From: a virus
Taxonomy: Duplodnaviria > Caudoviricetes
Length of the DNA stretch: 64,000 nt
IMG/VR virus record: IMGVR_UViG_2934470325_000001
Location: 32,001 to 96,000 of that record
Direction: 5' to 3' (one strand)
In this document: positions 1 through 64,000 of the stretch, one piece after another
Position numbering within the stretch: position 1 is the first letter of the stretch
Layout of the letters: each line of letters starts with the position of its first letter
Notes under the pieces: model-generated
What the model saw: the letters and a program-made list of their open reading frames with translations, nothing else
Database searches by the model: none
Told to the model about the DNA's origin: nothing
Translations under genes and position numbers: made by a program

Positions 1-2
1 CC

Positions 3-125
3 GCCCTCATGTGGGCGCTCGCCGCCGGCTGCGCCGTCTCCGTGATCGCGCTGATCGTGCTGCTCACCCTCACCGCCCGGGAGGGCCGCCGCTGGACCTA
101 CCCCACCGACCCCGACCAGCCGTGA
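3..125 (+). CDS. 3' end of a small membrane protein (partial)
   Basis: Frame reads ALMWALAAGCAVSVIALIVLLTLTAREGRRWTYPTDPDQP*; hydrophobic helix; not in the ORF track. Confidence 0.5.
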   Translation, partial: ALMWALAAGCAVSVIALIVLLTLTAREGRRWTYPTDPDQP

Positions 126-170
126 CCAGCGGAAACGCCCCCAACCCTGCGATGCGCGGAGGAAGCGAAG

Positions 171-293
171 ATGCCCAAGAAGACCCGGCACCCGGTCACC
201 GGCCTCCGCCTCATCCGGCGTATCTGCACCATCGCCGCCGTGGCGTGGCTGGCCGTTTTCGCCCTCGGCTTCTGCGCGGCGGTGACGTCGTGA
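171..293 (+). CDS. 40-aa membrane peptide
   Basis: GGAGGAAG RBS before ATG 171; MPKKTRHPVTGLRLIRRICTIAAVAWLAVFALGFCAAVTS*; stop overlaps next GTG (GTGA). Confidence 0.65.
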   Translation: MPKKTRHPVTGLRLIRRICTIAAVAWLAVFALGFCAAVTS

Positions 294-799
294 CCGTCAC
301 TGACAGTCGACGTAAGCCGGCCCCGTACCCGCGCCCCGACACCGCCCCGAATGTCACGGAGCGTGTAGCTGAAACCTGCAATGCAGCACCCATGGTGCCC
401 CCCGTTGAGCGCGAAACCGCCCCCGGGAAGCCGTCAACCCTGCACTCTGCAATCACCTTCGGTAGCCGCATCGTGGAGGGGGTGCGCCGCTACTGGACGC
501 TACCGCCGCTGCTCACCGATCAGCCGCCCACCATCGACCAGATGACCGAATACGCCCGCCGCGCCTCCTACACCAGCAAGACCGGTGTGCGCCGCGCCTG
601 CGGTGTCACCTGGTGCTACCTGGCGGCCATCCCCAACACGGTCGCCGCCCGCGTGTGGTCGGCCCTGTGGGAGCGGCCCGGCCGCATCGCCCTCATCCTC
701 GCCGTCGTCAAGCTCCTCAGCTTCACCCAGCCGGTCGGCTGGACCGTCGACCACCTGCTCGTCCCGGCCACGCGCGCCGCGCTGTGGCTGTTCCTCTAA
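290..799 (+). CDS. Membrane protein, Spd-like position in transfer operon
   Basis: GTG 290 within ORF 11..799 coupled to upstream stop; hydrophobic C-terminal segments. Confidence 0.7.
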   Translation: MTVTDSRRKPAPYPRPDTAPNVTERVAETCNAAPMVPPVERETAPGKPSTLHSAITFGSRIVEGVRRYWTLPPLLTDQPPTIDQMTEYARRASYTSKTGVRRACGVTWCYLAAIPNTVAARVWSALWERPGRIALILAVVKLLSFTQPVGWTVDHLLVPATRAALWLFL

Positions 800-819
800 C
801 CGCCGGAAGGAGAACCACC

Positions 820-1287
820 ATGGCGCGAAACATCAAGAGCACCATCCGCCCCAAGGGCGTCAAAGCCCTCGCCTGGACGTCGTTCGGCACCGCCTTCGTC
901 GGCGGCCCCCTCGTCGCCGGCATGTTCGTCGGTGACGCCATCAACACCGTCCTGGAGGCCATCCCGTGGGGGTGGATCCCCCCGGCGGTGCTGTTCCTCC
1001 TCGCCGTCATCTTCGTTCGGGACCTCGTCGTGGACTGGGAGCCGAACCGGCAGGCCATCTGGAGTCTCCTGCTCGCCCCGTCCGTCGCCCGCGCTGTCCC
1101 CGGCGAGCTGGGCGACCGCATCGACGAGTGGACCAGCGCAGCCCTCAACGTGATCTCCGGGCCGCTGCGGGAGTGGCTGGGCACCGGCTCCCCGATCGCC
1201 CTCGCCGTCGCCGTCGGCGGTGCGGCGATCCTGTTGGCGCAGCGGTCCATCAAGGCCAGCGGCGGCCAGCACGCGATGGGCATGTGA
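820..1287 (+). CDS. Multi-pass membrane protein
   Basis: AAGGAGA RBS, ATG 820; about four hydrophobic helices. Confidence 0.8.
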   Translation: MARNIKSTIRPKGVKALAWTSFGTAFVGGPLVAGMFVGDAINTVLEAIPWGWIPPAVLFLLAVIFVRDLVVDWEPNRQAIWSLLLAPSVARAVPGELGDRIDEWTSAALNVISGPLREWLGTGSPIALAVAVGGAAILLAQRSIKASGGQHAMGM

Positions 1288-1288
1288 C

Positions 1289-2677
1289 GTGGAACCGATC
1301 ACCGTCATGATCCTCGCCGCGCTCATCACGAAGGTGGTGACGACGCACCGGGAGGACATGGAGTACGCCCGCCACGGCCAAGAGTCACCCCGCTACAAGA
1401 TGAAGCTGGCGAAGCTCGCAGCCGCCCAGAAGGCAGGCGGGGCCGGCGGTAGGGCACCGGTCAAGCCCGGGGCGTCCGGCTACATGCAGGAGTTGTGGCG
1501 TGACGCGTGGGACGACCTCACCGAGCACCGCCGCCGGCAGAGGGAAACCCGCAACGCCGGCAAAAGGCAGCAGCATGAGGAGTCGCTGCGGGACTGGTCG
1601 AAGCGCAGCCTCAACACCCGCCCCGACGGACGACCGGTCGACGACATGATCGACGTGGCCGGCGTGCGACCCGGCAAGGCCGAGAAGGGCGGGCGGATCC
1701 CGCAGCCCCCTACACCCGAACCGTCGGCGGACGTCGTCCACGACGCCGAATGGCCGCCACCCGCCGACCCCGACGACGCGGGCGGGTTTCGCCGCGACAA
1801 GCGGCTCGTCGCCTGCGGCCACTGCGGCACCTCCGTCTCCGCCGGCTACCGGCGCACCCGCACCGTCAACGGCGACAGGCGGAAGGTGTGCGCCCCCTGC
1901 GCCGAACGCATCGACCACGGCGACCTGACCGTGCCAGCCGGCATCACGCAGCACAGCGACATCGGCTGCTCCGTGTGCGGGCAGCACCGCGACGACCCGT
2001 GGTGCGAGCATCGGAAGGCCGCCTACCAGCGGTTGCAGGAAGCCGTGCAAGGCGCGCTCAACGCCGAGAAGAACCCGCCCGCCGACGACGCCCCCGACAA
2101 GTGCAACCGCTGCCCCTACGGGCGGATCACCGGCACCCGACCGTGGCCCGGATCCGACGGGTCCAGCCCCGACGCCGACCAACTGTGCAACCGCTGCGGG
2201 TGGCTGTCCTCCCACATGTCCGGCAAGACGTGGGACCAGTGGAGCGCCGAACTGAACCAGACCGCCAACCCCTCACCGTGGCCTCCGCCGCAGCCCGACC
2301 CGAAACCCGCCGACCCCATCGACGTCGACCCCACCCCCAACAACGTGATTCCCCTGTTCCCCAACGCGAAGGAGACCGTCATGACCGCCAACGCTGAGGC
2401 CACCGGCCTTCCCACCGCCATCGCCTACGCCGAGGCCGCCGCGCAGGCCCACGACGCGTTCGCCACCGCAGGCAGTGAGGGCTACACCAGTGCCCTCGCC
2501 AGCTTCGAGGTCGGCTCGGAAGGGCTCGACTCCGCCCGCGCGGCGCAGGAGGCGTCCACCAACGCCGCCGCCGCGTGGCGGGTCCACCACGAGACGCTCG
2601 TCAAGCAGATGGCCGGGCGAGAGTTCTACCAGTCCAACCCGGACGCCGGCAACAAGGCGTTCCTGTCCGGCGAGTAA
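1289..2677 (+). CDS. Membrane-anchored protein with several CxxC Zn-finger motifs and an Ala-rich helical C-terminal domain
   Basis: GTG 1289 just after upstream stop; N-terminal hydrophobic stretch; CGHC/CAPC, CSVC, CNRC/CNRC; in-frame ATG 2381 with its own AAGGAGA RBS. Confidence 0.75.
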   Translation: MEPITVMILAALITKVVTTHREDMEYARHGQESPRYKMKLAKLAAAQKAGGAGGRAPVKPGASGYMQELWRDAWDDLTEHRRRQRETRNAGKRQQHEESLRDWSKRSLNTRPDGRPVDDMIDVAGVRPGKAEKGGRIPQPPTPEPSADVVHDAEWPPPADPDDAGGFRRDKRLVACGHCGTSVSAGYRRTRTVNGDRRKVCAPCAERIDHGDLTVPAGITQHSDIGCSVCGQHRDDPWCEHRKAAYQRLQEAVQGALNAEKNPPADDAPDKCNRCPYGRITGTRPWPGSDGSSPDADQLCNRCGWLSSHMSGKTWDQWSAELNQTANPSPWPPPQPDPKPADPIDVDPTPNNVIPLFPNAKETVMTANAEATGLPTAIAYAEAAAQAHDAFATAGSEGYTSALASFEVGSEGLDSARAAQEASTNAAAAWRVHHETLVKQMAGREFYQSNPDAGNKAFLSGE

Positions 2678-2760
2678 CCCCGGCTCCCGCCGTGCAGCGC
2701 AGGCCCTCCCGTGGTCTGCGCCGTGCGGTGGAAGCCGGGACACCCCGAAGGAGAACCAAC

Positions 2761-4773
2761 ATGATCGACGTTGCTGAGGTGTCCGCAGACGGCACCACCA
2801 CCGCCAGTAAGCCGGCCACCCCGCCGCCGGCACGCGACCTCACCCTGAAAGGCATACGCCGGGCCCGCCGCACCCCCCACGTCGCGGTCGGCCTCCTCGT
2901 CGTCTCCGCCGCCGCCACCAGCACCCTCGCCCACTACACCGGCGAGGAAGCGCAGGTAGCCGCCTGGACGGCCGTGGTCGCATTCGTCGCCGCCGTCGTG
3001 GTCGCCACGCAAGCCCGCCGCCGTGTCTTCGACAAGAAGGCCGTCCGCCGCGCCTACGCGTTCTGCGCGGTCGCTGTCGTGTGGTTGACCACCGTCACCG
3101 CGACCAGCCTCACCCTCGGCGCAGTCGGCATCCTCACCGCCGTCGGCTACAGCCTCGCCGTGCACTGGTGGCGCACCAACCCCCTACCCATCACCGGTGC
3201 CAGCACGACGTCCAGCAGCCTGTACGCCGACCTGTGGGCCGAGAACGTCGGATGCTCCGACGGTGCCCTACCCGGCACCACCCTCACCGACCCGCATGGC
3301 ATCAAAGCCGGCGTGCGGTACGCGCTGCGTCTGCGCCCCGGCAAGCAAACCCTCGACATGGTGATGGCGGCAGTCGGGAAGATTCGGGGCGGTCTGTTCC
3401 TGCGCCGCGACCAGGAACTCATCGTGGAACCCCACCCCACCCTCCCCGAACCGCACCTGCTCCTCACCGTCGTCACCCGCTCCCCGATCCGCGAATCCGT
3501 CGTCCACCCCGGCGCGTCCGCGTTCGATCCGGCCACCGGCCGTGTCGCCCTCGGCCCGTTCGCCGACGGTGAAGGCGTCGCCACATGGAAGGCGTACTCC
3601 GACAACCGGCTGTGGGGTGGTTTCATCCAGGGCGGCACCGGGTCCGGCAAGTCCCGCATGGTCGAATCCATCGCCCTCGCCCTCGCGGCGTCCACCACCC
3701 ACCCCACCGTCATCCTGTACGGCGACGGTCAGGGCGGCGCATCGTCGCCGCTGCTCATGAACCACGCCGACGTGAAAGCCCGCACCCACGACCAGATCCT
3801 CGCCGTCCTCGAAGGGCTGCACCTGGTGGTGCTGCTGCGGCAGGACGAAAACGCGGTCAACGGCGCGGAAGGGTTCACGCCCACCGAAGACCGGCCCGGC
3901 CTGCTGTTCGTCCTCGACGAATGCCACAAGCCGCTGTCGAAGCTGGAGAACCCCGCCAACTGGGAACGCATCCAATACCTGATCGCCACGATCGCCCGGG
4001 AAGGCGGCAAGGTCGGTGTGGCGGCGCTGCTGGCCTCCCAGCAGACCACCCTCGACGTGTTCGGCGGGGCGGGCAGCCCCAACGCTGAGGCGATCCGCAC
4101 GAACCTCCTCGCCGGCAACGGCGTCATGCTCCGCTCCAAAGACCCCAACGCCAAGACAATCTTCGGTGTGGAAGTCAACCCGAAGAAGTTCCCGCCGCTC
4201 GCCGGCTACGGCTTCCTCGTCGACTCCGACCCGTCCGCACGGTCCGCACCGTTTCGGGGCTACTACGTGACCGACCGGATCCGCGACGAGTGGCCCGGCC
4301 AGATCGTGTGGCGGTCCCTCGACCCGGGTGCCGCTGCCGCGTGGGGCCGCGACTACGAGCGCCGCGACGAGATCGCCGCCGAAGCGTTGGAGGCTGTCCG
4401 CCGCCGGCTCGCCGCACGCCGCGCAGGCCAGCACGCCACCCCCGCCCCCACCAAGCCGGCCAACGGCGATGTCGGCACCGGCCCCGTCGCCCCCTCGACT
4501 GGCCGGTTTCCATCGTGGAAGACGATGCTGGCCGCCGCCCAGCAGCAGGCCCAGCAAACGCAGAAGGCGAAGCCGCTGCACGACGGGCATCGGCGGGTCC
4601 TCGCCGCCATCCACGACGGGCACACCACCCCGAAAACCATCGTCGCCGCCACCGACTATTCGGAGCGGCAGGTGTACAACCTGCTCAACGACCTTGCCGA
4701 CAACCACGGCCTAATCCGTAAGCAGGGCCACGGACAGTATGTGCTCACCGACGGACGGCAGGTGGCTGCCTGA
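2761..4773 (+). CDS. traB: TraB-like FtsK/SpoIIIE-family DNA translocase
   Basis: GAAGGAGA RBS, ATG 2761; about four N-terminal TM helices; Walker A GGTGSGKS; Walker B LLFVLDECH; ASQ motif; C-terminal winged helix (TTPKTIVAATDYSERQVYNLLNDL...GQY). Confidence 0.8.
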   Translation: MIDVAEVSADGTTTASKPATPPPARDLTLKGIRRARRTPHVAVGLLVVSAAATSTLAHYTGEEAQVAAWTAVVAFVAAVVVATQARRRVFDKKAVRRAYAFCAVAVVWLTTVTATSLTLGAVGILTAVGYSLAVHWWRTNPLPITGASTTSSSLYADLWAENVGCSDGALPGTTLTDPHGIKAGVRYALRLRPGKQTLDMVMAAVGKIRGGLFLRRDQELIVEPHPTLPEPHLLLTVVTRSPIRESVVHPGASAFDPATGRVALGPFADGEGVATWKAYSDNRLWGGFIQGGTGSGKSRMVESIALALAASTTHPTVILYGDGQGGASSPLLMNHADVKARTHDQILAVLEGLHLVVLLRQDENAVNGAEGFTPTEDRPGLLFVLDECHKPLSKLENPANWERIQYLIATIAREGGKVGVAALLASQQTTLDVFGGAGSPNAEAIRTNLLAGNGVMLRSKDPNAKTIFGVEVNPKKFPPLAGYGFLVDSDPSARSAPFRGYYVTDRIRDEWPGQIVWRSLDPGAAAAWGRDYERRDEIAAEALEAVRRRLAARRAGQHATPAPTKPANGDVGTGPVAPSTGRFPSWKTMLAAAQQQAQQTQKAKPLHDGHRRVLAAIHDGHTTPKTIVAATDYSERQVYNLLNDLADNHGLIRKQGHGQYVLTDGRQVAA

Positions 4774-5498
4774 TGTCGACCCCGGTCCGCCGGATCCCAG
4801 GCCCGCGCCGCCCTACCAACCTCGCGCGACCAGGCCGCATCTACGTGATCCTCACCCGGCCCGTCGACCAGCAGGGTCAGGTGCTGCCCGGCCCGCCGAA
4901 GGTCGGCTACATCGGGCAGACCCGACAGCAGGTGTGGCAGCGCGCCGACCAGCACCTCGCCGAACAGCCATTCGGGGACCTGATCGTGGACGTGCTGCTA
5001 CTCGACCAAGGCACCTGGACGGACGCCCAGTTGGACGACCGGGAGGGGATGTGGATCCGCGCCGGTGTGTCCGTGGGTGGCAGGCCAGTCCAGCGGCCCC
5101 GCTACAACTATCTGTGCAACCTGGAGAACCCGGATCGGATCGAGATCTTCCGCGCCGTGCAGCACCGGCAGCACCGGGAGCCGGGCTGGCAGCCGCCGCC
5201 GAAGGGCGCGCGGATCCCCACCCAACGCAGGGCCGCGTCCACGGTCCGGCCGCGCCGGGTGTCGCCGCTGTCCCGCTGGTGGGGCCGCCACCGTTGGCAG
5301 GTGGTGTTGTGGGCGTCCGTGTGGGTGCTCCTGTTCGCGGGCGCGTGGTGGGCTGGCGCTGACACATGGTCCGGGTGGGCGGAGACCCGCAACGCTGCCG
5401 TAGCCGCCACCGTGGCCACCGCAGCCATCGGGTGGCGCAGGTGGAAGCTAGCCGGGACGAGACGCCGCCGGTCGAAGCGCCGGGGGCGTCGCCGGTGA
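4773..5498 (+). CDS. GIY-YIG-like nuclease domain with two C-terminal TM helices
   Basis: GRIYVI...VGYIGQT..QRADQH, E-x-x-W-I and P-R-Y-N elements of the GIY-YIG fold; hydrophobic C-terminus with Arg-rich tail; TGATG coupling to traB. Confidence 0.7.
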   Translation: MSTPVRRIPGPRRPTNLARPGRIYVILTRPVDQQGQVLPGPPKVGYIGQTRQQVWQRADQHLAEQPFGDLIVDVLLLDQGTWTDAQLDDREGMWIRAGVSVGGRPVQRPRYNYLCNLENPDRIEIFRAVQHRQHREPGWQPPPKGARIPTQRRAASTVRPRRVSPLSRWWGRHRWQVVLWASVWVLLFAGAWWAGADTWSGWAETRNAAVAATVATAAIGWRRWKLAGTRRRRSKRRGRRR

Positions 5499-5737
5499 AA
5501 TGGTGCTGGGAGGCATACGACAGGGCCGGTGTCCGCCGCATCGCCGGCACCCTCACCGACCCGTGGGCCGACACCCCGAGCGGGGCAGCCGAGCTGGGCA
5601 TGGCGCACCTGATGGTGAAGGTCCGGCCGGAGTTTCGGCGGCTGCGCGGGTGGCGTGTGCGCGCGTGGGATGACCTGGTGGGGGAGGCGTGGGTGGACGC
5701 CGATGAATGGTTGCACGCTCACACCGCAGGCAGGTAG
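5495..5737 (+). CDS. Small Trp-rich hypothetical protein
   Basis: GTGA overlap with upstream stop; VKWCWEAYDRAG... Confidence 0.65.
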   Translation: MKWCWEAYDRAGVRRIAGTLTDPWADTPSGAAELGMAHLMVKVRPEFRRLRGWRVRAWDDLVGEAWVDADEWLHAHTAGR

Positions 5738-5795
5738 ACGCGACGAAGCGGCCCCGCCCTCCACGATGGGGGAGCGGGGCCGCTTTGCGTCTACC
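5733..5795. terminator. Bidirectional intrinsic terminator between convergent genes
   Basis: GGTAGACGC..AAGCGGCCCCGC / GCGGGGCCGCTT..GCGTCTACC inverted repeat. Confidence 0.85.
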
Positions 5796-5797
5796 AG

Positions 5798-6997
5798 TCA
5801 GCCTGCCCGTGCGGCCAACTCCCGCACCATGCCGCGCCCACGCTCCACGACCGGCACCGCATCCACCACCCGCGCTGTCGTGAACCGCACCAGCTCGTTG
5901 TGGTGGGCCGCCGGCAGTGCGTCGAGCACGTCCCCGGCGTACTTGATCCCGCCCGACACATCCCCGCCCCGCACCATCCCGGCAGCCCTGTGCAACTGCA
6001 CCTGCGACCGCAACCGAATCTGCCGCTCCGGATACAACGCCATCGCCCGATCCTGCGCCGCCTCAGCCTCCCGCAGCCGGCCCGCGTGCGTGAACACCCA
6101 CGAGCGGGTGTGCTCCGTCCGCACCTCAGACCACCCCCACAACGATGTGCCGTCCGGGGTGCCCTCCGGCAACCGGTCAGCCATGCCCGTCAGCCGGTTG
6201 ACCGCCCCCACCGCCTCGGCGTGCCGGCCCGCCAGCGACAGCGCTTGTGCCTGCCCGGCCAGCAGTTGACAGCCGGCCACCGACGGGGCACCCACCGGCG
6301 GCAGACCATCCACCGACGCCGGCAAAGCTGCGACGGTCCGCCCGTCATAGCACCCGTTGACGGTGTCCCACGCCCTGACCCACCGCTGCACACCAGCATC
6401 CGCAGACAGGTCAGCCATGTTCCGCGCAGATGCCCACCATCTGCGGGCCGACACCTGCTCACCCGCAGACACCATCTCCAGAGCGACCAGCGTCGACAGC
6501 AGCCCGGCCACACCCAGCAGCCGCTGACGGTGCTGCCCGTCCGTGGCCGCGATCTGATGCCCGAGCACGTCCAGGTCAGCGCGCAGGCTCGCCATCAGCC
6601 TGTCGGCCGGCAGCCGGTAGTAGTCCACGCCGTATCCGGCGACGATGCTCGTCCACTCGTCGATGTCCGCCGCCGCGCCCAGGCCGTGCCGTAGCGCCTC
6701 CCACCCCGTCAGCCGGTCCACTGCCGGGACCGCCGCCAGCGCCCCCATGGCTTGCAAAACTCTGCGTCTGCGCATGTCTGTGTCGCCTGCCCGTCTACTC
6801 GCGTACGCCCCTGTCAGCGCCCCACCCGCCTCAAGCGCATTGTCGTATGCGGCAACGACTTCTGTCGATGCGGGCCGGTTGCCTCGCTCGACCTGACCGA
6901 GGTACCCGAAGTCGTAGCCGATCCGCTCGCCGAACTTCCGCAACGACCAGCCCGCCTGCGTGCGATGCCGCCTCAGTATGTGTCCGAAATCGTCCAT
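5798..6997 (-). CDS. XRE-family HTH regulator with helical (TPR-like) C-terminal domain
   Basis: FGHILRRHRTQAGWSLRKFGERIGYDFGYLGQVERGNR is an XRE HTH; GGGGGA RBS before ATG 6997. Confidence 0.85.
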   Translation of the reverse strand: MDDFGHILRRHRTQAGWSLRKFGERIGYDFGYLGQVERGNRPASTEVVAAYDNALEAGGALTGAYASRRAGDTDMRRRRVLQAMGALAAVPAVDRLTGWEALRHGLGAAADIDEWTSIVAGYGVDYYRLPADRLMASLRADLDVLGHQIAATDGQHRQRLLGVAGLLSTLVALEMVSAGEQVSARRWWASARNMADLSADAGVQRWVRAWDTVNGCYDGRTVAALPASVDGLPPVGAPSVAGCQLLAGQAQALSLAGRHAEAVGAVNRLTGMADRLPEGTPDGTSLWGWSEVRTEHTRSWVFTHAGRLREAEAAQDRAMALYPERQIRLRSQVQLHRAAGMVRGGDVSGGIKYAGDVLDALPAAHHNELVRFTTARVVDAVPVVERGRGMVRELAARAG

Positions 6998-7274
6998 GCT
7001 GTCCCCCCAGCGTGTGGGCAGTTCCGTGGGCCCACTGCTCACCCCTGCCGCACCCCGATTCTATCGATCAGGCTGGACGTGTCGGGACAAGCCCCCGACG
7101 CGTAGAGGCGCGGTAGACCGCAGGCCAGAGGCCGTTGTCTGCCGCTGCCGACGCATGGTGTGGTGGCCGACCGGGACCCCCAGCCCCCAAGGCCACCACA
7201 CCCCAGAATGTCGGGGGTGACCGGTGGGATACGGACAGTCAGGCAACACGCCCCGCGACCGTTTCGAGGACCCG

Positions 7275-7391
7275 ATGCCCGAGCCAGCCGACCCCGCCGA
7301 GGGCGAGCACCTGGACGACGCCCACCCGTTCGCCGCCGGGGTGTCCGGCCGTAGGCCCCGCAACCGCAGCAACCGGTGGCGGCAGCGGTGA
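7275..7391 (+). CDS. 38-aa hypothetical peptide
   Basis: GAGGA RBS, ATG 7275, MPEPADPAEGEHLDDAHPFAAG...; GTGA overlap with next gene. Confidence 0.4.
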   Translation: MPEPADPAEGEHLDDAHPFAAGVSGRRPRNRSNRWRQR

Positions 7392-7600
7392 GCATCAGCA
7401 AGCCCGACCCAGCAGTCATCGCCGGCTGGTGGGAGAGGTATCACGCCCATGCGCTACGCGATGGGCGCTGCCCCGTCTGCGACGTGCCGCGACGCTGCCG
7501 AGAGTGGGCCAACGCTCGCGGCGACCTGATCGCCCACGGGCTGCTCGCGGCCGACGGCGGACCCGTCGAGACGGGCGATGGGGAAGCGCCCCGCACCTGA
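7388..7600 (+). CDS. Small His/Cys metal-binding protein divergent from the XRE regulator
   Basis: H-x-H..GRCPVC..C motif; followed by a hairpin. Confidence 0.65.
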   Translation: MSISKPDPAVIAGWWERYHAHALRDGRCPVCDVPRRCREWANARGDLIAHGLLAADGGPVETGDGEAPRT

Positions 7601-7612
7601 CCTCGGGCATGC

Positions 7613-7652
7613 GAAAACGCCCCCGCCGGCCGAAGCCATGGCGGGGGCGTTC
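7613..7652. terminator. Hairpin terminator between convergent genes
   Basis: AACGCCCCCGCC...GGCGGGGGCGTT inverted repeat. Confidence 0.75.
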
Positions 7653-7678
7653 CTGTGTGGGGTCAGGAATGCGCGTTC

Positions 7679-7951
7679 CTAGTCGCTCGGTTCCGTCGCC
7701 TTGGTCTTGGTGCCGCCGGTGATCCCTCGGGCGATCTGGGAGGCGCGGGCCGGGTGCAGTTGGAGTAGTTCGCCGACCTGGTCCCAGGTGCGGCCCTCTT
7801 TGAGGGTGGTGACGGCTTCTGCGCGCGCGGCCCGCAGGTCGCTTTGGAGGGTGGGGATCGCGGCGAGGGCTGCGCCGAGGGCGATGGCGCGTTCTGCGGG
7901 GTCGTCGGGGAGGCCGTTGTGGAGGGCGGCGATGGCGGGCGGGAGTTTCAT
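7679..7951 (-). CDS. Small HTH DNA-binding protein (probable repressor of the adjacent divergent promoter)
   Basis: GRTWDQVGELLQLHPARASQIARG HTH; TAACCT -10 six nt upstream of ATG (leaderless). Confidence 0.8.
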   Translation of the reverse strand: MKLPPAIAALHNGLPDDPAERAIALGAALAAIPTLQSDLRAARAEAVTTLKEGRTWDQVGELLQLHPARASQIARGITGGTKTKATEPSD

Positions 7952-7957
7952 GGGCTC

Positions 7958-8027
7958 AGGTTAGTGGGTGCCCCTCGACTTCTCTAGTGGGCACCCCCTT
8001 GCGCCGTTAGTGGGTACCCACTATGCT
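7958..8027. promoter_or_regulatory. Divergent promoters with three operator repeats at 23-bp period
   Basis: TAGTGGGTGCCCCT (7962), TAGTGGGCACCCCCT (7985), perfect palindrome TAGTGGGTACCCACTA (8008-8023); + strand TTGCGC(7999)-17bp-TATGCT(8022). Confidence 0.85.
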
Positions 8028-8062
8028 TTAGGTGTAGGCAGGAACGAGCAGGGGAGACGGAC

Positions 8063-8362
8063 ATGGCGAACACGGTGACCATCGAGCGGCTGACCATCGA
8101 CGACATCACCAGCCGGATCCGCCGCGCCTACGGGGTGCACACCACCCAGACCTACCGGGGTGCGTGGATGAGCCTGAGCAACCTGGCCGAGCGCGTCGAC
8201 CTCACCTTCAACGAGATCAAGGCCGGCGTCCTCCACCTCGCCCAGACCGACCGCCAGTGCGTGATCGCCCCCGAGAGCAACCAGCGCACCCTCACCGGCC
8301 TGGACCGCGAGCTGGCGGTGCGGTACGGCGGCCAGGACAACCACCTCATCTGCTGGAGCTAG
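8063..8362 (+). CDS. Hypothetical protein, possible winged-helix fold
   Basis: GGGGAGA RBS; WMSLSNLAERVDLTFNEIKAGVLHL helix pattern; strong GC3 bias. Confidence 0.8.
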   Translation: MANTVTIERLTIDDITSRIRRAYGVHTTQTYRGAWMSLSNLAERVDLTFNEIKAGVLHLAQTDRQCVIAPESNQRTLTGLDRELAVRYGGQDNHLICWS

Positions 8363-8433
8363 CCGCCCCGGGGTCGGCCACCCGGCCGACCCCCGCCCTA
8401 CCCTCTGACCAGCCCACGACACCGGAGGACACC

Positions 8434-8757
8434 ATGACCAACACTGCCGCGCAGACCGACGCCCTCTACCGCGCCGCCATCGCCACCGACGCCGCCATCG
8501 CCGGCCCGCACTGCACCATCGACGTGTACGAGCTGGAGGTCACCGGCCACAGCGACGACGGCCCGGTCTACGAGCTGAGCGACCGCACCGCCATGGACAC
8601 GGCCGCCACCAGCGTGCGCACCGACGACCCCGACCGGGCCGCCGCCGCCCAGGACGAGGCCGACGAGATCCTGCGGGCCGCAGGCTGGGTCCGGGTGGAG
8701 GACTGGGACGCCGGCGACGGCGGCCTGTACGCCGACGTGGAGCCGGCCAACGGCTGA
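8434..8757 (+). CDS. Very acidic small hypothetical protein
   Basis: GGAGGA RBS, ATG 8434; 23 D/E versus 6 R and no K in 107 aa. Confidence 0.8.
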   Translation: MTNTAAQTDALYRAAIATDAAIAGPHCTIDVYELEVTGHSDDGPVYELSDRTAMDTAATSVRTDDPDRAAAAQDEADEILRAAGWVRVEDWDAGDGGLYADVEPANG

Positions 8758-8769
8758 CGCCGGACGCAG

Positions 8770-8805
8770 AGCAGCCCCGCTCCCACGAGGGGAGCGGGGC
8801 TGCTT
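8770..8805 (+). terminator. Intrinsic terminator
   Basis: AGCAGCCCCGCTCCC / GGGAGCGGGGCTGCT followed by T. Confidence 0.85.
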
Positions 8806-8831
8806 GCTGTGCGGCGATCGTTCACTAAGCC

Positions 8832-8872
8832 GTGTAGACACATCTACACATCACGTGTAGACTCATCTACAT
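8832..8872 (+). promoter_or_regulatory. Leaderless promoter overlapped by two palindromic operators
   Basis: GTGTAGACACATCTACAC (8832-8849) and GTGTAGACTCATCTACAT (8855-8872); -35 TAGACA(8835)-17bp--10 TAGACT(8858); ATG 7 nt downstream. Confidence 0.85.
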
Positions 8873-9209
8873 GAGCGAGCGGCAGATCACCCGGGACATC
8901 GCCCGATACAGCGACACCGACGAGCCGATGCACCGGTGGGCCCTCACCATCGACGGCGACACCGTCTCCGAGCTGTGGGTGGCTATCGAGACCGGCGAGA
9001 TCATGCAGGTCGAAACCCCCGCCGAGCACCAGGGCAACGGCTACGCCACCGCCCTCTACCGGCAGGCCGCCGCCGAGATCACCATCTACCACGCCCCCGA
9101 AGCCCACCGCACCTACGAGGGTGACCGCTTCGCCCGTTCCGTCGGCGGCGACTCCCTGCCCTGCCAGCACGGCTGCTGCGACAACGACAACGACGACGAG
9201 GAGTTCTGA
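8871..9209 (+). CDS. Small GNAT-family acetyltransferase with Cys/acidic tail
   Basis: Acetyl-CoA motif A: VETPAEHQGNGYATALY; ends CQHGCCDNDNDDEEF. Confidence 0.75.
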   Translation: MSERQITRDIARYSDTDEPMHRWALTIDGDTVSELWVAIETGEIMQVETPAEHQGNGYATALYRQAAAEITIYHAPEAHRTYEGDRFARSVGGDSLPCQHGCCDNDNDDEEF

Positions 9210-9568
9210 TGGCCACCGACGACCTGATGGCCTGGGCCGGCCCCGCCTGGGCCGAACTGACCGACGAGCAGCGCGACCAGCTCGCTGCCGCCGCCGCCGA
9301 CATTACCCAGCGGTACCCCGACCCCGACGACCAGGGCGACCGCGACGCCGCCTTGTCGGCCACCGTGCAGTACCTGCTCGGCGAGACCACCGCCGACGAC
9401 ACTGCCCGCGCCCTGCTCGCCGCCCGGCAGGCCGCCCGCGCCGCCTACGTGGCCGCCGTGCAGCACGCCGTGATGCTCCACCGAGTCGGCGGCAGCCAGA
9501 AGAAGGCCGCCGCCCTCGCCTGCGGCATCGACCGGATGACCCTCCTCAAAGCCCTGGGCGAGCGGTGA
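9209..9568 (+). CDS. Helical protein with C-terminal HTH (probable autoregulator)
   Basis: SQKKAAALACGIDRMTLLKALG HTH; TGATG coupling. Confidence 0.75.
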   Translation: MATDDLMAWAGPAWAELTDEQRDQLAAAAADITQRYPDPDDQGDRDAALSATVQYLLGETTADDTARALLAARQAARAAYVAAVQHAVMLHRVGGSQKKAAALACGIDRMTLLKALGER

Positions 9569-10341
9569 GTCAGGACGAGTGGCTGCGCCGCCTACGCCGC
9601 GCCGGAACGGCAGTCACCGCAGCCAGCGCGGCCAGCGACGAAGCGTTCGCGCACCTCGACGCCACGGTCCGCGCTGCACGCCAGGCAGGGCGTACCGTGG
9701 CGCACCTGGTGACCGTGACGGGCCTGAGCAAAGCTCGAATCGACGAGGCCATCGCGGCCGGCGGCCCCGAGGACGACCTGCCAAGCAGCGACACCGCCCT
9801 GCGGATCGCCGCATACACCGCCGCCGCCGCAGACGCCAACTACCTTGCCTGCCGTGGCCGCCGAGACGCGCTCATGCTCCAAGCTGGCATGGAAGGGCTG
9901 ACGTACTCGGCGATCGCCGCTGCGGCGGGCACCTCCCGCCGGTACGAGTGGCAGCTACGCACCGGCCGCCTCGACATCGACAGGCGGTCGCCACGGCAGT
10001 CCGTGTTCGAAGGGGCCGGCATGGAGGCATATCGGGCCACCGAAAACGCGCGGCTGCGATCCCGCAGGCAAGCGGTAGAAGCCGGGCTGCCGGTGCAGAT
10101 CACGCACGGACTGTACGGCTACCGCCACGGATGCCGGTGCGACGTGTGCGTGGAGGCGCGGCGCGGCGTCCAGGCGGGCGACGTGGCCGTCAGCCACGGG
10201 CTCGACGGCTACCGCCACGGCTGCCGATGTGAGGTGTGCACGGCCAAGAACGCCAGCTACCACCGTGACTGGCGTCGCCGCCGGTCAAGCACAGTGCGCG
10301 TACTCCCGCCGCAGAGAGGGGAACCGCGATGGGAGGGGTAG
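9565..10341 (+). CDS. Double-HTH protein with two HG-x-x-GYRHGCRC-x-x-C Zn-binding repeats
   Basis: GTG 9565 overlapping upstream stop; GRTVAHLVTVTGLSKARI and GLTYSAIAAAAGTSRR; HGLYGYRHGCRCDVC and HGLDGYRHGCRCEVC. Confidence 0.7.
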   Translation: MSQDEWLRRLRRAGTAVTAASAASDEAFAHLDATVRAARQAGRTVAHLVTVTGLSKARIDEAIAAGGPEDDLPSSDTALRIAAYTAAAADANYLACRGRRDALMLQAGMEGLTYSAIAAAAGTSRRYEWQLRTGRLDIDRRSPRQSVFEGAGMEAYRATENARLRSRRQAVEAGLPVQITHGLYGYRHGCRCDVCVEARRGVQAGDVAVSHGLDGYRHGCRCEVCTAKNASYHRDWRRRRSSTVRVLPPQRGEPRWEG

Positions 10342-10778
10342 CCACCCTAGAGCATGGGCAGCAGGAGTACGCCTGGATGCTCAACGCGATCCGGGCCGAC
10401 GCGTGGCTGGTGGGGCGCATGTGGGTGGACGCCGAATCCACCCCTGACGAGCTGGACCAGCCCGGCACGGTGTGGTCGGTCGTCCTGGTCGACGGTGCCC
10501 CGGCGGCGTGGTGTGCGGCCACCCCCGACGCGGGCGCACTCCGGGCGCACTCCAACTACGAGCACCCCCGGCATCGGGGGCGCGGCCTGTACGCGGCGGC
10601 GTACGCGCAGAGGCACCGCGACGTGATCCGCACGTCAGGGGTGCCAGCGGTGACGTACCTCTTCGCGCAGCCGATCCCGTTGCACGAGGCGGACGGCTGG
10701 CACCGCACCAGTGCCCAGGGGCCGGGTGAGGTGGACGGCCACTGGTGGTGGGAACTGCGCCGCATCCCCACGGATTGA
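10329..10778 (+). CDS. Second GNAT-family acetyltransferase
   Basis: NYEHPRHRGRGLYAAAY motif A; LHEADGW motif B-like. Confidence 0.7.
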   Translation: MGGVATLEHGQQEYAWMLNAIRADAWLVGRMWVDAESTPDELDQPGTVWSVVLVDGAPAAWCAATPDAGALRAHSNYEHPRHRGRGLYAAAYAQRHRDVIRTSGVPAVTYLFAQPIPLHEADGWHRTSAQGPGEVDGHWWWELRRIPTD

Positions 10779-10880
10779 CAGCCGGGAACACGCTTTCCCG
10801 TCCGCCTGGTGTTCGGCCCAAGGTGGGCCGCTGTCGCCTCTCGGACAGCCCCACCCCGACCCGGCCGCTACCGTGCCCGG

Positions 10881-11339
10881 ATGATCCGCCGCACCCTCCC
10901 CGCCGCCCTCGCCCTCACCGCCGCCCTCACCGGCTGCGGCAGCAACCCCGAACCAGCCGCCGCACCGCCACCCACAAAAAGCGCAGCACCCCTCCCGCTC
11001 CTCATCCGAGGCACCTTCAGCCTGGAACTCCCCAAGTTCATCTGGTCCGAGGAAACGCACACCTGCGCAGGCATGGGCGGATACGACGACATTGCAGGCG
11101 GAACCCAAGTCCTCGTCACCGACCCGGCAGGAGTGAACCTCGCCGTCGGGGCACTCGACGACGGCCAGCCCGTCATCGACCCCGACGACGACAGCCGCGC
11201 CACCTCCTGCCTCTTCGAATTCGAAGTCCCGAATGTGCCCAGCGGTAAGGGCATCTACGGGATAGAGGTGGGCCGTCGGGGCAAGGTCCAATACAAGGAG
11301 GCCGACCTGGGGGAGAAGCTCAGCCTCAGCCTCGGCTGA
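10881..11339 (+). CDS. Lipoprotein (moron; superinfection-exclusion-like position)
   Basis: Signal peptide MIRRTLPAALALTAALTG|C with lipobox LTGC; TACCGT -10 six nt upstream of ATG. Confidence 0.8.
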   Translation: MIRRTLPAALALTAALTGCGSNPEPAAAPPPTKSAAPLPLLIRGTFSLELPKFIWSEETHTCAGMGGYDDIAGGTQVLVTDPAGVNLAVGALDDGQPVIDPDDDSRATSCLFEFEVPNVPSGKGIYGIEVGRRGKVQYKEADLGEKLSLSLG

Positions 11340-11488
11340 TCCCGTCACGGCAGGCATGCGAAAGGGGGCCGCCCCACCCCCCGCCGGCTGCCCGCGTGGC
11401 GGCGAGGCAGCGACAGACAGGGATGGGGCGGCCCTGGGCAACACCGGCGCTGGGGAGCTAGACCGGGGCCCGTCCGTGATGCTGAGGA

Positions 11489-11989
11489 TCAGGCAGCCGC
11501 GTCGGGGCGCTGGTCTGCCGGCGAGTGGCAAAACGGGAACGGCTCGACCAACGGAACAGTGCGCACGGTCCGCTCCACGCCGTAGAAGCCGCTGCGGGCG
11601 ATGACGGAGTTACCGTCGTCGTCGCACACGACCACCTCGATGGTGAGCTGCCCGTCGTCGATCTCGAAGCCCGCACCGGTGGGAACATCGTGCGGGTCGA
11701 GGCCGTTCGCGCGGACCCACTCGCACAGCATCTCTTGCCCCGGACCGCTGAGGGCCGGAAGACGCCCCGCCGTGACCACGCCCGAGTGATCCATGCGGGC
11801 GATCGAGGATTGCAGGAAGTCGCGCTCCGTCCGGTTACGCACCGCCTCCGCCGCGCCAGTCCACGCCTGCTGGATGGTGTCGCCGAGGTCATCCCACACC
11901 GGCATCGGGTCGCCCCGATAGTTCTTGAACCCGACCGCCTCGCCGTACGCCTGATAGGCGACCTGGGCCAGCTCAACGCTGTCGGTCAC
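11489..11989 (-). CDS. Two-domain hypothetical phage protein at end of the late operon
   Basis: GTG 11989 adjacent to holin stop; AQVAYQAYGEAVGFKNYRGDPMPVWDDL; C-half resembles 42032..42340. Confidence 0.7.
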   Translation of the reverse strand: MTDSVELAQVAYQAYGEAVGFKNYRGDPMPVWDDLGDTIQQAWTGAAEAVRNRTERDFLQSSIARMDHSGVVTAGRLPALSGPGQEMLCEWVRANGLDPHDVPTGAGFEIDDGQLTIEVVVCDDDGNSVIARSGFYGVERTVRTVPLVEPFPFCHSPADQRPDAAA

Positions 11990-11990
11990 C

Positions 11991-12359
11991 TCAGGCCGTC
12001 CGCTCGGCGGCACCAGCCGGCTTGTCCTTCACGCCGGCTTCCTGCGCCGCATCCGACACGCCCGTCGGCTTGAACAGCCCGAAGTGCACCGCCACGGCGA
12101 TGCCGAAGTTGATGAGGGTGGAGTACACCACCGGGATCCACTCGAACACCGCCGACGTGTTCTCCGCCTGCAACCACGCCGACAGGATCGAGTTGACCGC
12201 CGACAGGGTCAGCAGCAGCACCGCCTTCACGCCAGGACTGGTGGAGCGGCGGGTGACGAGGCCGACGAGGATCGGCAAGAGGATGGTGATGGCCAGGGAC
12301 AGCAGCCCGCCAAGGTTGGGGGCGAAGCCGTACACGGGCAGTGCGGGGATGTCGCTCAT
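11991..12359 (-). CDS. Holin-like membrane protein
   Basis: GGAGGGG RBS; three TM helices, polar C-tail; within lysis cassette. Confidence 0.75.
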   Translation of the reverse strand: MSDIPALPVYGFAPNLGGLLSLAITILLPILVGLVTRRSTSPGVKAVLLLTLSAVNSILSAWLQAENTSAVFEWIPVVYSTLINFGIAVAVHFGLFKPTGVSDAAQEAGVKDKPAGAAERTA

Positions 12360-12436
12360 GTGACCCCTCCAGGGGTGATCTTGAAGGGCCTACCCGACAT
12401 GAGGGCAGGCAGAAGGAAACGCCTACGATCGGCGTT

Positions 12437-12790
12437 GTGGCAGGCCAACCGCAGGTACGCGAGTCAGCGTGGCTGCACGCGCCCGCAAACCCGTACGTGC
12501 CGCTCGCCCACATGCGGCTAGAGGAACGCATGGATGGCACGGGGTGGGACCTGTACGTGTCCGACCCGGCCTCCGCCCCCAGTCAGCACGTGTGCTGGCC
12601 CGACGAGGACGGGGCACGCGGTGAGATGGAGCGGCTCTACACCGCCGGGCGGGCAGACGGCGAATGGCGCATCACACAGACCGGCCGTTCACCGCAGGCG
12701 GCGACGGACGCCCCACCAGCCGACGCAACGCATGAATATCCGGCTCCGGCCGCCACACCTCCGCCTGCACCGACGTCAACGTGTCCGTGA
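12437..12790 (+). CDS. Antisense small hypothetical gene inserted in the lysis cassette
   Basis: TACGAT -10 seven nt upstream of GTG 12437; fills a 310-bp gap; protein-like sequence (GWDLYVSD...WPDEDGARGEMERL); 3' end overlaps the opposite-strand gene. Confidence 0.5.
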   Translation: MAGQPQVRESAWLHAPANPYVPLAHMRLEERMDGTGWDLYVSDPASAPSQHVCWPDEDGARGEMERLYTAGRADGEWRITQTGRSPQAATDAPPADATHEYPAPAATPPPAPTSTCP

Positions 12791-13121
12791 ACCGGCCAAC
12801 CTCCCTGGTCATCCGCTTCAAGCGGTCCTCCAGCTCGGTGATCTGCGCCCGCAGCCGGGCCACATCCGCGTCAGCCTCATCGCGGATCCGCTCAGCCCGA
12901 TCCTCCGACTCCCGCGCTTCTTTGCGGGCGGCCTGCTCACTGGCCTGCAACTGGGTCGCCCACTGCAACATCGCGTCCCTACGCGACGCCCTACCGGCAA
13001 CCCGGTTGGTGATGGCGCTGACGACGATCGCCGCAGCAGCCGAGATCAAACCGACGATGACGGTGGTCGCATCCAACCCTGACGAGGCGGCAGCGAACAT
13101 CAGTCCGTAGGTGGGGTCCAT
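12672..13121 (-). CDS. Membrane-anchored coiled-coil protein (lysis cassette)
   Basis: AAAGGA RBS, ATG 13121; one TM helix followed by heptad-rich segment. Confidence 0.75.
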   Translation of the reverse strand: MDPTYGLMFAAASSGLDATTVIVGLISAAAAIVVSAITNRVAGRASRRDAMLQWATQLQASEQAARKEARESEDRAERIRDEADADVARLRAQITELEDRLKRMTREVGRFTDTLTSVQAEVWRPEPDIHALRRLVGRPSPPAVNGRSV

Positions 13122-13531
13122 GCTGGTTGTCCTTTGCTGGTGACCGGCTCTGGCCAGCCCGCGATCAACCACACACACATCGCGAACGCACCCCACACCG
13201 CCGCCGACACCCAGCCATCCGGCACGTTGCCGAGGACCCAGCCGGACAGGTACAGGGAGAACCAGAGGACTTTGATTCCGATGGCCGCGCCGAACGCCAA
13301 CCTGTCGCAGTCCCGCACCGACCCCAGGGTGCAGGCGACAGCGATGGCGATCCACAGAGCAGCCCACGGCCACAACGGCATGATGCCGTGCAGCCAGGCG
13401 TAAAACGGCTGGGCGTCGGGCTGGGCGGTGGCGAGACGCAGCCCGTAGGCGACGTCGAGGCCGGCGAACACCAGTAGGGCTATGCCTCGCCGGCCGACCC
13501 GGTGCTGCAACCGTGCGACCGCCCTACCCAT
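13100..13531 (-). CDS. Four-TM membrane protein (lysis cassette)
   Basis: Four hydrophobic helices; TGATG-coupled to endolysin. Confidence 0.8.
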   Translation of the reverse strand: MGRAVARLQHRVGRRGIALLVFAGLDVAYGLRLATAQPDAQPFYAWLHGIMPLWPWAALWIAIAVACTLGSVRDCDRLAFGAAIGIKVLWFSLYLSGWVLGNVPDGWVSAAVWGAFAMCVWLIAGWPEPVTSKGQPAWTPPTD

Positions 13532-14472
13532 CAGGACATGCTGCCGTCGGAGACGCGGCCGGTGAACGTGAACGTCGCCGGCAGTTCCAGACGTCCCGCC
13601 GGCCCCTGCGGACCGGGGTCACCCTTCGGCCCCTGCGGACCCGCCGGACCCTGAGGTCCCTGCGGGCCGGCAGGACCGGGCTGGCCAGCACCGCCGTACC
13701 GCTTCGCCATGCACATCTGGAGTTGCACGTAGCCCCACGCATCGAACTTGTCGCCGGAGGTGGCGGTGCTGCCGACCGACTTGCGCATCCGCAGCACCGC
13801 CGCCGACGTGCCCGACCCGTAGACGCCATCCTCATCGCCGGCCTTGAAACCGAGATAGTTGAGGGCGACCTGGAGGGCCTGCACGTGCATGCCCTTGTCG
13901 CCGACCTGGCAGAACATCAGGAGTCCCCCTGTCGAAGTCGTCAACCCGATGTACGCCAGGTAGCGGCGGAACACCGGGGTCAGATCAGTGCCGGCCTTCG
14001 TGACATCCCGGAACACGCTGGCGTGCGTGTGGGACAGGTGCGAGGTGTCGCCGCTCGACCGACGCTTAAGCCGATCCCAGCGTTTGACCGTCACCCCGTC
14101 GGGCGAGTAGATGACCTCGCGGATCCACAAGGTGTCCGGAGCATTCGCCTCACACTCACCGACCAGCCACACGCTGAACGTGCGCAAGTTGTGCGTCCGC
14201 CCGTTGACGGTGACGCTGAACCAGCCGACGTCCAGGGCCGACGCGTAGTCGCTCAGCCCGGCCTTGTCCCGCGACGACTCGACCACCGAGTAGTCGCTGG
14301 TCACCACCCGGTCCTCGCCGCAGTGGTAGCCGCCCCGGTGGGCGCTGTCGGCGACGATACCGACCTCGTTCGGTTCGAGGTCCGCCGAGCGGGCCACACC
14401 CGGATCCATGTCCAGATGCGTGAGGAGCAGGGAACGGACCTGCATCAGGTTGGATGGTGCGCGGGTCACCAC
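13531..14472 (-). CDS. Endolysin: Zn-peptidase-like catalytic domain, peptidoglycan-binding domain, collagen-like tail
   Basis: GGYH...SALD...HLSHTHAS His/Asp pattern; GDKGMHVQALQVAL...DGVYGSGTSAAV PG-binding signature; position directly after tail genes. Confidence 0.8.
   Translation of the reverse strand: MVTRAPSNLMQVRSLLLTHLDMDPGVARSADLEPNEVGIVADSAHRGGYHCGEDRVVTSDYSVVESSRDKAGLSDYASALDVGWFSVTVNGRTHNLRTFSVWLVGECEANAPDTLWIREVIYSPDGVTVKRWDRLKRRSSGDTSHLSHTHASVFRDVTKAGTDLTPVFRRYLAYIGLTTSTGGLLMFCQVGDKGMHVQALQVALNYLGFKAGDEDGVYGSGTSAAVLRMRKSVGSTATSGDKFDAWGYVQLQMCMAKRYGGAGQPGPAGPQGPQGPAGPQGPKGDPGPQGPAGRLELPATFTFTGRVSDGSMS
13594..13686 (-). repeat. Collagen-like (G-X-Y)x10 coding repeat in endolysin
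   Basis: GQPGPAGPQGPQGPAGPQGPKGDPGPQGPAG. Confidence 0.9.
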
Positions 14473-14494
14473 ATCACCTCCGTGGGGTTGCCGG

Positions 14495-15967
14495 TCATGC
14501 GGTCATGTCCCAGGTGATGGAGTCCAGCCACACCGACTGGCCTGTGCTGAGGCTGTTGCCGAGGGTGATCTCACCGTTCGTGGCGATCTGCAACTGGGTG
14601 CCGCCGCCCGTGTACCGGGCGATCGTCGTCACCGCCGCGAGCGGCCTGTGCGCGGTCGTCGGGATGACTGCGACCACCGCCCCGGACGACACCGCCCCGG
14701 TCGCGGTCAGCGTGCCCCGCAGCCGGCCGTTGTCGCCGCCACGGTCCAGCCGCGATGCCGCCGCCTTCGCGCCCAGCGCCATGCCTGTGCCCGCCGTCAG
14801 GGCGACGAACGAGGTGGGAGCGGCAGTGCCACCCGCCGATCCGGTCGTCCACGTGCCCGGGGTCCCGCCAGCCGTGCACAGGTAGACGGCACCGGCAGAG
14901 TCGAGCACCACGTCACCAGTCGTCCACGTGCCCGACGTCGGTGCGCCCGTCGTGGCACGCTGGCCGCGAAAGTTGACGGCGGTCAGGCTGTTGTAGGAGC
15001 CGCCCGCGCGGACACCGAGCAGGCCGGCGAGGACGCGGGTGGCCACAATCCAGCCGGGCTGGGTGGAGTGGGCGGTGCCGTACGCACCCAGCAGCGGCTC
15101 ACGGTTCGCCGCGACGCTGGGGTTGGTGCTGAGTTCGAAGAACCGGCCGGTCGACGGCCCGCCCTGGTTCTCATAGAACTCGAAGAACCGGCCGCCAATC
15201 CGGTTGTTGGTCGACGGGGCCCCGCGTACCTCACCGTTGCCGTTCGCCCAGAACGTCTTGACCGCCTGGCCGCCCGACGTAGTGGAGAACAACTGGATCG
15301 TGTCCGGGTTGTTGTCGCCCGACGAGTACGCCATCTGCATCCGCAGCCAAGGGTTACCGGACTGGCCCTGCGTCGGATCCGGGGCCGTCGCCGTCTGCCC
15401 CACATACGCGCCGCCCACCTTCGGTGGGTTGAGCAGCAGCGCACCAGCCACCTGCGACGGCGACAGCAGCGTGAACTGCCCGCCCGACCAGCCGATCACC
15501 GTGCCATCCACGCGGGCACCCAACGCGCCAGCCGACACATCGGAGAGGTTGGCCAGACCAGTCGAGTGCGGGTTGAGGGACGCCGCATGCGCCGCCAAAG
15601 CAGCAGCGTTGTCGGCCGCCTGCTGGCCGACCTGCTGCAACCGGGGGCCCAACACGCCGACCAGCCGCACCCGAGGGCCACCACCAGCGGACGCCCACAG
15701 GTCCGTCACCTCATCGGGTGCCTGAAACGGCGGGATCTGACCCAGGCCGCGCGTGCCGGTTCCGTCAGCAGACGTGACCGTGGTGACAGGGTTGCCGGCC
15801 TCATCGAGCAGGTCGGTGTACTGGACACCGCCCGTTTCCGCACTCCACCCGGTGACCTGCTGCCCGCCCACCACCACCGACTGCGCGCCGGTGACCGTGC
15901 CGACCGTCACCTCGTCGCCTACGGTGATCGTGTAGTCGGCGGCCCCACCGCCAAACCAGTACCGCAC
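14495..15967 (-). CDS. Minor tail / tail fibre protein
   Basis: G/T/A-rich beta-type sequence, last tail gene; GAGGAG RBS. Confidence 0.8.
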   Translation of the reverse strand: MRYWFGGGAADYTITVGDEVTVGTVTGAQSVVVGGQQVTGWSAETGGVQYTDLLDEAGNPVTTVTSADGTGTRGLGQIPPFQAPDEVTDLWASAGGGPRVRLVGVLGPRLQQVGQQAADNAAALAAHAASLNPHSTGLANLSDVSAGALGARVDGTVIGWSGGQFTLLSPSQVAGALLLNPPKVGGAYVGQTATAPDPTQGQSGNPWLRMQMAYSSGDNNPDTIQLFSTTSGGQAVKTFWANGNGEVRGAPSTNNRIGGRFFEFYENQGGPSTGRFFELSTNPSVAANREPLLGAYGTAHSTQPGWIVATRVLAGLLGVRAGGSYNSLTAVNFRGQRATTGAPTSGTWTTGDVVLDSAGAVYLCTAGGTPGTWTTGSAGGTAAPTSFVALTAGTGMALGAKAAASRLDRGGDNGRLRGTLTATGAVSSGAVVAVIPTTAHRPLAAVTTIARYTGGGTQLQIATNGEITLGNSLSTGQSVWLDSITWDMTA

Positions 15968-15990
15968 TATGACTCCTCAAGGGGTGGTGG

Positions 15991-16923
15991 CTACAGGGGC
16001 CAGGACTTGCTGCCGCGTGCGATGACGCCGGCAGCCATCGGCTCGTCAGCGCGGAGCTGCATGGTTCCGGAAGGCGCGAAGTGCGCGACGGCCGTTGCGC
16101 CGCCGAGCAGGTCGCACGACTCGCTCATACCGACGGTCGTCCGGTACTCGGCGGGAACTAGGAACGCGGTGGACAGCGCACCGGCGGCGACCGTGCTGCC
16201 GACCCGGTGGGTGTCCCACCGGCACCACACGGTGCCGTTCTTGGCGCGAATCTTGATGCTTGTACTCGCACCCGTCCAACCGGCCTCGGCCGTCAGATCG
16301 AGCCAGCCGGTGTCGGCGAGCAGCAGCACCCATGTGGTGCCGTTCGACTCGTAGGAGCGGCCCGTGTCCAGTTCCCGGATCTTGCGACCCAGTTCATGCG
16401 GGGGCCGGGTGCTGGAGGTGCAGTTGATTTGCCCGTCGGAGCCCACATACCAGGCCAGCGGCACGCACTGGCCGGCGTCGGTCGCCGTGTCGTTGTAGGG
16501 CACGGTGACCTCGGCGAGCGGCAGTTCCCACACGCCCGTCGAGGTGTCCTCGCCGTAGGTGGGGGAGGGGGTGGTGGGGGTGGCGAGCGCCGAACCCTTC
16601 ACGACGGCGAGGCCGATCGTCCACGGGTTGCGGGACAGCCGCAGCACGATCAGGTCTTTGCGGGTGGTGCCCGGTGTCGTGTTGGCGTCCACTGTCAGGC
16701 TGACCTCGGTGTCGCCGGAGTCCCACCGCAGGCCCCGCAACAGCGCCGACCGCGACGCCCGCACCTTCACCCCGAGCAGGGTGCTGTCGGCGTACACCAG
16801 CGGTGTCAAAGCAGGCGATCCGATGAGCCCATCCGGGGCCATCGGGTGCATCAAGTCTTCGTACTCGCGGGGCGTCACAGCACGCGAGTTGTGGGCGGTG
16901 GTGGGGTACGCGTAGCCAGCCAT
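15991..16923 (-). CDS. Minor tail protein
   Basis: RKDLIVLRL...VVKGSA..P..P...WELPLAEVTVP motif common in actinophage minor tails. Confidence 0.8.
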   Translation of the reverse strand: MAGYAYPTTAHNSRAVTPREYEDLMHPMAPDGLIGSPALTPLVYADSTLLGVKVRASRSALLRGLRWDSGDTEVSLTVDANTTPGTTRKDLIVLRLSRNPWTIGLAVVKGSALATPTTPSPTYGEDTSTGVWELPLAEVTVPYNDTATDAGQCVPLAWYVGSDGQINCTSSTRPPHELGRKIRELDTGRSYESNGTTWVLLLADTGWLDLTAEAGWTGASTSIKIRAKNGTVWCRWDTHRVGSTVAAGALSTAFLVPAEYRTTVGMSESCDLLGGATAVAHFAPSGTMQLRADEPMAAGVIARGSKSWPL

Positions 16924-16941
16924 CCGCGCCTCCCCTCAGGG

Positions 16942-18138
16942 CTAGAGCGGAACTTCGACGGTCGCGCCACGACGGGCGAGCTGCCGGAGAATGTCGCGCT
17001 GCACAGCGGCAGCAGGGTTGAGCATCTGCGCGGAGCCGACGCCGATGACCGGCCGGATCGTCTCCCCGTCATCAGGGCTGGCCTCGATCTCGACCGCACT
17101 GATCACGTCGGGCACGTCCGGTAGGCCCGGATACGCCTCCACCGCCACCAGGTCGCCGAGCTGGTAGTTGACGCCGTACCGCTGGCCGTCGATGTCGGCG
17201 GCCACCACGGCGAGGCGTTGCACCTCAGCCGACCCGGCCAGCTCGTCATCGACGGCGGCCTCAAGCTCGGTCAAGTTGTCAGAGCCGGCCGCGTCTACGA
17301 ACGTTTCAAGCCGCCACCAGTCGCCCGGGTCGCCGCGTTCGACGATGATCCGGTTGACTCCGGCGTCTTTGCCGCCGCCGATGCCGACCGTCGCCGACGG
17401 CGCTTCCGGCTCATGTTTGATCGACAGGAGGTTGCCCATGCTGCGGGAGAACCAGATCCCGCCGGTCTTGTCCTCGGGGCCGTACACCTGGAACTCGATG
17501 GTCTGACCGACCTGCTGGGTGCGGAACCCGACCCTGCCACCGGCCAAGTTGACGATGCCACGCAGGTCGTCGGTCACCGGGGCGAACCGCGTCGACCACG
17601 ACACTGCCGCTCCGCCGAGCCCCGCCGGATCACCGAGAACCAGTTGCGGTATCCGCCTCGCAGGCAGCGCACCCGGCCCCGCGTTGAAGTTGACCAGGGC
17701 GCGCATCAGGTTCTCTGCTGTGTCCGTTGCGGTCCACTTGGCGACGTCCTGCGCGGTCGCTGCGAGCGCCGGATTGGGGTAGGACAGCCGTCCGGCGATC
17801 AGCGCCAGGTCGTCGGCGAACCTCACCGTCAGGTCGCCGTAGCCGTCGTCGCCGTGTGTGGCCGCCGACCAGTCCAGCGCCCCCGCGTACTCGATTGGTC
17901 CGGCCAGCAGGATGACCCCGTTGCGTTCGACGACCGCCCGAGCCTTGGGTGTGCGAACCGCCGTAACCACGTCCGGGTACGCGGGCACCGTGAACTCGCC
18001 GGAGCTGACCTCGTTGAACCGGAGCGTGACTGACAGGGACGTCCAGTCGTCTACCTGCTGCGAGATGACGTTGAGGTTGTGGTCGGTGATCCAGATGACG
18101 TACTCAGCAGGGGTAGGTGCGGGGCCGTGAACGCCCAC
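16942..18138 (-). CDS. Siphovirus Gp37-like minor tail (hub) protein
   Basis: LRFNEVSSGEFT, RLETFVDA, YGVNYQLGDLV motifs; follows Dit. Confidence 0.8.
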   Translation of the reverse strand: MGVHGPAPTPAEYVIWITDHNLNVISQQVDDWTSLSVTLRFNEVSSGEFTVPAYPDVVTAVRTPKARAVVERNGVILLAGPIEYAGALDWSAATHGDDGYGDLTVRFADDLALIAGRLSYPNPALAATAQDVAKWTATDTAENLMRALVNFNAGPGALPARRIPQLVLGDPAGLGGAAVSWSTRFAPVTDDLRGIVNLAGGRVGFRTQQVGQTIEFQVYGPEDKTGGIWFSRSMGNLLSIKHEPEAPSATVGIGGGKDAGVNRIIVERGDPGDWWRLETFVDAAGSDNLTELEAAVDDELAGSAEVQRLAVVAADIDGQRYGVNYQLGDLVAVEAYPGLPDVPDVISAVEIEASPDDGETIRPVIGVGSAQMLNPAAAVQRDILRQLARRGATVEVPL

Positions 18139-18148
18139 AAGCCACCCC

Positions 18149-19096
18149 CTACGCGGTGTTGTAGTGGGGGTAGAACTCGACGGTGATCGTGGTCCCCGGC
18201 CCCGAGCCGGCCACCGTGAACGTCAAGTCGTTGACGCCCGGCCTCAACCGCCACAACGTCGAACCCGGCCGTTGCAGCGCGCCGCCGAGCATCTCCCCGG
18301 ACGGGCCGAGAACTCGCCCCGGGTCGGTGGTGATGGTGATCGTCTGCCCGGACCCCAGCGCGTAGTTGATGGTGAACTGCTGGCCAAGGGTGTTGTTGGT
18401 TGCCACCAGTTGCGTAGCTGGCCCCGTCAACGTCCAGGTAGGCCACGCGGCAACCTTGCCCGGGTTGGTCATCTCGGTTGCGCCGAGCACGTCGCCGGAG
18501 CTGATGTTGGGGAACGGGTTGAGGTAGTCGACGGTTTCCCCGTAGGCGCGGGACAGGGTGATGGGCTGCGAGTCCCGCCACAACCCATCAGGGCAGAACA
18601 GCGACAGGACCGGGGAGTCCTCCGTCTGCCCCTGCCCGGGTTCGCCTTCCCACCCGGACTGGTAGTAGGCGATCACCTCACGGGCGGTGCCGTCCGGGCG
18701 GACCAGGCGGAACAGTCCCGGCCCGTCCCACATGGTCAGGGCGAACGACTCCGCTAAATCCCGCCACCTCCGTAGGAATTCGAGGTGTGTGCGGCCTCTG
18801 ATTCGCACCGGCCACGTCAGGTTGCGGGCCTGCCGGCGCACCCCCGTCACCTGGACCCCACCACGTGCGGCAGGACGCGACTGGATAGCGATGGGGGTGA
18901 GCCCGTAGCCGGTGACCGCGTTCAACGTGAACAGGTCCCGGCCGGGCGGGTTGAGAGGCCACTCCACCCCTGCCGGGTCGATCCACAACGGCACATACTC
19001 GCCCGGATCAAACCGGGGCAACGGAACCGGTAGCGGCCTCGGCGGGGGCGGCTCAACGGGTGGTGTGGTGGGGGCAGCCCCAATGATCAGCGGCAC
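18149..19096 (-). CDS. Distal tail (Dit-like) protein
   Basis: Directly after tape measure; NPGKVAAWPTWTLTGP, LWRLRPGVN motifs. Confidence 0.8.
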   Translation of the reverse strand: MPLIIGAAPTTPPVEPPPPRPLPVPLPRFDPGEYVPLWIDPAGVEWPLNPPGRDLFTLNAVTGYGLTPIAIQSRPAARGGVQVTGVRRQARNLTWPVRIRGRTHLEFLRRWRDLAESFALTMWDGPGLFRLVRPDGTAREVIAYYQSGWEGEPGQGQTEDSPVLSLFCPDGLWRDSQPITLSRAYGETVDYLNPFPNISSGDVLGATEMTNPGKVAAWPTWTLTGPATQLVATNNTLGQQFTINYALGSGQTITITTDPGRVLGPSGEMLGGALQRPGSTLWRLRPGVNDLTFTVAGSGPGTTITVEFYPHYNTA

Positions 19097-19117
19097 CAGC
19101 CACCCCCAACCACCTGA

Positions 19118-22100
19118 TTAGCCCTTGCGTCCGACGCGGGCGCGGGCATCCATCTGCCGCTGGAGTGCCGACATCTCCGACAGAGACGGCGGACCGCCCT
19201 GCGAGTTGACGGTCAGGTTGTTGGTGACCTGCGTCGACACACCCGACCCTTGGCCGCCGCGCACGAACCGGCCGCCGTACCAGCCTGCGCCGATGGACAG
19301 CAGATCCTCACCCCGCCGCCGGCTACCGAGACGTGGCAGGAACAGCTCACCGCCCGTCTCCGGCTCGGCGAACCCGTACAGGGTCTTGGCGCTGTCGAAC
19401 AGGCCGCCCTCCGACAGGCTGAGCAGCCCCGATGGGGAACCCATGTACACGCCGCCGACCGCGTTCGGGGTGAGCACGATCTTCCCGTACTGCTTGAGCA
19501 GCGAATCGATCTGCGACTTCGACATGCCCGACCCCGACAGGATCGTCCGTAGCTGGGCCACGTACGAGTCGTAGACGCCGGTCGCCTTCTTCTTGTCGCC
19601 GGTCTGCTCCAACACGGCCTGCGCCGCATCTTGCGCATCCTTCAAGAAGCGGAACAGGGCGGTCAAGTTCTCCCTGCCTGTTTCGTCCTTCACATCGAAG
19701 ATCGGCTTGTTCAAGCTGAACAGGTCCGTGATCGACGCCAAAGACCCCTCGGCGGAGATCGCCGCCTGCGCGGCAGCGATGTTCTTCTCCGACCCCACCG
19801 GACCCGGCGTGTCATAGGTTGGCCGGGCTGCCAGCTTCTTCATCAGCGAATCGATGGTCGAAGCCGACACCTTCTGCTGCTTGAGCGTCGCCCGCAGCTT
19901 CGCGATGTGGGCGTCGTACTCCTTGTTCGCCGCCTTCACCGACCCGGTCTCGCGGAACTTCGCCTGCGCGGCCTCCTCGGCAGCCTTCACCGACGAGATG
20001 ACGGCGCTGTAGTTCTCCCGGCCCTTCTTCGTCGACAGGGAGAAGCTGCGGCCGTTCTCCTTGAGGCTTTCGTTCAACCTCTGGATGGCGTCCCGGGCCT
20101 GGATGTACGCCTCCACCGACTCCAGCGGGCTACCCCGATCCGTGGACGTGGCAGACGCCGACGCGCCGTAGGCAACCAGCCCCGACGCCGCCGCAACCAT
20201 GCTGCCCCCGGCGATCACACCACCAGCAGCCATCGGCACCACCCGCGCGTTGTTCCACGACGCCGCCTCAGCCAGAATAGACAGGCTCCGGTTCCGGTCC
20301 CCCTTTCGGGGAATGTACGCCTCCCCGCCCGTCTCCGGCTCCGCGAACTTCACCAGCGGCGGGTTCGACGCCGGATAGATGCCGGCCTCCAACGTGCCAC
20401 CGGCAGCCATCGGAATCGGCCGGTCGATGCCACCCCACCGCTTGAGCTGCGTGCCACCCGGCACTTTCAGGTTGCCGCTGCTCGTCCACCGAACCTGCCC
20501 GGTGATCGTGAAATGCCGGTCCCGGAACGAGTTCAGCACAGCTTTCGCGGCACGCATGTCCGCCATCGCCTGCGCCGTTTTCGCCCCGATCAACACGACC
20601 TTGCCGTTCGGCAACTGGCGGATCTGGTAGAGCACCCCGCCGACCTGGCTGGCGGCGTTCGTCGCACCAGGGGCAGTCACCGGCGTGGTGACCGCAGGCG
20701 GCATCATCCCGTACCGTTCGATCAGTGCGTCGATCTGCTCGTCGGTGAGCTTCGCCCCGTGCAGGGTCTTTCGCAGCGCCTCAATGTACTTGTCGTACAC
20801 CCCGGCGGCCTGCTCCACCGACCCCGTTTCCTCGTACTTCTTCTGCGCAGCTTCCGCGCCGGCCTGAATGAGATCGAGGGTGAGTTGCTTGTTTTCCCGG
20901 CCCTTCTCGTTGGCGATGTCGAAGTCGGTGCCCTGCTTGTTGAGGGCCCGCCCGTTCTCCTTCAACGCCTCCGATAGCCGGTCGATGCTCTCCTCAGCTT
21001 TGATCTCCGCCTCAGCGGAGCCAATCGCCGCCCCGTTCAGCTCGTTGAACACGTCGATCAGGTCACGGCCCGATGTGACCGCGCCCTGCAAGCCCTCGCC
21101 GAGGGTCTTCGCCCGAGCCTCCAACGCAGCCAGCGACCCGGCACCGCTGTTCGCGGCCCCGTTCAGCCGCTCCATCTGGCCGACGGTCTGCGGCATGATC
21201 TTCGCAAGCTCACCCGCGTCCAGCCCCGAAGCCGACAAGATCCGATTCCAGGCGGCGTTGACACCCGCCGTGTTGTTGGTTGTCTTCGCATACTGGGCGA
21301 CCGCCGAATCCAGGGCTTGAATGCGCTCCTTACCGCCGGTGAAACTGTCCCCGTAGATCAGCTCATTCAGGGACTTCGCTGGTGGCAACAGCGACTCGAT
21401 CGACCGGCCCAAGTTCGGGAACCACTTGTCACCTGCCGTCTCAGCCGACAGGTTGAGCCCCTCCAGGCTGTCGCCGAACACCCGGGTTAGTTCACCTGTC
21501 GCCCGGCCAGTCTCGGCGAACTCCTGAACCGACTTGGTGAGCCGGTCCACGTCGGCGATCGGGTCTACGAACTGGTCGAGCACCGCACCGGCGAGCTGCA
21601 ACGCGATGAGCGCCGTCACAGCCTTGTTGGCTGCTGACGCGAACCCGGTCATTCCCTTAGCCGCCAACGTTCCGGCGGGACCCATCGCTGCAACCTTCAC
21701 CGCAGCGCCTTGGGCCGCAATACCTAGGGTGGCGACTGCGCCGCTGGTCTTCTTCGCTACCGCACCCAGCGCGAGCGCAGCGATGACGAACGACTGGAAC
21801 TCGTCACCGAGCGCGTTGAACAGGTCGAACACCACGCGCAGCGCGGCGGAGCCAGTGGCGAGGATGTCGAACATGGTGGCGAGGCCCTCGCGGGTGCCCG
21901 GATCCGCGAGCGCGTCGCGGGCGACACCGGCGAGGGGCCCCAGCACTTCCGCCATGCCCTCGTAGGCGGTGGTCAGGGTGTCGACGATGCCGGCGATGTC
22001 CTCCGCGCCCTGCCCTGACGCCATGTAGGCGTCGAGGGCCCGCGCCGTCCCGACGATCGCGCTGTTCTGGTTGTTGACGGCGCTGATGACGTTGCCGATG

Positions 22101-23347
22101 ATCGACGCCAAATCCCCGGTGATCGACAGCAGCGCGCTCGCCGACTCGGCACCCGCCGCGAAGAACTCAGCGAGGTCGCCGGTGGAGCGGGCACGAGCGA
22201 TGCCGGCGGTCATCGAGTCGATGGCACCCGCAAGCCGATCGCCGATGACCCGCACCAGCGGATCGGCGGCGACAGCAACCGACGACAGCGCCCGCGCCAC
22301 CGGCTGGATCCGCACCACCAGTTGGTCGAAGATCCGATCGGCGGTGGCGGTGACCTGCTGGAATCCGCCGAGGATCATCGGGTCGGTGGCGGCGTCGGTG
22401 ATCGCCGTCATCGCGAGCGACCAGTCGTGGGCGAGGATCTGCGCCTGACGGCTCACCGCCGGCAGCGTGTCGGTGGCGAGCCGGTCCAGGTTCCCTGCCG
22501 CCGACGCGTACGCCGCATCCTGGAGTGACTGCTGCAATCCGACCAGTTGCGGCTTGAGCCGGCCAACCTCCTGCACGAGGGCTTTCGCCGACGGGCTGAG
22601 CTGGGTAAACGGGTCGTCGACTTCGAACATGTCGTCGAGGGCGTCACTCAACCCGATGGAGGCCACCTTGACGGTGCCCATTGCGGCAGCGGCCCCACCG
22701 AGGATCCCCGGCAGGGTCCCGGCAGCAGCACCAGCAGCCACGGCAGCCGGGGCAATGTACTGGATTGCGCCACCCGCAGCCGCAGCGGCAGACGTTGTGA
22801 TCGTCAGCACCGTGCCTGCGCGCTTACCCAGCTCACTGAGGGCGTTACCGGCTTTGTCGGCGTCGCGGGCTACCTTCTCGACCCCGCCGCCGAACGACAC
22901 CGTGCCCAGCCGGCCAGCGGCAGCCTCGTGGGTGCGGGCGGCTTTAGCGAACTGCTCCGCCGACGCAACCCACCGGGCGGTGCCGGCCTCGTACCGCTTA
23001 GATGCCCGGTCGTGGCGGCCCGCCGACTGCTGCGCCGTCTTCGACGCAGCAGCCAGCTTGTCGGCTGCCTCGCCGGCCCGGCCCGCGTGCTGTTCCCACA
23101 GCGTCGTCGTCGACGCGAAACGCTGCGACGAACCTTCGTACATGGTTGCTGCGGCGTCGAACTTTTTGGCGGCGGCGGTGACCTTCCGGCCTGCCGCGTC
23201 GAGGTTCTTGCCGACCCCGGCCGCTTCCCGCTCTAGGCGGGCGAGCTGGTCGGCGAGCCGGTTGGTTGCCCTTGCTGCCTGCGCCGCACCTGAGGTGTAG
23301 TCGTGCACCTGCATGCGGAGACGCACCGACACAGTCCGGTCGGCCAT
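19118..23347 (-). CDS. Tape measure protein
   Basis: 1409 aa, Ala-rich helical, begins MADRTVSVRLR, follows tail chaperones; FAEPETGGEAYIP motif. Confidence 0.92.
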   Translation of the reverse strand: MADRTVSVRLRMQVHDYTSGAAQAARATNRLADQLARLEREAAGVGKNLDAAGRKVTAAAKKFDAAATMYEGSSQRFASTTTLWEQHAGRAGEAADKLAAASKTAQQSAGRHDRASKRYEAGTARWVASAEQFAKAARTHEAAAGRLGTVSFGGGVEKVARDADKAGNALSELGKRAGTVLTITTSAAAAAGGAIQYIAPAAVAAGAAAGTLPGILGGAAAAMGTVKVASIGLSDALDDMFEVDDPFTQLSPSAKALVQEVGRLKPQLVGLQQSLQDAAYASAAGNLDRLATDTLPAVSRQAQILAHDWSLAMTAITDAATDPMILGGFQQVTATADRIFDQLVVRIQPVARALSSVAVAADPLVRVIGDRLAGAIDSMTAGIARARSTGDLAEFFAAGAESASALLSITGDLASIIGNVISAVNNQNSAIVGTARALDAYMASGQGAEDIAGIVDTLTTAYEGMAEVLGPLAGVARDALADPGTREGLATMFDILATGSAALRVVFDLFNALGDEFQSFVIAALALGAVAKKTSGAVATLGIAAQGAAVKVAAMGPAGTLAAKGMTGFASAANKAVTALIALQLAGAVLDQFVDPIADVDRLTKSVQEFAETGRATGELTRVFGDSLEGLNLSAETAGDKWFPNLGRSIESLLPPAKSLNELIYGDSFTGGKERIQALDSAVAQYAKTTNNTAGVNAAWNRILSASGLDAGELAKIMPQTVGQMERLNGAANSGAGSLAALEARAKTLGEGLQGAVTSGRDLIDVFNELNGAAIGSAEAEIKAEESIDRLSEALKENGRALNKQGTDFDIANEKGRENKQLTLDLIQAGAEAAQKKYEETGSVEQAAGVYDKYIEALRKTLHGAKLTDEQIDALIERYGMMPPAVTTPVTAPGATNAASQVGGVLYQIRQLPNGKVVLIGAKTAQAMADMRAAKAVLNSFRDRHFTITGQVRWTSSGNLKVPGGTQLKRWGGIDRPIPMAAGGTLEAGIYPASNPPLVKFAEPETGGEAYIPRKGDRNRSLSILAEAASWNNARVVPMAAGGVIAGGSMVAAASGLVAYGASASATSTDRGSPLESVEAYIQARDAIQRLNESLKENGRSFSLSTKKGRENYSAVISSVKAAEEAAQAKFRETGSVKAANKEYDAHIAKLRATLKQQKVSASTIDSLMKKLAARPTYDTPGPVGSEKNIAAAQAAISAEGSLASITDLFSLNKPIFDVKDETGRENLTALFRFLKDAQDAAQAVLEQTGDKKKATGVYDSYVAQLRTILSGSGMSKSQIDSLLKQYGKIVLTPNAVGGVYMGSPSGLLSLSEGGLFDSAKTLYGFAEPETGGELFLPRLGSRRRGEDLLSIGAGWYGGRFVRGGQGSGVSTQVTNNLTVNSQGGPPSLSEMSALQRQMDARARVGRKG

Positions 23348-23817
23348 TATCGCCCCTTCCGTCTGCGTCGGGGCGGCTTAGCGACACGCACAACCGTGTG
23401 GATCATGTAGGGGGCCTGGTCAGGGTCGTTCTTCGACCACTTCTCTTCGCTGCGCACCAACGCCTTGCAGCTAAAACACTCGGTGGGGTCCTCGGCCACG
23501 TACTGGCTGGTGGCGTCAGGGTTGTCCGGGTCGTTGTCCGGGTCCGTGCACTCGGCGAGGGGCTGCCCGCACTTGCGACACAACGTGCCCTCGTACAGAT
23601 CGAGGGCGAGCATCCACGCCCGCTCCCGGCTATCCCACTCCACCTCGCGGGACGTCACCCACCGAGAAGGACGGCCCTGCTCATCCCACGCCGTGACCTG
23701 TGTAGCCTCGCGGGGCTCCCACCCGTCCAGCCGTTTCAAGCTGACACCGAGACTCCGGGCGACGCTCAGCTTCCGTCGGAGTTCCGGCGATCCGGCGAGC
23801 TGGTCAGCGAGAAAGGG
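23347..23817 (-). CDS. Tail assembly chaperone, -1 frameshift extension (gpT-like part)
   Basis: Frame of ORF 23347..23739 stays open up to the slippery site; no RBS-led ATG of its own. Confidence 0.75.
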   Translation of the reverse strand, partial: PFLADQLAGSPELRRKLSVARSLGVSLKRLDGWEPREATQVTAWDEQGRPSRWVTSREVEWDSRERAWMLALDLYEGTLCRKCGQPLAECTDPDNDPDNPDATSQYVAEDPTECFSCKALVRSEEKWSKNDPDQAPYMIHTVVRVAKPPRRRRKGR

Positions 23818-24329
23818 ATGTCATCATCCGCCCGGTTGAGGTTCCAGGCGGCCGTGGCCAGCTTGTCGAACTGGGCGTCGGAGATGCGGTCGTACAGCTT
23901 GGCCCACCGGTTGCCCGACAGTTCCGGCGACACGATCGACGCCCTCACCAGTTCCGGGAAGAACGTCGTCGAGTTGACGCCGAGTCCGTCTCGCGGGTCC
24001 CGCTTCCCGGTCTGACGGTCGGTGCGCGGCGAGTGGTCGGCGAACAGCTTCGTCCACTCCGGTCGGGGCAGCGCCCGCAGCGTGAACTCCACCGTGTGCC
24101 GGCGCATCTCTTCCGCGAGGCGGTCCAGTTCCGGCTGGTCCGGGTCCGGGGTGGGGCCCCGCGATGCGAGCCGGTCATCACCGGGAAGCCCGCCAGCCTC
24201 GGCCTGCGCGGAGCGCTCGTCGATCGCAGTCTTGAGCCGCTCGTACTCGGCGCGCAGCCGTCCGTTGAGGCATAGCGGCACGGTGGTTTCGGCGAGGGTC
24301 GCCTGATCGAGGATGCTGTCGAAATCCAT
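23766..24329 (-). CDS. Tail assembly chaperone (gpG-like)
   Basis: Between major tail and tape measure; GGGGAG RBS. Confidence 0.85.
   Translation of the reverse strand: MDFDSILDQATLAETTVPLCLNGRLRAEYERLKTAIDERSAQAEAGGLPGDDRLASRGPTPDPDQPELDRLAEEMRRHTVEFTLRALPRPEWTKLFADHSPRTDRQTGKRDPRDGLGVNSTTFFPELVRASIVSPELSGNRWAKLYDRISDAQFDKLATAAWNLNRADDDIPFSLTSSPDRRNSDGS
23811..23817 (-). other. Programmed -1 ribosomal frameshift heptamer C CCT TTC
   Basis: Minus-strand GAC ATC CCT TTC; -1 slip gives PFLADQLAGSPELRRKLSVARSLGVSLKRLDGWE, joining the downstream ORF. Confidence 0.8.
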
Positions 24330-24366
24330 GGTTGGTCGCTCCCCAGCGAATCAGTCGGGTGTGGGA

Positions 24367-24400
24367 GCGGGCCGCACCCGACAGTGGGATGCGGCCCGCG
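24367..24400 (-). terminator. Hairpin after major tail gene
   Basis: GCGGGCCGCA / TGCGGCCCGC inverted repeat. Confidence 0.6.
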
Positions 24401-24422
24401 AAGAAGAAGGGGCGAGCAGGGG

Positions 24423-24929
24423 TTACGGGCCGGCGACGACCGCCACGTCACGCTGCACCGAGCCGATGATGAAAGGCTTCTGCGTGATCTTGTGAACCGA
24501 GTTGCGGGCCGGCGTGTTCTTCCGCTGGATGCCCATCTCCACCGGGTACACGTCCACCAGGTCCCCGACGGCGATCGCGTCCTCGAAGTCCACCGCCCAG
24601 CGCAACACGATGTTGCCCTGGGTGCCCGGCGCGAGGGCGATACGCGCCTCGTCGTCGTCCGGGGACGCCGGGTTGAAGACGTAGGTCAACTCCATCGTGT
24701 CGGTGAAGTCGCCGCGCGCCTCGAAGATCTGCTTGCTGCACAGGCGCGGGTCGTCGATCGTGTTCTCCGACGTCTCCGTGGTCAGGCCGTCGCCGGTCAG
24801 GTAGCAGGACAGGTCGAGGACCGTGCCCGCGTTCAACTCCGTGACCTTCGGCGCGGCGGTGTTGGCGATGGCCGGCACCCACAGCGCCGTCATCGTCCCA
24901 TTTGTGTTGACTGCGATGGGCTGACTCAT
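24423..24929 (-). CDS. Major tail (tube) protein
   Basis: WVPAIANTAAPKVTELNAGTVLDLSCYLT..DPRLCS, typical actinophage tail tube; synteny. Confidence 0.85.
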   Translation of the reverse strand: MSQPIAVNTNGTMTALWVPAIANTAAPKVTELNAGTVLDLSCYLTGDGLTTETSENTIDDPRLCSKQIFEARGDFTDTMELTYVFNPASPDDDEARIALAPGTQGNIVLRWAVDFEDAIAVGDLVDVYPVEMGIQRKNTPARNSVHKITQKPFIIGSVQRDVAVVAGP

Positions 24930-25276
24930 CAGCGCCTACCGCCCTTCGTGCTGGTCGTGGACGTGCTGGGGGCGGTGGTGTCCTCGGTGGCGCTCGCGGT
25001 GTCGGTGCCGGTGGGCGTGTCGCCTCGGCCTTCACCGGCGGTGCCGTCGCCCTTCGGTGCGGCGTCGCTGCCGGCGAGGTCGGTGCGGTACTTCGCCGGT
25101 CGGGCGCGGCGGCCCCAGTTGAGTGGGTAGTCCGGCACGGGGGTCATGCCGTCACGGATCGCGGTCTGCGGCACGTCGTAGCGGTGACCGGTGTCGGCGT
25201 CCTCCACCCAGACGAACGGCACCTTGCCGGTCGTGTCGCGTGGCGTCCGCCGGCCGCCGAGGCGGTCGTCAGCCAT
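24929..25276 (-). CDS. Hypothetical protein preceding major tail
   Basis: GAGAGGA RBS; TGATG coupling. Confidence 0.7.
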   Translation of the reverse strand: MADDRLGGRRTPRDTTGKVPFVWVEDADTGHRYDVPQTAIRDGMTPVPDYPLNWGRRARPAKYRTDLAGSDAAPKGDGTAGEGRGDTPTGTDTASATEDTTAPSTSTTSTKGGRR

Positions 25277-25287
25277 TACTGGTCCTC

Positions 25288-25740
25288 TCAGGTCGTGCTT
25301 CGGTTAGGTGAGCTGTGCAGGGTGAAGAAGACCGGCGCGAAGTAGATGCGCCTGCCATCCGGGCTCTTGACGTTCGGATCGACGGAGGGCGGGCCGGGGA
25401 TGCCGGGCTCCTGCTCGATGTCGCCGCAGCGCCGGCCGGGGATAGTGGGCCGTTTGCGGTGCAGCACCCGCCGGGCGCGGTCGGCAGCACCGAGCACGTC
25501 CATGGGGGTCAGGCCGACACAGGTGATTTGGGTGCGGGTCCACACCTCGCCGCCGTCCCCGGCTATCCGCTCCACCACCGGACTGCCCACCGCACCCCAC
25601 ACCACGTAGTGCGGGAAGGTGAGTTCGGCGTCGGGCACGTTGACGTCGCCCTCATGCACCTGAAAGGCGGTACCGGTACGCAGCATCTCCGCGACGGCCT
25701 GGGCGTGATCGACGGACGGCTCAACCGAAGGGGCAGTCAC
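25288..25740 (-). CDS. Tail terminator-like protein
   Basis: FPHYVVW..TRTQITCVG..AADRARRVL pattern; synteny; GTG 25740. Confidence 0.7.
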   Translation of the reverse strand: MTAPSVEPSVDHAQAVAEMLRTGTAFQVHEGDVNVPDAELTFPHYVVWGAVGSPVVERIAGDGGEVWTRTQITCVGLTPMDVLGAADRARRVLHRKRPTIPGRRCGDIEQEPGIPGPPSVDPNVKSPDGRRIYFAPVFFTLHSSPNRSTT

Positions 25741-25756
25741 CGGCGGCCACCCCCGA

Positions 25757-26122
25757 TCAGTCGAACGGGTCGCCGATCGCCTCACATGCAGCGATGAAGC
25801 CCGGGGTGATGGCGTCGAGCGATGGGCCAACGAACGGCTGAGGGGCCATACGGGACGTGCCGCGCTCTACGAAATGGCTGTACGAAGCCTCCGGCCCCCA
25901 CTCGCCTTCCAGGCCGTCACCACTGAACTCGTGACTGACAGACGACCGCATGAACCCGGTGTCCACCGCCGCAAGGCTCTTGGCTATCGCCTCACCGGCG
26001 AGCGTTGACTTGCGCACCACCTGGGCACCCTTCGGCCCGATGTGTTTCTCGGCGGTGCGGAGCTGCACTTCGATGGTGGTCAGCTCTGCCCATCCGTCAA
26101 CGGAGATGGAGGCCACGGTCAC
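25757..26122 (-). CDS. HK97 gp10-family tail-completion protein
   Basis: AVDTGFMRSS...YSHFVERGTSRMAPQPFVGP signature. Confidence 0.88.
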   Translation of the reverse strand: MTVASISVDGWAELTTIEVQLRTAEKHIGPKGAQVVRKSTLAGEAIAKSLAAVDTGFMRSSVSHEFSGDGLEGEWGPEASYSHFVERGTSRMAPQPFVGPSLDAITPGFIAACEAIGDPFD

Positions 26123-26550
26123 CCCCGCCGGTTGATCGGCTCCTCAACGTCGCAGCCGACATTCCGCTGCCAACTGAGGCCGGAGCGGGGCACATCCACC
26201 ACCCGCAGCCGCACACCGAGCAGAGACGGGTCGCCGTCGCATCCATCGACCACCCACACATCCCGCACATGCGGCACAGGAGTGTCAGCGGGCAGGATCA
26301 GCAGGTAGCCGCCGACCGCCACAATCCGGTCGGCCTGCACGCCCTGCGCCCCGCTGTTCGCGCGTATCCGCGCCCGACCCGAGTAGATGAGCACCGGATT
26401 GGGAAACGTCGTGGTGCCGGTCCCCGGATCGCGGGTACCCGTCTCGGAGGGGCGCAGCAGACGACCGAACACGGTCATCGCCGCCTCAGACACCGGCCGG
26501 TGATGAGACTCGAAGCGTGGATGAATCAGGCGGTGGTTGGGCAGCGGCAT
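26119..26550 (-). CDS. Head-to-tail stopper (DUF6093-like)
   Basis: IYSGRARI, DGDPSLLGVRLRV motifs; synteny. Confidence 0.7.
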   Translation of the reverse strand: MPLPNHRLIHPRFESHHRPVSEAAMTVFGRLLRPSETGTRDPGTGTTTFPNPVLIYSGRARIRANSGAQGVQADRIVAVGGYLLILPADTPVPHVRDVWVVDGCDGDPSLLGVRLRVVDVPRSGLSWQRNVGCDVEEPINRRG

Positions 26551-26561
26551 TCCGGCACCCC

Positions 26562-27218
26562 CTACAGGTACGAGTCGCCCCAGCTGACAGGCTCGGGGAA
26601 CGCGTACAGCGGCAGCAATGCCTGACCGGGCGCGGTGCCGCCGTCCTGTTCCTCGTCGGCCGCCTGCTCCCGCAGCATCTTCGCCAACGCCCTCAGTTCG
26701 GCGGCAACGGCAGCGCCGTTCGTCGTCAAGTCTTGCGTGCTGATGACCTTGGATATCAACACCTCTGACCCGGCGATGATCTCCAACGCGGCGGCTGCAC
26801 CCCGCTTGACGCTGCCGCCCTCTGCCGTGATCAGTGCGGCAAGCTGGGCGTCCTCGAAAAGCGGGGCTGCCTCGTCGAGGTCGGAGATTCGCAGTCGCAC
26901 CATGCCAACAGGGGTGGCCGGGTCAACGGCGATGGGCGGGAGGCCAACCAAGTCGCGGGCGGCCACGAACTTGCCTTGCACCGCATCTTCGGCGGTGCCG
27001 GTCGCGGTGAGGCTGTACGTGTGGGTGCCGGCGGCTGCAACCTGGTAGACGGCCCGGTAGGTGCTGCCGTCAGCGGTGACCGTCATGGCAGCGGTCGTGC
27101 CGTCGGGGCGGGTCACGTCGCCCGCCACGGTCGCGCCCGTCACCGGGTCGCCGTCGACACCGCGCAGTGCCCATTCGGCGACGAACTGCTGCCCCTGCCA
27201 GTAGACGCGTGCGCTCAC
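26562..27218 (-). CDS. Head-to-tail adaptor with extra N-terminal Ig-like beta domain
   Basis: C-half TPVGMVRLRISD..LFEDAQL...AAAALEIIA..KVISTQDLTTNGAAVA; N-half beta-rich (VTRPDGT..TYRAVY..AGTHTY). Confidence 0.75.
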   Translation of the reverse strand: MSARVYWQGQQFVAEWALRGVDGDPVTGATVAGDVTRPDGTTAAMTVTADGSTYRAVYQVAAAGTHTYSLTATGTAEDAVQGKFVAARDLVGLPPIAVDPATPVGMVRLRISDLDEAAPLFEDAQLAALITAEGGSVKRGAAAALEIIAGSEVLISKVISTQDLTTNGAAVAAELRALAKMLREQAADEEQDGGTAPGQALLPLYAFPEPVSWGDSYL

Positions 27219-28549
27219 AGCAGGGTCACCTCCGACCGTTGAGGCGTGGAGACTGTGCTGCCAGCGGGGATACGAACCTCACCCCGGGCGGGCGGTGGGA
27301 GCGCGACGTCTGCAACCGACCATCCGGTGCTGGTAGCCCCGTCCACCGTGGCTGCTGTTGACCAGACTGCGGTCAGGGATCCGCCTGCGGGTGCGGTGAC
27401 CGACCAGCCGGTGGTGATCACACCCGACGTGAGGGCGGCAACATCCCACACGGTGGCGCTGCTACCAGTGGCCGTTGACCGCACCGACCAGGAGGTGCCC
27501 GCGTTGCCGCTGGCTGTGGCCGAGGTATCCCAGCCGGTGGAGACGCTGCCTGCCGCCGCAGCTAAAGCCGACCACGCGGTGCTGACGCTGCCGCCCGTCG
27601 GACTGGCCGTCGCCCAGCCTGTTGCCGTGCTGCCTGACACCTGCGCGGCCACATCCCACGAGGTGTTGACCGCGCCGCCGGCCGCAGCGTCAACCGCCCA
27701 GTCGGTGGCGACCGCACCCGACGCGGTGGATGCCACAGACCAGCCGGCTGCTGTCGACCCGGACGCCGTTGACGTGACCGACCATGCCGTGGCCGCCGCG
27801 CCGGACAGCGGGGAAGCCACCGACCACGTTGTACTTGCGCCACCCGTGACCGGAGCCGACACCGACCATGCGGTTCCAACCGTCCCCGACACCGGCGTGG
27901 TAGTCGCAGTCGGGGCAACCTCCACCAGCAGACCGATCATGGAGCTGCTGACATCGGAGGTGACAGTCTCCCCGCCGTAACTGCCCGTCGACCCGACCAG
28001 TACGTACCCGGCTGCCGCACGCACGTTCGCGTTCGTCGTCGCCCGAGACGTGCTGTGGTCGACGACCTCCGTGTAGGAGCCGTCGAGGTTGATGTTGGTG
28101 GGGATGGTGCCGGACCCGACGCGGCTGTGCGCGTCCACCAGCAGCGCCGCCCCGGCCGTCACCCCTGTCAAGGTGGGCAGGGTGACCGTCGTGCCGGTCG
28201 CGTTGGCGGCGGCGGCCTGCGCGATGCTGTCCGCCCCGCGCACCACCAGCAGTTCCCAACCGCCCGTCACGCTGCCGGAGTTCGTGATTGTCGGCGCGGT
28301 GTCCCCGGATTGCAGAACCCGATGCCAGGCGTACACCCGGGATGCGGACCCATCCGCGTACGGCCACGTCACCCCGGGCAGCAACGTCCACCCGGCAGGC
28401 GTCGACATGGTGAGGGATCCGCCGGACACGTGCCCGACGAGTAGGCCGATGTCGCCGGCCGCCCATCCGACAGGAAAGGTGGTGACAAAGCTGGTCGCGG
28501 TCGCCGAGCCAGGGTTGCCGGAGGCGACACCCACGTAGGAGACCGCCAC
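27215..28549 (-). CDS. Virion fibre-like protein with 14 x 14-aa Trp repeats
   Basis: Beta-sandwich-like N-half (TPAGWTLL); C-half xxGxxxTxWxVxxx repeats. Confidence 0.75.
   Translation of the reverse strand: MAVSYVGVASGNPGSATATSFVTTFPVGWAAGDIGLLVGHVSGGSLTMSTPAGWTLLPGVTWPYADGSASRVYAWHRVLQSGDTAPTITNSGSVTGGWELLVVRGADSIAQAAAANATGTTVTLPTLTGVTAGAALLVDAHSRVGSGTIPTNINLDGSYTEVVDHSTSRATTNANVRAAAGYVLVGSTGSYGGETVTSDVSSSMIGLLVEVAPTATTTPVSGTVGTAWSVSAPVTGGASTTWSVASPLSGAAATAWSVTSTASGSTAAGWSVASTASGAVATDWAVDAAAGGAVNTSWDVAAQVSGSTATGWATASPTGGSVSTAWSALAAAAGSVSTGWDTSATASGNAGTSWSVRSTATGSSATVWDVAALTSGVITTGWSVTAPAGGSLTAVWSTAATVDGATSTGWSVADVALPPPARGEVRIPAGSTVSTPQRSEVTLL
27305..27892 (-). repeat. 42-bp-period degenerate coding repeat (14 units)
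   Basis: VSGTVGTAWSVSAP, VTGGASTTWSVASP, LSGAAATAWSVTST ... VDGATSTGWSVADV; invariant Trp every 14 aa. Confidence 0.9.
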
Positions 28550-28565
28550 TGCGACCTCCTGCCCG

Positions 28566-29492
28566 TCAGCGCATCAGGTCGACGAACGCAGCCCGCTCGC
28601 GGTCCCGCACGTACGTCCGCCCGTCGGGGTAGGTCAGGGTCGCGTCGAGGTGGCAGTTGCCCCGGTAAAACCACGCGACGTACGGCACATCACCCTGCGC
28701 CCGCAGGTACGCCATGTTGTCCCGCATCGCCTGCGCGCAGACCGCCCCGTCAGGGTCGTAAGCAGCGCCGGACTTGAGCGCCGGTTTCCGCTGAATACCC
28801 CACTCGGGAACCACTAGCGGCTTGCTGACCTGGCGGGCCACAGACAGGGCGAAGTCGTTCCGCTCGACCGGGCTGCGATACCGCTCGTATCCGGTGTCGT
28901 AGATGTCGAACCCGACGGCGTCCACCCCAGCGAGCGCTGCCACCTGCCCGAAGTCCTGCCACCATGCGTTGTTGCGGCGCGCGGCGTACTCGGTGAACAC
29001 GGGCACCAACCACACCTCACGCCGTCGCGGATGGTCAGCGAGCGCTTCGATCAGCTCCTTCCATCCCTGCCGGTACTCGGCGGGGGTTGGGTCGCCAGAT
29101 TCCTGCTGCTCAGGCTCGTGGTCAAGGGTCAGCAGGTCCACCACGCCGCGTCGTACCACCGGCCGCGTCGACAACCAGTCCCGGATCAGCGCCGGGGAGG
29201 TGGCGCGAGACCAGTCCTTGAACGAGTAGTGCAGCACCGTGTCCGCTGGCACCTGGGCGAGCATCCCCGACGACCACGGCGCGACGCCCTTTCCCGGTGC
29301 ACTGTAGAGCCGCATCAGTCGGGGTTGCGGGTAGCGGGCCGCCATGCGCTGAATGTCTGTCACAGTGCTGTCCGGCGGGCACCAGCCGAGCAGGGTCGGC
29401 CGGTCCTGCACGGTAACCGTCGTCGCCGTGACGGTCGTGTGGCCGGCGGCGTCACGTACCCGCCCGGTCAACACGACCGTGCGGGCAGCCAT
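28566..29492 (-). CDS. Clan GH-A (GH26-like) glycoside hydrolase in the virion gene block
   Basis: DHEPE acid/base, DAVGFDIY, KPLVVPEWG nucleophile, YVAWF; ATG 29492 coupled to upstream stop. Confidence 0.7.
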   Translation of the reverse strand: MAARTVVLTGRVRDAAGHTTVTATTVTVQDRPTLLGWCPPDSTVTDIQRMAARYPQPRLMRLYSAPGKGVAPWSSGMLAQVPADTVLHYSFKDWSRATSPALIRDWLSTRPVVRRGVVDLLTLDHEPEQQESGDPTPAEYRQGWKELIEALADHPRRREVWLVPVFTEYAARRNNAWWQDFGQVAALAGVDAVGFDIYDTGYERYRSPVERNDFALSVARQVSKPLVVPEWGIQRKPALKSGAAYDPDGAVCAQAMRDNMAYLRAQGDVPYVAWFYRGNCHLDATLTYPDGRTYVRDRERAAFVDLMR

Positions 29493-29764
29493 CAGGCGAC
29501 CGAGACTGTGAACCGGCCGGGGGCCGACGGGTCCGCGACGATCGTCACGCCCGGGTCGTTTGCGGTCAGCTCGTAGGTGAGCGGATCCCCGACCGTGACC
29601 GTGGTCGTAGCGGATGCGGTGACACCGTTGGCGTCGGTGACACTGCCGGACAGGGTGATGGTGCGGGCGTCCGGGTCGAACGCGTCGATCCACACCTGCA
29701 CGGCCTGTCCGGGCTGCACCGTGTCCAGGGAAGCAGAGATGGAGCGGATGATCGGGGCGGCCAT
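29492..29764 (-). CDS. Small all-beta (Ig-like) virion protein
   Basis: AGGAA RBS, ATG 29764; Thr/Val-rich strands. Confidence 0.75.
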   Translation of the reverse strand: MAAPIIRSISASLDTVQPGQAVQVWIDAFDPDARTITLSGSVTDANGVTASATTTVTVGDPLTYELTANDPGVTIVADPSAPGRFTVSVA

Positions 29765-29784
29765 GCGGGTTCCTATCTGAATCA

Positions 29785-30321
29785 TCAGAGGGTGTCGCCG
29801 AGCCACGCGAACGTCGCGCCGTCGGCGGCGAGAGCGGCGGTGTTGGCGGCGGTGCGCCGCACCCAGAACGCCTTCACCTGTCCGGGGCCGATGTCGCCGA
29901 GACTGAGCGCGGCCCCGCTCGTGGTCGGGGTGGAGAACGTGACCCCAGCGGGGGCGGTCGTGTCGTTGGCGATCTGCACCGCCTGAGCCGACGACGACCC
30001 GACAGCGGACGCGGCGGTCGGATCCACGCCGATCGCCACCGACGCACCACCCGACACCTCGGCGGAGATGTACACCTTCGCTGACTGGAGCGTCAGGCTG
30101 CCATGAGTGTTGTGCACGAACACGCAGGCGTAGTCGACCTGCGATACAGCGTTCTCCGCACCCGTGATGTTGGGGAACAACCCGTTGGTGCTGCCGTCGG
30201 CGACGACGGTCATCGACACGTACTTACCGAGCGACGCCCCCACAACCCCGGCGGTGGTGTTACCCGCAGAACCCGAGACGACGGACAGTTTGAACACAAT
30301 GTCGGACGCGACGATCGCCAC
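29785..30321 (-). CDS. Virion-associated beta-rich protein
   Basis: AGGAGG RBS; LFPNITGAEN..DYACVFVHN..LGDIGPGQVKAFWVRR. Confidence 0.75.
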   Translation of the reverse strand: MAIVASDIVFKLSVVSGSAGNTTAGVVGASLGKYVSMTVVADGSTNGLFPNITGAENAVSQVDYACVFVHNTHGSLTLQSAKVYISAEVSGGASVAIGVDPTAASAVGSSSAQAVQIANDTTAPAGVTFSTPTTSGAALSLGDIGPGQVKAFWVRRTAANTAALAADGATFAWLGDTL

Positions 30322-30381
30322 GACACACCTCCTACGGGCGGGTTGCGATCACGAGAACCTGCGCTGCGTGTGACTGCTGGA

Positions 30382-30417
30382 CACCCCGGCCGCCCGGGGA
30401 GATGGGCGGCCGGGGTG
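30382..30417 (-). terminator. Hairpin after capsid operon
   Basis: CACCCCGGCCGCCC / GGGCGGCCGGGGTG. Confidence 0.75.
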
Positions 30418-30425
30418 AACGGGGG

Positions 30426-30923
30426 CTACTGCTGCCGCTGCTGGGCGAGCTTGACCAGGTCGGCCTTGTCCTGCTTGGCGAGGTCGTCGTAGTTGCCGCC
30501 CTGCGCGACATGCCACTCCACCCACACCGGCTGGCCGGCGTTCGGGTGCGGCGCGGACCCGTCCTTGGGCAGCTTCGCCTGCGCGGCGGCCCTCTTGGTG
30601 TCAGTCGAGTCAGCGCCGGACTGGTCACCGGTGGGCTGCTCACCCGACGAGTAGGTGGAGGTGAGCACGCCGTCGCTGTCGCGGCGCGGCGCGTCGCCGT
30701 CGAGGTCGTCCGCCTCCGTCGCGGTGAGTCCGTCGGCGTTCACCCCGCCCGTCTCGCCCCCGCCCACCTTGACGACGAGGCCGGAGTCGAGCAGGTGCTT
30801 CAGTTCGGGGGCGTTGCCCGGGACGAGCGCGCCCTTGTACATCAGGACGCGGGTGCGGCCGGACGGGGTGTCGGTGGACACGTAGGCGCATTCGCCAACG
30901 ATCTGGTAGGTCGTGTCACTCAT
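30426..30923 (-). CDS. Hypothetical protein after capsid with small C-terminal helix-extension-helix-like module
   Basis: AGGA RBS; acidic linker; WVEWHVAQG..DLAKQDKADLVKL. Confidence 0.7.
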   Translation of the reverse strand: MSDTTYQIVGECAYVSTDTPSGRTRVLMYKGALVPGNAPELKHLLDSGLVVKVGGGETGGVNADGLTATEADDLDGDAPRRDSDGVLTSTYSSGEQPTGDQSGADSTDTKRAAAQAKLPKDGSAPHPNAGQPVWVEWHVAQGGNYDDLAKQDKADLVKLAQQRQQ

Positions 30924-30938
30924 CGGTCATCCGTCCTG

Positions 30939-31874
30939 TCAGCCCAGCGCGCCAGTGCCGGTGATCTTGATGGCGGCACCCGGCTCCTGGATGACCGGCA
31001 CCGTGATGCGGCGGGCCCAGATGTCCCAGGCGTCCCGCTCGTCGATCCGCTTCGTCTTGTACTGGAGCCCGTTGTCGAGGGTCGCGTAGCCCGGGTCCAC
31101 GTCGGTCTCGTCGGCCATGCCGCCCAGCTCGTCCCGGTCGAACACCCACACATCGTCCGACGGGAGGTTCGCCACGGCGGTGGCGATGATCTCGTACTTG
31201 CCGAGACGGTCGATCTCGCCGCCGTAGATCGGGTTGTCGGAGGTTTCCCGACGCCGCAGCGCCGCGATCGCCGGATCGGTCACCAGCATCGCGTACTTGG
31301 TGGTGGACATGAGCACCGCGTTCGGGTTGTAGCCCTGGTTCAGGTCGACGATCTTCGCCGCCGCGACCTCCACGTCGCGGAACAGGGCCGGCGACGCGGC
31401 GTTCCACGCGGCAGCCGCCGCCGACGTGTTGGTGACCGCCGACGCCATCGCCGCCGTCGACAGCTTGTCGACCTTCGAGATGACCGTGTTCGCGGTCTTC
31501 CGCAGCGCCCGGTTCACCTCCTGGCCCATGTACACGCTGCGCTTCAGCTTCTCGTCGGTGAGTTGGACCGCCTGACCCCACTTGCTGACGGCAGCCAGCG
31601 CGGCGGTGCCCTCGGCGGGCGTGTCACGCGGGTACTCGGAGCCGGGGGCCACCGACTCGATGGCCCGGCTGTTCATGATCGGCTCGGACATCTCGTAGGC
31701 GACCGCGCCGCCCTGGGTGCGGATGCGGTTGGTGAGGATCCGGTCCGCGACGAACCGCAGTTCGTCGATGGTGCGCAGCCGACGCTGAAGGCGGGTCGGG
31801 TCCTGGAGGAGACGGTGGATGGTGAGCAGGTCGCCGGCCAGCGTGGGGGCGGCCGGAGGGTAAGCGCCCGGCAT
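30939..31874 (-). CDS. Major capsid protein
   Basis: 311 aa; ESVAPGSEYP, KWGQAV, GYNPNAVLM, PVIQEPGAAIKITG; GGAAGGA RBS; synteny. Confidence 0.88.
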   Translation of the reverse strand: MPGAYPPAAPTLAGDLLTIHRLLQDPTRLQRRLRTIDELRFVADRILTNRIRTQGGAVAYEMSEPIMNSRAIESVAPGSEYPRDTPAEGTAALAAVSKWGQAVQLTDEKLKRSVYMGQEVNRALRKTANTVISKVDKLSTAAMASAVTNTSAAAAAWNAASPALFRDVEVAAAKIVDLNQGYNPNAVLMSTTKYAMLVTDPAIAALRRRETSDNPIYGGEIDRLGKYEIIATAVANLPSDDVWVFDRDELGGMADETDVDPGYATLDNGLQYKTKRIDERDAWDIWARRITVPVIQEPGAAIKITGTGALG

Positions 31875-32013
31875 TCGGGGGTTCCTTCCATGGTTGCCCG
31901 GCTGGCGGGCACGACGAAGAGGCCCGGCACGCGGGTGCGCGTGGGGCCGTAGGTGTGTGCGGGTGTTCCGGTGGTGCCCGCCGCCGGTCAGGTCGGCGGG
32001 CTACCGGGGCGGG

Positions 32014-32373
32014 TCAGATTTCCATCCACTCCACGGCCGCGCCGTCGGCGGCGGTGGTCAGGGCGATCCCGACGTTCGTGACGGCGGCAGTACCGGACGC
32101 GACAGTCCCGGCGGCACCGGAGTCGACGCGGGCGGCGGCGGTGATCGCGCCCGAGGCGGTGGACACGTGGACCTTGCCGCGCGGGAAGTAGGACACGCGG
32201 GCCCCGGACGCGGCGTCGAACGCCGCGACACCGACGACAGCAGCCGACGCGGCACCAGCCGGGCCGACGGTGCCGTTGCCGGCCACGGCGAGCACCTGCC
32301 CGCCGGTGATCGCCGTGGCGGCCGTGCCGGTGATCTGGTCGCCGTACAGGAACTTCGGCTCGTAGGCACCCAT
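32014..32373 (-). CDS. Capsid decoration/cement protein (DUF2190-like)
   Basis: VVGVAAFDAASG, ASGAITAAARV, VGIALTTAADG motifs. Confidence 0.8.
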   Translation of the reverse strand: MGAYEPKFLYGDQITGTAATAITGGQVLAVAGNGTVGPAGAASAAVVGVAAFDAASGARVSYFPRGKVHVSTASGAITAAARVDSGAAGTVASGTAAVTNVGIALTTAADGAAVEWMEI

Positions 32374-32375
32374 GG

Positions 32376-33692
32376 TCAGTTACCCCCGGTCGTGGCGGTC
32401 GGGCCGTCGAGGGCGGCCATCTGGCGCTCCCACTCGGCGTCCAGGTCGACGGTGGTGTCCGCACTGCCCGTGTAGCCGGACACGCCGGTCGGAACGGCGG
32501 TGCCGTCGGCGATCGAGTTGAGGACGTCGGCGATCACGTCGGGGGCCTTGTCGTACCGGGTCTCCCACGACTTCCGGTCAGCCGGCTTGATCTTCCCGGC
32601 CTTGACGGCGGCGTCGAGGATCGCGTTCTTCTTGTTCGCGGCCTCCCGGGACCGGATCTCGGCGAGTTCCGCCGACACGCGGGCCAGCTCGGCGGCGAAC
32701 GGGTTGTCCGCCGGGGCGGCCGGCGTCTGCGGCGCGGCCGGGGCCGGGTTCGGCTGGGGGGTGGGCGACGGGACGGGGTTCGGCTCGGGGGCCGGCTCCT
32801 GCGTGGTCTCGTCGGGGTCGGGGTTCGGCTCATCGGACGGCAGACGCTCGTCGAGGGCCGCCAGGATGGCAGTCTCGTCGGCGGTGTCGTCCAGGCCGAG
32901 CCGGGAGCGGATCGCGCTCAGGTCGGACACAGGGTCCCCCTTCGGTTCGGGATTGGTTGCTTCCGGCTCGGCGGCCGGGAGTTCATCGGCGGTCGGCGTC
33001 TCGGTGACAGCAGCGACCGGGCGTGGCAGCCGGGGCGGGGGTGCGGCATCCCGACCGGCATAGTTGAAGATCGACAGATCCCAGCCGTTGCGGGCCGGCT
33101 CGGCGGGCTGCTTGTCGGTGTCCTGCTGCACCTCGTGCATCAGGCCGGCGGCGACCGCCTCAGCGGGGGAGTACCACGTTTCGGCGCGCATCGCGGCACG
33201 CCACTCGTCGACCTCACCCCCGGCGCGGGTGGCGTAGATGGAGGCGATGTTCGCCGACACGCGGTCGAGTTCGTCGACCATCTTGCCCATGTCGGCGGCG
33301 TTGCCGATGCACATCCCCCACGCCTCGTGGATCATCACCATGCCGTGGGGGGCGATGACCCGCTTGTCCCCGGCGAGGGCGATGAACGACGCCGACGACG
33401 CAGCCAGCGAATCCACGTACGTGGTGATGGACGCCTTGTGGTTCCGCAGCGCCTGGAAGATGGCGACGGCATCGAACACGTCTCCACCAGGGCTGCTGAT
33501 GTGCACGTCGAGCCGGTCTGCGGTGATGGCGTTCACGTCGCGGATGAAGTCTTGGGCGCTGACCCCGAACCAGCCGATCTCGTCGTAGATCCACACTTCG
33601 GCGGCCCCCGTGGAGGCCAAGTTGTTGATCCGGTACCAGTCGCGGCGCGACCCATCAGCGCGAGCCAACGGCCGCGCGGTTCTCGGCTTCAC
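32376..33692 (-). CDS. ClpP-type head maturation protease fused to scaffold domain
   Basis: IYDEIGWFG, HISSPGGDVF, DSLAASSAS (Ser), MIHEAW (His), ETWYSPAEAV; GGAGG RBS before GTG 33692; probable nested start GTG 32930. Confidence 0.9.
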   Translation of the reverse strand: MKPRTARPLARADGSRRDWYRINNLASTGAAEVWIYDEIGWFGVSAQDFIRDVNAITADRLDVHISSPGGDVFDAVAIFQALRNHKASITTYVDSLAASSASFIALAGDKRVIAPHGMVMIHEAWGMCIGNAADMGKMVDELDRVSANIASIYATRAGGEVDEWRAAMRAETWYSPAEAVAAGLMHEVQQDTDKQPAEPARNGWDLSIFNYAGRDAAPPPRLPRPVAAVTETPTADELPAAEPEATNPEPKGDPVSDLSAIRSRLGLDDTADETAILAALDERLPSDEPNPDPDETTQEPAPEPNPVPSPTPQPNPAPAAPQTPAAPADNPFAAELARVSAELAEIRSREAANKKNAILDAAVKAGKIKPADRKSWETRYDKAPDVIADVLNSIADGTAVPTGVSGYTGSADTTVDLDAEWERQMAALDGPTATTGGN

Positions 33693-33697
33693 AGCCG

Positions 33698-35764
33698 CTA
33701 CCTCCAAATCGGGAACACGTAGCCACGGCACCGCAACCCGCCCTCGCAGGCGTGGTAGCCGGCGACCGGGTAGGCGGCCTGCGCTTCGACGACGGTGGTG
33801 AACTCGGTGCCGTCGATGTCGCGGCACGGCCGGCAGGTGTTGGAGTCGAGTTCTTCGACAGCCCTGAACCCGGCAGGGCGCGGATCGGCGGCGTCGAGGG
33901 CGGCGAGCCGGCCCGCGTTCTGCGCTGCCGTCAGCAGGGCACCCACGTTGTCGGCCACCCAACCCCGCCTGGCGGTGGAAAGCCCGTCGAGGTGGGCGCG
34001 TACCGCGTCGGCGACCTGCCTGGGGTCGCTGCTCGGGCCTGCGTGCAGCAGCCCGGCACGTCCCGCCCCGGTCGCATATCCGGCGGCCAGAATGCCGGCC
34101 GTGGCGTGCGCGGCGGCCTCCGCCTGTTCGCGGCCCGCGCCGTCAGGAACATTGAGCGTGACACCCTGCGCGGCGGCCTCCGCTACGACCTGGGCGACCG
34201 CCCCGGCGGCGAGCGTGGAAGCCCACCCGGCCAGGAACACGCCAAGCGCCGCGACCACCGCAGCGGACACGGCCAGGGTGCCGAGCGCCCCCAGGTCGGA
34301 GTCCTCGGCCGCCACCTCAGCCTGCCCCGCCAACTCGTCCACCATCGGCTGCGCCTGCTCCGGCCATTCGGCAAGCACATCGGCGCGCGCCTGCTCCCAC
34401 GCCTCCTGAACAGCGGCCGGGTCAGGTTCCGGATCGGCAGCGTTGAACAGGGAAAGCTGACCGGTGCTCTGCCTGCGCCGAGCCCTGGACCGGGGACGCA
34501 CCGCTGACGGCGGTGGTGTAGCCGACGGCGGACTGGCTGGGGTCGGCGGAGGAGCCTGCTGCGTGCGCTCCGGCAGCCGATACTCGCGGCGCACCCACGC
34601 TTCCAACGCCGGATCCGCCGACAGGGCACCCGACGTCAACAGCAGTTGCAGCGACTCGGCAGTCACCTCACGCCGCGACCCGACGCCAGACACCACCACG
34701 CGGGGCACCGGCTCGGTCTCGCCCCAGTTCCAGTCCACGATTCGGGCGGCGATCTGCCGAGTAGCCGTATCCGCGATGGCTTCACCGATCGACTCCAAGG
34801 CCAGCGTCCAAGAGTCGATGAACGCGGACCCGAGAGCACGCGACCCGGAATCCGTCGACCCGAGGTCCATGTGCTGCATCAGCACACTGCGGCTCATCTC
34901 CTGATTCAGGAACTTGATGAACCCGAGCGTGTCCGGCACCGACCCCGACAGTCCGATGATCTTCGCGGTGAACCCCGGTGGTGTAACCAGCCCGGCTTGG
35001 TCGCCGGCCCGCGCCGCCGACATCATCTGCTGCGCTTCCTGCATCTGCGCAAACGATGGGACGGTGCCGGGCAGCGCCTCAGCCACCGGGACACCCGCAC
35101 CCCAACGCCGGTTCGAGATGGCGTTGACCCGCAACATCTCCCGCTTGATCAACCAAGCGGCGAAGGCAGGACGCAGCAGCGACGTGCCCTGCCACGACGC
35201 GCCCTCCCGGTCGTGGCAGTACCAGACAAGCCGGCTGGCCGGGATCTGCGGCGACTGGTCTCCCCGCATCACCAACTGGTCGATGCCCAGCAGGGCACCG
35301 GTCTTCGGGTCGGCGTGGATCTCAGCGATCGTGCCCGGGATACGTTCCGCGAGCGCGGCCAGCCGGGCACGACCATCCACGATCTCAGCGGCAACCTCGA
35401 AGCCGTAGTGGCCCCACACGAGGCACAACAGCGCCGACCGCAGATGCTCCGACCACGACAAGCCTTGCCTGCGGAACGCCGACGGCGAATCGTCGCCAGC
35501 CACATTCAAGCCCATGCAGTCCGCGACGAACCCGGTCACCTCAGGGCGGCATCCGGTGCCGTCGAGCTGCCACTGCGCCCGCCGCAGTTGGAGCGTGTAC
35601 CCGCCGTAAGCCCCGGAGAGTTGGGGATCACGGCGCATCTGCGCGTACATCTCTACCGATGCCGGATAGACCAGGTCGGGAACTGTCTCGTAGACGTCGT
35701 TGACCAGCGTCCCGTACTGGCGGTCATCGACCACGCCAAGCAGTCGGGTGGGGGGCGACGCCAC
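33698..35764 (-). CDS. Portal protein (DUF935-like) fused to a MuF/minor-capsid-like C-terminal domain
   Basis: After TerL; GTSLLRPAFAAW, GSRALG motifs; C-terminal ELDSNTCRPC..DG..CEGGLRCRG. Confidence 0.85.
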   Translation of the reverse strand: MASPPTRLLGVVDDRQYGTLVNDVYETVPDLVYPASVEMYAQMRRDPQLSGAYGGYTLQLRRAQWQLDGTGCRPEVTGFVADCMGLNVAGDDSPSAFRRQGLSWSEHLRSALLCLVWGHYGFEVAAEIVDGRARLAALAERIPGTIAEIHADPKTGALLGIDQLVMRGDQSPQIPASRLVWYCHDREGASWQGTSLLRPAFAAWLIKREMLRVNAISNRRWGAGVPVAEALPGTVPSFAQMQEAQQMMSAARAGDQAGLVTPPGFTAKIIGLSGSVPDTLGFIKFLNQEMSRSVLMQHMDLGSTDSGSRALGSAFIDSWTLALESIGEAIADTATRQIAARIVDWNWGETEPVPRVVVSGVGSRREVTAESLQLLLTSGALSADPALEAWVRREYRLPERTQQAPPPTPASPPSATPPPSAVRPRSRARRRQSTGQLSLFNAADPEPDPAAVQEAWEQARADVLAEWPEQAQPMVDELAGQAEVAAEDSDLGALGTLAVSAAVVAALGVFLAGWASTLAAGAVAQVVAEAAAQGVTLNVPDGAGREQAEAAAHATAGILAAGYATGAGRAGLLHAGPSSDPRQVADAVRAHLDGLSTARRGWVADNVGALLTAAQNAGRLAALDAADPRPAGFRAVEELDSNTCRPCRDIDGTEFTTVVEAQAAYPVAGYHACEGGLRCRGYVFPIWR

Positions 35765-35782
35765 GGCGACACCCCCGTCCAA

Positions 35783-37108
35783 TCACATCGCAACCGTGTT
35801 GAAGTCGATCCCGCTGTCGGTGCCGCGCGGACGCCACTGCAACGGGTCGACGGCGTTCGGCCGCCGCCACGTTCCCTCCGTCGTGTGGACCGCGTACCGC
35901 AGCGCGTCTAGCCCGTGGTCGTCAACCTTGATGGGGGCGTCCAAACCCTGCTGCGCCTTGGTCGCATCCCACGAATACGACGGGAACTCGTCCACCAGCG
36001 CTTTGCACGAACGGTGAACCTTCAACTTGCCCGCAGCCAGCAACGTCGACAACGTGCGGATCCCGTCAGCAACCGCGTTACTAGCCGGCGTAGGAGCCCA
36101 CCCGTCACGCCAAAGCTGCTGCATGAACGACGCCGCCGACGGATCCACCACCACCGCCTCGGGACGAACCCCCACCGGGCCAACTGCGTCACCGGGCGAG
36201 CGGTAGCCGCCGAGCCACTTCCCGAACTCCGCCGAATACTCGGCGTCGGTCAGCGAACGGCGGTGCAGCTTCGAGTCGTACCGGTACTCACTCGCCACGT
36301 ACAGGGTCTGCGACGCATCCATGCCGACCAGCAGCCCGTGGAACGGGTTGGTGGTGCCGTAGTCGATGCCGACGGCGATCCACTTCCAGATCGGCGGGAC
36401 GATGTCGATGACATGCTTGTCGGCGTCCCACATGTCGTAGATCGCGCCCTCGGCCATGCACCACTCGCCGAGCACGAACCGGCGGTAGAACAGGCCGACG
36501 TACTCGGCTTTGATGGCAGCCACATACTCGGGGTCAAGCGCCGGGTTGTCGTCGAGGGTGAAGTGGAAGTTCGCGATACCCAGCTCGGCGGCGCGGAGGA
36601 TGAAGTTCTTCCGCAGCCAGTGGCCCGGCCCATCCGGGTTCGTGGTGATCAAACACTTGGCACCCGGCACGGACAGGCGAGCCAGAAGCTGGTTGAAGAA
36701 CGCCTCCGGGACCAGCGTGCCCTCATCGAGCAACGCCAAGCATGCCGTCAACCCCCGAAGCCGACCCTCAGCGCGCGCATCCGAAGCACCAATCAGGTGC
36801 ACCGTCCGCCCAAGGATCGACGCCGTAGGCGCACCCCTGGTGTGATGCACCAAGTCGGCGACCGGCCCGAACAACGCCGGATCCTGCAACGGCTCCAGAA
36901 TGTTCCGCTCGATCGTCTGCAACGTCCGCCCGCAGATCAGCACCAGCCCCGACGGCGGTGCCTGCGCCACCTGAATGAGGAACGCGACCAGAGACGCAAT
37001 AGTCTTCCCCGACCGGACTGCCCCTGACCAGATCGTCACCCGAGCGTGGGATGAGCCAGCGATCGACAGCACCTGCTTGCGGGACAGCGGCAGCGCATCG
37101 AGGTTCAC
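35783..37108 (-). CDS. terL: Terminase large subunit
   Basis: Walker A GAVRSGKT, LLDEG, TTNPDGPGHW, GIDYGTTNP, VVDPSAASF, DDHGLDALRY. Confidence 0.95.
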   Translation of the reverse strand: MNLDALPLSRKQVLSIAGSSHARVTIWSGAVRSGKTIASLVAFLIQVAQAPPSGLVLICGRTLQTIERNILEPLQDPALFGPVADLVHHTRGAPTASILGRTVHLIGASDARAEGRLRGLTACLALLDEGTLVPEAFFNQLLARLSVPGAKCLITTNPDGPGHWLRKNFILRAAELGIANFHFTLDDNPALDPEYVAAIKAEYVGLFYRRFVLGEWCMAEGAIYDMWDADKHVIDIVPPIWKWIAVGIDYGTTNPFHGLLVGMDASQTLYVASEYRYDSKLHRRSLTDAEYSAEFGKWLGGYRSPGDAVGPVGVRPEAVVVDPSAASFMQQLWRDGWAPTPASNAVADGIRTLSTLLAAGKLKVHRSCKALVDEFPSYSWDATKAQQGLDAPIKVDDHGLDALRYAVHTTEGTWRRPNAVDPLQWRPRGTDSGIDFNTVAM

Positions 37109-37608
37109 GGCTGTTCGCCGACCGCACGGGCAGCGTCGTCTAGGGCCTGCGCGAGCTGACCGAGCATCGACTTCGCGCCCTCAGCGCCCCGGTCGGCGTC
37201 GAACTTCTCCAAGTCCAGATGGCGTTGGATGGAGATGCCGATGGCGACGTACGCCTCTTTGGCGTCCTTGAGCGGCGGCTGTTCGAGGGTGACCAACTCG
37301 GGTCCTTCGATGCCGCGCTCATAGTACTTGTACGTCGACCACGCCCGCTCGCGGAACCGCTCCGCATCGTCGAGTAGCGCGGCGGCAAGTTTGGCCCGAC
37401 GTGACCGGCTGTCCTCTACGACCGCGCGCGTAGCTTTTTCGGTTTGCGACCGGTCGAACGCATCGGTCGCACCGGCCGCTTTGGCGATGTTGGTGACGGT
37501 GCTGACGGACACTTGGTGGTCGCGGGCTATCTGGTTGCGGCCTTTGGTGCCGGCTTTGATGTCGGCGAGGATCGCGGCGCGTGTGGTGTCGGGGATGCGG
37601 GGTGGCAC
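37105..37608 (-). CDS. terS: Terminase small subunit (N-terminal HTH)
   Basis: GRNQIARDHQVSVSTVTNIA HTH; overlaps TerL start; GAGGA RBS. Confidence 0.75.
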   Translation of the reverse strand: MPPRIPDTTRAAILADIKAGTKGRNQIARDHQVSVSTVTNIAKAAGATDAFDRSQTEKATRAVVEDSRSRRAKLAAALLDDAERFRERAWSTYKYYERGIEGPELVTLEQPPLKDAKEAYVAIGISIQRHLDLEKFDADRGAEGAKSMLGQLAQALDDAARAVGEQP

Positions 37609-37698
37609 ACGTCCTCACCTCCGCTCGGCGGGTTGCGGGCGGTGTTCCCGGCCCGGGGCCACCCGCATGTCCGGGCCGGGAACGTCTGTGGGTGTCGG

Positions 37699-38031
37699 TC
37701 AGCGGAAGGTGTCGGTGTCCGGCTCAGTCGGCTCGGTGGGGGTGTCGGAGCCGTCGGCGTCGCCGACCTCCGTGTCGAAGGCGTCGAGCTTGGCGTTGGC
37801 GGCGTCGAGGGCGGCCTGGCCGTCGGGGGTGAGGTTTTCCCGTTCGGCGTTCATGGCGTCGCGGAAGGCGCGGAAGTCGGCGGCGATGTCGTCGACTTTG
37901 GCGGACAGGTTGTTGATCTGCTCGGCTGCGGTGGCCATGGCGGACTCCATTCGGTTGAGTTGGTTGTGTAGGTGGTGGTCGCGCAGGTTGGAGCGCAGCC
38001 AGTCCCAGAGGGTGAGGCGCGGGTGGGTCAC
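37699..38031 (-). CDS. Small acidic coiled-coil protein
   Basis: Heptad pattern; followed by hairpin 37645-37682; alternative start ATG 37938. Confidence 0.65.
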   Translation of the reverse strand: MTHPRLTLWDWLRSNLRDHHLHNQLNRMESAMATAAEQINNLSAKVDDIAADFRAFRDAMNAERENLTPDGQAALDAANAKLDAFDTEVGDADGSDTPTEPTEPDTDTFR

Positions 38032-38249
38032 TGGCTGCTCCTATCTGGGTCGTCGTGTTGGGCTTCGTGGACTTGGGAGGCGGTGAGCAGCGAGGCCGAC
38101 TCGATGATGATGGCTAGGAAGGAGAGGCCGAGTACGACGGGTGGTTCGTCGCGGGCGAGCCAGAACGCGCTGAGGGGCCAGCCGGTGAGGGAGCCGATTA
38201 GCAATGCCCAGGCGGTGATGGTGCGGGCGCGGCGCATGCGGGCGGCCAT
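38028..38249 (-). CDS. Small two-TM membrane protein, first late gene
   Basis: GGGAGG RBS; two hydrophobic helices. Confidence 0.7.
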   Translation of the reverse strand: MAARMRRARTITAWALLIGSLTGWPLSAFWLARDEPPVVLGLSFLAIIIESASLLTASQVHEAQHDDPDRSSQ

Positions 38250-38266
38250 GGGTGCCTCCCGGTATG

Positions 38267-38309
38267 CCGAAAGCCCGCCGAGCGGTGAGGCTCAAGGCGG
38301 GCTTGTCGG
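38267..38309 (-). terminator. Leader terminator upstream of late genes
   Basis: AAGCCCGCC-GAGC / GCTC-GGCGGGCTT stem, ends ...GGCGGGCTTTC on minus strand. Confidence 0.8.
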
Positions 38310-38351
38310 TGGGTCGAAGTTGACCGAAGAGACACTTCGGGTGCTGGCGGG

Positions 38352-38380
38352 AGCGTACATGTTGCGGTTCGCAAGAGCAA
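38352..38380 (-). promoter_or_regulatory. Candidate late promoter
   Basis: Minus strand TTGCTC-17bp-TACGCT; spacer contains inverted repeat TTGCG-AAC-CGCAA. Confidence 0.7.
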
Positions 38381-38815
38381 CTATGTGGTGGCGTGGGTGT
38401 CTTCTGTTTGCCGGTTGTGTTCGCGGGGGCGGCCGTTTTGGAGGTTGCGGAGGTCGCCGACTCGGTATTTCCAGCCGGCCCCGGTTTCGTGGCCGTTGAG
38501 TCTGCCGGCGAGGCGGAGTCGGCGAATGTTGGCGGTGGAGGTGCAGAGGAAGTCGGCGGCGTCGGCGGGGTCGAGTAGGTCGTCGTCTTCTGCGGTGACG
38601 ACTTTCGGGATGACCCAGGTTTCGCCGAACTGTTGGGCGGTGGCGTCGGCGTCGTCGCATGCGTTGGGGTTGAGGGCGCGGAGTCGGGCCCGGTACATCT
38701 GGGCGATTTTGCGGGCGCGGACCAAGGGGTTGTCGCCAGGGTGGGGCCACCGGTTACGTCCGGGCTGCCGGTCGAGTTCGGGGTTCACGCGGCGGCTCCG
38801 GCGCGTTGCGGCCAC
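38381..38815 (-). CDS. HTH DNA-binding protein (candidate late regulator)
   Basis: LLDPADAADFLCTSTANIRRLRLAGRL...WKYRVGDL MerR/Xis-like winged HTH. Confidence 0.75.
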   Translation of the reverse strand: MAATRRSRRVNPELDRQPGRNRWPHPGDNPLVRARKIAQMYRARLRALNPNACDDADATAQQFGETWVIPKVVTAEDDDLLDPADAADFLCTSTANIRRLRLAGRLNGHETGAGWKYRVGDLRNLQNGRPREHNRQTEDTHATT

Positions 38816-39525
38816 ACGAGGTTGGTGACGTACTGCTGGTAGTCGTCGTGGGGCCAGGTGGTGTGGCAGTTGTTGCAGTACACGTCGCAGGGGTCACCTT
38901 CGTGGCGGGGGTCGTCGCGGTGGAGTTCGTCGAGTCCGCAGCCGGAGCAGGTGCCGGGTAGGTGGGTGGTGCGGTGGGTGCGGCCGAGCATGCCGCGTGC
39001 GCGTTGGTGGAGGTGCTGTAGGTGGTGGATGGCTTCCCAGCCGGCGACGGCGGTGATGGTGTCTTCGCAGCCGGTGGGGTACACGTCGGTGTCTGCGAGG
39101 TTGGCGAGCTGGCGGAGGCGTGGGGTGAGGATGGTGATGGCTTGTTGGAGGGCGGCTCCGGGCCGTGGGGGGTGGTCGGGCTGCCAGGTGGAGAGGCCGC
39201 AGTGGTCGCGGATGACTTCTTCCCACGTGGTGGTGACGTGCACGATTTCTGCCTGTAGGGCTTCGGCGGCACCGTTCAACGGCATGGGGGGTGCGGCTTT
39301 GCCGGTGGGCTGCATGTGGATGGCCTGTGACAGGCTGGGGGCTTGGAGTTGTTCGAGGTCGACGTAGTCGTAGACGAGCGCCCGGATGTCGCGTTCAGCG
39401 GCGGTGAGGCAGGCGTCGCAGAGGGGCCCGCTGGTGGTGTCTGCGGGCAGGCGGGTGGTCGGCGTCCAGGCGCGGCACCGGGTGTCGGAGACGCAGTGTC
39501 CGGTGGTGGGGGTGGTGTCGTGCAT
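38785..39525 (-). CDS. Zn-finger protein (candidate late activator/antiterminator partner)
   Basis: GGAGA RBS; C..C..LCDAC at N-terminus, CSGC...CNNC at C-terminus. Confidence 0.75.
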   Translation of the reverse strand: MHDTTPTTGHCVSDTRCRAWTPTTRLPADTTSGPLCDACLTAAERDIRALVYDYVDLEQLQAPSLSQAIHMQPTGKAAPPMPLNGAAEALQAEIVHVTTTWEEVIRDHCGLSTWQPDHPPRPGAALQQAITILTPRLRQLANLADTDVYPTGCEDTITAVAGWEAIHHLQHLHQRARGMLGRTHRTTHLPGTCSGCGLDELHRDDPRHEGDPCDVYCNNCHTTWPHDDYQQYVTNLVWPQRAGAAA

Positions 39526-39627
39526 GTGGGTGGTCTCCGTTCACGTGGGTACGATCGCGGTGACCTTCACGCGGGGGCGTGGTGGCTTGTTGGCGGCGGT
39601 CGGGTGAGGGTCCGGCCGCCGTCGCCG

Positions 39628-40362
39628 TCAGGTGATGTTGAGGTCCCGGAAGATGCGCTGAGGATCGACGACGGTCCAGATCGGCGCGGTGAGAAGCCGT
39701 TGCACCTCGTTTTCCTGGCCTGTTGGCGGCTGTGGCGGCGTGGCCGGGGTGGCAAGTAGACGTGTCGGGTAGCCCATGACGTCGGCCCACGGGTCGTCGG
39801 GGTCGTTTCGGTCACCGATGCCGAGGATGCCGGCGATTTCGCTGGCGGACATGAGCTGTTCGTTGACCCATCGGTCCAATGCCTCGATCGGCAAGGTGCA
39901 GCGCGCCGGGTGGTCGTCTGGTTCGAGGTGGCGGGTGTTGCCGAGCTCCCGTTCGAGCCGCGCCCATCTGTCCCGCATCAGCGCCGTGAAGTCAGCGGCG
40001 TCGAATAGTTCGTCTTCGGTGATGTCGAGTCCGACGTAGCGGTGTCCGTCGTCGAGGCGGAGATGCCACATGCCGGGCCGGTCGCGGTGCTTGTACACGT
40101 TGGCGTTGTGGGGGCCGGTGTATCCGCCGTGTGGGTCGCCGAATGCGGTGGCGGGGATCAGGTGGCTGTCGTCGGTGGCGGTGACGAGGTCGGGTCGCCA
40201 GCGCATGGGTGTGGCGTAGTGGCCATTTGTGCTGGTGTCGGTGTCTTCGGCGATGTGTGTGGGTTCGCAGTCGGCCGAGCAGTAGGGAGAGCCGGTGCGG
40301 GGTGCCGCTCCGCACGGGCACAGGTTGTGGAGGGTGGCGTCGATGCGGTCGAGGATGCTCAT
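39628..40362 (-). CDS. Hypothetical protein with N-terminal CxC..CxxxC motif
   Basis: GGAGA RBS, ATG 40362; LCPCG..SPYCSADC. Confidence 0.7.
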   Translation of the reverse strand: MSILDRIDATLHNLCPCGAAPRTGSPYCSADCEPTHIAEDTDTSTNGHYATPMRWRPDLVTATDDSHLIPATAFGDPHGGYTGPHNANVYKHRDRPGMWHLRLDDGHRYVGLDITEDELFDAADFTALMRDRWARLERELGNTRHLEPDDHPARCTLPIEALDRWVNEQLMSASEIAGILGIGDRNDPDDPWADVMGYPTRLLATPATPPQPPTGQENEVQRLLTAPIWTVVDPQRIFRDLNIT

Positions 40363-40375
40363 GGTGTCTCCAGGG

Positions 40376-40570
40376 CTACCGGGGTGGCAGGCCAGACCTG
40401 ATGCGGGTAAGCCGTAGTTGATGTGCCGCCTCGTTGCGCGCTGTGTCTGCCTTGAAGTATGCAAACAGGGCGCAGAAGAGGAACCCCCACACCCCGAGGA
40501 ACAGCAGGGTGAAGACGGTGAGGGTGACGGCCAGCCAGATCGGCATTCCGGGCAGAACTTCCGCGTTCAC
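40376..40570 (-). CDS. Small single-TM protein
   Basis: GGAGG RBS, GTGA overlap; long hydrophobic run. Confidence 0.6.
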   Translation of the reverse strand: MNAEVLPGMPIWLAVTLTVFTLLFLGVWGFLFCALFAYFKADTARNEAAHQLRLTRIRSGLPPR

Positions 40571-40764
40571 TGCGCCTCCATGATTCGCCGCCAGGTGGTG
40601 TGGCTGTCGGCAGTGAGCTGTTCGGGGGTGGGCGGTGTGGTGGCGTGCTGGTGGTCGCCGGGCGGCCAGTTGTAGATGAGGTTGGGGTGTGGTTTGCCGA
40701 GCTGCCAGTCTTCGATTACCGCGTCGGGGGTGGCCCCGCACCACCAGCAGCGGGCCTCGGTCAC
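40567..40764 (-). CDS. Small hypothetical protein (CWWC)
   Basis: GTGA overlaps at both ends. Confidence 0.6.
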   Translation of the reverse strand: MTEARCWWCGATPDAVIEDWQLGKPHPNLIYNWPPGDHQHATTPPTPEQLTADSHTTWRRIMEAQ

Positions 40765-40997
40765 GGCGTCGAACCGCTGCGAGGTGCGCCTTGGGCCACC
40801 TGTCGGGCTCGGTTCCGCCGGTAGGCGTGATGGCCGAACAGGGCGGTAGCGACCGTGTAGGTGAGGACGATTGCCCACGTCGGGGGATGCACGATCCATG
40901 CCCACAGGGCCAGTAGGGTTGCCATGGCCAGGTACAGCACAGTGAGTGCCGCGATTCTTGGGCTGTTGTCTCGCAGCCAGAGGCGGGTGTTGGTCAC
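40761..40997 (-). CDS. Small two-TM protein
   Basis: GTGA overlap; two hydrophobic helices. Confidence 0.6.
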   Translation of the reverse strand: MTNTRLWLRDNSPRIAALTVLYLAMATLLALWAWIVHPPTWAIVLTYTVATALFGHHAYRRNRARQVAQGAPRSGSTP

Positions 40998-41440
40998 TGT
41001 GGGCTCCATTCGGGTCGGTATCCGGGCTCGGTCGAGAATGCGGCGGCGACAGTGCGGACGGTCGGGCAGGGCCACAGTCCGTCGACTGGGTCATCGCAGG
41101 CGAGGCCGCTATCCGAGTGGCACAGTTCGTCGCAGTGTTCGCACTGGGTCACGGCGGGCCGATACATGACTTTGTCGACCGCCGAGTATGCGGCGGGCAG
41201 GGCGCGAGGTGCGTGCAGTTCGAGGATGCGCCGCTGGGCGTCGAGTTCGGCGAGCCGTTCCCGGCAGACCCGTTCCACGGCGGGCCAGTCGTGCCAGCCG
41301 GGGATGTACTTGCCCAGCAGCTTCGGGTCTTTCAGGGTGAGGGTTGTCTGCTGCGCCCAGTAGAGGAGTTCCCGGGTGCGGGTTTCGGCCGCCGTGATCT
41401 GCTGGCCGAGCCACACGTGCAGTTCGTCGGTCGCGGTCAT
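40994..41440 (-). CDS. DUF6221-like protein (paralog 1)
   Basis: WLGQQI...LAELDAQRRILELH...WPCPTVRTVAAAF..PGYRPEW. Confidence 0.75.
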   Translation of the reverse strand: MTATDELHVWLGQQITAAETRTRELLYWAQQTTLTLKDPKLLGKYIPGWHDWPAVERVCRERLAELDAQRRILELHAPRALPAAYSAVDKVMYRPAVTQCEHCDELCHSDSGLACDDPVDGLWPCPTVRTVAAAFSTEPGYRPEWSPQ

Positions 41441-41631
41441 CGTCCGTCCATCCAGCGCATGAAACCGGCGATGCTGTAGAGCAGCGTGCCGCCGATTGCG
41501 GCACCGATGATGGCCGGTGTGACATCGAAGGCGACGCCGAAGAGTGCAATGGGCACGCTGGTGGCGGTGGCGACGATGGCGAGTTCCCCCGATGGGCTGA
41601 TACGGGACTGGTTCGGGGTGGGGTGGGTCAT
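41437..41631 (-). CDS. Small two-TM protein
   Basis: GAGGAG RBS, ATGA overlap; hydrophobic. Confidence 0.6.
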   Translation of the reverse strand: MTHPTPNQSRISPSGELAIVATATSVPIALFGVAFDVTPAIIGAAIGGTLLYSIAGFMRWMDGR

Positions 41632-42047
41632 GGTCGCCACTCCTCTCGGTAGCCCTCCCTGTCAGCGTGCGGCAGGGCGAGCGTTTTCAGCAGCAATTCC
41701 GAAGCGCTTGGGTTCGGGTAGTTGGAGAACTCCTGCCAGATCGTCTCTTCGAGCTTGACGGCCTCCGGGTACACGGTGTCAAGGATGCGCCGCGTGGCTT
41801 CCACCTCGGCCAGGGCGCTAGCCGGGTCGTTGTCGGCGATGTGTTCGGCGGTGGCTTCACCGAGGCTGCCCCATCCGGCGGCGTCTGCGACGGGGTTGCT
41901 GTCGATGGGGTTGGCTGGTCCGACGCTGCCGTGGCGTGCTTCCCAGTGGAGCCCGGTGTTGCCGGGGTATTCGGCGGCTGCGGCTCGGGCGCGTGCTTCG
42001 CGAGCGTCGAGCTGGGCGTGCAGCCAGACGATCAGTGCGTCGAGCAT
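41628..42047 (-). CDS. DUF6221-like protein (paralog 2)
   Basis: WLHAQLD..ARAA...HIADNDPASALAEVEATRRIL...LALPHADREGYREEWRP. Confidence 0.8.
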   Translation of the reverse strand: MLDALIVWLHAQLDAREARARAAAAEYPGNTGLHWEARHGSVGPANPIDSNPVADAAGWGSLGEATAEHIADNDPASALAEVEATRRILDTVYPEAVKLEETIWQEFSNYPNPSASELLLKTLALPHADREGYREEWRP

Positions 42048-42340
42048 CGCTCTGCCCTGCCCGTGAACGTCAGCCGGTGAGCGATCGTCTCTGGTGGGCG
42101 GACTGCCATCGGCACGGTCACCTTGTCGCACAGCACCGTGTCCCCGTCGACCACCATGTTGCTGTCGCGGCGTACGAAGCGGTCGGTGGTGATGGTGCCG
42201 GCGTTCTCGTCAACGGTGATGGTGGCGTCTACGGGGATGTCTTCGGGGTTGAGGTTGTTGGCGGTCAGCCAGTCGAGTAGGGCGGGGCGGAGCGGATAGT
42301 TGGGCTGCTCGAACAGCCACACCGCGTGGTCGTTGGTCAT
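42032..42340 (-). CDS. Hypothetical protein, paralogous to C-half of 11489..11989
   Basis: LLDWLTANNLNPEDIP; ATGA overlap. Confidence 0.7.
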   Translation of the reverse strand: MTNDHAVWLFEQPNYPLRPALLDWLTANNLNPEDIPVDATITVDENAGTITTDRFVRRDSNMVVDGDTVLCDKVTVPMAVRPPETIAHRLTFTGRAERCSTH

Positions 42341-42762
42341 GGCTGGCTCCACATTTCCTGGTAGCCGGGGCGGTCGTCGTACACGGCGGCTAGTGCGTGC
42401 CGTTCAGGGCAGTCGTTGACGTTCCCCACAACGGGGTCGTCGCAGTCGCCTTCGTAGCCGCAGCCGTGGCAGCAGTCATCGAACGTGCCGCCTGGCTGGC
42501 CGGTGATGTCGGCGCGTCGTCGGTGGATGGCGAGGATGCGCCGTTTGAGCCCAGCTTCACGCAGGGCGCGGTTCGGGTCGTTGAGGACCATGTGTTCGGC
42601 TGCACCTTCGATGTACACCCAGTCGACCACGTCGTCCGTCGAGCTGCCGGAGCGGATGGTGCCATCGAGGGTCCACGTGCGGTCTTTCTCAGGCACTCTG
42701 AGGGCGGTGCGTTCATCTTCGTCTATTTGCGCGTGAAGCCACGCCGCCTGCTCGTCGGTCAC
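42337..42762 (-). CDS. DUF6221-like protein (paralog 3)
   Basis: WLHAQIDEDERTA...HMVLNDPNRALRE..KRRILAIH...LAAVYDDRPGYQEMW. Confidence 0.8.
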   Translation of the reverse strand: MTDEQAAWLHAQIDEDERTALRVPEKDRTWTLDGTIRSGSSTDDVVDWVYIEGAAEHMVLNDPNRALREAGLKRRILAIHRRRADITGQPGGTFDDCCHGCGYEGDCDDPVVGNVNDCPERHALAAVYDDRPGYQEMWSQP

Positions 42763-43034
42763 TGCGCCTCCGATCGGGACGCGCCGATCACGGGTACGGG
42801 CTCCGGCACTTCCTCCGGTTCGCGGGTGGTGCCGTAGCCGCCCCAGCCGTATTCCATGCCCTCCGGTGGCGGGCCGGGGCAGGTCTGCTTCCAGCCGTCC
42901 GGCCAGCAGTGTTCGCAGAAGAAGAACCCGCACACGGTGCAGCAGGGCCCGTTGTGGCCTCGCCCTTCAAACTCAACATCGTGGGCGAAGTTGTCGGGGC
43001 GGCCCTTGGCGTCGGTCTGCCAGGTGTGGCTCAT
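42759..43034 (-). CDS. Small Cys-rich protein
   Basis: HNGPCCTVCGFFFCEHC; GAGGA RBS. Confidence 0.65.
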   Translation of the reverse strand: MSHTWQTDAKGRPDNFAHDVEFEGRGHNGPCCTVCGFFFCEHCWPDGWKQTCPGPPPEGMEYGWGGYGTTREPEEVPEPVPVIGASRSEAQ

Positions 43035-43219
43035 GGTCGCCATCCTCGTTTCCAGTGCCGCAGCGCGTATGCGAGCAGGATGCGGATCATCTCGGAGCGG
43101 TTGGGGTTGCCGTGGCGGTCGAGGACGCCTTCGTCGTGGGCGAGTTGTTCGAGTATGCCGATGGCGGGTTTCGACGCCCGGAAGTAGACGGGTTGGCGTT
43201 CTTTCCCGCCGGTGGACAT
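43031..43219 (-). CDS. Ribbon-helix-helix DNA-binding protein
   Basis: PVYFRA strand, ILEQLAHDEG, NRSEMIRILL; GGGAGG RBS. Confidence 0.7.
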   Translation of the reverse strand: MSTGGKERQPVYFRASKPAIGILEQLAHDEGVLDRHGNPNRSEMIRILLAYALRHWKRGWRP

Positions 43220-43231
43220 AGGGCACCTCCC

Positions 43232-43252
43232 GTTCACATTTTACCAGTTCAG
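43232..43252 (-). promoter_or_regulatory. Extended -10 promoter in front of the RHH gene
   Basis: Minus strand TGG-TAAAAT (43246-43238), flanked by a TGAAC direct repeat. Confidence 0.6.
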
Positions 43253-43258
43253 CACGCG

Positions 43259-43501
43259 TTACAGATCATGGTGGGGGCTGTTGTTGGGTGCCTTTTCTGG
43301 GCTGTTTTCGTGGGCGGCGTCGAACAGGTCGGGGCCGGTCTGTCCCGGCGTGCGGGGTCGGGGGATGCGGGGTGGGAGTACACCGCGCTGCCGGGCGCAC
43401 GTCTCCCCGAGGCCGTCGTGCAGCACACCGGTGGGGACTGGGCGGTGGCAGCATCGGCATCGGGCAGGCTGGGGTGCGCCCGGCAGCAGCGGCAAGGTCA
43501 T
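43259..43501 (-). CDS. Small Zn-binding protein
   Basis: CRCCHRP...GLGETCAR motif. Confidence 0.6.
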   Translation of the reverse strand: MTLPLLPGAPQPARCRCCHRPVPTGVLHDGLGETCARQRGVLPPRIPRPRTPGQTGPDLFDAAHENSPEKAPNNSPHHDL

Positions 43502-43505
43502 CGGT

Positions 43506-43991
43506 TCAGAGCGTCTGTGCGGGGTTGGGGGTGGCCTCGGGTGCCGGGGCGGCGCGTTCGGCCGCCACAGGCGCGCTCAGCGGGCCGGCGGTGGCGTCGA
43601 ACATGTTCACGACCCGCTGCCAGCGGGCAAAAGCCTCCTCATGGTCGTGAACGGTGACGGTCAACGGTGTCACCTCAAAGCGTTCGCCGCGCACGATCGC
43701 CGCGCGGCTGGGTATCCGCACGGTGTTGGTGGCGAGCCACTGGTTGTGCACGTCGGCAATGTGTTCGGCGATCTCCCGGGACCACACCATGTCCGCAGCG
43801 ATCACGCCACCGGATGCGAGTGTGCGACCGTCGGTGGTGACAGCCCAGCCGCCGATCTCGTTGTTGGGGACAGCCGTCCAGGCGGCGGCGAGCATGTGGG
43901 TGGTGCGGTCGTCTGTGTGCTGTGTCTGGGCGAGTCGGCAGCCGTCCCCGTTGAGGGGTAGGCAGATCGCGTGCGAACAGCCGTCGGTCAC
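43506..43991 (-). CDS. Hypothetical phage protein
   Basis: GGAGG RBS, GTGA overlap; AEHIADVHN motif. Confidence 0.65.
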   Translation of the reverse strand: MTDGCSHAICLPLNGDGCRLAQTQHTDDRTTHMLAAAWTAVPNNEIGGWAVTTDGRTLASGGVIAADMVWSREIAEHIADVHNQWLATNTVRIPSRAAIVRGERFEVTPLTVTVHDHEEAFARWQRVVNMFDATAGPLSAPVAAERAAPAPEATPNPAQTL

Positions 43992-44359
43992 GGGGTCACC
44001 TCCGGAATGGGTTCGATCTCGTGTTCGGGCACGCCGAGCATCGCGGCAACGTCCTCCCCGGCGGCTTCGAGCCCTCGCGCGAACGCCCGGTGCATGGCGG
44101 CTTGCCGCTTGTCGCGGGCGTCACCGGTCTTGGCGCGTTCCTGCGACCGCTGGTAGGTGTTGGCGGCCCGGTATTCGTCGGCGTGCCGCCGCAGATGCCA
44201 GTACAGGTGGGTGAGGGTGGCCGTGTAGGCGGCGTCGGCTGCCGCCCGGAAGCCTTCACCGGTGCCGAGCCCTTCGCGGTCGACGTACGCGTCATGAGTG
44301 GCGGCGTGGATCGCCTCGGGGGCGGTCGCGCGCAGCGGCGTGGTGGCGTTGTCGGTCAC
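43988..44359 (-). CDS. Hypothetical phage protein
   Basis: GTGA-coupled; helical. Confidence 0.6.
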   Translation of the reverse strand: MTDNATTPLRATAPEAIHAATHDAYVDREGLGTGEGFRAAADAAYTATLTHLYWHLRRHADEYRAANTYQRSQERAKTGDARDKRQAAMHRAFARGLEAAGEDVAAMLGVPEHEIEPIPEVTP

Positions 44360-44670
44360 GGCTGCACCTGCGCCGGCATCGCATCCGCCCCGAAGACCTC
44401 GCCGAGATGCGCAACCTGCTCGGCCCGGCTGCGCGGGTCGTTCTCGCAGTTCCACAACATGACGTGCTCGGGCCGCTCGGCGTGGATGTTGATGAGGGCA
44501 AAGAACCGGTAGCCGATCTCCTTGCCGAGCAGCCAGCAGGGAATGTGGATGTTGTCTCGGGCGAACGTGACCTGGTCGAAGTCAGTGGCGGGGATGATCA
44601 GGGTGATCGTGTTGTCGTCGATGGCGGCGAGGCGGACCACGGTGCGGTAGAGCGCGTTGGAGTCGGTCAT
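44356..44670 (-). CDS. Hypothetical phage protein
   Basis: GAGGAGA RBS. Confidence 0.65.
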   Translation of the reverse strand: MTDSNALYRTVVRLAAIDDNTITLIIPATDFDQVTFARDNIHIPCWLLGKEIGYRFFALINIHAERPEHVMLWNCENDPRSRAEQVAHLGEVFGADAMPAQVQP

Positions 44671-44680
44671 GGGTGTCTCC

Positions 44681-44944
44681 TCAGGCGGTGGGTCGGTTGA
44701 TCGGCGGAACGTACGAGGCGTCGAGGGCGGCAGACCGGCCCTCCTCGGTCAGCCACACCTGCACCGCACGCGGGGCGGGCGACGACTTCCACACGACCAG
44801 GCCGGCAACGTTGAGGGCGGCTACGGCGGTGCGGATGCTGGGCCGGGAGGGGAACGTCCAGCAGGGTTCGCCGAGGCGGTGGCGGGCGGCGAGGACTTCG
44901 AGGATCAGCCATTGGGTGGGTGGCAGGGTGTCGGTGTCGATCAC
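44681..44944 (-). CDS. Small winged-helix-like protein
   Basis: GAGGAGGA RBS; LPPTQWLILEVL...LNVAGLV...LTEEGR. Confidence 0.65.
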   Translation of the reverse strand: MIDTDTLPPTQWLILEVLAARHRLGEPCWTFPSRPSIRTAVAALNVAGLVVWKSSPAPRAVQVWLTEEGRSAALDASYVPPINRPTA

Positions 44945-44956
44945 GGGTGGTCCTCC

Positions 44957-45559
44957 TCAGGCGGGGATGAGTGGTTCGGGTGCGGTCGGACACAGCAGGC
45001 GTGCGAGGCCGGTGCGGGACGGCAGCGTGACCGTGCGGGCCTCCGGGTTGATGTGGATGACGGGCAGGCCGGCGCGGTGGGCTTTCGTCAGCGCCGAGTA
45101 GGTGCCGCCGTCGAGCTTCGACGGGCACCACACGGCCACCACGGCGTTGGAGGCGGCGAGCAGCCCGTCGTTGCGTTTGTGTAGCAGCCGCACCACCACC
45201 CGCTTCCGGGCGTGCTCGGCCAGTCCGGCGAGGTCCCCGTACACCACCTCACGGTCGGCGTGGGCGCGCAGCCGCTCCCATTCGGCGACAGCCTGCGGGT
45301 TGCTGCGCCGCCACGGGTCGGGCTGCTGCGGGAACGGAATGTGCGCGGCGTACGGCACTTCGGCCAGGTGCAGCGACTGCGCCCACCACATGTCCGCACC
45401 CAACGCCATGCCGGTGATGCCGGTGGTGAGGCCGTGGTGGTCGCGGAGTTTCACCGCGAGCCGGTCGAGTTCGCCGCGCACCCAGTCTTCGGTTCCGGCG
45501 GCCAGGTGTTGGGGGCGGTGGCCGGTCACCATCACCGACGGCCACACCGAGGCGGTCAC
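44957..45559 (-). CDS. SLOG-superfamily YspA/DUF1273-like protein
   Basis: VTGHRP, ITGMALGADMWWA, RNDGLL, VVAVW...GGTYSAL. Confidence 0.85.
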   Translation of the reverse strand: MTASVWPSVMVTGHRPQHLAAGTEDWVRGELDRLAVKLRDHHGLTTGITGMALGADMWWAQSLHLAEVPYAAHIPFPQQPDPWRRSNPQAVAEWERLRAHADREVVYGDLAGLAEHARKRVVVRLLHKRNDGLLAASNAVVAVWCPSKLDGGTYSALTKAHRAGLPVIHINPEARTVTLPSRTGLARLLCPTAPEPLIPA

Positions 45560-46599
45560 GGCAGGATCCCCCGCCGCCGCTGCTGCGCCTCCCACAGCAA
45601 GTCCCCGGCGACCGGAGAAAGCGATGTGCCCCCACCCGACAGGTCCCCGCCGATGCAGCCGCCCCCACGCCCCCGGTAGCCGCAGTCGAAACCCGGCCGC
45701 GCGTACGCGCCCTCGTTGCCGGCCAGTTCGACCCGGTTCCAGCAGGGCGTCTCCTGCCGGTACCCGGACGGCCCGTGCAGGCCAGTGCAGAACGGGCCGG
45801 CGGTGCATTCGATGCGCTGCTCGGCGGGCATGCCGTGCCGCTCGTGGATGAACGTGATCCCTGGACACGAGGCGATCCGGGGCACATCCGGGTTGTCGGC
45901 GAGCCTGCCGGCTCGCTCGTACTCTTCGGCCCCACCCCAGCAGGCGGCCCGACCGGCGTGGAACGTGGGCCCGGGCGCTCCCGGCACAAGCCGTGACTCC
46001 TCCGGGAAGGTCACCGTCTTCTGCCGGGTGGTGATCGGCTCAAGGCAGTGGGCGCACACCCCCGGCTGGGCGGTCGCCATCAGCCGGTCCATCTTCCTCA
46101 ACTGGTGTTGGGTGAGAACCGCCCGGTCGATCTCCTGGCACGGCCACGGATGCCCGTGGCACGAGCACGTTTGGTAGGGGTCCGGCAGGCGGTGCCACTG
46201 GTTGCGGTGCGGCCAAGACGTGAAGTGAATCTCGCGGGTGCCGTCGTGGAGCCTGATGAACCCGCGCTCCTCACCCGGCTTGATGATCAGCGGTCCGTTG
46301 TGGTGGCGCAGCACGAGGTGGAACGGCCGGTTACGGGCGTAGGCGAGGTCGCGCTTCTCGCCGGTCAGGGGGGCAACGGACGCATCGAGCTTCGCCTGCC
46401 GCTTGTCGGTCAGATCGACGTCGAGGTAGGGGCGGGTTTCGTGGACGAGCCACGCCGCGTATCGCCACGCCACCAAGTCGCCGACCTCGGGGCGGGTGCA
46501 GCCGTACGAGTCGCGGCGGTTGCTGCGCGCCGGGGCCCACTGGTCGGGGTCTTGTGCACCGTTGTTGTGCAGGCCGGGCAGGGGCAGTTCCTCGGTCAC
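45556..46599 (-). CDS. Cys/His-rich hypothetical protein
   Basis: CSCHGHPWPC, CAHC, several further Cys; GTGA overlaps. Confidence 0.7.
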   Translation of the reverse strand: MTEELPLPGLHNNGAQDPDQWAPARSNRRDSYGCTRPEVGDLVAWRYAAWLVHETRPYLDVDLTDKRQAKLDASVAPLTGEKRDLAYARNRPFHLVLRHHNGPLIIKPGEERGFIRLHDGTREIHFTSWPHRNQWHRLPDPYQTCSCHGHPWPCQEIDRAVLTQHQLRKMDRLMATAQPGVCAHCLEPITTRQKTVTFPEESRLVPGAPGPTFHAGRAACWGGAEEYERAGRLADNPDVPRIASCPGITFIHERHGMPAEQRIECTAGPFCTGLHGPSGYRQETPCWNRVELAGNEGAYARPGFDCGYRGRGGGCIGGDLSGGGTSLSPVAGDLLWEAQQRRRGILP

Positions 46600-46865
46600 G
46601 ACGTCGCCTCCCCGGCGTACCACTCCATCGCGCGGCGGGCGGCCTCGCCACGGCGTACCGCCCTTCCAAGCACCTGCCGCACAGCAGCCAGCAGTTCCCC
46701 GTACTCGGGGTCCGTGTCATCGGTGGGCACCAGCAGCGACCCGCGCAGCTCAGCCGAACCGGGCCAGCCCATCCGCGTGTAGCCGCGACCGTGGCCGGCA
46801 GTCGTGAACCCGGCGGCGGTCAGGGCGGCAACCAGGCGGGTGCCCTCGTTCTCCGGGGCGCTCAC
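46596..46865 (-). CDS. Small hypothetical protein
   Basis: GGAGGG RBS, GTGA overlap; LVAALTAAGF...SLLVP. Confidence 0.6.
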   Translation of the reverse strand: MSAPENEGTRLVAALTAAGFTTAGHGRGYTRMGWPGSAELRGSLLVPTDDTDPEYGELLAAVRQVLGRAVRRGEAARRAMEWYAGEATS

Positions 46866-47452
46866 GCGGCGGCCCTCCGCTCCGCCACGACACCCATGCC
46901 GACGGCACACGCCTCGCACCGGGGAACCCCGAACCGGTCCCGGCCGCCGCCCGACGGGCGCATGCACGACACGCACACCCCCAGCAGCGGCAGCGGCGAG
47001 AGAAACACGGCGTGCTCCCGCATCACCCACGCGAACGCCTCCGCGAAACTCATCCGGGACGGCAGCGGCGTGTACGGGGACCGCCACGGCGACGACGGCG
47101 TGCAGTACAACGGACGCCACCCGTACGCCATCAGGAACGCGCGCCGGCCCTCCCGTCGCACACCCCGGGCAACCAGGCTGGCAGGCGTGCCCTCGGTCAG
47201 CCGGGCGTGGACGGCGCGGGCCGCGTCGGCGGCGTGGTCGGCATCGGCGAGACGGGCGGCGCTGATCCGGGTGGCGTCGGCGACCCTGCGCGGGTGGGCG
47301 GAGACACTCCGCGCGCCGTCCAGGCACGACCGGCGGGATGCCGCCCCGCACGTCAGGCAGGAGATGTCGGAGGCGCGCACGGCGGGGTACGCGGTCAGGT
47401 GGAGGGTGCGCGTGTGATCGGCGTACTGGTCGGCGGTGATCGTGTCGCTCAT
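46862..47452 (-). CDS. Zn-finger hypothetical protein
   Basis: CLTCGA..RSC...HPRR and CVSC..CEAC; GGAGG RBS. Confidence 0.65.
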   Translation of the reverse strand: MSDTITADQYADHTRTLHLTAYPAVRASDISCLTCGAASRRSCLDGARSVSAHPRRVADATRISAARLADADHAADAARAVHARLTEGTPASLVARGVRREGRRAFLMAYGWRPLYCTPSSPWRSPYTPLPSRMSFAEAFAWVMREHAVFLSPLPLLGVCVSCMRPSGGGRDRFGVPRCEACAVGMGVVAERRAAA

Positions 47453-47649
47453 GCGGCAGCCTCCATCCGGACGGTCTGGGCAGGTGTCAGCGGCGGGCAA
47501 TCCTGCGGGTCGTGCCCGCACACACCCGGCACCAGGACGGTGATCCCGTCACGGGCAGCCGTCACACGGCCATCCGGGCGGAAGATCACCTCGTAGTCGT
47601 GGCGGGCCAGGAAGTCGCCCGCAAGCCACACTCCACATGCGGTGGTCAT
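47449..47649 (-). CDS. Small hypothetical protein
   Basis: Coupled at both ends. Confidence 0.55.
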   Translation of the reverse strand: MTTACGVWLAGDFLARHDYEVIFRPDGRVTAARDGITVLVPGVCGHDPQDCPPLTPAQTVRMEAAA

Positions 47650-48059
47650 CACGCGACCCCTGTCGCTTCCCGCGCCGACCCGTGCTCCTGCGCCACCCGG
47701 TGCAGAAGACCCATCCAGTTCGTCGCGTTGAACCAGTTCTTCTCGTACAGGTGGGCCGTCCACTTCACCAGTGCGTAGATCGTTTGGCACTGCCGCAGGT
47801 CAATCGAGTAGCAGCCGCAGCAGTTGTGCACGCAGCCGGCGCAATGCACCTGCCAGCGGGCCGGCTGCGGCATCAGCATCAGGCTCGCCAGGGACACCAT
47901 CTCGGCGTCCCGGCTGCGGCCCTGCTCGTAGTCGGAGAACGACTTCTCGGCGGCGCTCACCGTCTGCAAGTCGATGTGGATGCACCCGGTGGTGGTTACG
48001 GCGCGACAGGTGTCGCACCGCCACGTGATCCGTCCGGGCAGGTCGTCTGAGGGGTTCAT
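47649..48059 (-). CDS. Cys-rich hypothetical protein downstream of DnaB
   Basis: WRCDTC, WQVHCAGC, WTAHLYEKNW. Confidence 0.7.
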   Translation of the reverse strand: MNPSDDLPGRITWRCDTCRAVTTTGCIHIDLQTVSAAEKSFSDYEQGRSRDAEMVSLASLMLMPQPARWQVHCAGCVHNCCGCYSIDLRQCQTIYALVKWTAHLYEKNWFNATNWMGLLHRVAQEHGSAREATGVA

Positions 48060-48061
48060 GG

Positions 48062-49426
48062 TCACTTCCCGTCCCACTGGGCCATAGACACGAAACGGTT
48101 CAGGTGCAGTTGGGCGGCGACTTCGATGCTGCCGCGAGCCCCACCACGGTTCTTCTCGACGATCAGATCGGCCTCGCCGATCCGCTTCGTCTTGTCGAAC
48201 TGCTCCTCCCGGTGCACGAAGATCACCACGTCGGCGTGGGCTTCGATGCCGCCGGACTCCTTCAAGTCGGTGAGCACAGGCCGCTTGTCGGCGCGCTGCG
48301 CGTAGTTGCGGTTCATCTGTGCGAGCAGCACCACCGGCAGGTCCAGTTCACCGGCGAGGTTCTTCGCCGACCGGGCCAGCTCGTCGATCTGCTGGTTGCG
48401 GGGTGCCCCGCTGCGGGTTTCGATCAGCCCGACGTAGTCGATGACGACCAGGCCGAGGTCGTGCTGCTGCTTCAACCGGCGGGCACGCACCCGAATGTCG
48501 GCCATCGTGATCCCCTTGGTCTCGTCGATCCAGAGGGGGGCTTCGCCGGTGTCACCGACCATGCGTGCGATGGCCGTCCAGTCCCGGTCGTCGAGCGTCC
48601 CGTCGGCGATCTTGTCGGAGGGCACCTGCGCCTCCGCGCACACCAGCCGGTTGAACAGTTCCTGCTTCGTCATCTCCAGCGACCACACGCCGGTCGGAAC
48701 CTTGTGGTGGAACGCGGCCGACCGGACGAAATCTCCCGCGCCGAGCGTTGACTTGCCGCCGCCCGGGATGCCGGCCACCACGTACAGGCGCTGCTTCTGC
48801 AACCCGTGGATCAGCCTGTCCAGATCCGGGAGGCCGGTGGGGATGCCCGGGGGGCCGGCCCCTTCTTCGCAGGCCCGGTCGATGGCGTCGAGGGCCGGTT
48901 CGATGATGTCCTTCCACCGTTCCGGGCCGCCCTGCCCGACCACCCGCAACCCCAGGTCGGAGATCATGTTGCGGGCCCGCTCCAACAGGTCAGCGGGGGT
49001 GCCGCCGCCGCCGGAACGCATCGTCGACCGGATGTCCGCCAGCGACGTGTCCAAGTCCCGCAGCAGCGCCTTGTCGGCGACCGTACGCGCGTAGTGGACT
49101 GCCTGCGCGGTGGAGGCGATACCCCCGACCACAGCCACCAGCTTGTGCAGGTAAAGGGCCCCATCGGGGTCCGGCAGTTGGTGCAGCTTCCCTTCGTCGG
49201 CGAGATACCCGGCGACACTGATCGGGTCAGTCTTTCCGCCCGACTCCCGTAGGCGACTGATCGCCGAGAAGATCACCGGGTGGGCCGGCTTGTGAAACGA
49301 CCGCGCAGACAGGAACGCCTCCACCTCGCCGATGATCAGCGGGTCGAGCAGCATCGCCCCCAACACGGCCTGCTCGGCGGGGTGGTCGTAGAAGACGGTC
49401 ACCTCAGCGGCGCGATCGTCGGTCAC
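48062..49426 (-). CDS. dnaB: Replicative DNA helicase
   Basis: AEQAVLGAML, GIPTGLPDLD, Walker A GIPGGGKST, SLEM, VVIDY, LAQMNR, DLKESGGIE, KNRGG. Confidence 0.95.
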   Translation of the reverse strand: MTDDRAAEVTVFYDHPAEQAVLGAMLLDPLIIGEVEAFLSARSFHKPAHPVIFSAISRLRESGGKTDPISVAGYLADEGKLHQLPDPDGALYLHKLVAVVGGIASTAQAVHYARTVADKALLRDLDTSLADIRSTMRSGGGGTPADLLERARNMISDLGLRVVGQGGPERWKDIIEPALDAIDRACEEGAGPPGIPTGLPDLDRLIHGLQKQRLYVVAGIPGGGKSTLGAGDFVRSAAFHHKVPTGVWSLEMTKQELFNRLVCAEAQVPSDKIADGTLDDRDWTAIARMVGDTGEAPLWIDETKGITMADIRVRARRLKQQHDLGLVVIDYVGLIETRSGAPRNQQIDELARSAKNLAGELDLPVVLLAQMNRNYAQRADKRPVLTDLKESGGIEAHADVVIFVHREEQFDKTKRIGEADLIVEKNRGGARGSIEVAAQLHLNRFVSMAQWDGK

Positions 49427-50094
49427 TGCTGGCCTTCCTCACGACGCCGGTCGGTGCCCTTCAACGCCACCTGCACGTTCGTTGACAGGCGGGACACGAC
49501 CCGCTCGTCCGCGTTGGCGCGCAACGAGCCGGCGTCCAGGTTGGTGGTGGTGATCGTCGGTAACTGCCGTGCCCACCGGGTGTCCACCAGCCGATACAGG
49601 GTGTCCTCGGTCCAGTCCGACGACTTGCCTGCGCCCAGGTCGTCGAAGACGAGCAGATCAACGGTTTGGAAGTCCTCCAACGCGCGCAGGTGTCGGTCGT
49701 CCGGCTGGGGGCGCATGGCCGCGTTGAACTCGGGGTGGCTGGTCACCGCGTAGGTGATGCGCCGGCACCTCTTGGCGCACTCCAACGCCACCCGCCGCAG
49801 CGCCCCGAACGCCTGATGCGACTTGCCGGTGCCGACGGGGCCGAGCAGCAGCAGGCCGGGGCAGGTTTTCGGGTCGGCGAGGTAGCGGCCGATCCACTGC
49901 CGCACCTCCGGCACATCGGGTTCGGCGTGCCGGAACCGTGGCGGCAGGATCAGGTCGAGGGTGGCGTTGGCCTGGTCGGTGAGGTGGTCGGCGAGGTTGA
50001 ACGGTGCCGGTGGGGGCGCGATGGTCGGGTCGATGCCGCGTCGGGCGAGCACGTCGCGGGCGACGGCACCGAGGTCGGTGGTGCGGATGTCCAC
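49423..50094 (-). CDS. DnaC/IstB-like helicase loader ATPase
   Basis: GLLLLGPVGTGKSH, LLVFDDLGA, ITTTNL, RVVSRL; AAAGGAGG RBS. Confidence 0.9.
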   Translation of the reverse strand: MDIRTTDLGAVARDVLARRGIDPTIAPPPAPFNLADHLTDQANATLDLILPPRFRHAEPDVPEVRQWIGRYLADPKTCPGLLLLGPVGTGKSHQAFGALRRVALECAKRCRRITYAVTSHPEFNAAMRPQPDDRHLRALEDFQTVDLLVFDDLGAGKSSDWTEDTLYRLVDTRWARQLPTITTTNLDAGSLRANADERVVSRLSTNVQVALKGTDRRREEGQQ

Positions 50095-50105
50095 TGGCCC
50101 TCCTT

Positions 50106-51071
50106 TCACAGTTTCACGTCGTAGCGGTCTTGGTTTTCGTGGCTGTTGCGCAGGATGCGGGGGTTGCTGGCACGCATCCCGCCGTTGAGGCGGCCCTGCT
50201 GGTCGCGTTCTTCTTCGGCTTCCATGCGCAGCCGCAGTTGATCGAACTTCGCGCGGAGCTTGGGAATCGAGAGAACGTTTCCCCGCCAGAACGGGTTGGT
50301 CTGCGAGAAGCGGATGACCCGGCGAATGTCTTCGAGGCTGCGCCCGTCGAGGTCGATCATCCGTCGGGCTTCAGCGCGCCATTCGTCGTTGATGGTCGGC
50401 CGCTTGCACTTGTTTTTGACGATCCATTCGGCGAGGTAGTTGCAGACTCGGTCGACGTCTTCCCGGTACGGCTCGGCCTTCTTCGGCTTCGTTGCCCGCT
50501 TCTTCGGCTTGGTCGTTGCCTCCCCGTCGAGGGGAGGGGTGAAGGTTGGGTTGGTTGTAGAACTCTCCGTAGGAGAGTTCATAAAGAGGAGGGGCACGTC
50601 TGGCGTATCGCCTAGCGGCATGCTCCCGTATCGCCTAGCGGCATGCTCCGTATCGCCTAGCGGCATGACAGGCTCGGTCACCCGTGCCGCCTGGCGATAC
50701 GCTCCATCGCCGTCCATCGCTTCGCGGGGGGCGGGGATCAACGCCTCGGGGCTGTCCTTCACAGCTCGCTTGCGCGGCGCTCGACGCGCGTTCGGATCGC
50801 CCACGAAAAGCGCGTAACCCGTCTTCGACTCGCCCTCAACAATCAGCTTGCTGACCCAGCCCGCGTCAGTCAGAGCGCGCATCCATTCGACCAGCGTGGA
50901 TCGGGAGGCGCTCGTAATCTGCTCCAGCTCCGTGTAGGTCGGGGCGTGTTTTGGTGGAATCTCGGCGGTGCTGGTGTCGGTCAGCGACAGCAGCAGCATG
51001 AGGATGCCCTTGCCGGTGATGTCGATGCGCGACGCCCTCACGGCCTTCTCCACCTCCCACCGTGTGGTCAC
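50106..51071 (-). CDS. Phage replication initiator (N-terminal winged HTH)
   Basis: PTYTELEQITSASRSTL HTH; C-terminal FWRGNVLSIPKLRAKFDQL; upstream of loader and DnaB; AGGAGG RBS. Confidence 0.85.
   Translation of the reverse strand: MTTRWEVEKAVRASRIDITGKGILMLLLSLTDTSTAEIPPKHAPTYTELEQITSASRSTLVEWMRALTDAGWVSKLIVEGESKTGYALFVGDPNARRAPRKRAVKDSPEALIPAPREAMDGDGAYRQAARVTEPVMPLGDTEHAARRYGSMPLGDTPDVPLLFMNSPTESSTTNPTFTPPLDGEATTKPKKRATKPKKAEPYREDVDRVCNYLAEWIVKNKCKRPTINDEWRAEARRMIDLDGRSLEDIRRVIRFSQTNPFWRGNVLSIPKLRAKFDQLRLRMEAEEERDQQGRLNGGMRASNPRILRNSHENQDRYDVKL
50604..50701. repeat. Iterons: probable phage replication origin inside the initiator gene
   Basis: CGTATCGCCTAGCGGCATG exact at 50604, 50627, 50649; inverted near-copy at 50684-50701. 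Confidence 0.85.
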
Positions 51072-51104
51072 AGGGGTGCCTCCTGGTTGCCTCGCGTTCG
51101 GTGC

Positions 51105-51139
51105 TGTACACACTGTACACTCTGAGCAGAAGTTACCGT
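51105..51139. promoter_or_regulatory. Divergent control region with tandem TGTACA palindromes
   Basis: TGTACA at 51105 and 51114; TACCGT -10 at 51134 six nt before ATG 51146; TACAGT -10-like on minus strand. Confidence 0.65.
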
Positions 51140-51145
51140 AAGGGC

Positions 51146-51370
51146 ATGCAGGGGAGCGAGCGCATGGGAATCGTGGAGTTCCGAGAGAAGGTCGGGAAGC
51201 GGGTGGACGCTGCCCACTACCTGGAAGAAGTCACGTTCGTGACCAAGGGCAAGCCGGGTGAGCTGCGTGCCGTGCTGATCCCGCCGAAGTACTACGAGGC
51301 GTTGGAGCGGGCCCTTGCTGAGCAGGGGATCACCCTCCCGAGCGCCACCATGCAGGTAGGCGACGAGTGA
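51146..51370 (+). CDS. Orphan Phd/YefM-like DNA-binding protein
   Basis: MGIVEFREKVGKRVD...VTFVTK...AVLIPPKYYEAL fits the Phd/YefM N-terminal fold. Confidence 0.75.
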   Translation: MQGSERMGIVEFREKVGKRVDAAHYLEEVTFVTKGKPGELRAVLIPPKYYEALERALAEQGITLPSATMQVGDE

Positions 51371-51394
51371 GCCCGTAGCCATCGCCGAACCGCC

Positions 51395-51425
51395 GAGCCC
51401 GTCGCCCCCGCAGCGTCGGGCTTTC
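51395..51425. terminator. Hairpin between convergent genes
   Basis: AGCCCGTCGC / GCGTCGGGCT followed by TTC. Confidence 0.6.
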
Positions 51426-51438
51426 GTGCTGCCCGCCC

Positions 51439-51621
51439 TCACCGCACACCCCCGCGCCGCTTCACCACAGTCCGGTTGTGCCAATGCCCCGCACACAGGT
51501 ACGGCTCCAACCGGTCGAAGTCGTGGCGCAGGTTGCCGACCTTCCCGGCAGCCAGGGCAGCGGCGATGCGGTCCCGGTAGCGGATCTTCCGGGGTGTCGG
51601 GCACACCCGAGGGGCGCTCAC
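51439..51621 (-). CDS. Small C2H/His metal-binding protein
   Basis: CPTPRKIRY..PYLCAGHWH; GTGA overlap. Confidence 0.6.
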   Translation of the reverse strand: MSAPRVCPTPRKIRYRDRIAAALAAGKVGNLRHDFDRLEPYLCAGHWHNRTVVKRRGGVR

Positions 51622-52262
51622 GCCGCCACCCGCTTCGACCGTCCCCGCGCTGTGCCGTTGCGGCGACGAACCGCCTGCATGATCCGGTGTCCCTCCGTGC
51701 GGCTGCCGGCCCGCTCGTTCAACCACACCCGCGACGGGGTTTCACCCTCATGCCACAGGCGGAAAAATCGGCGGCGCACCTCTTTCATGCGGGAGGTGAC
51801 CGTCCGGTAGGGGACACCAAGAAGGTTGGCGGCGGCTTGAGGGCTGCGCCCGGCGGCCATCGCAGCCACGGTCGCCTGCTGCCGTGCGGTGAGGGCGGCG
51901 AGGATCTGTCGGGTGGCGTGCCGTTCCACCACGGACGTTTCGGGGCTTGGTGTGGTGCGGGCCGCCCACTGCCAGTACATGACGTAGCGGGGTGTCTGCG
52001 AGTGCTGTCCGATGTTCCGGTCGGGAAGCCCGTGGGAGCGTCGGATGGCTGCTTCTTCGCGGAGGATGGCGCTGCGGCCGGCGGTGACAAGGTCGTGGCG
52101 GGCGGGCGGGTTGGTGGTCGTGTAGAGGTGTTCGGCGATGGCGGACCAGGCGGTGTCGTAGCGTTCGTGGAAGTCGGCGGCGCGGGCTCCGACGCCGAGG
52201 GCTGCGTCTCGGGCTGCCGTGTTGATGTCGGCGAGGGTCCAGCCGTGGCGGAGGGCGGTCAT
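51618..52262 (-). CDS. Sigma-70 region 4 / LuxR-like HTH protein
   Basis: ALTARQQATV..GRSPQAAANLLGVPYRTVTSRM. Confidence 0.7.
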   Translation of the reverse strand: MTALRHGWTLADINTAARDAALGVGARAADFHERYDTAWSAIAEHLYTTTNPPARHDLVTAGRSAILREEAAIRRSHGLPDRNIGQHSQTPRYVMYWQWAARTTPSPETSVVERHATRQILAALTARQQATVAAMAAGRSPQAAANLLGVPYRTVTSRMKEVRRRFFRLWHEGETPSRVWLNERAGSRTEGHRIMQAVRRRNGTARGRSKRVAA

Positions 52263-53377
52263 GCTGCGATCCCGTCGAACAGGTCGAGCTGCTGCGGGGC
52301 GGCGAGGCAGAGCGCGGCCGGCGAGGCGGCTGTGGGCCGGGTGTGGTCCCAGTCGTCACCGGTGAAACTGGCCCCGGGCAGGTCGGCGAGGTGCGGGTGG
52401 GTGCTGGCGTAGGTGGCGCGGTCGACCTTGCCGAGGAGCAGACTGTCGGCCACCCCGACGCGGGGGATCAGGTCGCGGGGAATCGTGTCCAACCGCAGCG
52501 GGCCGGTGGCGTAGCCGGCTTGGTGGGCGAGATGGGCGGCATAGACGGTGCAGCGGAGGCGTGCGACGGCGGCGGTGAGCGGGTCGATCTCGATGCCGTC
52601 CACGGACGCGACGACCCGGGGTAGGGCGTGCTGCGGGTCGATGCGGGTGCCGCCGGTCGCGGCCGGGCCCCCGACGGCTTGCCGGGGCCGGAGGGTGCCG
52701 GTGGTGTACCACTCCCACAGGTAGTCCATGGCGCGGATGAGCATGTGGCCGGTGCCGGCGGTGGGGTCGATGGTGCGGATCAACCGCTGGGTGCGGAACT
52801 CGGCGCAGGCGGGGATGAGGGTCCGGTCGAGCAGGAAGTCGCAGATCCACCACGGCGTCTGGGCGAGCGCGAACCCTTTGCGCCGCTCGTCGGTGATCGT
52901 CTGAAGGAGGTCGCCGATGAGCCAGCCGCTGATCGACGGCGGCTCGGCTGTCACCTCGTAGGCGAGGCTGGGTGCGTCGGCGGCCCACCAGTCGGCGAGT
53001 GCCTGCACCGCGTCATCTGACGGTGTGCCCTCGTGGAGGTCCGTGTTGTAGGCGGGGTGCATCAGCCACTGGGTGGCCGGGTGCACGGTGAGGTTGCCCA
53101 TGGCCTGGGCGAGGGCGACGACGGGCCGGGCGGTGCCGGTGGTGTAGCGGGCGGGCACATCGCGCAGGCCGGCGTGGAGGGTCACGTCGATCAGGTGGTG
53201 GTCTTCGGCCCAGGCGACGATCGCGGACAGGTACACCCAGGCGGCGGCGATGCGCTGCCGGCGCTGGTGCCCGTCGTGGGTTCGAGGGCCGGGAATGCTG
53301 TCGGCGAGCCGGTCGGTGTGGCGGTGCAGCGCCTTGACGAGGGGGTTGACGAAGGTGCGGTCGTCGACTGGGTTCAT
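52259..53377 (-). CDS. PglX-like (BREX-2/Pgl) methyltransferase N-terminal half, lacking the NPPY motif
   Basis: IGDLLQ..RRKGFALAQTPWWICDFLLDRTL, IDPTAGTGHML (SAM motif I), VDGIEIDP..AVARLR, VADSL; ends QLDLF; GGAGG RBS. Confidence 0.7.
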   Translation of the reverse strand: MNPVDDRTFVNPLVKALHRHTDRLADSIPGPRTHDGHQRRQRIAAAWVYLSAIVAWAEDHHLIDVTLHAGLRDVPARYTTGTARPVVALAQAMGNLTVHPATQWLMHPAYNTDLHEGTPSDDAVQALADWWAADAPSLAYEVTAEPPSISGWLIGDLLQTITDERRKGFALAQTPWWICDFLLDRTLIPACAEFRTQRLIRTIDPTAGTGHMLIRAMDYLWEWYTTGTLRPRQAVGGPAATGGTRIDPQHALPRVVASVDGIEIDPLTAAVARLRCTVYAAHLAHQAGYATGPLRLDTIPRDLIPRVGVADSLLLGKVDRATYASTHPHLADLPGASFTGDDWDHTRPTAASPAALCLAAPQQLDLFDGIAA

Positions 53378-53405
53378 GGTGACCTCCGTCGGTGTAAGGG
53401 GTGGG

Positions 53406-53437
53406 GGTGCGGTCCGTCCACGACGGCGGACCGCACC
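53406..53437 (-). terminator. Hairpin upstream of PglX-like gene
   Basis: GGTGCGGTCCG / CGGACCGCACC. Confidence 0.55.
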
Positions 53438-53447
53438 CGTGACAAAG

Positions 53448-54293
53448 TCAGGCTGCGAGGCTGTAGGTGGGTAGCGGCCGGTGTGCCAGCTCGTTGACGT
53501 AGCTGCCGGACATGCGTAGGGCGCGTTGGATGGCGGCGAGGGTCATGCCGGCCTGCTGGCCCCGGTGTACGGCGTGGTGCCGCTCCAGGCGCGTCAGGTT
53601 GGCTGGCTCGCCGCTGAGGGCTCGGCGGATGGCCTCCCAGTCGACGATCCGGGCATCGCCGGCCGGGTCCGCGTCGTAGGGGGTGCCGTCTGGGTCGTCG
53701 AGGGCGGCGTCGTCCCACGCGAGAGGCGGTGCCCACCCGTTGCGGCGGCCGGTGTTGCGGGCACGCACGTTGGTACCGGGGGTGAGGGACCACCGGTCGT
53801 ACAGGTCGCAGACGGCACGATGCGTGTCGACGGTGACCATCTGCTGCTTCGCCCACGCCCACTCCCACACTGCCTGGAGTTGCTTGTCGAGTCCCCGGGC
53901 GACGGCGGTGAGGCTGTAGCCGGCGGCCACCAACGCGCGGATGCGGCGGGTGACGCCGACTGCGTGGACCATGCCGGCGGGCAGGGTGGCGGCAGGCTGC
54001 ACGGCGAGAACGAGAGCAGCAGTGGTGGCGCGGATGGTCTTGCGGCGTTCGTGAACGACCGAGTAGAGGGTGCGGGGAGCAACCCCGGCGGCTCTCGCGA
54101 CAGACGCGAGGGACATGCCGCTGTCGCGGAGCTGTTCGACGTGGGTGAGCACGTTCCCGACGGGTACCGGGTGCTGCCATTTGCCTTCGGCGATGAGGCG
54201 GCGTCGCCGCCGGTCGTAGTGGGAGTCGACGCGTTGGCAGCCTCGGCAGCCGGCGGTGTAGGTGCGGTGCTGTCCGCAGTTGAAGCCGGCCAT
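53448..54293 (-). CDS. Multi-HTH DNA-binding protein
   Basis: GMSLASVARAAGV, RRIRALVAAGYSL, GWAPPLAWDD..DDP, GMTLAAI motifs. Confidence 0.75.
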   Translation of the reverse strand: MAGFNCGQHRTYTAGCRGCQRVDSHYDRRRRRLIAEGKWQHPVPVGNVLTHVEQLRDSGMSLASVARAAGVAPRTLYSVVHERRKTIRATTAALVLAVQPAATLPAGMVHAVGVTRRIRALVAAGYSLTAVARGLDKQLQAVWEWAWAKQQMVTVDTHRAVCDLYDRWSLTPGTNVRARNTGRRNGWAPPLAWDDAALDDPDGTPYDADPAGDARIVDWEAIRRALSGEPANLTRLERHHAVHRGQQAGMTLAAIQRALRMSGSYVNELAHRPLPTYSLAA

Positions 54294-55432
54294 CAGCGGG
54301 AGACCCGGATCGGCATGATGAGGTACCGGTAGCCGGGGACGGGCTGCCCGTCGTCTCCGGCGGGGGTGATGACGGCCGGCTTGAACGCGTTCGTGGACGC
54401 GAAGTGGGCGTCACGGCTGCCGAGCTGCTGGAGTCCTTCGGTGAGGTACTGCGGGTTGAAGCCGATGGTGAGCGGGTCACCGGTGAACGTGGCCTCCATG
54501 GCCTCGGAGGCGCGGGCGTCTTCGGTGCCGCCAGCTTCCACGATGAGGCTGTCCGGGCTGAACGACAGCAGCACGGGGGTGGCGCGGTCGGCGACGAGGG
54601 CCACCCGCTTCACGACCTCAACCAGTGCGGCGACGGGGACGACTGCGGTGGCGGCGACCGCCTCCGGCTTCGGGAACAGCGACCGGACGGGCGGGTAGTT
54701 GGCCCCGTCGAGCAGCCGGGAGGTGGTGCGGCGGCCGTCCCGGGCGAAGCCGATCATCCCTTCGCCGGCGTTCTCCTGCGCCAACGCGATCGTGACCTCA
54801 CCGCCAAGCGGGCCGAGGGCCTTCGCCGTGTCATGGAGGGTGCGCGCGGGGACGAGGGCGTTGATGTTCACGTCGGGGTTGTCCGGCGTCCACCGCATCT
54901 CCCGCACGGCCAGCCGGTACCGGTCGGTGGCGAGCAGCGCCATCGTGTTGCCGGCGAGTTCGACGCGGACGCCGGTCATCATCGGCAGCGTCTCGTCCCG
55001 GCCGGCGGCCACGGCGACCTGGGCGACGGCGGTAGCGAACGCGGCGGCGTCCACCGTCCCCGCCGGTGCCGGCATCGCCGGTAGCGCCGGGTAGTCCTCC
55101 ACCGGCATCGTCGGCAGGGTGAACCGGGCCGAGCCGCACACCAACTCCAGGTGCGCGCCGACGCTGGCGAGGCTTACCGGCTTGTGCGGTAGCGCCTTGG
55201 TGATCTCGGCGAGCAGCCGGCCCGACACGAGCACGCCGCCGGGGTCGGTGACGGTGCCGCGAACGTGCACCTCGGTCGACACCTCGTAGTCGAACGAGCT
55301 GACAGTCACCCCGTTGTCGTCGGCGATCAGTCGTACCCCGGCGAGGACGGGCACGGACGGGCGGTTCGGTAGGGCCTTCGCGGCGTCGTGAACGGCGTCG
55401 GCGAACGCGCCGCGCTCAACGGTCAGCTTCAC
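54293..55432 (-). CDS. dnaN: DNA polymerase III beta sliding clamp (phage copy)
   Basis: RPSVPVLAGV, FDYEVS, LVSGRLLAEI, LPTMPVEDYP, ATDRYRLA, IGFNPQYL, YRYLIMPIR. Confidence 0.95.
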   Translation of the reverse strand: MKLTVERGAFADAVHDAAKALPNRPSVPVLAGVRLIADDNGVTVSSFDYEVSTEVHVRGTVTDPGGVLVSGRLLAEITKALPHKPVSLASVGAHLELVCGSARFTLPTMPVEDYPALPAMPAPAGTVDAAAFATAVAQVAVAAGRDETLPMMTGVRVELAGNTMALLATDRYRLAVREMRWTPDNPDVNINALVPARTLHDTAKALGPLGGEVTIALAQENAGEGMIGFARDGRRTTSRLLDGANYPPVRSLFPKPEAVAATAVVPVAALVEVVKRVALVADRATPVLLSFSPDSLIVEAGGTEDARASEAMEATFTGDPLTIGFNPQYLTEGLQQLGSRDAHFASTNAFKPAVITPAGDDGQPVPGYRYLIMPIRVSR

Positions 55433-56049
55433 GGGGCGACTCCTTCGCTAGTGGTGGTCGGGGTGGTGGGCCAGGTGCGCCAGCCGATGTGGCTGCGGGA
55501 TGCGACAGGGCCTCGCGGCTGCTGCTGGTAGTGGGACGCCAACCCATCCGACCCGTACGGGCGACTGGAGGCGCTGGTGAGCTGGAACAGGCAAAGCTGA
55601 CCGATGCGCATGCCCGGGTGCAGCAGGATCGGCCGGGGAGCGTGGTTGACCAGCTCCAACGTGATGTGCCCGGAGAAGCCGGGATCGATGAAACCGGCCG
55701 TGATGTGTGTTGCCAGCCCGAGACGGCCCATGCTGCTGCGGCCTTCCACGCGGGCGGCGAGGGTGGCGTCGAGGGTGATGTGCTCGACGGTGGAAGCCAG
55801 CACCATCTGGCCAGGCGCGATGAGCGCTCCCCTGTCGCTGATCTCGACGGGCATCATCGGGTTCTCGGCGGCCGGGTCGATGTAGTCGTCGACATACCAG
55901 ATGTCGGGGTGACGCTCTGGCCACATCAGCAGGTGCTGGTCGAGTCGCACGTCAATGGATGACGGCTGGATCAGGGACGGCTCGTGTGGGGTGATGCGGA
56001 GCCGGCCGGAGTCGATGGCGCTGGCAATGTCGGTGTCGGAGAGCAGCAT
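55429..56049 (-). CDS. dcd: dCTP deaminase
   Basis: MLLSD, IQPSSIDVRL, EGRSSMGRLGL, TAGFIDPGFSGHITLEL, PGMRIGQL. Confidence 0.95.
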   Translation of the reverse strand: MLLSDTDIASAIDSGRLRITPHEPSLIQPSSIDVRLDQHLLMWPERHPDIWYVDDYIDPAAENPMMPVEISDRGALIAPGQMVLASTVEHITLDATLAARVEGRSSMGRLGLATHITAGFIDPGFSGHITLELVNHAPRPILLHPGMRIGQLCLFQLTSASSRPYGSDGLASHYQQQPRGPVASRSHIGWRTWPTTPTTTSEGVAP

Positions 56050-56183
56050 CACGACTCCTCCGATCTGGTGGGGGTGGGCGTCTCGCTGGAGTCGCAGACG
56101 GGGCAGGTCTGCCCGTGGGCGGCGTGCCGGCGGCGGGCACTGTCGGTGCCGCACGGCAGGACGGCGTTGGGGTGCAGGCTCAC
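56049..56183 (-). CDS. 44-aa Zn-binding peptide
   Basis: PCGTDSARRRHAAHGQTCPVC; coupled at both ends; not in ORF track. Confidence 0.6.
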   Translation of the reverse strand: MSLHPNAVLPCGTDSARRRHAAHGQTCPVCDSSETPTPTRSEES

Positions 56184-56716
56184 GCGGCCACCGCCCCAAC
56201 CGGTCGAAGGCTCTCCACCCCGAGCCACAACCAGCCGCCCAACGGCCGGCAGTACCGCTGCACCGACCCGAACAACGGCACATGCGGGCTGCGCTCAAAC
56301 TCACCCAGCGCGTTCTCCGTCGTGCCCAGCAGCCGGGCGAGGCTGGCCTGTGTGTGTCCGCACGCCCGGCGTGCCGTCACCAGACCGGACATGAGGTGCT
56401 GCTGGTCCCAGACGGACGCCGCCGTGAACTCGGCGGGACGGAAGGCGAGCATCGCCGGGTCGTCGTACGGTCCGCCGGGTACACCGTCAGGGAACATGAC
56501 GATGCGTAGCCCGAGGTGGTGGGCAATGCGTCGGGCCGGGTTGATGCGCTGAAACTCGCCCAGCTCGTAGCGAGCTACAGCGGTTTGGGTGCATCCGAGG
56601 ATCGCGGCGAGTGACGCTTGGCTGTGCCCTGCCTCCTTTCGGGCTGTGATGAGGAGTGCCCGTAGGGCGAGGCGTGCTTCCCGGTCGTCGGGGTGCAGGT
56701 CGGTGGGGGCGCGCAT
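56180..56716 (-). CDS. Tandem XRE-HTH protein
   Basis: ARKEAGHSQASLAAILGCTQTAVARYE and ARRACGHTQASLARLLGTTENALGEFE. Confidence 0.8.
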   Translation of the reverse strand: MRAPTDLHPDDREARLALRALLITARKEAGHSQASLAAILGCTQTAVARYELGEFQRINPARRIAHHLGLRIVMFPDGVPGGPYDDPAMLAFRPAEFTAASVWDQQHLMSGLVTARRACGHTQASLARLLGTTENALGEFERSPHVPLFGSVQRYCRPLGGWLWLGVESLRPVGAVAA

Positions 56717-57036
56717 CAGGCGGCCTCGGCGTGGAACAGGGCGGCCGGGTGGGCGCGGTCGGGGCGCGGGGTGACCGCCTGCCACCGCCGGGCGGTCATG
56801 GTGGCGTGTACGTGGCTGCCGGCGAGGTCAACCATGCCGAGGTCGTCGGCGGCGTACACGAGGTCGTCGAGGCTGGCCCCGGTCATGGTGTCGATGTAGC
56901 CGTGGCGGGTGGTGTGGTGGACTCGGCCGGTGTCGGCGAGGTTGAGCAGGTGGTGCAGGTCGGTGTCGTTCATGGCGGTCCTGTCGGGGTGGGGGCCCGC
57001 CCCGGTGGTGGGGCGGGCCGTCGTACGGGAGGTCAT
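56716..57036 (-). CDS. Hypothetical protein
   Basis: Coupled at both ends; alternative start ATG 56973. Confidence 0.55.
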   Translation of the reverse strand: MTSRTTARPTTGAGPHPDRTAMNDTDLHHLLNLADTGRVHHTTRHGYIDTMTGASLDDLVYAADDLGMVDLAGSHVHATMTARRWQAVTPRPDRAHPAALFHAEAA

Positions 57037-57623
57037 GCGGCGTCGGCCCGCAGCACGCGGAGCCCGCCACGGCGCTTGACGGCGCGGCGCTCGTCCTCGG
57101 ACATGCCACCCCAAACGCCGTCGTCAACCCCACCGCTAAGCGCCCACTGCAAGCACTGGTCAACGACAGGGCAGCGGCGGCAGACGGCCTTGGCCTGCTC
57201 GATCTGAGTGAGAGCCGGGCCGGACGTGCCGACGGCAAAGAACAACTCCGGGTCCTCGTCGCGGCAGATGCCACGGCTGTGGAAGTCGTCTTCGGCGGCG
57301 GGCCGGCGGATGCTCACGACGACGCGGGGCTGTCCGGTCGGGTTGGCGGCAGGGGCCGTCGGGGCGGGCCGCACCGTCTCCGTGTTGCCGAGCGTGCCGC
57401 TGCCGCCCGGAGGGAGCCCCAGCATGTCCAGCACCTCAGCCCATGCGTGTGCGGCGGCGTGCTCGGCGTTGGGGTCGCCGTCGCGTGCCCCGAACTTGTC
57501 GGCGGCGATACCGGAGAGGACGTTGCGGGCGGCTTCCTGCTTGCGCTTCTGGTCGGCGGCGTCGGTGCCGGTGCCGCTGAGGCGGGTGGTGGCGAGCCCG
57601 CCGTCGATGCCGAGCGCGGCCAT
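57033..57623 (-). CDS. whiB: WhiB-family (WhiB1/WblE-like) Fe-S regulator with long N-terminal extension
   Basis: CRDEDPELFF..AKAVCRRCPV..QCLQWAL..GVWGGMSEDERR. Confidence 0.9.
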   Translation of the reverse strand: MAALGIDGGLATTRLSGTGTDAADQKRKQEAARNVLSGIAADKFGARDGDPNAEHAAAHAWAEVLDMLGLPPGGSGTLGNTETVRPAPTAPAANPTGQPRVVVSIRRPAAEDDFHSRGICRDEDPELFFAVGTSGPALTQIEQAKAVCRRCPVVDQCLQWALSGGVDDGVWGGMSEDERRAVKRRGGLRVLRADAA

Positions 57624-58003
57624 CAGGCGTCCCGGCCGTTGGCGAGGTGGAGCAGGTGATCGGCGTGGCACGGCTGGCCGTCCGGGCACCAGCACGCGAG
57701 GTCCCGACCCGCAAGGTCACGGCGCAACTCGGCGAGGGTGTCGGCGTCGTACTCGTAGTTGCCCATCGGGCCGGTGTGCAGAATGAACAGTTCGACGGCG
57801 CGGCGGCGACCCCACGTCGGGTCGGTGGACTGGCCGATGAACCGGTCGCCTTCCCACACCTCCGACTTGGTGGCGGTAGCGACGGCGGTGAACGGGTTAC
57901 CCCAGCGGGTGGGCCGTCCGACGTACTTTGCGTTCTCGGGCATCCGCCATCCGACGGAACGCTTGCGCTGGATGCGCTTCGGCAGGGTGGTCGCGGCGGT
58001 CAC
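57623..58003 (-). CDS. DUF4326 protein
   Basis: RIQRKR..GWRMP..YVGRPTRWGNPF...LAGRDLACWC...CHADHL. Confidence 0.85.
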   Translation of the reverse strand: MTAATTLPKRIQRKRSVGWRMPENAKYVGRPTRWGNPFTAVATATKSEVWEGDRFIGQSTDPTWGRRRAVELFILHTGPMGNYEYDADTLAELRRDLAGRDLACWCPDGQPCHADHLLHLANGRDA

Positions 58004-58962
58004 GCGGTCACCGCCACACGCTCGGCCGGGTACTCGCGGATCCGCAGATCAGCAGGCCAGTTGTCCCAGTTGCCGCCCTTCGGATCGGTACGGGCGACCG
58101 CCTGCCCACCCACATGCCAGTCCTGCGCCCACACCGAGCCGAGCTGCTTCACAAACACGGCCGTTCCTGCATTCTGAGCCTTGACGATCAGGTCGCGCAC
58201 CCAGCCGAGGTTGAGCGGCCTGGAGCCGGAGCCGGACTCGCCGCCGAGGATCAGCCAGTCGATGCCGGTCAGGTCGAGCGACGGGAGCGGACCGATCAGC
58301 GGCTCGGCGGAGATGAACCGGACGGCGGCGGGGGTGTTGCGGAGGGCGTCGGCGCGGCTGGCGTACTTGTCCAGCTCGATGGACGTGCCCAGCCACACGT
58401 TCGGCAGGGGCAGCAGTTCGTCTTTCCAACTCTCGGCGAGGCGGCCCGTCTTGGGCGTGAGGCCGGGCACGTACGTCGGGCTGTGCGAGGTCGCCGCCCA
58501 CTCCATCGACGACTTGAGGTGGACGCCGGGCCGGTGTCCACCGCCGCAGTCGCACAGGTCCGTCAGCATCCGAGCCATTCGCTCCGGCCGCTTGGTGAGG
58601 ATCTGGTAGGTGTGCTGCGGGGTGGCGGCCATGACGGCGAAGACGCGGGCGACGAACTCGCGGGGCACCCGGGCGTGGAACAGGTCCGACATCGAGTTGA
58701 CGAACACCGTTCGGGGCTTGCGCCAGGCGAGCGGCAGCCGCAGCGCGTCGGCGTGCACGGCCAGCCCGAAGCCGGGGCCGGAGGTGCGCGGGTCGCCGTC
58801 GGTCTGGTACTTCGCCGACCCCATGCCCTTGAGCCGCTTGGCGAGGGTGAGGGCGTAGCAGTTGTCGCAGCCGGCGGAGATCTTGTCGCATCCGGTAGTG
58901 GGATTCCAGACAGCGCCGGTGGTGCCGGGGCGCTGCGTCCACTCGATGTTGGTGTCAGCCAT
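58000..58962 (-). CDS. Phage Gp37/Gp68 (DUF5131) radical-SAM-like protein
   Basis: TNIEWT, WNPTTGCDKISAGCDNCYA, FVNSMSDLFH, LTKRP, SAEPL, GGESG, FVKQLG. Confidence 0.9.
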   Translation of the reverse strand: MADTNIEWTQRPGTTGAVWNPTTGCDKISAGCDNCYALTLAKRLKGMGSAKYQTDGDPRTSGPGFGLAVHADALRLPLAWRKPRTVFVNSMSDLFHARVPREFVARVFAVMAATPQHTYQILTKRPERMARMLTDLCDCGGGHRPGVHLKSSMEWAATSHSPTYVPGLTPKTGRLAESWKDELLPLPNVWLGTSIELDKYASRADALRNTPAAVRFISAEPLIGPLPSLDLTGIDWLILGGESGSGSRPLNLGWVRDLIVKAQNAGTAVFVKQLGSVWAQDWHVGGQAVARTDPKGGNWDNWPADLRIREYPAERVAVTA

Positions 58963-59158
58963 GGTGGGCCTCCTGCGGGGTGGTGTGGTTGAGGGTGGTG
59001 ATCTGGACGGCGACAGCGAGGGCAGCCGACAGATCCAAGGCGTCCAGCGGGTCGAAGCGGCGACCGTTGAGGTAGACCCAGCCGTCGGTGACGGTGACGG
59101 TGTCTCCGCGCTGGCCGACGAACGGCAGGCGTGTGCGGGTCAGAGTCCGCTCAGCCAC
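58955..59158 (-). CDS. Small hypothetical protein
   Basis: Overlaps neighbours by 8 nt at both ends. Confidence 0.55.
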   Translation of the reverse strand: MAERTLTRTRLPFVGQRGDTVTVTDGWVYLNGRRFDPLDALDLSAALAVAVQITTLNHTTPQEAHHG

Positions 59159-59663
59159 GCCGCACCGCAGACAGGTCAGTGATCGTCACCGTCAGGCCGC
59201 CGTACTTCGAGTCCAGCCGTCGGGCAGTCAGCAGATCCACACCGGCGATCACGTCACGCCACAGCGGGCCGATCGCCAGAGACGTGGACTCCAAGAACTC
59301 GGGGGTGTCGTTGGGAATCAACGTCCAGCCGGGGGCCGCCGCACCCTTCGGCTTCTTCGCAGTGGGTGCCTGCACGAACGGCGGCCCGAACGCGTCGATG
59401 ACGGGCTTGGCGGTGTCGGCGTAGTTGAGGGCGTCCCGGTGGTGGTTGGTTTGGAAGTGGAAGACAAATCCGAGGCGGATGCGGGCGAGGTTGCGGGGGA
59501 GCCGGTGGAGTTGCGCGGCTTCGTAGCCGGCTTTCCGCCATGCGGCGCGGTTGGCGGAGCTGGCGCGGGGGCCGTGCCGGTGGGAGTCGTTGGCGGACCA
59601 CAGGGCGACGGGGGCGGGGATGAGTAGCGTCCACGTGCGGACGTCGGTCGCGGTCATGGTCAT
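59151..59663 (-). CDS. RusA-like Holliday junction resolvase
   Basis: SAND, HRDALNY..TAKPVIDA, LIPNDT motifs. Confidence 0.65.
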   Translation of the reverse strand: MTMTATDVRTWTLLIPAPVALWSANDSHRHGPRASSANRAAWRKAGYEAAQLHRLPRNLARIRLGFVFHFQTNHHRDALNYADTAKPVIDAFGPPFVQAPTAKKPKGAAAPGWTLIPNDTPEFLESTSLAIGPLWRDVIAGVDLLTARRLDSKYGGLTVTITDLSAVRRG

Positions 59664-60160
59664 CGGGCCGCCGCCTCGGCCATCTCGTAGCGGACCCGCT
59701 CGACCGTGGAATCGGTCGGCGTCCACAACCCGAGGGCACCCCGGGCGGGAACCGGATTCCGCAACCGTCGCACGTTCGCCAACACCAGGTGCTTCGCCGT
59801 GCGGATCCCGTGGAGACGCTGCCCCCACGGTTCGCAGCAGGTGCCCGGCTCCCCGGTGAGGGTGGGGATGGTGTCGGCGTCGTGCACATCCACCAGGTCG
59901 GCGACCGCGATGATGACGCCGAGGGTGAAGTCGGCGGCTATGTAGTCGATGACCTTGTCGGTGAAGTCGGTGCGACCCCACAGGGCCTGGCGGACGAGGT
60001 TGTTGTTGCAGGCGGGCAGGTCGACCCGCTGGCTGGTGTGGATGAAGACCGGGCCTCGGTAGGCGGTACCGGACGCGCGATTCTCAACGGTCTTCGCGCC
60101 GGTGGCGATCGCCGATGCCCAGGGCTCGCGGATGGTGATGGCGCGGACGACGGCGGTCAT
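59660..60160 (-). CDS. ASCH domain protein
   Basis: AITIREPWASAIATGAKTVENR..YRGPVFIH...PVPARGALGLW. Confidence 0.88.
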   Translation of the reverse strand: MTAVVRAITIREPWASAIATGAKTVENRASGTAYRGPVFIHTSQRVDLPACNNNLVRQALWGRTDFTDKVIDYIAADFTLGVIIAVADLVDVHDADTIPTLTGEPGTCCEPWGQRLHGIRTAKHLVLANVRRLRNPVPARGALGLWTPTDSTVERVRYEMAEAAAR

Positions 60161-60414
60161 CGCGGGCTTCCCTTCAGGATTCGCCGCTGGGCGCGGTTCG
60201 TGTGGGTGACGGTTCCCCTCCGGGCCTGCCGGTTGGGCGGCTGCCCGTGGTCGAATCCAGCGGTGCAGTTGGTCGGGCCGTCGGCGTCCCAGGCGAGATG
60301 CTTGCGGGTGTCGCAGTGGTGTCCGTCGTGGCCGTTGCGGCGGGTGCACTCGGCGAGGGTGGGGAAGTCCTCGTCGTTGGAGGCGAGGCAGAAGACGGCG
60401 ATCGTGTCGGTCAT
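60157..60414 (-). CDS. Small Cys/His protein
   Basis: CTRRNGHDGHH; GGGAGG RBS. Confidence 0.6.
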   Translation of the reverse strand: MTDTIAVFCLASNDEDFPTLAECTRRNGHDGHHCDTRKHLAWDADGPTNCTAGFDHGQPPNRQARRGTVTHTNRAQRRILKGSPR

Positions 60415-60641
60415 CGGCCCGCCTCCCGAACGTCGAAGCGCAACACAACCTCGCCGTCGCCCGCGTACACCCGCAGCCAGCCACCGTCGTTCGGGGCCGC
60501 ATCCTCGGGCAGGCCGTGCACCCGCCGGTACGTGGCGAGCGCAGCAGCCCATGCCTTGTCGAACTCGTCGGCGACGCAGCCGTTGGGGACGGCCCATTCG
60601 TAGGTGCGGGTGGTGTACTCGCGGGCGTCGTAGATGGCCAT
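60411..60641 (-). CDS. Small hypothetical protein
   Basis: Coupled at both ends. Confidence 0.6.
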   Translation of the reverse strand: MAIYDAREYTTRTYEWAVPNGCVADEFDKAWAAALATYRRVHGLPEDAAPNDGGWLRVYAGDGEVVLRFDVREAGR

Positions 60642-60964
60642 CAGGCGTCCACCGCCGCCGGCTGTCCGGTCTCGTCCATGTACGCCTGAGCGAGGCTGCG
60701 CAGGGCGTTGCGGGCTGCCGCGCACTGCTCGTACAGGCGGTCACGCTGGGCGGCAACCTCGGCGACCTCGCCACCGAGAAACGCAACCACCTGGGCGGTG
60801 TCGGCGTCGTCGAGCACGACGGAAACGCCGTCGTTGCCGCCGGGTGGGGCGATCCACGCCGACAGGCTGCCGGTGTCGGTGCGCTCCACGTTGAGGGTCG
60901 CCCCGGCCTTGTCGGCGATGGTGAGGGCGGTGAACGTGTCACCGTTCACGAGGTGGGCGGTCAC
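60641..60964 (-). CDS. Hypothetical protein
   Basis: GGAGG RBS, GTGA overlap. Confidence 0.6.
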   Translation of the reverse strand: MTAHLVNGDTFTALTIADKAGATLNVERTDTGSLSAWIAPPGGNDGVSVVLDDADTAQVVAFLGGEVAEVAAQRDRLYEQCAAARNALRSLAQAYMDETGQPAAVDA

Positions 60965-61380
60965 GCCGCCACCTCCGCCCGGTAGACGCCGTCGGCCGGC
61001 ACGCCCTGCTTGATCTGCTCCCAGTCGACCGCCGGCATCCCGGCGCGCTCCGCAAGGCCAGTGGCGAAGATGCGGATCATCTCCGCCCGGCCGTTGTTCT
61101 TCGCGTAGTCGACGTCGCTGCCCGCCGCGCGTGCGGCCACGATCGCCTGCCGGTACTCGTCGGGGGCGAGCGCCAGCATGTGAAGCACCGCCGTCTCGAT
61201 CAAGGCGAGCCGGTCCCGGTCGGCGAGGATGCGCTGTGCGTTGCGGAGCGCGTTCTCGCCGTAGGTGGCACGCCACTGCTCCAGCTCGGCGCGCATCTCG
61301 TCCGCGTCGAAGTTGTGGAGTCCCTGCGCGGTGGGGTGGATGGTGCAGTCGCCGCCGTGGGTGCAGTTGCTGGTGGTCAC
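60961..61380 (-). CDS. Hypothetical protein
   Basis: CTHGGDCTIH..HNF; GTGA overlap. Confidence 0.6.
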   Translation of the reverse strand: MTTSNCTHGGDCTIHPTAQGLHNFDADEMRAELEQWRATYGENALRNAQRILADRDRLALIETAVLHMLALAPDEYRQAIVAARAAGSDVDYAKNNGRAEMIRIFATGLAERAGMPAVDWEQIKQGVPADGVYRAEVAA

Positions 61381-61742
61381 GCGGTCACCCCCGCCGCGTC
61401 GGACCCGGTGATCCGCGCCGCATCGTTGAACTCGGCAGCCCCACCAAACCGGACACCGATCCACTGGTCGTGCGTCGAACCGTCCTCGTACCGCTGGTCG
61501 AACAGGGCAACGAACCGGGCCCGATAGTCGTCGCCGTCGTCGCTGGTGTCCCATCCCTCCTTTGATCCGTCGGGCAGAAAGACGTACGACAGGTAGCCGT
61601 TCGTGATGGACCGCACCGGGCCGATGACAAGTGGCTGAAACTCGGGCGGCAGAGACGCCCGGAACGCGTCAATGTCGGGGAGCCCGCCGGGACGGCAGTC
61701 CGAGGTGGTGACGATGATGGCGTCGTGCGCGATGTAGCCCAT
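61377..61742 (-). CDS. Hypothetical phage protein
   Basis: MGYIAHDAIIVT...PDGSKEGWDTSD conserved-looking motif. Confidence 0.7.
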   Translation of the reverse strand: MGYIAHDAIIVTTSDCRPGGLPDIDAFRASLPPEFQPLVIGPVRSITNGYLSYVFLPDGSKEGWDTSDDGDDYRARFVALFDQRYEDGSTHDQWIGVRFGGAAEFNDAARITGSDAAGVTA

Positions 61743-61744
61743 GG

Positions 61745-62302
61745 TCAGATCGCCTCCTGGTAGGTGAGGTCACGGTTGGGGGTGTGGTTGTTGAATGCGC
61801 CGTCGACGGTGAGCAGCACCCAGCCGTGAGCGGCGTGAAGAACAGGCATCGCAGCCGGGTCGTCGGCCTGGCGGATCGCCCACCCGAACTCGCGAGCCTC
61901 CGCCCGGTGCCGCTCGACGTGGTGGTGGCAGCCGGTCGTTGCGGACCCGCACAGCACGATCAGGTTGTGGGCTTGGTTCGTGTCCGAGCGCGTGGTTCCG
62001 CCAGCGCCACGGGCACGCCGGTGCTGCACCGAGAAGTCCAGGCCGCGAACGCCGGTGAGGACGCCCCCGCAGCGCACGCACCGGCCGCCGTCCCGCTGCC
62101 ACGCCAGGGCGACCGTCGCCGCAGTCGGGCCGGTGTCGCCGGGCCGGCGCTTGGGTGCGGGTGCCGCCAGGCGCGGCGACATGCCACGCCCGACGGCGGC
62201 CCCGTTGGTGAGGGTTGAGAACGGGTTCGGGTTGCCCTGCTCGGCGAACGCGGCGCGGCGCTTAGCCGACATCCGGGCGATGGGGGTGCGGCGCTCCATC
62301 AC
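61745..62302 (-). CDS. HNH endonuclease-like protein
   Basis: RDGGRCVRCG..VQHRRARGAGG..NLIVLCGSATTGCHHHVE. Confidence 0.8.
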   Translation of the reverse strand: MMERRTPIARMSAKRRAAFAEQGNPNPFSTLTNGAAVGRGMSPRLAAPAPKRRPGDTGPTAATVALAWQRDGGRCVRCGGVLTGVRGLDFSVQHRRARGAGGTTRSDTNQAHNLIVLCGSATTGCHHHVERHRAEAREFGWAIRQADDPAAMPVLHAAHGWVLLTVDGAFNNHTPNRDLTYQEAI

Positions 62303-62652
62303 CGCTCCCCAACCCCAGCCACCGCGAACATCGCCCGCATCGACGCCCCCACCGACTGGAGCGCACGCAGCTCGTTCTCCAACGCCTTTGCCTGACGGTC
62401 CGCGTAGCGGTAGGCGGCGTCCGCGACATCCCGCGCCTCACGCTCGGCACCCGTCGCCAACTCCGCCGCGTACTTACGTTCGTGGGCAGCCCCTGGGTAC
62501 GCCATGTAGGCGCGGGCAAACGCGGCGTCGTAGGCGCGGTCAGCGGCGAGGAACAGCCGGTACCGCTCGTCGCACACAGCGACGCCCTTGCCGATCCGGT
62601 TGGACACCTCACGGATCGCGTCTTCCACAGCGACCGGGTTTACGACAGTCAC
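62299..62652 (-). CDS. Coiled-coil protein in recombination block
   Basis: Ala/Tyr-rich helices; GTGA overlaps. Confidence 0.65.
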   Translation of the reverse strand: MTVVNPVAVEDAIREVSNRIGKGVAVCDERYRLFLAADRAYDAAFARAYMAYPGAAHERKYAAELATGAEREARDVADAAYRYADRQAKALENELRALQSVGASMRAMFAVAGVGER

Positions 62653-63530
62653 CGGGCACCACCGAACGGGCGGATCGGCCACTCGACGCTCACACCGTCG
62701 GCGCGCGCACGCAGGTCGGCGGCGTCCTGCGTGAGCGTGGCCCGCTCCGCGTCGTCCCCGGCACGCCCAGCCCGGTACTCCAGCTCGTTGGCCTGCCGCA
62801 GCCAGTAGGCAGCCAGCCCTTTCGCCTGCTCCGCATACCAGCCCACCTGGGCGTCGTGCAGCTCAGCGAGCGTCAGCTTCCCGAACTCCTGAAACCCGCG
62901 CACGATCCGCTCCGGGTACCGGCGGTCCCGGTAGATGTCGGCCACGCTCATGGCGTGCGACGTGGCCTGCTGGGCGCGCTGACCCAACCGGTACGCCACC
63001 CGGGCCGCAGCCAACGCGTCAGCCGTGCAGTCGTGGGCGTTGTCGATCAGCGCCCCGTAGGTGGCGCACAGGTCGGTCAGCTTCCGCTTGCCCGGCCGGT
63101 ACCGGTCGAGAGCCTTGTCGATGACCATCGGATCGATGACCGGGCTGAGCGTGGCACCGTTCAGACGGTCGGTGACGGTCGGCAGGCCGTGCCGGCGGGC
63201 TTCCCGGTCCAGCAGCGTCAGGTCGTAGGGGGCGTTCGCCACGACCAGCGGCACGCCGGCCGTGACCGCTCCGGCCAGGGCGTTGACGATCCACGCCACC
63301 TCGGCGGCCGGCGGCTTACCTTCGGCCTGCACCCGTTCGGTCGTCCAGCCGTGCACCTCGGCGGCGGCGTCGGGCACGTCCACGCCGGGGTTGATGACCG
63401 TGGAACGGATCTGCGGCGCGGCACCCGGTTCGATCATGACGACGGCGGCGGTGACGATCCGGTCCGCCTCGACGTCCACGCCGGTCGTCTCGCAGTCGTA
63501 GGCCAGCATCGGGCCGAGATGCCAACTCAT
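62649..63530 (-). CDS. DEDDh 3'-5' exonuclease (DnaQ-like)
   Basis: AYDCETTG, VHG, NAPYDL, VIDP, NAHDCTADA. Confidence 0.9.
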   Translation of the reverse strand: MSWHLGPMLAYDCETTGVDVEADRIVTAAVVMIEPGAAPQIRSTVINPGVDVPDAAAEVHGWTTERVQAEGKPPAAEVAWIVNALAGAVTAGVPLVVANAPYDLTLLDREARRHGLPTVTDRLNGATLSPVIDPMVIDKALDRYRPGKRKLTDLCATYGALIDNAHDCTADALAAARVAYRLGQRAQQATSHAMSVADIYRDRRYPERIVRGFQEFGKLTLAELHDAQVGWYAEQAKGLAAYWLRQANELEYRAGRAGDDAERATLTQDAADLRARADGVSVEWPIRPFGGAR

Positions 63531-64000
63531 GCGATGGATCCCTTCTCGACCTCGACGAGGAACGCCTCCATGTCGAAGCCGTTCATCTCGTCGGACACCT
63601 TCTTGAACCGGCTGTAGATGCGCTCCTCAAGAGCCGCTGAGTTCCACTTCCGCTTCCCGGCGGCACCCTGGATTTGCACCCACAGGGCGTCCTTGTCCGG
63701 CTCGATCTCCGCGTCAACCGGCTCGCCCTGCGAGTCCGACGCGGAGACAGTCGGCGCGGCAGGATTCGCGGGATCCGACTGGGCGGCAGGGGCAAGATCC
63801 TTTGCCCGCCCCTCCAACACCTTCTTCGTCGCGTCGGTCAACGCACCGTCCCGAGCGGCGTCCTTCCAGAGGGCCTGCAACTGGGGAATGGTCTTGACCA
63901 TGCCGGCCAGCCGCACCACCTCCGACTCGGTCAGCTTCTCCGAGTCCTGCGGCGTCTCCGGCGCGGCACCGATCGCGGCAAGATGCTGGGCGACCATCGC
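63527..64000 (-). CDS. C-terminal part of a recombination-region protein (partial)
   Basis: Open to window edge; ATGA-coupled to exonuclease. Confidence 0.65.
   Translation of the reverse strand, partial: AMVAQHLAAIGAAPETPQDSEKLTESEVVRLAGMVKTIPQLQALWKDAARDGALTDATKKVLEGRAKDLAPAAQSDPANPAAPTVSASDSQGEPVDAEIEPDKDALWVQIQGAAGKRKWNSAALEERIYSRFKKVSDEMNGFDMEAFLVEVEKGSIA

Follow-up and report, generated by a model that had tools for sequence, protein, structure and literature searches.

A prophage genome with an internal TraB/Tra-type translocase operon and a candidate clt repeat array

Why would the genome of a phage contain an operon resembling the transfer region of Streptomyces plasmids, and does this operon belong to the phage at all? 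The question arises from a 64,000-nucleotide stretch of DNA (the window), positions 32,001 to 96,000 of a 108.6-kb IMG/VR provirus record (G000) whose completeness is rated 93%; the stretch is present in a single DNA run only. A sequence-only reading had described a conjugation-type TraB operon apparently carried by an intact prophage and had interpreted the element as a possible phage-AICE hybrid. The observation was partly confirmed and the interpretation partly supported. Coordinates refer to the window unless given as contig positions of the record.

An operon of membrane proteins with a TraB/Tra-type ATPase

Genes were called on the basis of GC3, and hydrophobic segments were located with a Kyte-Doolittle scan. 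The left end of the window is occupied by a run of plus-strand genes (1-125, 171-293, 392-799, 820-1287, 1289-2677, 2761-4773, and 4773-5498), tightly coupled at two junctions by a 1-nt gap (1287/1289) and a start/stop overlap (4773), and each encoded protein contains at least one hydrophobic segment. The coupled membrane-protein operon described earlier is thus borne out over 1-5498. Its placement at 1-5795 captured the genes found there but was incomplete, since the operon starts at contig 29940, 2,060 bp before the left edge of the window, with g065, which encodes a large membrane protein; positions 392-5498 are its distal part. The main features are as follows.

1-125, plus strand: 3' end of g066, small membrane protein by gene call, one hydrophobic segment; start to the left of the window (contig 31751 or ATG 31832)
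392-799, plus strand: g068, 135 aa, a single hydrophobic segment at the C terminus; opens a conserved four-gene block
820-1287, plus strand: g069, 155 aa, with two hydrophobic segments; second in the block
1289-2677, plus strand: g070, 462 aa, with several CxxC pairs and a hydrophobic segment at the N terminus; third in the block
2761-4773, plus strand: g071, 670 aa, predicted TraB/Tra-type dsDNA translocase with membrane anchor, FtsK-like P-loop ATPase, and winged helix-turn-helix (wHTH) at the C terminus
4773-5498, plus strand: g072, 241 aa, C-terminal hydrophobic segment and possible GIY-YIG-like N-terminal domain; outside the block

The ATPase has two or more hydrophobic segments at its N terminus and carries Walker A (GGTGSGKS) and Walker B (VLDECH) motifs that are invariant in 22 of 22 homologues. 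Its earlier description as an FtsK/SpoIIIE protein held for these features and for the wHTH, but the score against Pfam FtsK_SpoIIIE was 16 bits, under the cut-off of 24, and the protein is therefore assigned to the family by comparison of profiles and features. In hhalign, a profile of the 22 homologues matched pIJ101 Tra (probability 97.1%, E = 5.9e-11), the 408 aligned columns pairing query residues 160-663 with residues 202-643 of the 648 in Tra and including the C-terminal wHTH. Residues 610-664 matched Pfam HVO_A0261_N below cut-off (E = 0.00099), and this region aligns with the C terminus of pIJ101 Tra. Atlas comparison gave feature scores of 0.96 to 0.98 to actinobacterial FtsK_SpoIIIE+HTH clusters, sequence searches of the PDB returned weak HerA matches only, and relatives were found in 105 actinomycete plasmids. 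These comparisons support the proposed identity of g071 as a TraB/Tra-type protein.

The small membrane proteins are less easily placed. Relatives of g068 detected by tblastn lie directly upstream of a traB relative in 21 of 27 related loci, and partial relatives of g070 occur in most of them. Neither g068 nor g070 matched a family in Pfam, NCBIfam, or PHROG; g068 has no similarity to pIJ101 SpdB, and g069 none to pIJ101 SpdB or KilB, so the idea of spd-type flanking genes found no support in this comparison with pIJ101. For g072, previously called a membrane-tethered GIY-YIG protein, the C-terminal hydrophobic segment was found, but Pfam gave no GIY-YIG match even at E ≤ 0.5. Its Atlas neighbours are GIY-YIG clusters at low, lead-only scores (0.84; TM ~0.3), and we treat the assignment as a weak lead; among the related loci, a g072 relative was seen only in L023. 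The regulators neighbouring the operon are XRE-type, and no GntR-type TraR was found.

A direct-repeat array at the head of the operon

The 8-bp direct repeat CCGTCACC occurs in 28 forward copies in the record, 15 of which fall within 0.9 kb at the head of the operon (contig 30944-31864). This array spans the 3' third of g065 and the following intergenic DNA, with six copies past the g065 stop, and stops 136 bp short of window base 1, to its left. Locus L002 (16 kb) has 17 copies against 2.07 expected, 17 being reached in 0 of 200 shuffles. The repeats are under DNA-level constraint: GTCACC is used for Val-Thr in 12 of 13 g065 pairs, versus 75 of 228 in other genes. In G000 one reading frame is mostly kept, so a contribution of a peptide repeat is possible there.

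Comparable arrays recur, with words that are specific to each element. Of 23 loci, 18 had their densest 8-mer cluster 0.6 to 4.3 kb upstream of traB, where 5.25 were expected; none of 200,000 simulations gave as many as 18. This interval had been selected with the data already in view. The repeats occupy two or three reading frames in L006, L011, L020, L027, and L030 and are also intergenic in L011 and L027. By analogy with plasmid transfer loci, the CCGTCACC array is a likely candidate for a clt.

The operon lies inside the phage genome

The operon faces the late genes of a phage, all on the opposite strand.

5798-7042, minus strand: convergent XRE-type HTH plus TPR regulator, NsdA-like (Pfam HTH_31, 2.3e-11)
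11991-12359, minus strand: holin, end of the late region facing the operon (PHROG holin families, 4.3e-19)
13531-37108, minus strand: lysis, tail, head, and packaging module (Pfam)
13531-14472, minus strand: PG-binding protein (Pfam)
16942-18138, minus strand: tail protein (Pfam)
19118-23347, minus strand: tape measure, by size (1,409 aa) and position; no Pfam family
30939-31874, minus strand: capsid (Pfam)
32376-33707, minus strand: ClpP-type protease (Pfam)
33698-35782, minus strand: Mu-like portal (Pfam)
35783-37108, minus strand: large terminase (Pfam)
48062-55432, minus strand: phage replication genes (Pfam)
48062-49426, minus strand: DnaB helicase (Pfam)
54293-55432, minus strand: DNA polymerase III beta clamp (Pfam)

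As anticipated, only small cassettes separate the operon from the lysis genes. Between 5.8 and 11.5 kb we found the HTH-TPR regulator, which matched NCBIfam NsdA_fam_reg below cut-off (3e-13), and small ORFs without a family, but no integrase. A profile search of the record gave a single PF07508 match, in a serine integrase/recombinase at the far right end (contig 107129-108622), and no PF00589 match anywhere; no integrase lay within 30 kb left of the operon, and no tRNA was found in the whole record. Extending the sequence thus yielded the integrase. No attL was found to mark the left boundary, and the boundary given by IMG/VR is a prediction. The hybrid interpretation was not upheld: in place of an AICE-type set of integrase and RepSA there is only g061, an O-like replication initiator identified with PHROG, 3 kb upstream of the operon.

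Two relatives place the operon within a phage. The metagenome relative G007 has identical 123-bp ends and so closes into a 112,440-bp unit; it carries portal, terminase, capsid, and holin relatives followed by traB, arranged convergently as in G000, together with its own serine recombinase. The 105-kb provirus G006 shows the same gene order, and its left arm carries a tyrosine integrase at the far end. Homology to these relatives extends to left-arm genes as distant as 27 kb beyond the operon (g009 and g023 in the G007 arm, seven genes in G006), and holin relatives adjoin traB in G004, G006, and G007.

The search for similar synteny in Micromonosporaceae was also positive: prophages of other types also have the g068-g071 block, convergent to their tail or lysis genes, and contain a tape measure in L006, a tail protein in L013, tape-measure matches in L007, L015, and L020, tail genes in L024, and an HK97 capsid and portal in G002. 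In several of these loci, traB and the first convergent gene are only ~30 to 180 bp apart. The block also occurs in two loci where no phage genes were found, L009, with a T4SS coupling protein nearby, and L012, with a tyrosine integrase 1.7 kb downstream, and is therefore not phage-specific. Given the internal position, the gene order in G006 and G007, and this recurrence, carriage of the operon by the phage is well supported at the sequence level, and an adjacent independent AICE is unlikely.

Proposed role and alternative explanations

We put at somewhat better than an even chance the joint reading that the window derives from a temperate siphophage of ~110 kb, integrated in a Micromonosporaceae (Micromonospora-like) host, and that this prophage carries a Streptomyces-type conjugation or spreading module, in which TraB would pump phage dsDNA by way of a repeat-array clt. 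The module would comprise g065 with its CCGTCACC array, three to four small membrane proteins, and the translocase. By analogy with pSVH1 TraB and pIJ101 Tra, TraB would form a membrane-anchored hexameric pump whose C-terminal wHTH binds the array, and it would move the phage's double-stranded genome, in excised or replicating form, through septal cross-walls and contacts between hyphae, with the co-transcribed membrane proteins filling the Spd role. With a DNA-transfer module and a likely recognition site inside it, the prophage may spread from hypha to hypha without particles; if so, the phage would have a route between hyphae that bypasses virions.

Rather less probably, the FtsK-like pump serves the intracellular cycle of the phage rather than transfer between mycelia. 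It could then clear or segregate the DNA of phage or prophage at septa and into spores, or else resolve or move genomes in replication, with the repeats as orienting sites like the KOPS/SRS of FtsK/SpoIIIE. The ATPase fold and wHTH are common to that class, and across the window CCGTCACC is about twice as frequent as in shuffled sequence (18 versus 8.9 expected; 0 of 100 shuffles reached 18). Yet most copies sit in one dense local array rather than in a genome-wide polar set, the strand bias of the scattered copies tracks local GC skew, the closest characterised relative of the ATPase is a conjugation protein, and an integrated prophage segregates along with the chromosome and does not require its own pump. 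Cluster BG phages, predicted to be virulent and with no lysogeny to spread, have a Tra-like gene, and a replication role was suggested by the authors of one of them; both points favour an intracellular function.

It is unlikely that the operon is a moron, acquired from a plasmid or AICE to benefit the lysogen by exclusion of incoming plasmids or phages or by kil-type growth control, with the phage genome left unmoved. Such an origin would fit its place in the accessory arm, where GmrSD_N, DUF6042, and a weak match to PycTM represent defence-like cargo, its sporadic occurrence (a relative in 11 of 151 sampled genomes of the host family), and a quick midpoint-rooted tree in which G000 TraB groups with other phage types and not with its own, suggesting module exchange. 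However, the four-gene block and an element-specific array are kept in many elements at 45-76% identity, and exclusion alone needs neither. We consider it very improbable that the provirus call fused the prophage with a separate plasmid- or AICE-like element. The g061 initiator, with an XRE repressor-like gene and an HTH_17 (Xis/MerR-like) gene directly upstream of the operon, a g061 relative beside traB in a 17.4-kb record, the G006 tyrosine integrase, and the predicted nature of IMG/VR boundaries point that way; the self-closing G007 unit holding both modules, the lack of a left integrase in G000, the shared left-arm genes, and the recurrent tight adjacency to tail and lysis genes speak against it. 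Least probable of all is a decaying remnant without present function: the subthreshold Pfam score might hint at decay, but the reading frames are intact, the catalytic motifs invariant, and block and array kept across diverged elements.

Comparison with known systems

The closest parallels to the proposed transfer module are pIJ101 Tra and pSVH1 TraB. The G000 ATPase is colinear with pIJ101 Tra in membrane anchor, FtsK-like ATPase, and C-terminal wHTH, though at only ~25% identity, and in both systems, as here, a short direct-repeat array lies nearby and the translocase gene is co-transcribed with small membrane proteins. The differences are that the G000 array lies upstream, inside the first operon gene, that the membrane proteins do not resemble SpdB or KilB, that G000 has no GntR TraR, and that the replicon is a 110-kb phage rather than a Streptomyces plasmid or AICE. 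In FtsK and SpoIIIE, the gamma wHTH reads 8-bp words (KOPS/SRS). G000 shares with them the P-loop pump and wHTH, an architecture supported by the Atlas comparison, but its repeats form a dense local array on a mobile element. Published accounts describe clt regions as containing direct 8-bp repeats recognised by TraB; unlike the G000 array, the clt of pWTY27 is reported at or beyond the tra 3' end.

Phage-borne tra genes are not wholly new. In pZL12/phiZL12 of Streptomyces and its relatives pSLE1 and PhiNon1, head-tail genes and a tra locus are reported on one replicon, and the pZL12-type locus is described as needed for conjugal transfer. pSLE1 and pZL12 encode ParA and ParB and reportedly replicate as plasmids, whereas G000, G006, and G007 gave no ParA/ParB match and have integrases; G000 also differs from pZL12 in host family and TraB subfamily. 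The terminase of G000 shares 55-56% identity with its counterpart on circular Streptomyces plasmids of ~88-93 kb, and two of three such plasmids checked matched the ATPase profile.

Cluster BG Streptomyces phages (Woodruffvirus: YDN12, TP1604, Xkcd426, and Geonosis, the last reported as predicted virulent) encode an "FtsK-like DNA translocase" that is a full-length Tra-like protein with 43-46% identity to pIJ101 Tra. YDN12 gp70 matched the ATPase profile with 95.3% probability, in an alignment running through the wHTH. The gene lies at the genome end, preceded by genes for small membrane proteins; the published reading is confined to a possible use "during replication". A tblastn search with the G000 ATPase found no BG phage, so the two belong to different subfamilies, but the BG phages establish that virion genomes can carry such genes. 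Finally, SpdB2 homologues, and SpdB2 only, are reported for phages phiC31 and VWB, and it has been suggested in print that spread proteins of the conjugation type, when carried by phages, aid the passage of phage DNA through the mycelium; by comparison, G000 has the translocase itself and a candidate clt.

Identification of a TraB-type ATPase and its operon

The sequence-only reading had described a plus-strand run of membrane-protein genes that includes an FtsK-type ATPase with N-terminal TM helices and a C-terminal winged helix. Gene calling with our own GC3-based script, in which starts are approximate, confirmed that the run over window positions 1-5498 is real, with a hydrophobic segment in every product. 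The operon begins to the left of the window, at contig position 29940 (contig coordinates are those of the whole record), with g065, which encodes a 548-aa membrane protein. The description of the ATPase was also borne out, by motifs, hydropathy and profile alignment. The 670-aa protein (2761-4773) carries a Walker A motif (GGTGSGKS) and a Walker B motif (VLDECH), both invariant in 22 of 22 aligned homologues, and, at its C-terminus, a winged helix-turn-helix (wHTH) domain. Its N-terminal hydrophobic segments span residues 64-82 and 101-119, as located by a hydropathy scan.

Family databases recognized the protein poorly. Pfam FtsK_SpoIIIE scored 16 bits against a cut-off of 24, NCBIfam returned only weak EccC and HerA matches, PDB sequence searches only weak HerA and DUF87 matches, and PHROGs an FtsK/SpoIIIE-like family (1.9e-6) over the P-loop only. 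Homologues numbered 161 at E <= 0.001, mostly from Micromonosporaceae and with 43-76% identity. Pairwise BLASTP against Tra of pIJ101, a genetically defined protein, was weak (E 2e-4); hhalign of the profile of the 22 aligned homologues against the same Tra gave 97.1% probability and an E value of 5.9e-11, the 408 aligned columns running from where the ATPase begins to where the wHTH ends. In the Atlas, the protein fell with actinobacterial FtsK_SpoIIIE+HTH clusters (feature scores 0.96-0.98, TM 0.5-0.7), the structure rows reaching the bar for PF01580. Taken together, the catalytic motifs, the alignment with pIJ101 Tra and the Atlas scores make the assignment to the TraB/Tra-type translocases sound. 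By analogy, the protein is predicted to form a hexameric pore and to transfer DNA. When loci were scanned for traB, single-sequence searches gave no matches and alignment-based searches were successful. A GntR-type TraR/KorA repressor, as in a kil-kor pair, was not found among the neighbours scanned, which include XRE-type HTH proteins instead.

traB is the last gene of a conserved four-gene block (g068-g071). The small membrane proteins of this block are Spd-like by position and topology only, and comparison of two of them with pIJ101 SpdB and KilB gave probabilities of 0.4% or less. The product of the next gene (4773-5498) had been read as a membrane-tethered GIY-YIG protein. It has a C-terminal hydrophobic segment; it gave no Pfam match at E <= 0.5, and the GIY-YIG clusters that are its Atlas neighbours (0.84, TM ~0.3) were rated a lead only. 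A relative of this gene occurs in one related locus only. Scanning of positions 1-8000 yielded terminator-like sites at chance level, all on the minus strand, and two promoter-like sites, also on the minus strand.

A candidate clt at the head of the operon

Nowhere in the record are short repeats more densely clustered than in the 3' third of g065 and the 246-bp stretch that follows it. The 8-mer CCGTCACC has 15 of its 28 forward copies within contig 30944-31864, six of them past the g065 stop, and the surrounding 1.2 kb holds five inverted copies of its 7-mer core. In the 16-kb locus around the operon, 17 copies were counted where 2.07 were expected, a number reached in none of 200 shuffles. 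The repeat is under DNA-level constraint: Val-Thr pairs are encoded by GTCACC in 12 of 13 cases in g065 and in 75 of 228 elsewhere.

Related loci show a similar arrangement. In 18 of 23 non-duplicate loci, 8-mers cluster most densely at 0.6-4.3 kb upstream of traB, an interval picked after the data had been seen (5.25 loci expected; 18 was reached in 0 of 200,000 simulations). The repeated word differs between elements; it is read in two or three frames in five loci, in two of which it is also intergenic. The sole relative with the same word as our record is also the most similar in the C-terminal 65 residues of TraB, by a small margin (56.2%, where no other relative exceeds 54.1%). In known systems, the cis-acting transfer locus (clt) is composed of TraB recognition repeats. 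The array resembles such a locus and is a candidate clt by its sequence; here, however, it stands at the operon head. The winged helix that would read it is present in TraB.

The record is a large temperate siphophage

The record is 108,622 bp long, is classed by IMG/VR as a provirus and has a CheckV completeness of 93%; its G+C content is 66-72% throughout. A complete late region is encoded on the minus strand of the window:

Late-region genes in the window (basis of assignment in brackets)
11991-12359, minus strand, holin (PHROG)
13531-14472, minus strand, PG-binding protein (Pfam)
16942-18138, minus strand, Sipho_Gp37 tail protein (Pfam)
19118-23347, minus strand, tape-measure-sized protein of 1,409 aa
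30939-31874, minus strand, capsid (Pfam)
32376-33707, minus strand, ClpP-type protease (Pfam)
33698-35782, minus strand, Mu-like portal (Pfam)
35783-37108, minus strand, large terminase (Pfam)

Replication genes follow the late region, with Pfam matches to DnaB, the DNA polymerase III beta clamp and an exonuclease. A large serine recombinase (contig 107129-108622) is truncated by the right end of the record, in which we found no tyrosine integrase and no tRNA. The gene set of a temperate tailed phage, namely, terminase, portal, protease, capsid, tape measure, tail, holin, replication genes and integrase, is thus present in one unit, and the record is a large temperate siphophage.

Several further features were observed along the record. 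GC skew changes sign at the boundary between the terminase and the early genes (window 36000-38000), where all genes are still on the minus strand, and the strand of the scattered CCGTCACC copies switches with it. A KOPS-like polarity of these copies was set aside because their strand bias tracks this switch. A gene for a 321-aa protein (50106-51071), which neighbours that of DnaB and matches a wHTH weakly, contains a word of 10 bp or more that is repeated three times in tandem at a spacing of ~27 bp (window 50604-50667; contig 82604-82667). The phage origin may lie here, in the form of iterons within an initiator gene. In the left arm, five copies of TGCCCCGTG occupy 137 bp (contig 12000-12136) within a gene for a 458-aa protein without a Pfam family. 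Some of the left-arm cargo may be defence-related, with matches to DUF6042 (contig 10421-11236; 4.8e-40), to GmrSD_N (24325-24924; 3.9e-15) and, weakly and below the cut-off, to a Pycsar-effector TM domain (16140-16784; 0.0036).

Among sequencing runs containing the stretch, no RNA run was listed, and the one DNA run is likely the source of the record. From this run, the sole one with this DNA, an assembled contig covers contig 1-16000 at full length and with full identity, and stops 391 bp past the left end of the record. No att junction was seen among the contigs of the run over this interval, the other matches being chance pieces of 21-26 nt.

The operon recurs inside related phages

Twelve IMG/VR records contain a traB relative, and four of these also contain a close relative of the portal of our record. 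One of the latter, G007, has identical 123-bp ends, which indicates that it closes into a unit of 112,440 bp, and matches to g165 and g164 wrap across these ends. G007 carries relatives of the replication genes, terminase, portal, capsid and holin, followed by convergent relatives of traB, g068 and g069, and has a serine recombinase of its own. The 105-kb record G006 has the same gene order as G007 and our record. Left-arm genes lying up to 27 kb beyond the operon have homologues in the matching arms of these records (those of g009 and g023 in G007, those of seven genes in G006), which places the operon inside the phage. Altogether, a TraB-type operon with a candidate clt is very probably carried within an apparently complete integrating prophage.

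The accessory arm of G007 also contains, in 284 bp (92838-93121), six direct and five inverted copies of ATTGCCACC, an iteron-like or partition-site-like pattern.

We considered whether the operon could instead belong to an actinomycete integrative and conjugative element (AICE) lying next to the phage, an explanation that we regard as very unlikely. Three proteins are encoded directly upstream of the operon, namely, the O-like replication initiator g061, a protein resembling XRE repressors and one with HTH_17, and a relative of g061 adjoins traB in a 17.4-kb record, which gives the module a plasmid-like flavour; however, this side has no integrase, and G007 joins all modules in one unit. The suggestion of the sequence-only reading that the element is a phage-AICE hybrid fared no better. 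As the term is used by Ghinet et al., AICEs are compact, att-bounded sets of Int, Rep (RepSA, RepAM or Prim-Pol) and Tra. Here, ~70 kb separate the operon from the sole integrase, which is at the other end of the phage, the initiator near the operon is O-like rather than an AICE-type Rep, and the element measures 108.6 kb with full phage modules.

The combination of TraB with head-tail genes, for which the sequence-only reading had proposed to look in other Micromonosporaceae, was found in several phage types. The g068-g071 block adjoins a tape measure (L006), tape-measure matches (L007, L015 and L020), a tail protein (L013), tail genes (L024) or an HK97 capsid and portal (viral record G002), and traB is often separated from the first convergent gene by only ~30-180 bp. 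Tail or head genes were present in 5 of 15 loci from genomes (L006, L007, L008, L013 and L015), and L005 had only PHROG families without known function. No tail or head genes were found in L009-L012; a T4SS coupling protein is encoded in L009, and in L012 a tyrosine integrase lies 1.7 kb downstream. In L016, L018 and L019, where the search consisted of tblastn with the proteins of our record, no structural-gene match was obtained, and L014 and L017 were of insufficient length for a decision. Some structural gene was detected in 10 of the 12 viral records, a set biased by the way it was selected. Given these contexts, the block is mobile between phages and non-phage elements. In a quick, midpoint-rooted tree, TraB of our record falls among the TraB proteins of other phage types, apart from those of its own type. 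The family is sporadic: of 151 genomes sampled from the host family, 11 contain a relative.

The terminase protein of our record matched only the two Salinispora genomes (G017 and G022) among the 15 searched. It was rejected as a marker of the loci; both matches in G017, the genome of L009, are on a multi-megabase contig and not on the 26-kb scaffold of L009.

Two short viral records, of 17,404 and 17,382 bp (rated 100% and 94% complete, respectively), each combine a traB relative with a convergent block that has major-head and portal matches and a large phrog_5313 protein. An 8-mer array of 10 copies and an initiator resembling g061 are further features of the former. Both have the appearance of mini-elements, phage-like or satellite-like, that carry a conjugation pump.

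Proposed function of the operon

We propose, with moderate confidence, that the most likely function of the operon would be transport of the phage genome within hyphae or from one hypha to another. If the module works in this way, an integrated phage can spread both by mating and by infection, which would blur the line between prophages and conjugative elements in mycelial bacteria and explain how a prophage reaches receptor-less or resistant hyphae.

More tentatively, Micromonosporaceae may harbour a guild of "conjugative prophages", each equipped with a TraB pump, an 8-bp clt word specific to it, partner membrane proteins and a second, virion-independent route. The module is apparently carried by several unrelated structural types, of ~110 kb with a Mu-like portal, of ~40 kb of the HK97 type and perhaps the 17-kb mini-elements with capsid and portal. 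The pump of such a guild would carry the phage genome between hyphae and through cross-walls, in which case receptors would not be the sole determinant of how far these phages spread and of their host range. The element-specific 8-mer arrays, paired with diverged wHTH domains, form a natural collection in which the choice of DNA by TraB-type pumps can be studied.

Comparison with known systems

The plasmid-phages pSLE1 and pZL12 have ParA and ParB. Unlike these, our record, G006 and G007 gave no match in searches for ParA and ParB (PF13614 and PF02195) and have integrases, and ours is recorded as a provirus. The terminase of our record is 55-56% identical to those of circular Streptomyces plasmids of ~88-93 kb, and two of the three such plasmids checked matched the TraB profile.

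A search with pIJ101 Tra matched 260 phage records, 22 of them Streptomyces phages, with full-length relatives in isolated phages of cluster BG; the best matches are 43-46% identical over ~80% of the query. The relative in phage YDN12, gp70 (686 aa), is encoded by the last gene of the genome, after small membrane proteins, and aligns with the TraB profile through the wHTH (95.3%). A MutT/NUDIX hydrolase is encoded a few genes upstream of it (within 49520-56528), and a Nocardiopsis plasmid has a NUDIX hydrolase immediately downstream of its traB relative; we take these to resemble Pif of pSAM2. By tblastn, neither TraB of our record nor that of a mini-element matched an isolated phage, and the Micromonosporaceae subfamily has so far been seen only in proviruses, metagenome records and plasmids.

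The FtsK-like gene of an isolated Streptomyces phage appears, in a published account, only as possibly used in replication; our finding offers a concrete reading for such genes. SpdB2 homologues of phiC31 and VWB have been suggested to aid the spread of phage DNA. We found no description of TraB-type operons in integrated Micromonosporaceae prophages in a search of mostly openly accessible literature. The concept has precedent, and what is new here is the integrative lifestyle, the distinct TraB subfamily, the conserved position of the module in several phage types and the repeat arrays embedded in coding sequence.

Follow-up and report, generated by a model that had tools for sequence, protein, structure and literature searches.

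The four-gene operon analyzed here (g1 to g4; Table 1) appears, on balance, to be an autorepressed accessory ('moron') operon of the acr-aca-like type, with exchangeable cargo that most likely blunts host immunity. In the window, that is, the whole analyzed stretch of 64,000 nucleotides, the operon is located at the end of an actinobacterial siphovirus prophage, opposite the integrase and convergent with the lysis cassette, and a position adjoining the lysis cassette at the provirus end is also typical of most of the relatives. The genes are tightly coupled, with overlaps of 1, 4 and 13 nt between g1 and g2, g2 and g3, and g3 and g4, respectively. An acr-aca-like architecture had been proposed in the first-pass annotation, and comparison of the related sequences points in the same direction: the operator appears to follow the g2-type helix-turn-helix (HTH) protein, to change with the partner, and to head swappable cargo that includes a solo Cas8e. 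The constant unit over approximately 60 related loci consists of the twin operator and the C-terminal HTH of g2. A DNA search of a phage collection with positions 7600-11400 as the query returned a single, irrelevant match of 150 bp.

Table 1. The operon and adjacent features, with positions in the window.
Feature	Position	Strand	Description
g1	8871..9209	+	112-aa truncated GNAT-fold protein; Cys-rich acidic tail; exchangeable cargo
g2	9209..9568	+	119 aa; C-terminal helix-turn-helix; proposed Aca-like autorepressor
g3	9565..10341	+	258 aa, GTG start; DNA-binding-type protein; variable cargo or co-regulator
g4	10329..10778	+	149 aa; complete GNAT fold; variable cargo
GC-rich hairpin	8770..8805	+	3' of the upstream gene (8434-8757); likely terminator
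Operator 1	8833..8848	.	TGTAGAC-AC-ATCTACA; left half holds the -35
Operator 2	8856..8871	.	TGTAGAC-TC-ATCTACA; left half holds the -10; ends on the A of the g1 ATG
Putative lipoprotein gene	10881..11339	+	Signal peptide and LTGC lipobox

The two palindromes in front of g1, GTGTAGA-CACA-TCTACAC (8832-8849) and GTGTAGA-CTCA-TCTACA (8855-8871), share the core TGTAGA-N4-TCTACA and are set with a period of 23 bp, the second one running into the start codon at 8871. The core pattern does not recur anywhere in the full 108,622-bp record and, with up to two mismatches allowed, the window holds only these four strand-matches (0.23 expected), a number that was reached in none of 100 shuffles. The only promoter-like site detected by a consensus scan in the region 7400-11600 combines a -35 element TAGACA (8835-8840) and a -10 element TAGACT (8858-8863) separated by a 17-nt spacer. 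Coordinates, promoter scan and shuffles all agree with the original description of twin palindromes 23 bp apart that cover the -35, the -10 and the start codon. The -10 element ends 8 nt from the ATG, with no Shine-Dalgarno sequence in between, so that, judging from the promoter layout, a leaderless g1-g4 mRNA is plausible. The possibility that g2 is the master immunity repressor of the prophage was rejected because, across the entire record, the operator is confined to this promoter. A search of the literature with the half-site sequence retrieved only primers and unrelated text.

The comparison of loci assigns these promoter inverted repeats to the g2-type HTH protein. Twin palindromes, with up to 4 of 14 mismatches accepted, are present in 23 of the 27 loci that encode a g2-type HTH, and the spacing is 23 bp in 20 of these, 24 bp in two and 22 bp in one. 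Conversely, a scan of DNA for the operator pair that was blind to the encoded proteins yielded 41 viral stretches, 37 of which have a match to the g2 HMM immediately downstream; three of the remaining four share one contig, with a single g2 gene and three twin-operator promoters. The consensus derived for the operator is TGTAGAC-N2-GTCTACA, 16 bp long, with the centres 23 bp apart, and the ATG falls on the last operator base in 17 of the 41 stretches, regardless of the identity of the first gene. When the HTH partner changes, the operator, as far as can be judged from these sequences, changes as well: in one locus (L020), g1 is located beside a different, 187-aa HTH protein, and a different long palindrome is present; in another (L023), g1 is fused to yet another HTH and the repeats are CTATAG; and gp30 of Gordonia phage Finkle is associated with GTGTACAC/GTGTATAC repeats. 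The protein that binds the operator is likely to be g2 rather than g3.

The description of the second gene as encoding a protein with a C-terminal HTH is supported by a match (2.8e-11) to phrog_2311, which is annotated 'HTH DNA binding protein'; g2 falls into no Pfam or NCBIfam family. Sequence and profile searches of the PDB gave nothing significant for any of the four proteins, and the ESM Atlas contributed only unnamed actinobacterial or viral clusters and, for g2 and the C-terminus of g3, weak HTH leads. Short relatives of g2 (63-70 aa) correspond to the C-terminal half only. The N-terminal domain of g2 is equally conserved beside other first genes. There are also loci in which g2-type genes stand alone (L040, L045, L048 and L049); this would be unexpected for a pure repressor of cargo, and a further role of g2 may exist. 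The g2 regulator and its operator appear to be undescribed in the literature that was searched.

The first gene had been described as a minimal, 112-aa GNAT, and the predicted structure supports this fold in a truncated form, with the curated sequence threshold missed. The model (pLDDT 89) has strands 1 to 4, followed by helix 3, strand 5 (short) and helix 4, and lacks helices 1 and 2 as well as strands 6 and 7 of the complete GNAT topology. All the listed PDB fold matches are GNATs, with a best Foldseek E-value of 4.7e-3 and, in VIA, Z-scores up to 9.8 with an rmsd of 3.3 over 97 of the 112 residues; PanZ (4cry and 4crz; Z 8.9) is among the closest of the listed structures. By fold, g1 also resembles viral NAT_SF proteins of 97-127 aa from BFVD. 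Motif A is represented by Q54-G-N-G57-Y-A59 (Q/R-x-x-G-x-G/A), with helix 3 beginning at residue 58; across 31 sequences, G57 and A59 do not vary, and conservation of Q54 is at least 90%. The match to Pfam Acetyltransf_1 (15.9 bits, E 0.016) is below the cut-off of 20.7; some relatives of g1 carry PF00583. The family additionally has a conserved HAP-x2-HR-x2-EG segment of its own and a Cys-rich tail. The listed fold matches of g1, of which there are 50 in the VIA comparison, include neither AcrVA5 nor GNAT toxins, an absence that excludes nothing, and in a profile search of the PDB a single GNAT was retrieved, at E 0.41, and no AcrVA5. The g1 domain is also found inside a 723-aa SWIM-like/NUDIX multidomain protein that resembles the conflict-associated polyvalent proteins, which include GNAT domains among their components (Iyer et al. 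2017, PMC5512222).

The fourth gene likewise encodes a predicted GNAT, as originally suggested; sequence evidence is weak here, with no Pfam or NCBIfam match, and the assignment comes from the complete fold in the predicted structure. The model (pLDDT 97.6) has its strands and helices in canonical order and gives at least 500 PDB fold matches at E ≤ 0.001 (best 1e-7), of which all those listed are GNATs. The g4 family conserves R83-x-x-G-x-Y88, and not the final G/A of motif A. It includes 67 representative relatives and, in L056, lies next to lysis cassettes as well.

The product of the third gene had been annotated as a double-HTH protein with a duplicated motif. Its N-terminal HTH (phrog_686, 4e-5) and the duplication, HG..GYRHGCRC..C at ~10108-10152 and ~10195-10239, are present, whereas the second HTH is represented only by a sub-threshold match to TetR_N (E 0.0085). 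The duplicated motifs possibly bind metal. Two stretches each of g3 also match phrog_28611 (2.6e-9) and phrog_8936 (4.1e-8). Among the compared loci, g3 is restricted to the window, L003, L004/L017 and L034; L014, L024, L098 and Finkle (gp29) have distant analogues. A 90-aa HTH protein encoded upstream (7679-7951) was considered as a relative of g3 and rejected, there being no similarity between the two.

The genes that surround the g2 platform are exchanged readily. The first gene can be g1, an unrelated gene for a 118-aa protein or a member of several other families, or can be absent, and the tail of the operon can consist of g3 and g4, of nothing, of a gene for an HNH protein or of a solo Cse1/Cas8e gene. 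At least eight further cargo families are found beneath the same operators, and the operator scan of 41 stretches recovered about ten unrelated ones. One such case is L034, which has the same operators and a leaderless-type ATG, a g2 that is 83% identical to that of the window, and both g3 and g4, and in which the first gene encodes a 118-aa protein unrelated to g1 and 50% identical to gp31 of Finkle. In the g2 tree, L034 nests within the clade of the window (support 100/99), and the state of the first gene shifts at least five times on well-supported branches.

Some of the exchanged cargo links the platform to CRISPR-Cas type I. Two loci, L011 (Pfam, 1.8e-52) and the prophage locus L102, encode a solo, full-length Cse1/Cas8e directly 3' of g2, and in L029 a Cse1-like gene (1.6e-47) is located two genes upstream of g1-g2. 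In L081, a domain similar to the C-terminal part of Cas8c is fused to the HTH of the platform; this domain is detected by Pfam (2.5e-4) and TIGR01863 (1.2e-3), under both curated cut-offs, and by BLASTP against a Streptomyces Cas8c (7e-5). Only these 4 of roughly 60 loci are linked to Cas proteins, and L011 lies in a chromosomal island and not clearly in a phage, with a type I-C cas cluster at a distance of 6 kb. Sixteen other Cse1-like loci that were checked (15 in the family and one in genome G002) have no g1, g2 or operators nearby, so that L011, L102 and L029 are the only loci with a Cse1 link. With regard to the hosts, a canonical Cse1 is encoded in G001, G003, G005, G252 and G273, and not in G004, whereas G002 has the operon copy and, besides it, just a partial one. 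Type I-E markers are widespread among these hosts, Cse1 being present in 77 of the 301 genomes of the family; the occurrence of Cse1 in the host genomes that carry the module is, in this small and phylogenetically uncontrolled sample, suggestive only. None of the ~60 loci yielded a validated Acr or any other anti-defence gene.

The strongest competing explanation, although an unlikely one, is that the operon carries lysogenic-conversion or prophage-encoded defence cargo, i.e., genes that benefit the lysogen, for example through superinfection exclusion or GNAT modification of proteins of the host or of incoming phages. The moron-like site at the prophage end would fit this explanation, as would the operon's own promoter and the upstream hairpin. 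The latter has a folding energy of -46.5 kcal/mol (z -7.1), equalled in none of 200 shuffles, is also found in L004 and L005, and likely shields the operon from upstream transcription; it has no T-tract and was therefore missed by the terminator listing of the motif scan. The downstream lipoprotein gene could be considered conversion cargo as well: no convincing terminator follows g4 (z -1.05 for the fold between the two genes), so that this gene possibly is co-transcribed with the operon, and it is not conserved in L004. Furthermore, the module is rare and patchy, with strong g1 matches in 3 of the 301 genomes of the family, and the L011 island carries, along with the type I-C cas cluster, genes for Ku and a zeta-toxin-domain protein. 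However, PADLOC matches none of the g1-g4 proteins, nor the alternative 118-aa first gene product, a result that counts against the anti-defence reading as well, and the solo Cas8e and the Cas8c-like fusion are easier to reconcile with interference with Cascade than with defence. In addition, small, quickly exchanged cargo controlled by an HTH autorepressor is a hallmark of acr loci.

A toxin-antitoxin-like module, the other possibility raised in the first-pass annotation, is disfavoured by the same exchange of partners. Under this scenario, which seems improbable, the operon would be a type II toxin-antitoxin or abortive infection system in which g1 is a GNAT toxin, acetylating, e.g., aminoacyl-tRNA, and g2 is the antitoxin and autorepressor. 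Two small genes that overlap by 1 nt behind palindromic operators are what could be expected of such a system, and g1 and g2 indeed co-occur in 24 of the 27 g1 loci (the window counted, and three viral loci being duplicates of genome loci) and in 11 of the 12 genome loci; one genome even holds two copies of the module, and in L023/P0289 an HTH, not a g2-like one, is fused to g1. The co-occurrence, the translational coupling and this fusion are also compatible with a protein-protein partnership. A dedicated, co-inherited pair is nevertheless difficult to reconcile with a g2 that, at 83% identity, is paired with an unrelated first gene and with the recurrent swaps or losses of that gene on the g2 tree. 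In addition, g2-type HTH proteins occur alone or without the N-terminal half, and g1 is found alone beside an endolysin gene in an oral caudovirus and paired with a non-HTH, 154-aa protein in L008. Moreover, the known GNAT toxins are larger, at ~160-175 aa, and are preceded by a gene for an RHH antitoxin, whereas g1 lacks two helices and two strands of the GNAT fold. Finally, that g1 is a metabolic sensor, namely a non-catalytic, acetyl-CoA-binding, PanZ-like GNAT that tunes the DNA binding of g2 to host physiology, is very improbable: the structural proximity of PanZ, the conserved CoA pyrophosphate-loop motif, the translational coupling of g1 and g2 and the existence of a g1-HTH fusion would all be compatible with it, but the platform dispenses with g1, which is replaced or absent, g1 is found with no HTH whatever, and the N-terminal domain of g2 is no less conserved with other first genes.

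The acr-aca-like reading can be put into perspective by comparison with characterized systems. In acr-aca operons, such as those controlled by Aca1, which acts at the acrIF1 promoter of Pseudomonas phage JBD30, or by Aca2, an HTH gene and small variable genes are likewise combined in one operon on prophages, two inverted repeats overlie promoter elements, with negative autoregulation, which is our inference for the present operon, and the cargo varies around a conserved regulator. The operon described here differs in that g2 is the second gene and not the last one, and belongs to no Pfam or NCBIfam family; in that the -35 and the -10 are part of the operator half-sites, with an apparently leaderless mRNA; and in that only Cas homologs, and no validated Acr, are linked to it, in hosts that belong to Actinomycetota. 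AcrIIA1-type proteins are bifunctional Acrs with an HTH autorepressor domain, to which the effector-HTH fusions on the g2 platform (g1-HTH in L023 and Cas8c-like-HTH in L081) are similar; these fusions are, however, putative effectors, and in the window effector and HTH are separate proteins. AcrVA5 is reportedly a small GNAT anti-CRISPR protein that acetylates Cas12a. Like AcrVA5, g1 is a very small GNAT-fold protein encoded on a mobile element and is possibly an enzymatic inhibitor, but it has no sequence match to AcrVA5 in the PDB profile search, and, to our knowledge, these hosts do not typically carry type V systems. With the GNAT/RHH type II toxin-antitoxin systems TacAT, AtaRT and KacAT (toxin of ~160-175 aa, upstream RHH protein of DUF1778), the operon shares a GNAT-fold protein next to a (proposed) DNA-binding autoregulator and palindromes at the promoter; the gene order is reversed, with the partner downstream, the partner is an HTH instead of an RHH protein, g1 is short and truncated, and partners are freely exchanged. 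The similarity of g1 to viral NAT_SF and polyvalent proteins, both by fold and through the domain in the 723-aa NUDIX protein, is offset by the segment and the tail that are specific for the g1 family. A parallel to the solo Cas genes comes from Katz et al. (preprint 10.1101/2023.06.24.545427), where orphan viral cas genes are reported to sit in anti-defence loci, AcrIB4, a homolog of the Cas8b C-terminus, to act as an Acr, and AcrIIC9 is described as an autoregulator. By comparison with AcrIB4, as presented there, the operons of the relatives similarly carry solo Cse1/Cas8e or a Cas8c C-terminal-like domain; the differences are that the Cas8e is full-length, with a putative role, and that no Cas homolog is encoded in the window.

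Taken as an acr-aca-like accessory operon, the system could function as follows. A near-consensus promoter, with the -35 and the -10 written into the left halves of the two 16-bp palindromes, would give rise to a leaderless g1-g2-g3-g4 mRNA. Dimers of g2 would bind both palindromes through the C-terminal HTH and occlude RNA polymerase, keeping the operon at a low, self-limited level of expression. The exchangeable cargo, represented here by the truncated GNAT g1, the DNA-binding g3 with its putative Zn motif and the complete GNAT g4, would act on host proteins and blunt immunity, with CRISPR-Cas type I as the best lead; acetyl transfer by g1 or g4 would be part of this proposal. A more specific version, in which g2 and TGTAGAC-N2-GTCTACA define an undescribed Aca-type family, and g1 (perhaps also g4) acetylates a component of type I Cascade or Cas3 beside viral solo Cas8e and Cas8c C-terminal decoys encoded on this platform, is a speculative and rather doubtful extension.

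Among the papers listed in searches of the anti-CRISPR literature (GNAT/Aca; Streptomyces/prophage), 22 of 78 matches, there was no description of an actinobacterial Acr-Aca system or of this module. Enzymatic Acrs are rare, so that a 112-aa GNAT in that role would be of mechanistic as well as practical interest. With half-sites that double as -35 and -10 elements and a start codon that begins on the final base of the operator, this promoter design amounts to a compact part for gene regulation in high-GC hosts. Should g2 be an Aca-type autorepressor, the operator pair would provide a protein-independent handle on accessory, probably anti-defence, operons of actinobacterial phages, and, if the more specific version holds as well, a means of searching Streptomyces and Micromonospora for anti-defence genes.

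Judged from their sequences, genes g1 to g4 (112, 119, 258 and 149 aa) appear, with somewhat better than even probability, to form an acr-aca-type accessory operon (anti-CRISPR genes with an HTH autorepressor, Aca) that represses itself. In such an operon, g2 would bind the twin operators and repress its own transcription, the GNAT-fold proteins would be the effector cargo, and this cargo would most likely act in anti-defense, with type I CRISPR-Cas as the leading candidate target. The palindromes and genes described in the first-pass annotation are all present in the sequence (Table). The -35 and -10 hexamers each lie inside the left half of a palindrome, and the A of the g1 ATG (8871) is the last base of the second one. 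Because this ATG follows the -10 hexamer by 8 nt with no ribosome-binding sequence in between, the predicted g1 mRNA fits a leaderless transcript. No further palindrome copies occur elsewhere in the whole 108,622-bp record; with up to two mismatches allowed, the two operators are still the sole matches in the window (0.23 expected), and four palindrome strand-matches were reached in none of 100 shuffles. The gene overlaps of 1, 4 and 13 nt (g1/g2, g2/g3 and g3/g4) indicate that g1 to g4 are a single, translationally coupled operon. There is no convincing terminator 3' of g4, and the lipoprotein gene that follows may be co-transcribed.

Table. Features of the operon and of the surrounding prophage (window positions unless stated otherwise)
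Feature	Position	Strand	Remarks
Hairpin	~8770-8805		before promoter; strong, -46.5 kcal/mol, z -7.1
Operator 1	8832-8849		palindrome, GTGTAGA-CACA-TCTACAC
Promoter	8835-8863		TAGACA-17-TAGACT; only promoter-like site in 7400-11600
Operator 2	8855-8871		palindrome, GTGTAGA-CTCA-TCTACA; 23 bp from operator 1
g1	8871-9209
g2	9209-9568
g3	9565-10341		GTG start
g4	10329-10778
Lipoprotein gene	10881-11339		after g4
Small membrane proteins	ending near 11.5 kb	-	last of minus-strand block
Lysin	13531-14472	-	PG_binding_1 domain, collagen-like GPQ/GPA repeat; near end of minus-strand block
Terminase, portal, capsid, tail tube, tape measure, Dit, Gp37-like tail protein			Pfam; after replication genes
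Replication genes	from ~64 kb	-	Pfam; the four below
DnaB helicase	48062-49426	-	Pfam
Beta clamp (DNA polymerase III)	54293-55432	-	Pfam
dCTP deaminase-like	55429-56154	-	Pfam
WhiB-domain protein	57033-57623	-	Pfam
Serine integrase	record 107,180-107,650		far end of record

The window is bases 32001-96000 of the record, a provirus from IMG/VR, and has a G+C content of 69%; homologs of its genes come chiefly from Micromonospora. Pfam annotation, which covered 79 of the 87 called genes (the eight at 7682-11336 were scanned separately), indicates a siphovirus. The operon (record 40.8-42.8 kb) is convergent with the lysis cassette on the opposite strand. No tyrosine integrase was found in the prophage; the serine integrase lies at the far end of the record, which places the operon at the opposite prophage end. 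Likewise, most of the related loci have the operon facing a lysis cassette or no more than a few kb from the end of a provirus. Among the alternatives to an anti-defense operon, conversion or defense cargo expressed from the prophage is the one that survives best, and it is rather unlikely. Elsewhere in the window, four co-directional genes (155, 462, 693 and 241 aa) beside an XRE/NsdA-type regulator occupy 820-5737 (+) and 5798-7042 (-). The four have no Pfam family; the 693-aa protein shows weak P-loop matches to PADLOC mad8 (3e-6) and HerA (7e-6), and the XRE gene keeps the same position in a relative locus (L004). This group may be a defense-like cluster at or just beyond the prophage end. 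Three DUF6221 paralogs (148, 139 and 141 aa) are found among five consecutive small early-region genes (40997-42762, -).

Relatives of g1 were found at 12 genome loci (Micromonospora, Streptomyces, Phytoactinopolyspora, Ornithinicoccus, Brevibacterium and a Vicinamibacterales MAG) and at 15 viral loci, three of which duplicate genome loci. The gene is rare, with strong matches in 3 of the 301 genomes of the family, one carrying two copies. In 11 of the 12 genome loci g2 follows g1, and clustering of the window with all 27 loci recovers g2 in 24 and g1 in 27 (g1 is uncalled in L028); g3 and g4 are limited to close relatives. Twin TGTAGAC-N2-GTCTACA-like palindromes, counted at up to 4 of 14 mismatches, lie just upstream of the operon in 23 of the 27 loci with a g2-type HTH, their centers 23 bp apart in 20 loci, 24 bp in two and 22 bp in one; in the remaining four (L009, L013, L014 and L029), the repeats are rearranged or unrecognized. 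Where g1 has another partner, palindromes of this type are missing or altered. The partner is a 187-aa HTH protein in L020, with a long GATACCCTAGGGTC inverted repeat, and a 154-aa acidic non-HTH protein in L008, with a different palindrome; in L023, a different HTH domain is joined to g1 in one protein, and the repeats are CTATAG. The distant version in Gordonia phage Finkle (gp31-gp30-gp29) has the repeats GTGTACAC/GTGTATAC.

As a protein-independent test, viral contigs were searched with nothing but the operator pair (22 specified bases), yielding 41 stretches on 39 contigs. A g2-HMM match (E<=1e-5) is immediately downstream in 37 of these; only 10 contain g1. Of the four stretches that lack a g2 match, three share one 54.5-kb contig, and the last has a short HTH gene. 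That contig (G306; loci L063, L064, L086 and L101) carries twin-operator promoters of different small-gene operons at 21601-21639, 41244-41282 and 44441-44479 and a single g2-type gene (23078-23455), suggesting that in some phages the g2-type regulator controls a small regulon. In 17 stretches out of 41, the first ORF, whichever gene it is, has its ATG on the final base of the operator, which supports the leaderless design. By these patterns, the operator can be assigned to g2, and autoregulation, taken alone, appears more secure than the reading as a whole.

As initially described, g2 is a C-terminal-HTH protein: it matches phrog_2311 ('HTH DNA binding protein'; 2.8e-11), and its alignment begins with a conserved N-terminal domain (RYPDPDDQ..RDAALSA..QYLLGE), continues through a long helix and closes with an HTH (..AGIDRM.LLKALGER). 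The family has no Pfam or NCBIfam model. Some loci encode short relatives of 63-70 aa that comprise only the C-terminal helix and HTH and match phrog_2311, phrog_7061 and, at or near cut-off, Pfam HTH_23. From these relatives, the operator-binding part of g2 probably localizes to the C-terminal helix and HTH. For g3, the proposed double HTH holds in part: the N-terminal HTH (phrog_686, 4e-5) and the duplicated HG..GYRHGCRC..C motif are there, and the second HTH is represented only by a weak TetR_N-like stretch. The two motifs match PHROGs that have no assigned function, as well as the N-terminal parts of phage HNH endonuclease families; metal binding by them is a guess.

The genes under these operators vary. 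A Micromonospora provirus (L034) has the same operators, a leaderless ATG, a g2 that is 83% identical, g3 and g4; its first gene encodes a 118-aa protein unrelated to g1 and 50% identical to Finkle gp31, a family also present in L039, L043 and L098. Other first genes encode a 133-aa protein, a 118-aa family, a 119-aa protein, a 120-aa protein (followed by DUF6283 and two more), an 86- and 81-aa pair, another 119-aa protein, and proteins of 68 and 100 aa, most of them without a family. The region 3' of g2 holds, depending on the locus, g3-g4, nothing, HNH-type proteins, Zn-motif proteins or Cse1, and four loci (L040, L045, L048 and L049) consist of operators, leader and g2 and nothing more. In a maximum-likelihood tree of 29 g2 sequences (same-contig duplicates were left out, as were L039 and L047, with uncertain gene calls), L034 falls within the clade of the window (support 100/99), and well-supported branches force at least five first-gene state changes, the alternative first gene arising three times. 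The operon cargo is thus exchangeable.

The predicted folds bear out the proposal that g1 is a minimal GNAT and g4 a second one, with sequence scores for g1 below threshold (E ~0.015; 15.9 bits, with the cut-off at 20.7). The g1 family is large and conserved (99 clusters of ~108-126 aa each in a word-based search). The AlphaFold model (31-sequence alignment; pLDDT 89) has four strands, a helix, a short strand and a helix, and all PDB matches listed are GNAT acetyltransferases (best Foldseek E 4.7e-3). VIA-align gives xEco2 (Z 9.8, rmsd 3.3 over 97 residues), GCN5, PanZ and RibT, and in BFVD the matches are 'NAT_SF' proteins of viruses, 97-127 aa long (best 3.2e-8). In the model, g1 is reduced to a GNAT core: strands 1-4, helix 3, strand 5 and helix 4 are present, and helices 1-2 and strands 6-7 are missing. 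The pyrophosphate-loop motif Q54-x-x-G57-x-A59 is retained; in the alignment, the HAP-x2-HR-x2-EG segment is invariant and the tail is acidic and rich in Cys. Family-profile searches gave no match for g4, which has 67 representative relatives and a predicted complete GNAT topology (pLDDT 97.6; at least 500 PDB matches at E<=0.001). In an oral caudovirus (Caudovirus D_HF5_3), a g1-like gene stands alone next to the endolysin; a palindrome of its own, CTTGTAT-N6-TATACAAG, and a TATAGT box precede it (L016:3430-3506), and an HTH gene is absent in cis. A 723-aa metagenome protein (P0291, 63.8-kb contig) has a g1-like domain flanked by a SWIM-like Cys/His segment on one side and a NUDIX domain on the other, reminiscent of GNAT-containing, conflict-associated polyvalent proteins (Iyer et al. 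2017; PMC5512222). The first-pass annotation had left the choice between an acetylation-based counter-defense and a toxin-antitoxin-like module. Cargo swaps and an operator that tracks g2 favor an acr-aca-like architecture; the swaps, the solo g2 and solo g1 loci and the truncated g1 fold all count against a toxin-antitoxin pair, which is improbable. That g1 is an acetyl-CoA-sensing, PanZ-like co-regulator is more doubtful still.

For the proposed anti-defense operon, the best lead to a target is type I CRISPR-Cas, given the genes found in 4 of roughly 60 loci, none of them in the window. In Streptomyces (L011), a full-length solo Cse1/Cas8e (Pfam 1.8e-52, TIGR02547 3.1e-29) starts 13 bp past g2, with no further type I-E genes after it; ~6 kb upstream of the g1-g2-Cse1 operon is a type I-C cas3-cas5-cas8c-cas7 cluster (L011:3947-6156, L058:4517-10807, G002 contig C42). 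This island also carries Ku and a large Zeta-toxin-domain gene. The order operators-g1-g2-Cse1 is found at the end of a Micromonosporaceae prophage, where the operon faces genes resembling those for holin and lysin (L102). A provirus (L029) carries a Cse1-like gene (1.6e-47) two genes ahead of g1-g2, in the vicinity of genes for PAPS reductase and DNA methylase. Finally, a 190-aa protein under the same operators (L081:1895-2464) joins an N-terminal Cas8c/Csd1 C-terminal-like domain to a g2-type HTH; three methods agree on this domain (Pfam 2.5e-4 and TIGR01863 1.2e-3, both sub-cut-off; BLASTP 7e-5 to Streptomyces Cas8c). At 16 other Cse1-like loci, neither g1 nor g2 is nearby. Genome G033 has three Cse1-like matches, all scoring identically: one close to each end of an 8.1-Mb contig and one close to the beginning of another (C1:4513-5817, C1:8135024-8136328, C2:6823-8127), possibly within terminal repeats; neither g1 and g2 nor the operators were found at the one copy examined. 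A preprint by Katz et al. (10.1101/2023.06.24.545427) describes orphan cas genes within putative anti-defense clusters at 358 IMG/VR loci, and a Cas8b C-terminal homolog shown to be an Acr; the text of the preprint does not mention Cas8e, Cse1, type I-E, Streptomyces or Aca, and its supplements could list such loci. Taken alone, the anti-defense part appears less secure than the whole reading.

The architecture common to this operon and to acr-aca operons is already known. The literature searched holds no description of operator half-sites doubling as -35 and -10 hexamers, of the leaderless geometry or of the actinobacterial cargo set.
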